A stretch of DNA of 32,000 nucleotides from Mycobacterium leprae TN. GTDB lineage: Bacteria > Actinomycetota > Actinomycetes > Mycobacteriales > Mycobacteriaceae. The notes under the pieces are model-generated. The model worked only from the letters and a program-made list of their open reading frames with translations, ran no database searches and had not been told where the DNA came from. The stretch covers positions 720,001 through 752,000 of the forward strand of contig NC_002677.1 of the NCBI RefSeq assembly GCF_000195855.1. The letters are read 5' to 3'. The translations under genes were made by a program, and so were the position numbers. Shown here piece by piece: positions 1 to 32,000 of this stretch; the first letter of the stretch is position 1; each line of letters starts with the position of its first letter.

Positions 1-448
1 TGGCGGACTGGTCGATGCTGATGGTTGGACCGAGAGCAGTGGTGCCACCATGTCGATCGCGTTTGCCAGCCGGGAGCTGCTCGAAGACGTCAGGCAACTT
101 GCTATCGGTTGCGGGCTATACCCCGACGGGGCGCTCGTTGAGCGAACACGGAGTGCAACCTGCAGGGACGGTCGCATCGTCACGAGCACGAGTTGGCGGT
201 TGCGGATTCAGGGCAGTCTCGACCGAGTAGGTACTCGTACACCTGGCAAGCGAGGGAAACCGGTGAGCAACAAGGGGAGAAGACAGCGGTATGTTGCTGC
301 CGCTGGGCTTAATTTCTCGTCATTGTCCACCGATACCGTCGGCTTCGCACGTTTGAAGAGTAAGACGCTGGTGGGCGAGAAGCCCACCTACGACATCCAG
401 GTTGTGGGTTTGGAGAATTTCGTTGCAAACGGGATCGTGGCGCACAAC
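1..448 (+). mobile_element. C-terminal portion of an intein inserted in sufB, including a LAGLIDADG-type homing-endonuclease block and the C-terminal splice junction
   Basis: GGLVDADGW at 2-28 is a LAGLIDADG-like motif. Intein block F/G-like PTYDIQVVGLENFVANGIVAHN ends in His-Asn (443-448), followed by a +1 Ser (449-451) and then canonical SufB sequence. Confidence 0.88.
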
Positions 449-1297
449 AGCTTCATTTATGTCCCGCCGGGTGTGCACGTTGATATCCCGCTGCAAGCCT
501 ATTTCCGGATCAATACCGAGAACATGGGTCAGTTCGAGCGGACGTTGATCATCGCCGATACGGGCTCGTACGTGCATTACGTTGAGGGTTGTACCGCACC
601 AATCTACAAGTCGGACTCGCTGCACTCCGCGGTGGTCGAAATCATCGTGAAACCGCATGCTCGCGTTCGCTATACGACCATCCAGAACTGGTCGAACAAC
701 GTCTACAACTTAGTCACCAAGCGCGCCCGTGTTGAAACGGGTGCCACCATGGAGTGGATCGACGGCAACATCGGGTCTAAGGTCACCATGAAGTACCCGG
801 CGGTTTGGATGACCGGTGAACACGCCAAAGGTGAGGTGTTGTCAGTGGCGTTCGCTGGTGAAGGCCAGCACCAGGATACCGGGGCCAAGATGCTGCACCT
901 GGCGTCGAACACGTCGAGTAATATTGTGTCCAAGTCGGTGGCCCGAGGTGGGGGCCGCACCTCCTACCGTGGTCTGGTGCAGGTTAATAAAGGTGCACAC
1001 GGGTCGCGCTCCAGCGTAAAATGCGATGCGCTGCTGGTTGATACGATCAGCCGCAGTGACACGTATCCGTACGTCGATATCCGCGAAGACGACGTCACGA
1101 TGGGCCATGAGGCCACCGTCTCGAAGGTCAGCGAGAACCAGTTGTTCTACTTGATGAGCCGTGGGTTGGCCGAGGATGAGGCAATGGCGATGGTGGTGCG
1201 CGGCTTCGTCGAGCCGATAGCCAAGGAGCTACCGATGGAGTACGCGCTGGAACTCAACCGATTGATCGAATTGCAGATGGAGGGTGCGGTCGGATGA
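1..1297 (+). CDS. sufB: SufB Fe-S cluster assembly protein, 3' part (5' end is upstream of the window). The reading frame runs through the intein C-terminal part (2-448), then the C-extein (449-1297).
   Basis: The frame is open from position 2. The C-extein SFIYVPPGVHVDIPLQAYFRINTENMGQFERTLIIADTGSYVHYVEGCTAP...MEYALELNRLIELQMEGAVG is typical SufB. The stop overlaps the sufD start (ATGA at 1294-1297). The ATG at 50 in the ORF track is an internal Met, not a start. Confidence 0.93.
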   Translation, partial: GGLVDADGWTESSGATMSIAFASRELLEDVRQLAIGCGLYPDGALVERTRSATCRDGRIVTSTSWRLRIQGSLDRVGTRTPGKRGKPVSNKGRRQRYVAAAGLNFSSLSTDTVGFARLKSKTLVGEKPTYDIQVVGLENFVANGIVAHNSFIYVPPGVHVDIPLQAYFRINTENMGQFERTLIIADTGSYVHYVEGCTAPIYKSDSLHSAVVEIIVKPHARVRYTTIQNWSNNVYNLVTKRARVETGATMEWIDGNIGSKVTMKYPAVWMTGEHAKGEVLSVAFAGEGQHQDTGAKMLHLASNTSSNIVSKSVARGGGRTSYRGLVQVNKGAHGSRSSVKCDALLVDTISRSDTYPYVDIREDDVTMGHEATVSKVSENQLFYLMSRGLAEDEAMAMVVRGFVEPIAKELPMEYALELNRLIELQMEGAVG

Positions 1298-2468
1298 CCG
1301 CTGTTGAAGGATCTTCACTTACAGCATTGAATAAGGGGAGGTTGTTCGCGTCGTTTGATGTCGACGCTTTCGAAGTGCCCGGTGGCCGTGACGAGATTTG
1401 GCGGTTTACGCCGCTGCGGAGGTTGCGCGGCCTACACGACGGCTCGGCCGTGGCCAATGGCAAGGTGCATATTAGAGTCAGCCAGCAGTCTGGTGTGCAG
1501 ACCGAGATCGTGGGCCGTGGCGACGGACGGCTGGGGCAGGGCGGCATCCCCACTGATCGTGTTGCAGCCCAGGCATTTTCGTCGTTCCAGTCCGCGACGG
1601 TGGTCACTGTCGGGCGGGATATGCAGATCGCTACCCCGATCAACATCGCCGTAACCGGGCCCGACAAAGGCGCAGTGGTGTACGGTCATCTACAGATCAG
1701 GGTCTGCAAATTTGGCGAAGCTGTCGTGGTCATTGACCACCGGGGGAGTGGAACTTACGCCGACAACGTCGAGTTCATTGTCGAGGCCGCCGCACGGCTC
1801 ACCGTGGTGTGGATTGCTGACTGGGCCGACGATATGGTTCATCTCAGCGCACATCATGCCCTGCTGGGCAAAGATGCGGTGCTGCGGCATATCACTGTCA
1901 CACTGGGTGGCGAGGTCGTCCGGGTGTCGGCCAATGTACGGTTCTCCGGGCCCGGTGGCGATGCCGAGCTGCTGGGTTTGTACTTCGCCGACGACGGGCA
2001 GCACCTCGAGTCCCGGCTGCTGGTCGATCACGCTCATCCCGACTGCAAATCGAATGTGCTGTACAAAGGTGCACTGCAAGGAGATCCGGTCTCGTCACGG
2101 CCAGATGCTCATACCGTTTGGGTCGGGGACGTGTTGATTCACCCCGAGGCGACTGGCACCGACACCTTCGAGGTGAACCGTAATCTGGTGCTCACCAACG
2201 GTGTGCGTGCCGACTCGGTGCCCAACTTGGAGATTGAGACTGATGAAATTGTTGGTGCCGGACATGCCAGCGCTACCGGACGTTTTGACGATGAACAGCT
2301 GTTTTATCTGCGTTCCCGTGGCATTGGTGAAGAGCAAGCCCGCCGGCTGCTGGTCCGCGGCTTTTTCGGCGAAATTATCTCCAAGATCGCGGTGCCCCAG
2401 GTGCGGGAGCGGCTGATCGCAGCTATCGAACACGAACTGACCATCACGGAATCGAGATCAACAGCCTC

Positions 2469-2472
<4 letters not shown>
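1294..2472 (+). CDS. sufD: SufD Fe-S cluster assembly protein
   Basis: 392-aa ORF between sufB and sufC with ATGA overlaps at both ends. SufB/SufD-family C-terminus (GHASATGRFDDEQLFYLRSRGIGEEQARRLLVRGF). Confidence 0.9.
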
Positions 2473-4978
<2,506 letters not shown>

Positions 4979-5004
<26 letters not shown>

Positions 5005-5326
5005 CGAGTTGCTTGCCGACGTTGAAGAGGCTATGCGTGACGTCGTCGACCCAGAATTGGGGATCAACGTCGTCGATCTCGGACTGGTCTATGGCTTGGG
5101 TCTTGAAGAGGGCAAAGAAGGAATGATCGCCTTGGTTGACATGACGTTGACGTCGGCAGCCTGTCCACTGAACGACGTTATCGAAGAGCAGTCACGCAGC
5201 GCGTTGGTCGGCAGTGGTCTGGTCAGCGACCTGCGGATCAATTGGGTTTGGAACCCGCCGTGGGGCCCGGACAAAATCAGCGATGACGGGCGTGAACAAC
5301 TGCGCGCTCTCGGCTTTACCGTCTGA
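4979..5326 (+). CDS. DUF59 / SufT-like Fe-S assembly accessory protein (Rv1466 type)
   Basis: DUF59 signature region VVDPELGINVVDLGLVY...MTLTSAACPL. The preferred start is ATG 4979, preceded by GAGGAGG (4966-4972); the ORF-track ATG at 4940 lacks an SD. This gives 115 aa, overlapping the sufU 3' end by 26 nt. Confidence 0.8.
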
Positions 5327-5429
5327 AAACTAAAGGTATCAACCTTCTTCCTTCCCTGCGGGTTCCCGGTGACTTCAGGATCGGCGAGTGCCACTACAAG
5401 TGGGGTGTATATAAGTTGTGCGTGATCGG

Positions 5430-6996
5430 TCAGAACGTTTTCGTCGGAGACGAGCATGATCTCATCATCGATGGATTCGATGATGCCGCGCAGTGCGGTC
5501 AATCTCGGCAACATGTCCTTGGCGAGGAACGTTGCGGCCGTGATTTTGCATTGATAGAACGCTGAATCAGTTTTTGTGTCTTTGCGTGTCGCGATGTTGG
5601 CTAGTGTGGTGCGTGCAATTATAGACTTGTACCAGTAATCGTCATTCGATCAACAGATCGTCGGCGGCCGGCAGGTAACGCACTGATTCGAGCCCCACCT
5701 CGTGAATATAGGTGAGGTGTTGCGCGGTGGACATGAGGTATTCTGGTCAGCGCACCCGTCATCGCCGTGATGTCGTCGAGCGCAGTCACAAGCAGCTTGG
5801 CATCGGTTTTCATTGATTTATTGCAGTTTTCGATGGTGTGACTGGTCCGAGCTGTTATGTGTTGTAATGCTTGACCGTGGTCACGGTGGTGTACCCCGTT
5901 GGGATCTGCGCACAAAACTTGTTGTACTATCATAGACACCCTGGTGTGCTGTGGCATAAAGATTAAGGCCCGTATGTCCTCGACGTAGGCCTTCTTGGGC
6001 ATAAGACTGCGGCACACATCAGGGTGGTGCATGATCGTGACCTGTGGTGTGGTCTTATTAGGTCATTTGGGTCAAATCTGCGCCTTGGACTTGTTTCTGC
6101 GCGTAGACAAGCGGGTTCAGGTAGCCGGTGGACAGCATGCCGGTCGACTTAACGCCGATCGTCATGCGAGTGTACTTCAATGATTGGCGACTATCTGTGC
6201 GATCCCGTTGTGCACGCCACCGGTCAGATAGCCAACGGCGGGTACGTCAGTGGCGCCGAAAGCAGCTCGTACGTGGGGGAGGACTTAAGCCATATCGCAC
6301 GATAACAAAAACGCCGTTGTAGGGACCGAATTCGAAGGCTTCGGGATCTAAAAGGTTTTTGGGGATATATGAACAAGCTTACCCCTTTAGTACCCGGACT
6401 AACGTCCTCGAGCCAGGCAGGCACTAAATGGAAGATGTTCGGCGGTACTGGCGCCGTCTCCTCCAGAGACGAATCGCTTGACCTCCTCGATGTGCCAGGT
6501 GTCGTCGGGTTATTCGACGGCCTTGGCCTAGGCCGGGCTCGTCAGGCCATTAGCGCTAGACACCCCCGTCGCTGCTTGTTTGTTGCCTTCGATGTAGAGC
6601 GCCTTGGCCATCACCGGGACCAAATTGAAGAGTACGCTGAGGGATTAGCGCAGAAGATCATTGCGTTGGCAACCCAGGTCAACGGCGGCTGTGTGGCCCT
6701 GCCACCGATCTCCTCGGTCAGACCCAGGAGGCCTACTCAGCTTCTTTGATGGCTTGGACCGACTTGACCAATTCGGCGAGCATGCTGATGGTGTGGATCG
6801 CGGGGTCGAACACCGGTGGGTTGCGTTCTGCGTAGCCAAAAGACTCAGCAACCAGTTCTTCCGCCAAGCGAGCGGCTTCGGTCAATATTGTTCGCACTGT
6901 GTCAACGTCGATATCGTCGTAACGTCTAGTGCCGAGGACGGCTGCTAGATAAAGGACCTCGAAACAGGTTGAACGCGAGATCACGGACTTTAGCAA
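5430..6996 (-). pseudogene. fadE15: Long-type acyl-CoA dehydrogenase relic (FadE5/FadE15-like; positional equivalent of Rv1467c)
   Basis: Homologous pieces lie in different minus-strand frames. N-terminal piece: DVDTVRTILTEAARLAEELVAESFGYAERNPPVFDPAIHT (6733-6996). Central piece: TIGVKSTGMLSTGYLNPLVYAQKQVQGADLTQMT..HHPDV.RSLM.KKAYVEDIRAL (~5990-6180). C-terminal piece: FLAKDMLPRLTALRGIIESIDDEIM (~5440-5530). Several stops and frameshifts lie between them. Confidence 0.65.
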
Positions 6997-7239
6997 AGTA
7001 GTGGCTCAATGCAGTTCCCTCCAGTACCGATAGTCACTCCTTGGTGTGTGTCCGACTTGGAAAAGTATGCAACCGTAACCTGGCCATGACCGCGGTCACA
7101 CACTCATAGCGACCAAGGTCGATAGCGTCTCTTTTTACGCTGGTGTCGACAGTTTGGGTGCCGTGATTACCAAAGGTATGTCCTGCCCCGCTCGTCTCAG
7201 CATCTTGAACTGTTCTGGAGCTGTCGGAGATTATTGGTT

Positions 7240-8640
7240 CATGTCACTTCGGTCGGGGTGGCTGTCTGCTGGTAGCGCTGTTCGTATGCGACTGGTGGTC
7301 GGTATTGGATTGATATTGATGAGGTGGAGTCTCGATCGTGTTGTACTAGTGCACCCAGGAGGTGGTTTCCCGTTCCAGTTCGACGCGACCGGTGAAGGTC
7401 GCATGTTGGTCGATTAATTCAGATTTGTACCGTCCCTATAGCAGAATCCATAAACACGTTGTCCAAAGCGTCGCCGACACTGCTGATGGATCCGGCGATA
7501 CCGGCCTCGTGCAGCGCCTCGGTGAACGCGATCGACGTATATTGATCCCGCGTCCAAGTGATGAATCAAATCGGTTATAGAGAATGGAGCTATGTGCAAT
7601 AGGGGGTGAGTAGCGTCTGCTCAAGCACCGATGTGACCAAGCACCCGCGGTCTTGCTGGTCATCACCTGCCAGCCCAGGATGGGGTGGGAGAACACGTCC
7701 ACACAAAACGTGGTATGGCACACCCTTTGCAGCGTCCACACATATGTGCAATCCCTTACCTGCCACTGATCCGGGTAATGACAGCATTGAGCAGGAACGA
7801 TCGAGCCGGTCGGGATGCTGCGGCGGCGAAGACTTGTCGTACTCAGTCGTACGAATGCTGCACTTATTGCAGCCTACATCGTCAATACCGGCGATACACA
7901 TCAGCCGTGTCGCCCTGTCTGGACCTCAACTGTGACCTGCGTGTGTAGTGGCGGGCTAAAGCCTGTGCACACAGTAAGATCGGTAGGTTAGCCATCCACA
8001 GATCAAACAGGATCTTGCCGTCGTACGTGTCGGTAAGATCGGCTGCCCGCACAAAACCCTGCTGCTTGACGGTGTAGTAGGTAGACGGGGGGACCTGCAC
8101 GTCAGCCTGCTCAAACATGTACATGACAGATTGGATCGACCCGCATTCTTCGCGGTGGACATTGATGTACTCTGCAAAGAATTGCGCGCGAAAGGATCAC
8201 CGCAGTCGGCGATCGACTTCCGCCGCGGTGAAAAACGCGTTCGCTATTCGCAGAATCTCGTTGACAAGCTTCAATTCTTGCACTTCACGCTCACGCTCGG
8301 CCTAATCGCGCCTCTGGCTACCACCGGAGCCCACCTGACTTCTCCCGCTATCCTCGTTGCCGCTCCCACAACTCCCGCGAGTACTTCCACTGTGATGCCA
8401 TCCATACTTACCCTCTCCCTGTACAAAAAGCCTCCAGCGAAACCAAGAAACAATTCAACATAGTTCCCTGCGTCCTTACATGTAGAACGCCTTGTAAAGT
8501 GTTTTATAGGACACCTGCATCTTTCGGGCCGGTCGGGATAGGTTTTGGGCCAACACCCCCACAATTTGTTCGGGACTGTACTTCTTGGCCAGCACACATG
8601 TCTATCTCCGTACGCAGCTGCCCACAACGCTCACCTTGCC
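7240..8640 (-). mobile_element. Decayed IS3-family insertion sequence (orfA/orfB transposase relic); inverted repeats not identified
   Basis: Minus-strand fragments occur in IS3 order. OrfA HTH piece AKKYSPEQIVGVL (~8552-8590). OrfA leucine-zipper end REVQELKLVNEILRIANAFFTAAEVDR (~8200-8290). OrfB start FFAEYINVHREECGSIQSV..PPSTYYTVKQQ (~8060-8190). Integrase-core pieces FCVDVFSHPILGWQV (~7664-7708), LIHHLDAGSIY (~7540-7572) and GSISSVGDALDNVFMDS...YRPPVAYEQRY (~7260-7500). All are broken by stops and frameshifts. Confidence 0.65.
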
Positions 8641-10569
8641 GGCCTTTAAAGCCACTGGCCCACTGCTCACTGCATAGCTAAGCAATACAAGCTCAGTAAC
8701 CCGATTGAGCGTCTTAGCCAGCATAGTTGGTGTCGAATCAGTGCAACCCCCAAAGCAACCCGCAAACACGCGGGCCCCACCCTTGCTGGTGATCTCACGC
8801 ACGATCCCCGCCCCCACCCAACCCAAACGAACGGTTAACGATCGATCACATCAACTCACAACACTGCAACACACCGCCACCCTTTACTCCACCCCCACAA
8901 CAGAACATGCACACAAAGTACAATTCAACAATCTTGCAGATCCGTCTTTTCCGCGTAGGCCAACCACTCCAACGTCACAGACTTAGACTGGAGCCCGGTT
9001 CAAGTACTAGCGGGGATATAGGTTAAATCTAGATGGGGGCGGACGCTAACGTGCTGGTGTCTTCATCACCAGTATCGGACTAACTGGGACCTGACGGTTG
9101 GATAGTTGCGAGCGTATCCGCCGTCACTGGTCCAACCAGCTCAACTGCTCCAGCTGCATTTTGGCGATCGGGATTGGTGCACGCTTGCGGTTATGGTGGC
9201 AACTCTCATCACGGTACTGAGCGTACCGCCGTTTGGAGTCATATTGGCGATCGATTCGCTTGTCGTGCGATTGGGGCCGACACCGTGGCCGAGGTAGAGG
9301 TCAACGCTGCAGCCAGTTCTTTGGTGAGTGTCGGGCGGTGCTGGTCGGGCCGGCGTTGGTGGGTCTGACGCTAAAACTGGTGGGCATATACTGGACTTTG
9401 TCCTGTCGGCGGTCGCCTGCGCCTTGGGGCTGGTGCGGCGCTGCTGATTGTGGTTCCACTCGTTTATGACGGATCCTGGGCCGAGTAACGGACCAGCGTC
9501 GCGGACTCGTGGCTGATCGGCGCGAGCCGACCTGAACACGGTCGGAGGCGGGGTCCATGCGACCCTCGCAACTTCTCGGCCACTGCTGTCACCCCACTGT
9601 TAGTCGTCAACATTACAGTGCTTGGTGTTTGGTACGTTGCGAGCGCTTCGGTGGCCCATGGGTTGAGGCTCGGGCAGAGGGTGTCACGATAGTCATGACA
9701 CTCTTCGGTGCCGGTGGGCCTGGTAAGGTGGGCTTGCGCTGCTATCCATTGTCGAGTTACGCCGTTTGGCACGTGTCCTTGGCCGGGCCACTTAATAATT
9801 AGATTTGGTGGTTACGCTGATGGCGATCGGGGAGGTTGTTGTGCCCGCGGCTGGCTTGGCGTTGGCTGCCTGTGTGGGGTTAGTCGGCGCTGTAGCGTAT
9901 GTTCCACCGGCACCGACGTTAGTGCAGTGTTGCCGTCGCTGCTGAAGCGATGGTGCCCGCCACGGCCAACCTGCGAAGCCTCGCCGGGGAGACCCGGTGA
10001 TCGGTTCTACATGATCGCTGCGGGCGTGGCCGACGACACCGTTAATGGCCGCTGATTGGCCACGTTGGGGCTTGATGTTTAGGTTCGACGAGATCGTCTT
10101 GCTGCATGACGTGCCGTGCTCGGCAACCGTGACAGCGCGGGGACCTTGATCTGATCGCTGTGGATCGCGAGTCGTTCCAGCGGGGACGGCATGTCGGGTA
10201 ATAGACTCGCGCAACGTTTTGTCATATCTGGGTGATGGTCGTGATATGAAGGCTTAGTTGGTGAAACGGTGTGTAGTCGATGGCCTGGTTAATGGTCTAA
10301 CGTTGTTTGCTGAGTCAATTTCAGTGACGTTGACAGATTTCAATGTGTGAGCGGTGATGCCGACCTACACTGGTTTTCCTAGTTGTTTTTCGATCGTGTG
10401 CCCTGTTGCGAGAAGCCTGACATGGGCTGAAGAATTTGGCGGGGAGGTCGATAACGGTCCTTACACCACGTCGGTACTCGCGGGTGCTACCCGGCATGGG
10501 CTCCGCTGACTGTTCGCCTTAGCCCCCAAGGATCTTATGAAAGAAACTGTTTCAGAGCCTGGCCAAGTC

Positions 10570-11670
10570 CTACTGCGCAATGTGGTCAATAAGAACTATA
10601 GAGATGATCCTGCGAGGAACCCAATGTGTGCTCAATCGTGGTAAGCCAGGCTGCGTAGTAGACAACAGGATATTTTCGTGGTCATACGGATGTCTCCGCA
10701 ACTGGATCGCCTTCTGTGCGATATGCTAGCTCTACCAGACGATCTACAGCTTCGTACGTGATGCGATGACTGGGTCGCGGGTGCTGTCGGCGATCGACAT
10801 CGCAGCGTAGAGGTTCATGCTGTGGGCCAATGCCAGCGAAATGTACATGTCCGAAGTACGCTGGAGGCGTGTCTGGAACTTATTGAATTTTATGCCGAAT
10901 TGCTTGCGAGTCTTAAGGGAATAGGTGGTCAGACAAAGCAACTTCCTCCATCGCACCGATAGTTTCGGCGCATAGCGACGACTGGATACGGATTATGGCG
11001 TCGTGTATGGCAGGAGAGGAGTCTTGCACCTGAGCGGTGTTGGCCGAGAGGCTAGGTTGAGGTGGATTCTAGTTGGATCTGATCGCCGCGCTGACTGTCG
11101 AACGTTTGCTAGGAATGTCTACTTACGGTACTAACGCTGATTAGGAACAACCCGGTGCTGCTGTCTGGCAACGCGGCGCTGGCCACCAGCTTGTCGGTGC
11201 AGTCATGGGTCAAGATCGGGTTCTTCACCGCTCAATTTCTATGAATAACATTGCTGTACAACATGAATAGCGGCATTATCGGTAGACTTTCGGTAATCGG
11301 TCTCAAGGTGAGTGAACGCAAGTAGTTTTTGGCTCGCCGCGACCTCGTTCAGCAGTTGCCGCTGTGGGTCATTGCCAAGTTCGGCGATCAGTGCTCCAGG
11401 TGCTAGTGTGCGGTATGCACCAACGGTTCGGGCGCCAACCACAGCCCGATGTCAGTGAGCATAACCATGATTTCGATCTGGCCTTCCTAAGATTGGTAGA
11501 AGCCCTAGCCGGGGTATACCGACCTCGGGCGAGCTGATTCCGGACATCACGGCTCCAACTAAGCTCGGTATCGATAACTTTGTTGCAGCTCTAAGATCAT
11601 AGTTGCACGAAAGTAGATCACGGGTGGTCTTGATGAGCAGAAGCTGTTCGTTGTTCAATTGAAAGTCCAT
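10570..11670 (-). pseudogene. Acyl-CoA dehydrogenase relic (downstream member of a tandem pair)
   Basis: N-terminus MDFQLNNEQLLLIKTTRDLL (ATG at 11670). C-terminal domain pieces FQTRLQRTSDMYISLALAHSMNLYAAMSIAD and AIQL...THWVPRRIIS lie in shifted frames with stops. Confidence 0.6.
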
Positions 11671-11674
11671 GGAT

Positions 11675-12840
11675 TCTTTGCAATCCGAGAATGTTTGACG
11701 CGATGACATTGCGCTGTACTTCGTTGCTGTCGCCGTAGATCGATGTCTTCCAGTAGTTGAGTATAGCGCGAGGCGTTGGACTGCTCTCCCAGTCGAGGGA
11801 GGCGATATTTTGGCCGCAGTCGGTCTACAATGCATAGGGTCCGGCCACCTAGACCAGGAGTTCGGTCGTCACTTGTTGCACTTGGCTGTCGCGCAGCTCG
11901 AGTACCGATGACGCCGGGTTAGGCTTGCCGTCCGCAGAGGTCTGAGACCACCTGTGCTTTAGGGATTTCCAGAGCCGGAACAGTATTTTCCTACTTAGCT
12001 ACTCGCGCCGTGAACAACGGATCTCCCAACAAATCGGTCTGTTTGGCGTGCTTTTCATCTCGGCGAAGTGCACTTTGATCCTGCTAACAGCGGCTATGTC
12101 GATGCGCTTATTACTGAGCAGGAATTTTGCGTAAACCTAGCCTTGGTTCTATTGTCCAACAAGCTAATCCGGTACTCGAACGTCGGAGAAAACACCTTGT
12201 TGACTTCGTGGCCCTCATCGATCGTCTTGACCGGCCGGAAAGATCATGCTTGGTGTGGCTATGTTTATGAGTAAAAAATGAGATGTTAGAATAACATTTG
12301 AGTACTTGCGAGTCGGTACGCATCGTGCAGAAGATCTAGTCCGCGTACTAGGCTGAGTGTTGTCCACGTCTTTTGTCCATTGACGACGTAGCTGCTGCCG
12401 TCGCCCACCACGGTTGTGCGCAGTGAGGCAAGGTTGGAGTCGACTTCAGGCTCCGGCACTCCTGGTATCACCAGATATCGATGCTGACGGTCAGCGGCAG
12501 AAAGCGCTGTTTGAGTTTCTGGGATCCGAATTCGGCGATCACCGGGCCAACCATCTTGGTGTTGAAGTTCCGTGGTGCTGGGCACATGCCAACTGCATCT
12601 CGTCAGGTCCAGATCTGGTGCTGGGTGGGTGTTCAGTTCTTGCTGCCCCACTTAACCGACCAATTCGGTACTGTGAACTCGTGATCGTTGAGAATCTTCT
12701 GGCTGGTGACGATCTGGTTGTGGCTCGTCGCGGAGCCCTGGCGCATCAGCGCGTGGATCCCGTCAGGGATCTGCGTAGGTGTAGAAATGTGATGAGCTGG
12801 CCACGCAAAGTGGCTTGATTAGTGGTCAATGCCAGTTTCA
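11675..12840 (-). pseudogene. Acyl-CoA dehydrogenase relic (upstream member of a tandem pair)
   Basis: MKLALTTNQATLRGQLITFL (ATG at 12840). Further pieces: MVGPVIAEFGSQKLKQRFLP, the middle domain DSNLASLRTTVVGDGSSYVVNGQKTWTT, and the C-terminus YLNYWKTSIYGDSNEVQRNVIASNILGL abutting the next gene's ATG. Multiple frameshifts and stops. Confidence 0.6.
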
Positions 12841-12959
12841 TGGCAACCTCACGGTGTCTTGAAACATTTCCGATCGAAGACAGTAGTGCGTTCGGCACTT
12901 AGTCGTTCACCCCGAACTTCATCTTGACTCATTTCGTGCTCAATCTGTACATATAGCCT

Positions 12960-13900
12960 TGGTTAATCTACAGGTGCGAGCCGCGGCAGTGTTGGTCGCG
13001 ATCAGTATTGTCGCCACCCCGCTTACTGTCGGCTCATGCGAACAGAATTTCCCCACTCAGCAACTGCATTGGTGGTTGGTGGCTGTTTCGCATACCGATT
13101 TGCTCGCTAACGCTGATGCGATCGAAGACGCTGACACTCCCTAATTCCTTGCTTCCCCGCCGGGTTCCCGACGCATCCAATGGCACGGGCTGGATAGCCA
13201 GGGCCACAGTCCGCGCCGATTCCAGACGTGCTGGCGCCATCGCATTAGCGGTGGTGGTGCCCTCGCGGTGTTGATCACTGTGTTCACCTCGATGCTGGAC
13301 CGGCTTGCATCGGTGATGTCAGCGAAGCTCCCCGGTAGAAAAGGTTGTGTCGGTAACCCCTAGAGCGTTCACACGTACGGGTGCCGGACAGCCAGCTGGT
13401 CCTGATCGGCCGGTGGTGGTTCAGCGTGGTTGGTCTGGTGCATACCTCTGGGCTAGTCATGCTGGTGCCTGACGTGTGGATCGTCGATGCGGGGCAGAGT
13501 CTGTGGGCGGTGCGGACACCATCGGGTTGCACATGGCTCGTTCGCTGGGCGACGGAGGGCAGATCGTTGTTGGGTTGGTCTCTCTTCGGGCAGCCGAGAG
13601 TGCTAAGCAGCTTGATGATCTCGGGCTCAGCCACGCCACTGGAATCAGGGCTGTCATCGGGATCGGTCATGTAGAAGGCGAATGAGATGCTTGACCACAA
13701 TACCGCGACCGTGCAGCAGCTGGACGCTCGGTTCGGGGTAGGACTGGTCTCCGTCGTAGTGATTGTGGCCTGGCGGCAGGCCAACGGCAAGTTCATTTGC
13801 GTTTGTTTACCAGCTCGTCGGTGTTGATGGCGTCGGTTCGGCGCGGCTAGAGGAGGGCCTATGTGCTCTGGTCCGTGTTTGACGCCTGTGTGCCACCTCG
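12960..13900 (+). pseudogene. Possible ComEA-like (helix-hairpin-helix DNA-binding) relic; positional equivalent of Rv2415c
   Basis: Supported only by position upstream of the comEC relic and by a weak HhH-like stretch, GLVSLRAAESAKQLDDLGLSHATGIRAVI (~13570-13660). No long frame survives. Confidence 0.3.
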
Positions 13901-13959
13901 GCCCCGTGGAATCCGCGGTGGCTCCGGTTGATGTGCTCCTGGTTCCGACAGCTTTCACC

Positions 13960-15140
13960 AGGTGGGTCGTGACTGCTGTTGGTATGCTATGGCTGATCTA
14001 CTAAACTTAACCGCGTGGCTTCGGCTAATCAGCACCGGCCTGGTGGCGATCGGTATGGTTGGTGTGGAGTGTGGGCTAACGACCGCATTGCGTGCAAACA
14101 CGGTGAGTCAGCACCCGATTATCGCAGTTTTCGGAACACGCTTCGGTGATGGTCATCCCCAAGGAAAGTGCGGTGTCGGTGGGCCCAGGTGGTCAGCACC
14201 GGCTCATGTTTCGCGCGACCCTATAGGCTTCGCGCCGAAGAGATGTCGGGCCAGGTAAGTGGCTTTCGCGCCGGACATCGGACTTTCGGCTCGCAAACCG
14301 CCCTCGAAACCAACACAGTGATGGTTGGCCAGCCGGTGTGGTTCGCTGCGAGTAGCACCCGCCTGGCCAGCTATGATCTGATCTGACGGTGGCGGTCCTT
14401 AACGCTACAGGCATTACGCACTTGACGGCGGTATCCGGGGACAACGTGACGGTCGTGTGCGCGGCGGTGCTGTTCTCGGTCCGGCTGATTGGCCCGCGCG
14501 TGGCCGTGGTGTTCGTGGCAGTGGCACTGTTGGCCTTTGTGATCATCGAACAGCCCACAGCCAGCGTGCTGCGTGCGGCGCCATCGTGTTGTCACGGCAT
14601 ACTGTCTTCGCTTTGGCGATAAACGATTCCCACGCTGTTCGCCACTGCGTTGGTCTTGTTAGCCGTTGTTCCTTCACCTGGCCGTTGACGTGAACTTCGG
14701 GCTGTCCGTGCTGGCCAAGGCCCTACTGGTAGTCATCGCGCAAGTCTGGTTACGGCACTTGGTCGCGCGGAGGTGCCCCGAGTCGCTAACCGATGCCCTG
14801 GCCGTCGTGTGGGCCACGTACGTGGTTACCGCTCCACTGGTGCTGGCGTCTTGGCCCGGTTCAGCCTTGTTACCGCTGCCGCCAATCTCGCGGTGGTGGC
14901 TGTGATAATAGCACCGATTACCGTGGTGGCTGTGTTATGCGGCCTGTGTGCCTGCGGCAATCGTTCCCGGTCCGGCTAGTGCCCTCGGCGTGCTGCTGCT
15001 GGTGTTGGTCCTGTGGCGGTGCTTTCGGGTGGCGATGATTTCAGCACTGATGGTCGCCGTTGCGTGCTTGCCTGATTGGTTGTCAGGGTTCCTGACCGGC
15101 GGGCTTATCGCGGGCTCGTCGGCTCGTCGTGCCACCATCT
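13960..15140 (+). pseudogene. comEC: ComEC/Rec2-like competence membrane channel relic (Rv2414c type)
   Basis: Competence-domain stretch GITHLTAVSGDNVTVVCAAVLFSVRLIGPRVAVVFVAVALLAFVIIEQPTASVLRAA (14389-14580). Later TM pieces SLTDALAVVWATYVVTAPLVLAS and [22 protein letters not shown] lie in other frames. Several stops. Confidence 0.6.
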
Positions 15141-15145
15141 ACGGA

Positions 15146-16117
15146 GTGAGTAATAAGTTTTCGTCGCTGCACTTGGTCCTAGGAAATGAGGAACTGCTGG
15201 TTGAGCGGGCCGTGGGGGAGGTGTTGCGGTCGGCGCGGCAGCGGGCAGGCACCCAGGACGTCCCCGTTAGCCGAATGCGAGCCGGTGACGTCGGCACCTA
15301 TGAGCTCACCGAACTGCTGAGCCCGTCATTGTTCGCCGACGAGCGGATTGTCGTGCTAGAGGCCGCCGCTGAAGCGGGTAAGGAGGCCGCTGCGCTGATC
15401 GTGTCGGCTGCCGCTGACATACCGCAAGGCACGGTGCTGGTGGTGGTGCATTCAGGTGGTGGTCGAGCCAAAGCGCTGGCTAACGAGCTGCAGTCGTTGG
15501 GTGCTACGGTGCATCCCTGCGCGCGGATCACTAAGCTTAGCGAGCGTACTGATTTTGTTCGAAAAGAATTGCGTTCGTTGCGGGTCAAGGTCGACGAGGG
15601 GGCAGTGACCGCCCTGCTGAACGCTGTTGGTTCTGACGTGCGCGAACTCGCTTCGGCCTGTTCGCAATTGGTAGCCGACACCGCCGGTGATGTCGACGCC
15701 GACGCGGTTCAGCGTTATCACAGCGGCAAAGCGGAAGTGAAGGGCTTTGACATTGCCGACAAGGCGGTCGGTGGCGATGTCTCAGGAGCAGTGGAGGCGT
15801 TGCGGTGGGCGATGATGCGCGGCGAGCCACTGGTGGTGTTGGCTGATGCGCTGGCCGAAGCAGTGCACACGATCGGCCGGGTTGGGCCGCTGTCCGGTGA
15901 TTCCTACCGCCTGGCGTCGCGGTTGGGAATGCCGCCCTGGCGGGTGCAGAAGGCACAACAACAGGCTCGGCGTTGGTCGCGTGACACAGTGGCAGCCGCG
16001 ATGAGAGTGGTGGCTGCGCTCAACGCCGACGTGAAAGGGGCCGCCGCGGACGCCTACTACGCTCTGGAATCCGCGGTCAGGAAAGTTGCTGAGCTGGCCG
16101 CCGATGGGAGCCGATGA
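15146..16117 (+). CDS. holA: DNA polymerase III delta subunit (HolA; Rv2413c type)
   Basis: Delta-subunit pattern: [15 protein letters not shown]...[11 protein letters not shown]...[13 protein letters not shown]...[14 protein letters not shown]. The preferred start is GTG 15146. The same frame stays open upstream to ATG 14948, but that extension is hydrophobic comEC-relic sequence. The start is uncertain. Confidence 0.85.
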
Positions 16118-16153
16118 GTTGCAGATAATCGTCAGCTGCGGCCTTAGCTTGGC

Positions 16154-16414
16154 TCAGAGTTTGTTGAGAGTACGAGCCAGTGCCGACTTCTTGTTAGCCG
16201 CCTGGTTCTTGTGGATCACACCTTTGCTGGCCGCCTTGTCCAATTTGCGGCTGGTCGACACCAGCAGCTTCGCTGCCTTCTCCTTCTCGCCGGCATGGAC
16301 CGCCTCGCGGAACGCGCGGACAGCGGTACGAAGCGAAGACTTCACCGACTTGTTGCGCAATCTGGCGCGCTCGTTGGTGCGGTTGCGCTTCTGCTGCGAC
16401 TTGATGTTGGTCAC
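16154..16414 (-). CDS. rpsT: 30S ribosomal protein S20
   Basis: 86 aa: [35 protein letters not shown]... GTG start (16412-16414) with AAGGA about 10 nt upstream on the minus strand. Confidence 0.96.
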
Positions 16415-16548
16415 GCGTTAAATTCCTTTGTCGATTTAGGCGCGAGTGCTCTTCTACTCTACGGCGACAAACTTTTAGAGTACCAGTCGGCTACGCTTTC
16501 TCACAAAAGCACAACTTTGTGCTGCTGGAACGGACAATTTGAGGCAGC
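16415..16548. promoter_or_regulatory. Divergent control region between rpsT and the ATP-grasp cassette, with back-to-back -10-like hexamers and a palindrome
   Basis: TACTCTA (16455-16461) and TAGAGTA (16476-16482) are exact reverse complements 14 nt apart. Each presents TAGAGT (TANNNT-type -10) toward its own gene. Palindrome AGCACAA-CT-TTGTGCT lies at 16508-16523. GAGG at 16541-16544 precedes the ATG at 16549. Confidence 0.35.
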
Positions 16549-18234
16549 ATGTCTCAGGTGAGTCTTCCCAGCCAGCTCAAGGAGACTGGACCACGGTTGC
16601 AGTCTCGTTGCCGGTCCTCCGCCCGGTCTGAGCGCATTTTCGGTGGGTACAACACCTCGGACATCTATTCAATGGCCTTTGACGAAATGTTCGATGTTCA
16701 AGGCAATGTTCGTGGTCCGTACAAGGGCATCTACGCTGAGCTGGCGCCGTCGGATGCGTCCGAGCTGAAAGCTCGCGCCGAAGCGTTGGCTCGCGCATTC
16801 ATAGATCAGGGTATCACGTTTTCGCTGTCGGGTCAGGAGCGGCCCTTTCCGCTGGACTTGGTGCCGCGTGTGATCTCGGCATCCGAGTGGAGCCGATTGG
16901 AGCGGGGTATCACCCAGCGCGTCAAGGCTCTTGAGATGTACCTAGACGACATCTATGGCGATCAGGAAATCCTGCGCGACGGCGTCATCCCGCGCCGCTT
17001 GATTACCTCGTGTGAGCACTTTCACCGCCAGGCGGTTGGTATTATCCCACCCAACGGCGTGCGCATCCACGTCGCGGGCATCGACTTGATTCGCGATGAC
17101 AGCGGCAATTTCCGGGTGCTCGAGGACAATCTTCGCTCGCCGTCCGGGGTGTCGTATGTGATGGAGAACCGGCGCACCATAGCGCGGGTTTTCCCGAATC
17201 TTTTTGCCACCCATCGGGTGCGAGCGGTCGACGACTACGCCTCGCATTTGCTGAGGGCGCTGCGTAACTCGGCAGCCACCAATGAGGCAGACCCGACGGT
17301 GGTGGTGTTGACTCCGGGGGTGGCCAACGCGGCTTACTTCGAGCACTCGTTACTAGCCCGCCAGATGGGTGTCGAGTTGGTCGAAGGACGTGATCTGTTC
17401 TGTCGCGACAACCAAGTATACATGTGTACCACCGAGGGGGAGCGCCAGGTCGATGTCATTTATCGGCGTATCGATGACGCTTTTCTAGACCCGTTGCAAT
17501 TCCGTGCTGATTCTGTACTGGGGGTGGCCGGATTGGTGAACGCTGCGCGCGCGGGCAACGTCGTCATCTCGAGTGCGATAGGAAACGGTGTTGGCGACGA
17601 CAAACTCGTGTACACCTACGTGCCTACCATGATGGAGTACTACTTACGGGAAAAGCCGTTGCTGGCGAATGTCGATACTTTGCGCTGCTGGCTGGATGAC
17701 GAACGCCAAGAAGTGCTTGACCGGATCCACGACCTAGTTCTCAAGCCGGTTGAAGGTTCCGGCGGTTACGGAATCGTTTTTGGTCCCGATGCCTCCGAGA
17801 AAGAGCTCGCTGCTGCCAGTAAAAAGATTCGCGACGATCCCCGAAGTTGGATCGCGCAACCAGTGATGGAACTCTCGACTGTGCCGACCCAGGTTGGTAG
17901 TACGCTGGCGCCGCGTTATGTCGACCTGCGGCCGTTCGCAGTCAACGACGGCAACGACGTGTGGGTGCTGCCGGGTGGACTTACTCGTGTTGCGCTGGTC
18001 GAAGGTTCGCGGGTGGTCAACTCCAGTCAGGGCGGTGGCTCCAAGGACACCTGGGTGCTGGCGCCGCATGCGTCGTATGGCGCACGTGAGCTGGGCGCCG
18101 CTGAAATCGTGTGTTCATTGCCGCAGTCGTCGCCCGACCCAGTGCCCGACGGATCGCCGCGACCAAAACAACAGCCGCAGCAAGCGCAAGCCGAGCAAGC
18201 GCAGCAACCGCAACAGCAGATAATGTTGCCCTGA
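16549..18234 (+). CDS. Circularly permuted ATP-grasp (type 2) family protein, predicted amidoligase (Rv2411c type)
   Basis: 561 aa. Family-typical blocks: VVLTPGVANAAYFEHSLLARQMGVELVEGRDLF, VDVIYRRIDDAFLDP, GNVVISSAIGNGVGDDKLVYTYVP, LVLKPVEGSGGYGIVFGP. Q/P-rich C-terminal tail. The stop overlaps the next start (TGATG 18232-18236). Confidence 0.85.
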   Translation: MSQVSLPSQLKETGPRLQSRCRSSARSERIFGGYNTSDIYSMAFDEMFDVQGNVRGPYKGIYAELAPSDASELKARAEALARAFIDQGITFSLSGQERPFPLDLVPRVISASEWSRLERGITQRVKALEMYLDDIYGDQEILRDGVIPRRLITSCEHFHRQAVGIIPPNGVRIHVAGIDLIRDDSGNFRVLEDNLRSPSGVSYVMENRRTIARVFPNLFATHRVRAVDDYASHLLRALRNSAATNEADPTVVVLTPGVANAAYFEHSLLARQMGVELVEGRDLFCRDNQVYMCTTEGERQVDVIYRRIDDAFLDPLQFRADSVLGVAGLVNAARAGNVVISSAIGNGVGDDKLVYTYVPTMMEYYLREKPLLANVDTLRCWLDDERQEVLDRIHDLVLKPVEGSGGYGIVFGPDASEKELAAASKKIRDDPRSWIAQPVMELSTVPTQVGSTLAPRYVDLRPFAVNDGNDVWVLPGGLTRVALVEGSRVVNSSQGGGSKDTWVLAPHASYGARELGAAEIVCSLPQSSPDPVPDGSPRPKQQPQQAQAEQAQQPQQQIMLP

Positions 18235-19211
18235 TGCTTGCCCGTAACGCCGAGGCGCTCTATTGGATCGGTCGCTACGTCGAACGTGCCGACGACACCG
18301 CGCGCATTCTCGACGTCGTTGTGCACCAATTGTTGGAAGATTCCAGCGTTGATCCCGACCACGCCTCGAGGACGTTGCTGCGGGTGCTCGGCATCGAGCT
18401 CCCGGACCACGAGTTGGACGTCTGGTCGCTGACCGATCTGGTGGCGTTCAGTACCAATGCTCAGGGCGGCTCTTCGATCGTCGATGCGATCTCGGCGGCG
18501 CGGGAAAACGCAAAATCGGCACGGGAAGTGACATCCAGTGAAACCTGGGAATGTCTCAACACCACATACCATGCTCTCGCCGAACGCGAACGCGCCGCTA
18601 AACGCCTTGGTCCACACGAATTTTTGTCTTTCATCGAGGGTCGGGCGGCGATGTTCGCCGGCCTGGCTGACTCGACGCTTTCGCGTGACGACGGATACCG
18701 CTTCATGCTGCTGGGCCGCGCTATAGAGCGGGTCGACATGACGGTGCGACTGTTGTTGTCCCGGGTGGGAGATAGCGCGTCGTCACCGGCATGGGTGACG
18801 CTGCTACGCTCGGCTGGTGGGCATGACACCTATCTGCGCACCTACCGCGGTGTGTTGGATGCAGCCCGGGTGGTCGAATTCATGCTGCTCGACCGGCTGT
18901 TTCCACGTTCGATTTTTTACTCGCTGAAGTTGGCCGAACACAACCTTGACGAGTTGTTGCGCAATCCGCAGAGCCGAGTTGGTGCCACAACGGAAGCGCA
19001 GCGGTTACTCGGGCAGGCCCGCAGCGAACTGGAATTCGTGCAACCCGGTGTGCTGCTGAAGACACTGGACAGCCGCTTGGCTAGCCTGCAGACCACTTGC
19101 AGGGATGTTGGAGACGCATTGGTGTTGCAGTATTTTCACGTCGCGCCGTGGGTAGCGTGGTCGGATGCCGGCCACCGGGGACGAATGGTTGGCAAGCGGG
19201 GAGAAGCCTGA
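18234..19211 (+). CDS. Alpha-E domain protein (Rv2410c type)
   Basis: 325 aa from ATG 18234: MLARNAEALYWIGRYVERADDTARILDV... is the characteristic alpha-E N-terminus. The ORF-track start at 18111 would overlap the upstream gene by 124 nt and is rejected. The stop overlaps the next start (TGATG 19209-19213). Confidence 0.8.
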   Translation: MLARNAEALYWIGRYVERADDTARILDVVVHQLLEDSSVDPDHASRTLLRVLGIELPDHELDVWSLTDLVAFSTNAQGGSSIVDAISAARENAKSAREVTSSETWECLNTTYHALAERERAAKRLGPHEFLSFIEGRAAMFAGLADSTLSRDDGYRFMLLGRAIERVDMTVRLLLSRVGDSASSPAWVTLLRSAGGHDTYLRTYRGVLDAARVVEFMLLDRLFPRSIFYSLKLAEHNLDELLRNPQSRVGATTEAQRLLGQARSELEFVQPGVLLKTLDSRLASLQTTCRDVGDALVLQYFHVAPWVAWSDAGHRGRMVGKRGEA

Positions 19212-20050
19212 TGTGGCGGATGCGGGTGGTGCACAGCACCGGATACGTGTACGAATCGCCGGCGACCGCCTCCTTCAACGAAGCCCGGCTGACGCCGCGA
19301 TCTAATACACGGCAAACCGTCATCCTCAATCGTGTCGAAACCATTCCGGCCACTCGGTCCTATCGCTACATCGATTATTGGGGTACCGTGGTGACAGCGT
19401 TTGACTTGCGCGCGCCGCACACCGAGCTGACAGTGACGTCTTCGTCGGTTGTCGAGACTGAAAGCCTTGAACCATCGGTGAGCCGGATCACCTGGACTGA
19501 ACTGCAGTCGATGGCCGTAATAGACCGATTTGACGAAGTTTTGCAGCCCACCGCATACACCCCGGTAAACACTCGTGTAGCGGCCGTCGGCAAGCGGATC
19601 GCCAAGAATCACGAACCTCGGAAAGCCGTCGTCGCCGCAGCCCGGTGGGCGCGAAGTAAGCTGGACTACATTCCAGGCACTACCGGTGTGCATTCGTCCG
19701 GTTTGGACGCACTGCACCAGTGTAGGGGAGTCTGTCAGGACTTCGCGCATCTGACGTTGATTGTGTTGCGCAGCATGGGAATTCCCGGTCGCTATGTGTC
19801 AGGGTATCTGCACCCCAAACGCGACGCGGTCGTCGGAAAGACGGTTGAAGGACGCAGTCACGCCTGGATTCAGGCCTGGACGGGTGGGTGGTGGAATTAC
19901 GATCCCACCAATGACGTTGAAATCACCGAACAATACATCAGCGTAGGTGTGGGGCGCGATTACACAGACGTGGCCCCGTTGAAGGGAATCTACTCTGGTC
20001 GGGGGGCAACCGACCTTGACGTGGTTGTGGAGATCACTCGGTTGGCTTAG
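19211..20050 (+). CDS. Transglutaminase-like cysteine peptidase-fold protein with bacterial transglutaminase N-terminal domain (Rv2409c type)
   Basis: 279 aa from ATG 19211 (MWRMRVVHSTGYVYESP...). Cys-His-Asp triad contexts are intact: RGVCQDFAH (Cys codon 19733-19735), RSHAWIQAW (His 19859-19861), NYDPTN (Asp 19901-19903). Confidence 0.85.
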   Translation: MWRMRVVHSTGYVYESPATASFNEARLTPRSNTRQTVILNRVETIPATRSYRYIDYWGTVVTAFDLRAPHTELTVTSSSVVETESLEPSVSRITWTELQSMAVIDRFDEVLQPTAYTPVNTRVAAVGKRIAKNHEPRKAVVAAARWARSKLDYIPGTTGVHSSGLDALHQCRGVCQDFAHLTLIVLRSMGIPGRYVSGYLHPKRDAVVGKTVEGRSHAWIQAWTGGWWNYDPTNDVEITEQYISVGVGRDYTDVAPLKGIYSGRGATDLDVVVEITRLA

Positions 20051-20099
20051 TCGCATGAATGATTGGTCGGCGCAAAGAATCAACAGTGCTGGTATAACC

Positions 20100-20480
20100 A
20101 AGGCGCTGCGGAGTCGACTTATGCCCGGTCGGGGACTGGCCTGCATGGGGTGGCTGTTCGGTGGACTTGCTCTCGGCGTCGCGCTGGGCTGCGTGATCCC
20201 ATTGTCCTACGGGTCGATAGCTGGGGTTGCGGTCATACGCTTTTGCCGAACCCAATCGTGGTGCAAGCTATAGCCACTAGTACGTTTGCGTCCTCGGCGC
20301 CGCTGGCGCTTTACGCGGCTATGGTCAGTATCCGGTTGTGTCAGTTGGGTAGCGACCGCGTCTGCCGCCGTGATAGCGTTAACTGGCGGTGTCTTGACTG
20401 CCGGCGCATTGGTGCTGACCGGATTGTTGGTCTACCCGCTGTCGCAACTGGAGGTCAACGCGGACATTGCGCTGGTTCGG
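20100..20480 (-). pseudogene. Possible PE-family gene relic (positional equivalent of Rv2408/PE24)
   Basis: The minus-strand stretch STNAPAVKTPPVNAITAADAVATQLTQ weakly resembles the PE-domain core (ANAAAA.PTT.V.AAAADEVS...). Position matches. Heavily decayed. Confidence 0.25.
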
Positions 20481-20765
20481 GCGAGTTCGTTGCTGATATC
20501 TCTTTCTGGTTGGCAGCCCAGGGCACCTGGTGGTGTTGGGTTTGCTGGTCGCCAGTATGGCGTACCCAGCCTAATGCGGGGTCTCATGCCCAGATCATTT
20601 GGTATGTACAGGCTTGGCGCTCGCCGCAGAAACAACACTGGTGTTGATCTGGCCGACTGCCGGGTGCGGATTTACTGTCGGTCGTACGCGTCGCTGCGTT
20701 GTTCCGGCTGATAGAGGTCGGCACGCTATGGATGCTTGCCAACCCCGATTCGGTGTAGGTCGTTG

Positions 20766-21563
20766 TCAAACTTGATTTGCCAGTTGAACCTGGACACGGT
20801 CAGCTCTCGTCACCGTTTCTCTTTCCCTAGGGACATAGTACGTTATGACCAGGATGCCTATGCCCGCGTGCGCCGCGGTTGCTGTCGCTTGCTCGATTGA
20901 CGAGTGGGGGTTGCAGATGTCCTTGATCTGCTTGTTGGTGAACGCGGATGACGATGTTCTTGCGGATTATGGTGTGCACCAATGCGTCGGCCTCGGCGGC
21001 AAGCTCGTCCAGGCTGGCGCAGGGAACCGTGCCTCCGGTCAGCACCACCGAGGTCGGTCCGGATTCGATCCGGAATCCGATCGTCGGCGTCACAGGCCCG
21101 TGATTCGTGGAACCCCGGATCGACACGCCATCGGGGGGGGCTCCAACAAAACCTTTGGTGTATTCGTATACTTCGATCAGTGGGGGCGTATTCAGGTAAG
21201 TGTGATGGGTGATCTGATATTCGATGTCGTGACCGGACGCCTTCAGCTTTGCCTCTACCGTTTCAGCGGTGTCCGGAGATCCGATGATCGGCAGCGGTGG
21301 GGGATCCAGCGCGAAGGTGGTTACCCAATGCGTGATGAGCAGATCGCCAAGGTCGCTGATGCGGTCGCCGTGCAGATGAGTTGAGCAGCAGCGCTGACAA
21401 ACAGCTGGCGTGTGCGTCGGACCAGCCGACGCACGTTGCAACACTCCAAGCCAGCAGTCCACTAGGAACAGCTGTCTGCCAGCTTGCACCGCGTCGAGAA
21501 GGCCGGCGCGGGTCGGGTCGGGAATAGGGGACTTCCGGTGCTGAGCAGTGTGGTCTCGATCAT
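20766..21563 (-). pseudogene. rnz: Ribonuclease Z / metallo-beta-lactamase-fold relic (Rv2407 type)
   Basis: [12 protein letters not shown] (ATG at 21563) is followed by a frameshift. The 220-aa main frame reads [30 protein letters not shown]...[27 protein letters not shown] second frameshift precedes the ...[12 protein letters not shown] tail. The zinc motif HxHxDH reads HLHGDR (21361-21378). Confidence 0.7.
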
Positions 21564-21777
21564 GGTCCCATCCTTGTAACTAGACGGGTGCGCAGTGGCG
21601 CAATTTATTCATTCGGTTGGTGAGCAAGGGTTTCGGCTTCTCGACGTGGGCGAGATGCTGGTTGTCGACCTGAACGTTCGAGCGTTATTGGTGGTGTGTT
21701 TTTTGTCGACTTTCCCATCAGCCGAGTTAGCCGTAGCCTGGTGTCAAGGAGATCATAACTTTCGGCTGGAGGCCTAG

Positions 21778-22039
21778 ATGCAGATCGCGGGCGTCTTACG
21801 GAGCAAGGGTGCGACGGTGGTGACGATCAATCGTGACGCGAATGTTCGGGAACGGATCGGCCGGTCTTGTCGAGCAGAACATCGGTGCCATGGTGGGGTC
21901 GGCATCGGTGTCGGAGCGTAACATCGTACGTCAGCTTCATGCGTATGGCGTCAGCGTGCTGTCTTGCCCGATCTCCAAGATTATGACTAGCGTTGGTTGC
22001 CAGCTGCCGCTGGTCCTGTCCTATATCACTCAAGGTTAA
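21778..22039 (+). pseudogene. CBS-domain protein relic (Rv2406c type) with a frameshift and internal deletion
   Basis: ATG 21778 with GGAGG upstream: MQIAGVLRSKGATVVTINRDANV. After a frameshift: LVEQNIGAMVG..VSERNIVRQLHAYGVSVLSCPISKIMTS. This joins almost directly to the C-terminal ..LSYITQG stop. Only ~87 codons remain for a two-CBS protein. Confidence 0.7.
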
Positions 22040-22060
22040 CTGCGCGGCTCAGCGCCAGGA

Positions 22061-22640
22061 TTAGTCGGCACGCAGCGGGCTGGCTATGGCATCGAAGATT
22101 TCACGTTTCAAGATCGTGTCCTCGTGGCGAATACTCTCCTCCGGCACGTCGAACACCCGGTCTAGCCGGATCCAGCTTTCTCGGTTTTCGTAATCCCAAC
22201 TGCTAGAGGCCGATGCCAACCCAATCTTGGTAGGCTGCGTGGCGTTCTTGGCTGGACACCATCAGTCCCAATACAATATTGTTGTTGCGGCTCACGACGA
22301 GGACCGGTCAGTCTTGGCTCCGGGTCGGGTCGTCCTCATATGGAGGACCCACTTCCACGCGATTTTGCAGGATTAGCTCGGCCATCCAGGTCAGGGGGGC
22401 GTAGAGTAGCTCACGGGTTCGCTGCGCGGTGGGGGAGGGGAACTAAGCGCTTGCCACTGGCCGGCCCGCGGTAATCGCGACAGGTGGTTTTGGCGCAGCT
22501 GCGGCTATACACATTCACGGTGACTTTGATTTCATGCTGGAGTTCCCGCAGCACGGCTTGCGAATTCTGCACGTGACGGGAGAGGTGTGGAGTCCGGCTT
22601 AATACCATGTTCTTGGTTCTTGGCAAGCCGTTGTAATGTT
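22061..22640 (-). pseudogene. Conserved hypothetical gene relic (positional equivalent of Rv2405)
   Basis: Minus-strand pieces YEDDPTRSQD.PVLVVSRNNNIVLGLMVSSQERHAAYQDWVGIG and ...REIFDAIASPLRAD-stop (stop at 22061-22063) lie in different frames with stops. The family was not recognised with confidence. Confidence 0.4.
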
Positions 22641-22715
22641 TTCCACTATGACTGCCAGGCTGACGCCATATTCGCAGTATAGGACCGAAAGGCCCGGCGA
22701 GATTGCTGTGCCAGT

Positions 22716-24656
22716 GTGTCTTGGTCACTTCGCGTGGATAAGCCGGACACCGGCGAATCGCCGTTCAAACATTCTCTAGTAACTGGAGCCCAGGAGATTC
22801 CCATCAGCAGTTTCGCTGACAAGACCTTTACCGCGCCGGCGCAGATTAGGAACTTCTGCATAATCGCTCATATTGATCACGGCAAATCCACGCTGGCGGA
22901 CCGGATGCTTCAGCTGACTGGTGTCGTCGATGAGCGGTCGATGCGTGCCCAGTACCTGGACCGGATGGACATCGAACGTGAGCGCGGAATCACGATTAAA
23001 GCGCAGAACGTGCGGCTGTCTTGGAGTGTCACAGCTGGTGGGACGACTGAGAATTATGTGTTGCACTTGATCGACACCCCCGGCCATGTGGACTTCACCT
23101 ACGAGGTATCGCGAGCATTGGAAGCCTGTGAGGGTGCGGTGCTGCTGGTAGACGCCGTCCAGGGCATCGAAGCTCAGACCTTGGCCAATCTCTATCTCGC
23201 TCTGGAGCGTGACTTGACGATTATTCCGGTGCTAAACAAAATCGACCTGCCGGCTGCCGATCCGGACCGTTACGCCGCTGAGATCGCCCACATCATTGGT
23301 TATGAGTCAGGCGATGTGCTTCGGGTGTCCGGCAAAACCGGCGAGGGGGTTTCTGACCTTCTTGACGAGGTGGTCCGTCGGGTGCCGCATCCGCAAGGTG
23401 ACCCTGATGCGCCTACCCGCGCGATGATCTTCGACTCCGTCTACGACATCTACCGAGGCGTGGTCACCTACGTCCGTGTGGTCGACGGCAAGATCAGCCC
23501 GCGTGAGCGCATCGCGATGATGTCCACCGGTGCGACGTACGAACTGCTCGAGGTCGGCATCGTGTCGCCTGAACCGAAGGCCAGCGCGGGCCTGGGCGTG
23601 GGGGAGGTGGGCTACCTGATTACTGGGGTTAAAGACGTCCGCCAATCCAAAGTCGGCGACACTGTAACGACGGTTCGTTATGGTGCCACTGAACCGTTAA
23701 CTGGCTACCGAGAACCCAAGCCCATGGTGTACTCCGGGCTGTATCCCGTCGACAGTTCGGACTACCCGAGTTTGCGTGACGCTCTAGGTAAGTTACAGCT
23801 CAACGACGCGGCGCTGACCTACGAGCCGGAAACATCGGTGGCGCTGGGCGTTGGGTACCGGTGCGGCTTCCTCGGTTTGCTGCACATAGATATAACCCGC
23901 GAACGCTTAGAGCGCGAGTTCGACCTGGACCTGATCTCCACGTCGCCCAACGTCGTATACCGTGTGGTGACAGAAGATAACACCGAGATTGTGGTGACCA
24001 ACCCGTCAGACTGGCCGGAGGGCAAGATCCGAACGGTGTACGAGCCAGTGGTGAAGATCACCATCATTGCGCCCAGCGAGTTCATCGGAACGATCATGGA
24101 GCTGTGCCAGTCGCGCCGTGGCGAATTAGGTGGCATGGACTATCTTTCACCTGAGCGAGTCGAGTTACGCTACATTATGCCGCTCGGGGAAATCATCTTC
24201 GATTTCTTCGATTCGCTGAAGTCACGCACCCGGGGCTACGCTAGCCTCGACTATGAGGAGGCTGGCGAGCAGGAGGCCCAACTGGTCAAGGTTGACATCC
24301 TGCTGCAAGGCGAGGCCGTCGACGCATTCAGCGCGATTGTGCACAAGGATTCAGCCTCTGCCTATGGCAACAAGATGACCAACAAGCTCAAAGAACTGAT
24401 CCCACGTCAGCAGTTTGAGGTGCCAGTACAGGCGGCTATTGGATCGAAAGTCATTGCGCGCGAAAATATTAGGGCGATACGCAAGGATGTGCTGTCGAAA
24501 TGTTATGGCGGCGATATCACCCGCAAACGTAAGCTTCTGGAAAAGCAGAAGGAAGGCAAGAAACGGATGAAGACCATTGGGCGGGTCGAGGTGCCGCAGG
24601 AAGCGTTTGTCGCCGCGTTGTCCGCCGATGCCGCAGGAGACAAGGACAAGAAATAA
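22716..24656 (+). CDS. lepA: Elongation factor 4 (LepA), translational GTPase
   Basis: 646 aa. G1 motif [10 protein letters not shown]3 DTPGHVDF, G4 NKID, and LepA-specific C-terminal domain. GTG start at 22716 (alternative GTG at 22734). It carries the N-terminal extension [21 protein letters not shown], which I recall as typical of mycobacterial LepA. Confidence 0.96.
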
Positions 24657-24713
24657 CCTGTTCGACTTTATGTTGACGAACTGAAGCATCAAAAGATTGT
24701 TCTGCAAGCACAT

Positions 24714-26714
24714 TCAATATTTAAGCGTGCATACTCTTGGCGCATTCGGGTGCTGTAACATCCCCGCGTTGTCGGCTTCCTTGTCGGCGCGGATCACATG
24801 GACCACTTCGTTTATCAACGCCAGACGGGTGAACGCCTCCGGGGAGTTGTCCAGGTGCCGCCCGGTGCGTGGCTCGATTTCTTCAGCGTAGAGGTGCAGT
24901 GGGCTCGTGTAGGAAAACAGTCGCTTAGCGCAGGTTACCTCACCGATTTCCACCAGCGCGGACACCAGCCAGAATGATTAAATGGTGAGCATGTTTTCTT
25001 CGCCGGATAACCCTTAATTGGTTTCTTTTATCCGGTATCGCAGCACTAGACTCTCTTCGGTGAGTTAATTGGCGACAGCCAGCCCAGTGTTAAGCACGCG
25101 CGGGTCGTCAGGTGCCAGGAATCTGGTCAGTAGCACTAGCAACAGTGAGGAATCCAACGCGTCGTTGCCATACCGCTGGGTGAATACGTCGCGGTAGTCC
25201 ATCCCATGCTCGAGAATCTCGGTCTTGATCTCTTCAGCGATGGCCAGTCACTGTTGGGTGCGTTTTTCTTACCCTACCGTTCGGTTAGCTTGGCCTCGCG
25301 GTCCAGAGCCATCCAACACATCGTCCCAACACATCGTGAAGTGTTGCGGCTCGCCGCGAATCTCCCAGATTCCGCGGTCGGGCTCACACCAGTGCGCGAT
25401 CACCTCTTTCACCTGCTTTTTCAATACTGGCTACAATATTTCTGAGATTTTCTCGAGCGACTTGGTGTGCAGAAGAACGAGTCCAGAATCCAGCCCTAGA
25501 TATCGTGCTGAACTTGGTCGTAGGAGTCGTTTGCCGATTCGCACCGGCCGCGCGTGGTCGTAGCCGAACAGATGATATAATCCGTCTTCAACCAGGCGGC
25601 GTTCGTCGCCTACCATCACCTGCAGCAGATGGCGCTGGTCGTTATTGGCGCCGGATACATTGACGATGTATGCGGAGAAGTCGTCGGTTTCGTGGTCGAG
25701 TCCCAGGGTGTAAAGCCCCCCACAACGCGAACGTTGAATCGCTCACCCAGGTATCGTGGTACTCCCAGTTGCGTTCGCTTTGTGACGTTTCCGGAAGTGA
25801 CTTAGTGCTGCCGGGCCGTTAGCCAGCGCGCCGGTGGGAGGATACGGGAACCTGTTGAGTGTTAGCGTGCTGTATTACAGGTATGCCCGCGACGGGTGGT
25901 CGGGGAAGTGGCCGATGTTGATCCACTGCCGCCAGCATTGGGTGACCTGTCACATCTTGTCTGCTGCTTCTACATAGGTCTGTGGGACCGGGTGTTTGGT
26001 CCAGCTTAGCGTGACGAACACGTCGTCGCCCTATTTCATCCGGATGCGTGCCCGTGTTTTACGGATCTCCAACCTGATCTGCATATTCATATTGGTGGTT
26101 AACCATGGCGCCGGGTGGATGTCAGGTTGTTTGCTGGCATGTGTGATGGCTTCGCCGTAGGCATGGGTCAAGTATTCTCACACGGCGCCGATGCGATGGT
26201 AGTCAAACGCCGGCTCGCAGCTCATCATCAGCTCAACGGTGCCGCTTATGCAGAGCACCGTGCACAGCAGGATGTGCTTGGCGTCCTAATCCATCGTGAT
26301 GCGTTAGTGATCGGCGCTCGATGTCATGGCCATGTCCCCCATAACCGGCACGTTCCGCACGATTAACCATCCGGTGTGTGGTCTGCCATGTGGTTTCCAT
26401 GATCAAGCTGCTGGGAAATAGCGGCGGGTCGACGGTACCGAGGCCGCCGTAGGGGCCCAATCGGAAATGGCCGGCGCTTGTTAGTCCAGGATCGCTTCGA
26501 ACACACTCGGAGAGTCAGGCTGGGGCAGCCTATACTCCATAGACATTCCACCGAAACGGCCGACGAGATCAGGCACGTCGTTTCCTAGTCGGACAAGAAA
26601 TGCGTAGTCAGCGATCGACGGAAACGGGTTGCGTAGCACGCCGCTGGAGGCAACTAGCGCCTGCGAGTTGAAATCGAAAGGCGCGGGTTTGGCGGCTTGG
26701 GCTGCGGTAAACAC
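24714..26714 (-). pseudogene. Glycoside hydrolase family 15 (glucoamylase-like) relic (Rv2402 type)
   Basis: N-terminal piece PFPSIADYAFLVRLGNDVPDLVGRFGGMSMEYRLPQPDSPSVFEAILD (26481-26714). C-terminal piece LHLYAEEIEPRTGRHLDNSPEAFTRLALINEVVHVI (24714-24965). No continuous frame lies between them. Confidence 0.65.
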
Positions 26715-26869
26715 TGCTAGCCGCAGCAGCCTTGTCGTCGGCTTTGGCGGGTTGATAGGAGGGGGGCGGCGTGCAGGACCATTCCGCCATAATCTGTCGA
26801 TTCTTCCTGGTGTCCATCGTTTGCTTCTTTGCCCGAGGGGTTGTGGTCTCTACCCGGCGTGCCTGGCGT

Positions 26870-27798
26870 ACTTAGGCATGTTGTTCGGATAACAGGCCAA
26901 TCGCGACCAGGTAACCGACGAACCGTCGCAATGCCAGTGTTCGGCTCACCATCCGAGCCTTTTGCGGTGGTGTTTGGTCACTGCTGTCCACCGCGACAGC
27001 GATGATGTTGTCATGGATAACCCGGTGTGCCGCCTACAGGATAGTCGTCGGAATCCAGTGGCGTAGCTGTACTCGAACTAGCTGCCAGGTTGACACGCGT
27101 TCCGTACACAGAGGACAGGTCAGCCGGGGAGCGGCCGCTACCACTAGGTTTATGCCTACGCTGGCCACCGCGGCATCACGTGCGCAGCGTCGTTTATGTA
27201 AATGATGGCGGTGATTTATGTATGTATTATTATGTAGTCGCCGCTGTCGATCGTGATCGTAGTGTGCCCCGCGTGAGTATATCGGCCAGGCCGAACGGGT
27301 CGTTGGGCCGGCGAGGCAATCGGAACCACCACACGTTCATCGGAGCGCCGAAGCTACGCGGTGTCAGTGCTATTGCTGAGCGCATGGTCGACGGGGCGGC
27401 CATCGCAGGCCACCGCTAAGTCGGTGCGTATGATCACTTAGGTCACCGCGGTGCTGCACATAAGTCGGAACGTGGGCTCCATCTCGGCACCGGCAGCCAT
27501 TATCTCCAGAAAGTTCCACTGCGGCTACCAGGATGATGCGTTGATGTGTGCCGAGCAGGCGGCTCAGGTCCAGATTGACTCACTTGCCCTGTATCTCCAT
27601 CTGGATGGTGTCGATTTTGCGATGCAGAATTTGTGCGAATAGGTGGGTCACAGATCGAGTTCGTCAAGTAGCCACAAGGTGCTTGCGGGCCATGGCAATC
27701 GGATCGCTGGCCAAAAGCAGGCCAAGCATCATGCTCGCCGGTCCGCCTCCAGCAATGAGGCATGTAGTTTTGTCGGATGTGGAAGGCACGGACAGCAT
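26870..27798 (-). pseudogene. FAD-dependent monooxygenase (UbiH/PheA-type) relic
   Basis: Minus strand from ATG 27798: MLSVPSTSDKTTCLIAGGGPASMMLGLLLA (dinucleotide-binding GxGxxG). Later pieces: HRKIDTIQMEIQGK..DLSRLLGTHQRIILVA, FGAPMNVWWFRLPRRPNDPFG, NDAAHVM (GDAAH motif) and a C-terminal LALRRFVGYLVAIGLLSEQH. The pieces lie in shifted frames with stops and deletions. Confidence 0.6.
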
Positions 27799-27860
27799 TG
27801 GGCGATCTTGACACAGTGTTTTACGATGCGGGGACGGCGAATGGGACGAATGGGATTAGT

Positions 27861-28064
27861 GTGAGCCCGGTGAACGGGTTCCTGAATTGGTGGGACAGCA
27901 TCGAGCTTTGGCTGTCAGGGCTCGCCTTCGTGTTACAGGCGGCTTTGGTTATGCCGGTTGTCCTTGCGTTTGCCTACGGCACCGCATTAGTGTTAGATTT
28001 CGCGCTCGGTAAGGGCATCCAGTTGATGCGTCGAGCCTATCACCCTGATTCGGCGCGCGGGTAA
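27861..28064 (+). CDS. Small hypothetical membrane protein (67 aa from GTG 27861; start uncertain)
   Basis: An intact frame in an otherwise decayed region. Hydrophobic core IELWLSGLAFVLQAALVMPVVLAFAYGTALVLDFAL is followed by the basic tail GKGIQLMRRAYHPDSARG. The ORF-track ATG at 27777 would overlap the divergent monooxygenase relic start. Confidence 0.4.
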   Translation: MSPVNGFLNWWDSIELWLSGLAFVLQAALVMPVVLAFAYGTALVLDFALGKGIQLMRRAYHPDSARG

Positions 28065-28381
28065 CCTGAATGCCTCGGTCACATGTTACGTTGGTGCTGT
28101 TCGTTCTAGTGGCGCTGGTGATAGTGGCGTGGCTGCTGACGCGCTGAGTAGCATTGGGTTGCTAACCAGCTTAGCTGTGATGGGGCAGCCGATTCTGTTA
28201 AGTTTTGCGCCATGCACGTAGCACCCGGTGTTTGGGAGTGCTGTGTCCTCGTGGATTATTGTTGCTGACTCCAAAACCCGTGCGCGGTCTGGTACGGAGT
28301 TCGTGAATTTTCCCTAGTTCTAGGTGGCCCTTGCGTACCAACGGGATTGAGATGCCTACGTTCCTCACTGGAAGGCGGCTA

Positions 28382-29428
28382 ATGTTTAAAGACATTGGGC
28401 GATTCATGCGCTGGCGGCACTCGATGGTCGTCGGGGTCACGCTTGCCTCGACCACCGATGTGGTTGCTGCGTGTCATGGTGGTGCCAGTGACGTCGTTGG
28501 CGGCGGGACGGCCCATGCGCATACGAGTATCGCCCTGGTCGCTTACTCGGCGCCGGGACCTGGTTGGGGCAAAGTGATTCCGGCGTTTAATGACGCTCGG
28601 TCGGGCGATGGTGTGCAAGTGGTAACGTCGTATGGAGCCTCTGGCGACCAGTCCCGCGGTGTTGTCGATGGCAAGCCAGCTGACATCGTGAATTTCTCGG
28701 TTGAAACGGACATCACCAGATTGGTCAAGGTAGGCAAGGTGTCCAAGGACTGGGATACCGACGCCACGAAGGGCATCCCGTTCGGATCAGTGGTGACATT
28801 GGTTGTGCGCACCGGTAATCCCAAGAACATCAAAGATTGGGATGATCTGGTGCGCCCCGGTGTGGAGGTGATCATGCCCAATCCGCTTAGCTCGGGCTCG
28901 GCCAAGTGGAATCTGCTTGCTCCGTACGCCGCCAAAAGCGAAGGTTGCCGCAATAGCCAGGCGGGGATTGATTTTGTGAACCGGTTGGTGGCCGAACACG
29001 TCAAATTGCGGCTAGGATCTGCGCGCGAAGCTACCGATGCCTTTGTCCAGGGCAGCGGCGATGTGCTGATCAGCTATGAGAACGAGGCTATCGCCGCCGA
29101 GCGGCAGGGCAAGCCGGTCGAACACATCAACCCGCCGGTTACCTTCAAGATCGAAAATCCGTTGGCGGTGGTGAGCACCAGCGCGCACCTCGAGGTCGCG
29201 ACCGCGTTCAAGAACTTCCAATACACCACTGCCGCGCAGGGGTTGTGGGCGCAGGCAGGTTTTCGGCCGGTGGATCCGGCGGTCAGTGCCGATTTCAGCG
29301 ACCAATTCCCGGCACCGGTGAAACTGTGGACGATCGCCGACTTGGGTGGCTGGAGCACGGTGGATCCGCAGCTATTCGACAAGAACACCGGTAGCATCAC
29401 CAAGGTCTATATGCAGGCCACCGGATGA
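28382..29428 (+). CDS. subI: Sulfate/thiosulfate-binding lipoprotein of an ABC importer (SubI)
   Basis: The frame is uninterrupted. Signal peptide with lipobox VAAC (Cys codon 28472-28474). Sulfate-binding-protein blocks ASGDQSRGVVDGKPADIVNFS and SSGSAKWNLLAPYA. The preferred start is ATG 28382, preceded by GGAAGG. Alternatives are TTG 28331, ATG 28352 and ATG 28406. Confidence 0.88.
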   Translation: MFKDIGRFMRWRHSMVVGVTLASTTDVVAACHGGASDVVGGGTAHAHTSIALVAYSAPGPGWGKVIPAFNDARSGDGVQVVTSYGASGDQSRGVVDGKPADIVNFSVETDITRLVKVGKVSKDWDTDATKGIPFGSVVTLVVRTGNPKNIKDWDDLVRPGVEVIMPNPLSSGSAKWNLLAPYAAKSEGCRNSQAGIDFVNRLVAEHVKLRLGSAREATDAFVQGSGDVLISYENEAIAAERQGKPVEHINPPVTFKIENPLAVVSTSAHLEVATAFKNFQYTTAAQGLWAQAGFRPVDPAVSADFSDQFPAPVKLWTIADLGGWSTVDPQLFDKNTGSITKVYMQATG

Positions 29429-29439
29429 CGGCTCGTTAA

Positions 29440-30240
29440 TCGATACTCGTTCGTTGTGTCGGCTCGGTACTACCACGTAGCTTGGGGTTGGTGCGGCGAT
29501 AGTGTGGGCTTTCGGTGATCGTGCTGCTGCCCTTGGCTGCCATTGTGTGGCAGAACGCCGGCTGCTGGCGCCCTTTCCTGTCTGGTGGTCACATAGCACG
29601 CCGTGATGGACTCGCTGCGGGTAGATGCTGACCATCTCCGCTGGGGTTTGCGGTAATCAACATTGTATTCGCTCTGCTGATTCTTTGGGTGTTGGTGCGT
29701 GATGACTTCGTCGGCAAGCGGTCGGTCGATGGCGGTATCGATGTGTAGTTTGCGTTGCCTACGATTGTCGCCAGCCTGGCGATGCTGGCTCTGTATGGGA
29801 ACAACAGCCTGGTTGGTCTTCATCTGCAGCACACCGGATGGGGCGTGTGGGCGGCGCTGGCGTTCATCACGTTGCCGTTCGTAGTGCTTACTGCCTAATC
29901 GGTGCTGTTGGAGATCAGTCCGGGCGGCCAAAGAGTCGGTGGCGTCGTTGGGTGCCAGCAGTCCGAAAAATCGTTATCTCGGCGGTTGTTTTGCCGTCGG
30001 TGACTCCGGTGTTGTTATCAGTTGCGGGCCTGGAGTTTTCGCGGATGCTTGGCGATTTCGGTTTGATGGTGCTGATTGATGGTCCGGTGACGAGGAAGAT
30101 ATCAGTGTCATCGTAGTGGATTCCTGACCTTGATCGAGAATCACGACCGCACTGGTGCTACCGCAATATAGATTGCACTGCTGTCGATCTCGTGTGTCGT
30201 GCTCTTTTTACTGCAGGTCGTAGGCGCGCATGAGGACTGA
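29440..30240 (+). pseudogene. cysT: Sulfate ABC transporter permease CysT relic
   Basis: Pieces SVIVLLPLAAIVW, INIVFALLILWVLVRDDFVGKRSVDGGIDV, FALPTIVASLAMLALYGNNSLVGLHLQHTGWGVWAALAFITLPFVV and LIENHDRTGA lie in three frames with in-frame stops. Confidence 0.7.
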
Positions 30241-30257
30241 TGCGAGGAGATAGCCAC

Positions 30258-30990
30258 ATGGCGACATTGCCGCAAGTTAGCTATCTGATCCTGTATGTCG
30301 CCTTTGCCTACATTGTTGTGCTACTGGTTATGACGTTTGCGCTGATCTTATGGCGGACCTTTGCACCGGGCTTCGGTCAATTCTACGCCTGAGTCAGCAC
30401 GTCAGAGGAGGGATTGGCGCTGAACTTGTCGCTTCTGGTAGTGGACATCCCGGTTCCGCTGAACGTGGTTTTCGGAATTCCGACGACATTGGTTTTTTTA
30501 TCAACATATTTCGACGAAAAGGTGCACTGCAGACGATCATCGATCTATTGTTAGCGGTCTCATCCGTCATAGTAGGTGTTGCACTGGTCGTGCTGTGGGG
30601 ATCGTGCGGTGCGCTGGGCTTCGTGGAGAAAGGCTTGGAGTTAACGATCATCTTTGGCCTGTCCGGCATCGTGCTTGCTAGCGTCTTCGTCACCCTGCCG
30701 TTTGTGGTACGCGAGGTTGAACCGATGCTGCACTAACTGGGGTCCGACCAAAACCAGGTTGCGGCAATACGAGGATCTAGCTGGTGGCAGAAATTCTAGC
30801 GGATTATGCTACTCTTCAACCGGCGGCACGTAGCCTACGCCATTGTGTTAACCGTTGCCTGTACGTTGGGTGAATATGGTGCTTATGAGTTGTTAACTTT
30901 GTTGATTACGGTATCCGCGGTGGTCTTTTGAGTATCCAGGTGGGTTTTGATTCCTGCCGGGTACGAGCAGGCAGAAACGTCTGACTAAGG
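30258..30990 (+). pseudogene. cysW: Sulfate ABC transporter permease CysW relic
   Basis: ATG 30258 after GAGGAG: MATLPQVSYLILYVAFAYIVVLL..., then frameshifts. The longest piece is IIDLLLAVSSVIVGVALVVLWG...IIFGLSGIVLASVFVTLPFVVREVEPML-stop (30350-30736). Later pieces TLGEYGAYELL lie in another frame. Confidence 0.7.
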
Positions 30991-31006
30991 GACGTGGAGA
31001 TGGCCG

Positions 31007-31900
31007 ATGAAGGGACTGGCCAGGACACGCACAACGATCATCGTGCGCGAACGTCTACAAACTCTATGGCCACTTCGTGGCCTTGGGCCACGTGGCGTCA
31101 TCGTGCCCGCCAGTTTGCTGATGGCGTTGTTGGGGCCTAGCGGTTCGGGTAAGTTGACGCTGCTGCGCATCATCGCCGGCCTTGACCACCCGGACACCGA
31201 AACCATCACAATCACGGTCGCGACGTTACCCAGGTGCTGCCGCAACGCCGCGGCATCGTTTGACATTATGTTGTCTTTGAGCACATGACTGTGCGCGACA
31301 ATGTGGCCTAAGGGCTTGAGATTCGTAGGCGCCTTAAGGTCGATCTGGTGCTGGCTCGAGCCCTGGCGGTAGATTTGCAGGTGCTGCTGTTCGATGAGTT
31401 CTTGGGCGCATTGGACGCTGAGGTTCGCTAGGATCTGCGGGTTTGGATCCAGTGCCTGCATGACGATGTGCACGTCACCACAGTGCTTGGTTCCCAAGGA
31501 TCAGGCCTAGGATCTTGACAATGTCAAGCCCAGTTATGTGGCTAACGGCAGGGCTGGGCTGGCCTCGGGGATCGTTATGGATCGCTAGGACGAAGAATTT
31601 GTCGTCGCCTTGAACGACTTTAATGTCTATGCAGCCCGCTGATGAGGATGCTACCGATGAGAAGGACGGGTCCAGGGTTGAGGAAAATTTCCTGCGACAA
31701 CTTAAGGGAGAACACTGGCATTATCTGGGGTTTCTCCATCGGTGCGCGCTGGTTGGGCTCCCAGTTTGGATGCGCTAGCTTTTTCATCGACAGCTACAGC
31801 TTTTGCTCGATGCCCCGTTCGCTCTGGGCCTCCAGAGTTTTGGCCATATACTGGCCGCAGCATGGTCCGACCCCTGCCGTGACTGGCTTGGTGTAGCCTG
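31007..31900 (+). pseudogene. cysA: Sulfate ABC transporter ATPase CysA relic (3' limit uncertain)
   Basis: Degenerate Walker [10 protein letters not shown] (31132-31158; canonical GKST). [18 protein letters not shown] is followed by a frameshift. LKIRRRLK runs directly into LARALAVDLQVLLFDEFLGALDAEVR, so the Q-loop-to-signature (LSGGQ) segment is missing. DDVHVTTVL is followed by stops. Confidence 0.75.
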
Positions 31901-32000
31901 GCTTACCGGGCAGTACCCGGCTTGGTTTACACCCTTTTGCCGGAGTAGCCCGACAAAATGTACTGTCATCAGGTGGCTTGGTCTGTACATTACTGCAAGC

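Follow-up and report, generated by a model that had tools for sequence, protein, structure and literature searches.

The Mycobacterium leprae genes ML0605-ML0606-ML0607 as a probable Anbu-operon core without Anbu

Since 2008-2009, a bacterial gene neighbourhood has been known that encodes a circularly permuted ATP-grasp protein together with Alpha-E and transglutaminase-like (TGL) proteins and makes up the central part of the Anbu operon (Valas & Bourne 2008, PMC3235984; Iyer et al. 2009). As far as summarized in PMC3495828, Iyer et al. predicted that it encodes a peptide ligase whose reaction is reversed by the TGL protein. The only related biochemistry is that the ATP-grasp protein of the Y. 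bercovieri Anbu operon releases phosphate from ATP, and pull-downs with Anbu as bait revealed no specific interaction of Anbu with the other operon proteins (PMC6376114). The literature searched defines neither a substrate nor a product of the system, as the initial annotation of the M. leprae locus had also held, and the trio ranks among the more widespread bacterial neighbourhoods without an assigned substrate.

The M. leprae representative lies within the 32,000 nucleotides analysed here (the window; strain TN, NC_002677.1, positions 720,001 to 752,000). On its first description the cassette was put forward as the best candidate in the window for an undescribed biochemical system. This view cannot be upheld, as the neighbourhood was published in 2008-2009 and the NCBI records for ML0605, ML0606 and ML0607 already bear the ATP-grasp, Alpha-E and transglutaminase-like family names; a literature search on the three locus tags returned only unrelated catalogue numbers. 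The trio is a known system and reveals neither a new kind of system nor a new mechanism. We propose that the region is probably the M. leprae operon ML0605-ML0606-ML0607, corresponding to the three-gene Anbu-operon core minus Anbu, with a ligation and reversal mechanism inferred for its products.

Gene organization and protein families

ML0605 (16549..18234, plus strand, 561 aa) encodes the circularly permuted ATP-grasp protein, a predicted ATP-dependent carboxylate-amine ligase, and its sequence is identical to the NCBI record. ML0606 (18234..19211, plus strand, 325 aa) encodes an all-helical Alpha-E domain protein, the predicted partner subunit of the ligase, and ML0607 (19211..20050, plus strand, 279 aa) a papain-fold TGL protein predicted to be a thiol peptidase or amidase. 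Direct reading confirmed that these are three lesion-free frames joined by two 1-nt overlaps: none of the ORFs between 16549 and 20050 holds an internal stop, and TGATG stop/start overlaps on the plus strand link ML0605 to ML0606 (18232..18236) and ML0606 to ML0607 (19209..19213). The genes are adjacent on one strand in the order ligase, Alpha-E, TGL, as in a M. tuberculosis-like locus (L081), a M. haemophilum-like relative (L087) and a distant locus (L085), and all three of these loci share the 1-nt overlap of the ATP-grasp and Alpha-E genes. Pfam searches recovered all three families to which the proteins had been assigned. NCBIfam gave no match to the cassette, PADLOC models of known anti-phage defence systems matched none of its three proteins, and Rfam and tRNA scans found nothing.

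Upstream of ML0605, the intergenic region shared with rpsT, which is encoded on the minus strand (16415..16548), contains an approximately 80-nt block that is conserved throughout the genus in an alignment of 45 mycobacterial intergenic regions. This block is best read as the putative rpsT promoter on the minus strand, with candidate elements TTGGGA-N18-TAACCT in relatives and TTGTGA-N18-TACTCT in M. leprae. Scans for sigma-70 consensus promoters and terminators around the cassette found none for the cassette itself. A GTTAT-N6-GTTAC stretch within the block also agrees with the loose AC/T-n9-AC motif of GlnR. The M. smegmatis orthologues of the cassette presumably fall between MSMEG4501 and MSMEG4635. 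Since the M. smegmatis GlnR ChIP-seq table lists no site between these two genes, and the block reads better as the rpsT promoter, GlnR control was rejected.

ML0605 matches the Pfam families CP_ATPgrasp_1 (2.9e-163) and CP_ATPgrasp_2 (4.6e-160) over their full length; the cassette search also gave a sub-threshold YheCD match. In most relatives the ATG at 16549 is missing and CATCT stands in its place, and the true start may be the GTG at 16558; the resulting 558-aa form matches the old cosmid annotation u1937b. After a conserved RELGAAE(V/I)V.SLP motif, ML0605 ends in a low-complexity, Gln/Pro-rich tail (18109..18231, plus strand), within which conservation drops to 0.6-0.7. A Gln-rich tract is present in the tail of every one of about 70 mycobacterial orthologues, with unbroken runs of about 3-18 Gln. 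The closest solved structure is the sequence homologue PDB 3N6X (1.4e-146), which we take to originate from Methylobacillus flagellatus.

ML0606 matches the whole Alpha-E profile (positions 1-294 of 294; 1.4e-78), a family that falls into about 5,000 clusters when grouped at 50% identity. Among 61 diverse homologues, R4, R14, R18, G161, E165 and P224 are invariant and E17 nearly so, and the conserved N-terminal E-R motif is present. The AlphaFold2 model (pLDDT 92.5) contains 14 helices, and neither sequence search nor Foldseek found an Alpha-E relative among solved structures. Natural fusions of ATP-grasp and Alpha-E proteins exist (P0163 and P0184). The P0163 fusion was modelled to see whether the two domains dock, but a shallow alignment of its ATP-grasp half left the model poor (pLDDT 66.6, pTM 0.48) and uninformative.

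ML0607 matches Bact_transglu_N (2.1e-20) and Transglut_core (3.2e-20). The Cys, His and Asp codons of the transglutaminase fold, noted previously, are all in place and in frame: TGT at 19733-35 (Cys175), CAC at 19859-61 (His217) and GAT at 19901-03 (Asp231), within the motifs GVCQDFAHL, RSHAW and NYDPTN, respectively. These triad motifs, Cys and His explicitly, are matched in the alignment to PDB 3ISR (1.9e-16), which is titled transglutaminase-like putative cysteine protease; a weaker match links ML0607 to the protein-glutamine gamma-glutamyltransferase 6G49 (2.6e-07). Both 3ISR and 3N6X are structural-genomics deposits, and we know of no activity defined for either.

ML0607 might instead act mainly alone, as a possibly exported protease on host proteins. 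Such a role has been claimed for its M. tuberculosis paralogue Rv2569c, a YebA/COG1305-superfamily protein for which an association with the cell wall and cleavage of E-cadherin have been reported (PMC11081392). However, the activity of Rv2569c resists cysteine-protease inhibitors (PMC11081392), a poor fit to a Cys-His-Asp fold. Moreover, the N-terminus of ML0607 (MWRMRVVHSTGYVYESPATA), on reading of the translation, bears no hydrophobic signal-like stretch, and its gene is joined by overlaps to those of two enzymes predicted to be cytoplasmic, an arrangement kept from saprophytes to distant phyla. We therefore regard a lone protease as very improbable and favour a joint function of ML0607 with the ligase and its partner.

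Purifying selection amid gene decay

Comparison with the syntenic M. haemophilum-like locus identified 10 of the 18 window genes as pseudogenes. The genes listed as dead at the outset, namely comEA, comEC, the 216-aa gene at the PE position, rnz, the CBS gene, the PemK-like gene at the Rv2405 position and GH15, are indeed all multi-frame or stop-ridden remnants. Two acyl-CoA dehydrogenase genes and one FAD monooxygenase gene near the cassette have decayed as well; holA, rpsT, the trio, lepA, a 67-aa ORF and subI are intact. The GH15 remnant was located at 24738-26732 by tblastn with the M. haemophilum-like protein and carries 15 in-frame stops; a Pfam search on its 96-124-aa ORF fragments gave no match.

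The trio is under purifying selection as strong as that acting on neighbouring housekeeping genes, which supports the strong selection claimed for it earlier. Compared with L087, dN/dS is 0.093 for ML0605, 0.049 for ML0606 and 0.154 for ML0607, versus 0.084-0.183 for the controls lepA, rpsT, holA and subI. Polarized counts on the M. leprae branch (N29/S103 for the trio, N45/S109 for the controls) reveal no relaxation, and private M. leprae substitutions are not in excess at trio sites that are otherwise invariant. As searches surfaced no M. lepromatosis orthologues for an estimate of post-reduction dN/dS, M. haemophilum was substituted; this comparison is unsaturated, whereas dS approaches saturation when more distant mycobacteria are compared.

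These data bear on the notion that the cassette has survived by chance or lag, without selection. Roughly every second neighbouring gene is likewise intact, and one public run-level M. leprae assembly holds a frameshift in ML0606, a single unverified case. Yet the low dN/dS on an unsaturated comparison, the branch counts, a dN of 0.05-0.10 as opposed to 0.30 in the rnz pseudogene, and 3.5 kb with zero lesions while the flanking pseudogenes have accumulated 5-16 stops each render chance survival extremely improbable. Retention by purifying selection thus stands.

Preservation of the coupling had been taken as a further sign of selection in M. leprae. Although both overlaps are present, the 1-nt overlap is kept at the first junction in about 60 of 74 relatives and at the second in 76 of 77, and the first also persists in L085, whose homologue is only 36% identical. 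As the overlaps are ancestral, they tell nothing special about M. leprae. Similarly, it does not follow that the function is one needed by an obligate intracellular pathogen, as had been proposed: the cassette is genus-wide in mycobacteria, with 82-91% identity across slow and fast growers, and present in many phyla, and the Alpha-E family is large. In addition, transposon insertions in M. tuberculosis Rv2411c fall into the growth-advantage class in vitro (PMC3854130), so that cultured cells can do without the function or even pay a cost for it. The cassette is hence not specific to intracellular life, but a general bacterial function that M. leprae has retained. Housekeeping-level constraint amid 10 of 18 decayed genes argues for prioritizing the M. 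tuberculosis, M. marinum or M. smegmatis orthologues in biochemistry and in-host genetics.

A proposed ligation and reversal chemistry

The mechanism we propose draws on the Iyer et al. 2009 prediction, in the form summarized in PMC3495828, and on general ATP-grasp chemistry. ML0605 would activate a carboxylate with ATP as an acyl-phosphate and join it to an amine, yielding an amide or isopeptide bond, for example to an amino-acid or peptide tag. ML0606 would be a tightly associated helical partner of the ligase that probably binds the substrate or the carboxylate; arginines predominate among its invariant residues, and some bacteria carry it as a fusion with the ligase. The thiol triad of ML0607 would then hydrolyse or transfer the ligated bond, so that the product is reversed or processed. 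ATP-dependent amide ligation, reversed or processed by a thiol peptidase or amidase, is most likely the chemistry of the trio.

The ligated product could also be a small metabolite that contains nitrogen, for instance a short peptide or a conjugate of the gamma-glutamyl or polyamine type, made or recycled for nitrogen economy with the TGL protein as the matching amidase and without any protein tagging. Consistent with this idea, the 3N6X deposit bears the title "putative glutathionylspermidine synthase", and the proteobacterial operon is induced in an NtrC-dependent manner when a preferred nitrogen source is lacking (PMC8050072, PMC5491218): in P. putida, PP_2688 and PP_2685 are upregulated by log2 4.0-4.4 on nitrate versus ammonium (PMC8050072), and in B. 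cenocepacia the two genes change by -8.2 and -9.4 fold in an ntrC-mutant comparison (PMC5491218). However, the glutathionylspermidine synthase name derives only from that deposit title, and Pfam found neither a glutathionylspermidine-synthetase nor a CHAP amidase domain in the trio. Published data show that Rv2411c made no GABA-trehalose, which rules out this one product only. GlnR ChIP-seq in M. smegmatis also speaks against nitrogen control, given the presumed position of the orthologues. Overall, a purely metabolic role appears possible but rather unlikely, and we retain ligation and reversal as outlined above.

One extension of this mechanism concerns the Gln-rich tail of ML0605. The trio could be a core pathway of mycobacteria for modifying proteins or peptides, with importance in the host, in which the genus-specific tail itself offers the TGL protein a substrate or a regulatory handle by glutamine deamidation or cross-linking. 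We consider this extension very unlikely; if true, it would describe a self-regulating ligase/amidase pair of an undescribed kind, and a role in the host would explain why the minimal M. leprae genome has retained the genes.

Relation to known systems

The proposed chemistry would be analogous to that of tubulin tyrosine ligase-like/RimK-type taggers, where a peptidase strips off the amino-acid tags that an ATP-grasp enzyme has attached (PMC3495828), although the trio is no member of this group at the sequence level. The M. tuberculosis orthologues are Rv2411c-Rv2410c-Rv2409c (551, 325 and 279 aa), which share 89%, 90% and 82% amino-acid identity with the trio and have identical flanking synteny and overlaps; the Rv2411c and Rv2410c proteins have been detected in published data. 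In contrast to M. leprae, comEA, comEC, rnz and the CBS gene are intact in M. tuberculosis.

In the strict four-gene Anbu operon, Anbu, a proteasome beta-like Ntn hydrolase, follows the TGL gene, whereas in M. leprae this place is taken by the decayed 216-aa gene and then the rnz pseudogene; no gene of L081 or L087 matches a proteasome-type Pfam family. The mycobacterial ATP-grasp protein further differs by its Gln-rich C-terminal tail, which is absent from the distant homologue. Apart from these differences, the Anbu operon (COG2308-COG2307-COG1305; PMC3235984; Fuchs et al. 2017, PMC5666114; Piasecka et al. 2018, PMC6376114) comprises the same three families in the same order as the M. leprae trio, and the two are alike in the kind of their start/stop overlaps and in their predicted chemistry.

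Three intact genes among pseudogenes

Three consecutive open reading frames (ORFs) of 561, 325 and 279 amino acids (aa) occupy positions 16549-20050 on the plus strand and, by exact-sequence look-up, represent Mycobacterium leprae ML0605, ML0606 and ML0607. NCBI names their products "circularly permuted type 2 ATP-grasp protein", "alpha-E domain-containing protein" and "transglutaminase family protein". ML0605 matches the Pfam families CP_ATPgrasp_1 (2.9e-163) and CP_ATPgrasp_2 (4.6e-160), ML0606 matches Alpha-E over its full length (1.4e-78), and ML0607 matches Bact_transglu_N (2.1e-20) and Transglut_core (3.2e-20). In the PDB, ML0605 was matched to 3N6X (1.4e-146) and ML0607 to 3ISR (1.9e-16). 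The sequence TGATG at 18232-18236 and at 19209-19213 joins the first to the second and the second to the third ORF, with one base common to each pair. Cys175, His217 and Asp231 of the transglutaminase-like protein (TGL) are encoded in frame within the motifs GVCQDFAHL, RSHAW and NYDPTN. The ORF sizes, overlaps and catalytic codons reported in the initial annotation were thus all verified, and the ATP-grasp, Alpha-E and transglutaminase families it proposed to search for were recovered.

Syntenic loci with intact genes, one M. tuberculosis-like (L081) and one M. haemophilum-like (L087), served as references, and decay was mapped by tblastn of 18 L087 proteins against the window, with a remnant in several frames or with stops taken as a dead gene. 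HolA, rpsT, the trio, lepA, a 67-aa ORF (27861-28061; 88% identical) and subI each yielded one full-length, stop-free match. By the same mapping, 10 of the 18 syntenic genes are dead: two acyl-CoA dehydrogenases (10555-12776), comEA (13040-13879), comEC (14019-15145), a 216-aa gene at the PE position (20106-20700), rnz (20829-21531), CBS (21778-21994), a PemK-like gene at the Rv2405 position (22052-22669), GH15 (24738-26732; 15 stops) and an FAD monooxygenase (26884-27816). Every pseudogene named earlier is among them.

In M. interjectum, comEA and comEC are missing beside holA, and the acyl-CoA dehydrogenase genes directly adjoin it (L002 5909-8125 versus window 10556-12786); the comEA/comEC block is therefore variable among mycobacteria. 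Elsewhere in the window, the suf operon sufB-sufD-sufC-sufS-sufU is intact (50-5004), and adjacent genes overlap by 4 nt at three of the four junctions. Residues 97-133 of its first ORF match Intein_splicing weakly, as would fit the last part of a SufB intein truncated by the window edge. Positions 5004-10500 hold no ORF of at least 150 aa.

Selection and distribution of the trio

Nei-Gojobori dN/dS between M. leprae and 56 other mycobacteria is 0.074 for the ATP-grasp, 0.085 for Alpha-E and 0.129 for the TGL gene, compared with 0.066 for lepA, 0.111 for holA and 0.103 for rpsT, at dS values close to saturation (~0.6-1.1; trio 0.9-1.1). The comparison with the M. haemophilum-like locus is unsaturated (dS 0.26-0.46) and gives 0.093, 0.049 and 0.154 for the trio in the same order, and 0.084, 0.099, 0.140 and 0.183 for lepA, rpsT, holA and subI, that is, 0.05-0.15 versus 0.08-0.18. 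When the M. leprae branch was isolated by polarising changes with eight outgroups, the trio displayed 29 non-synonymous and 103 synonymous changes and the controls 45 and 109 (Fisher p = 0.18); if anything, the trio is the more constrained. At sites that do not vary elsewhere, M. leprae has 7, 2 and 5 changes of its own in ATP-grasp, Alpha-E and TGL, and 12 and 6 in lepA and holA. Whereas the rnz pseudogene has a dN of 0.30 versus M. tuberculosis, the trio has 0.05-0.10. Purifying selection on all three genes, as the initial annotation had proposed, is therefore well supported. Synonymous changes on the M. leprae branch exceed those on the M. haemophilum branch ~4-fold (trio 103 versus 24, controls 109 versus 24), which indicates that the M. 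leprae lineage is much faster or longer.

The preserved coupling had been part of that argument. It is not peculiar to M. leprae: the 1-nt overlap recurs at the first junction in ~60 of 74 relatives and at the second in 76 of 77, and the former is also found in a distant locus whose Alpha-E protein is only 36% identical. Nor is the cassette specific to pathogens, and the suggested need for it in an obligate intracellular pathogen finds no support here: Alpha-E identity is 82-91% across slow- and fast-growing mycobacteria, and the family comprises 5,063 clusters at 50% identity (E <= 0.001). Close ATP-grasp relatives are encoded on 548 genome stretches, and the M. tuberculosis orthologue of ML0605, Rv2411c, was assigned to the growth-advantage regions in vitro by a transposon-insertion HMM study (PMC3854130).

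The reference protein sequences are present on 147 (ML0605), 178 (ML0606) and 199 (ML0607) public contigs. The variants found are single missense changes, apart from one run-level Logan assembly, SRR6241771, in which AA to AAA at 18328-18329 shifts the frame of ML0606 and breaks it into 39 and 275 aa (~2945-2947 of that locus, L086; genes 2850-2969 and 3001-3828). Such a change may reflect either a true allele or a fault of the assembly.

The Alpha-E protein and the region upstream of ML0605

An AlphaFold2 model of ML0606, computed from 61 diverse homologues, is confident (pLDDT 92.5, pTM 0.89) and displays 14 helices. Foldseek retrieved no related solved structure for this model (best E 0.77), and a PDB sequence search gave no match. 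Across the 61 homologues, arginine predominates among the invariant residues, beside a single glutamate (Arg4, Arg14, Arg18 and Glu165; Arg166 and Arg172 are nearly invariant), and these residues might form an anion- or carboxylate-binding surface. Natural full-length fusions of ATP-grasp and Alpha-E (P0163, 806 aa; P0184, 854 aa) argue that the two proteins would function as a single unit.

The annotated ATG of ML0605 (16549) is not conserved, and most relatives have CATCT at that place. Translation may instead begin at a conserved GTG at 16558 (V-S-L-P...), which agrees with the 558-aa cosmid-era annotation u1937b (P0280). Between rpsT and ML0605 (16440-16548), a block of ~80 nt is nearly invariant genus-wide and reads as a putative minus-strand rpsT promoter, TTGGGA-N18-TAACCT. 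A small conserved stem of this region, TCTCCCAAAAGGGGA, is lost in M. leprae, and a distinct perfect palindrome, GCACAACTTTGTGC, lies at 16509-16522.

Predicted activities and known systems

Although put forward as the best candidate in the window for an undescribed biochemical system, the cassette is already known and annotated: COG2308, COG2307 and COG1305 have been recorded since 2008 as the usual operon partners of the proteasome β-like protein Anbu (Valas & Bourne 2008, PMC3235984). Our literature search on these families found no paper defining a substrate or product. According to the prediction of Iyer et al. 2009, as relayed in PMC5666114, PMC6376114 and PMC3495828, the proteins would form a peptide-ligase system, the ATP-grasp attaching peptide tags and the TGL undoing this step. 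As the best-supported reading, we moderately favour a generic ligase/amidase model in which the ATP-grasp carboxylate-amine ligase would make an amide bond via an acyl-phosphate, Alpha-E would help it as an obligate helical partner, and the Cys-His-Asp thiol enzyme would hydrolyse or transfer that bond. The Yersinia bercovieri ATP-grasp releases phosphate from ATP, and in pull-downs with Anbu as bait, none of the remaining proteins of the operon was seen to interact specifically (PMC6376114). The operon is induced by nitrate versus ammonium in Pseudomonas putida (PMC8050072) and is NtrC-dependent in Burkholderia cenocepacia (PMC5491218). A version of the model in which the target would be a small nitrogen metabolite and not a protein appears less likely to us.

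Rv2411c protein was found in M. tuberculosis lysate and does not make GABA-trehalose, and Rv2410c was seen by proteomics. The paralogue Rv2569c is claimed to be a surface protease cleaving E-cadherin, cysteine-protease inhibitors being without effect (PMC11081392). In all mycobacterial ATP-grasp orthologues a conserved C-terminal motif of the RELGAAEVVRSLP type is followed by a Gln-rich tract with unbroken runs of ~3-18 Gln; in M. leprae ML0605 the tract (18109-18231) is interrupted, KQQPQQAQAEQAQQPQQQIMLP. Such a tail beside a transglutaminase-like partner is suggestive, and it sets the mycobacterial orthologues apart from a distant ATP-grasp homologue that lacks it.
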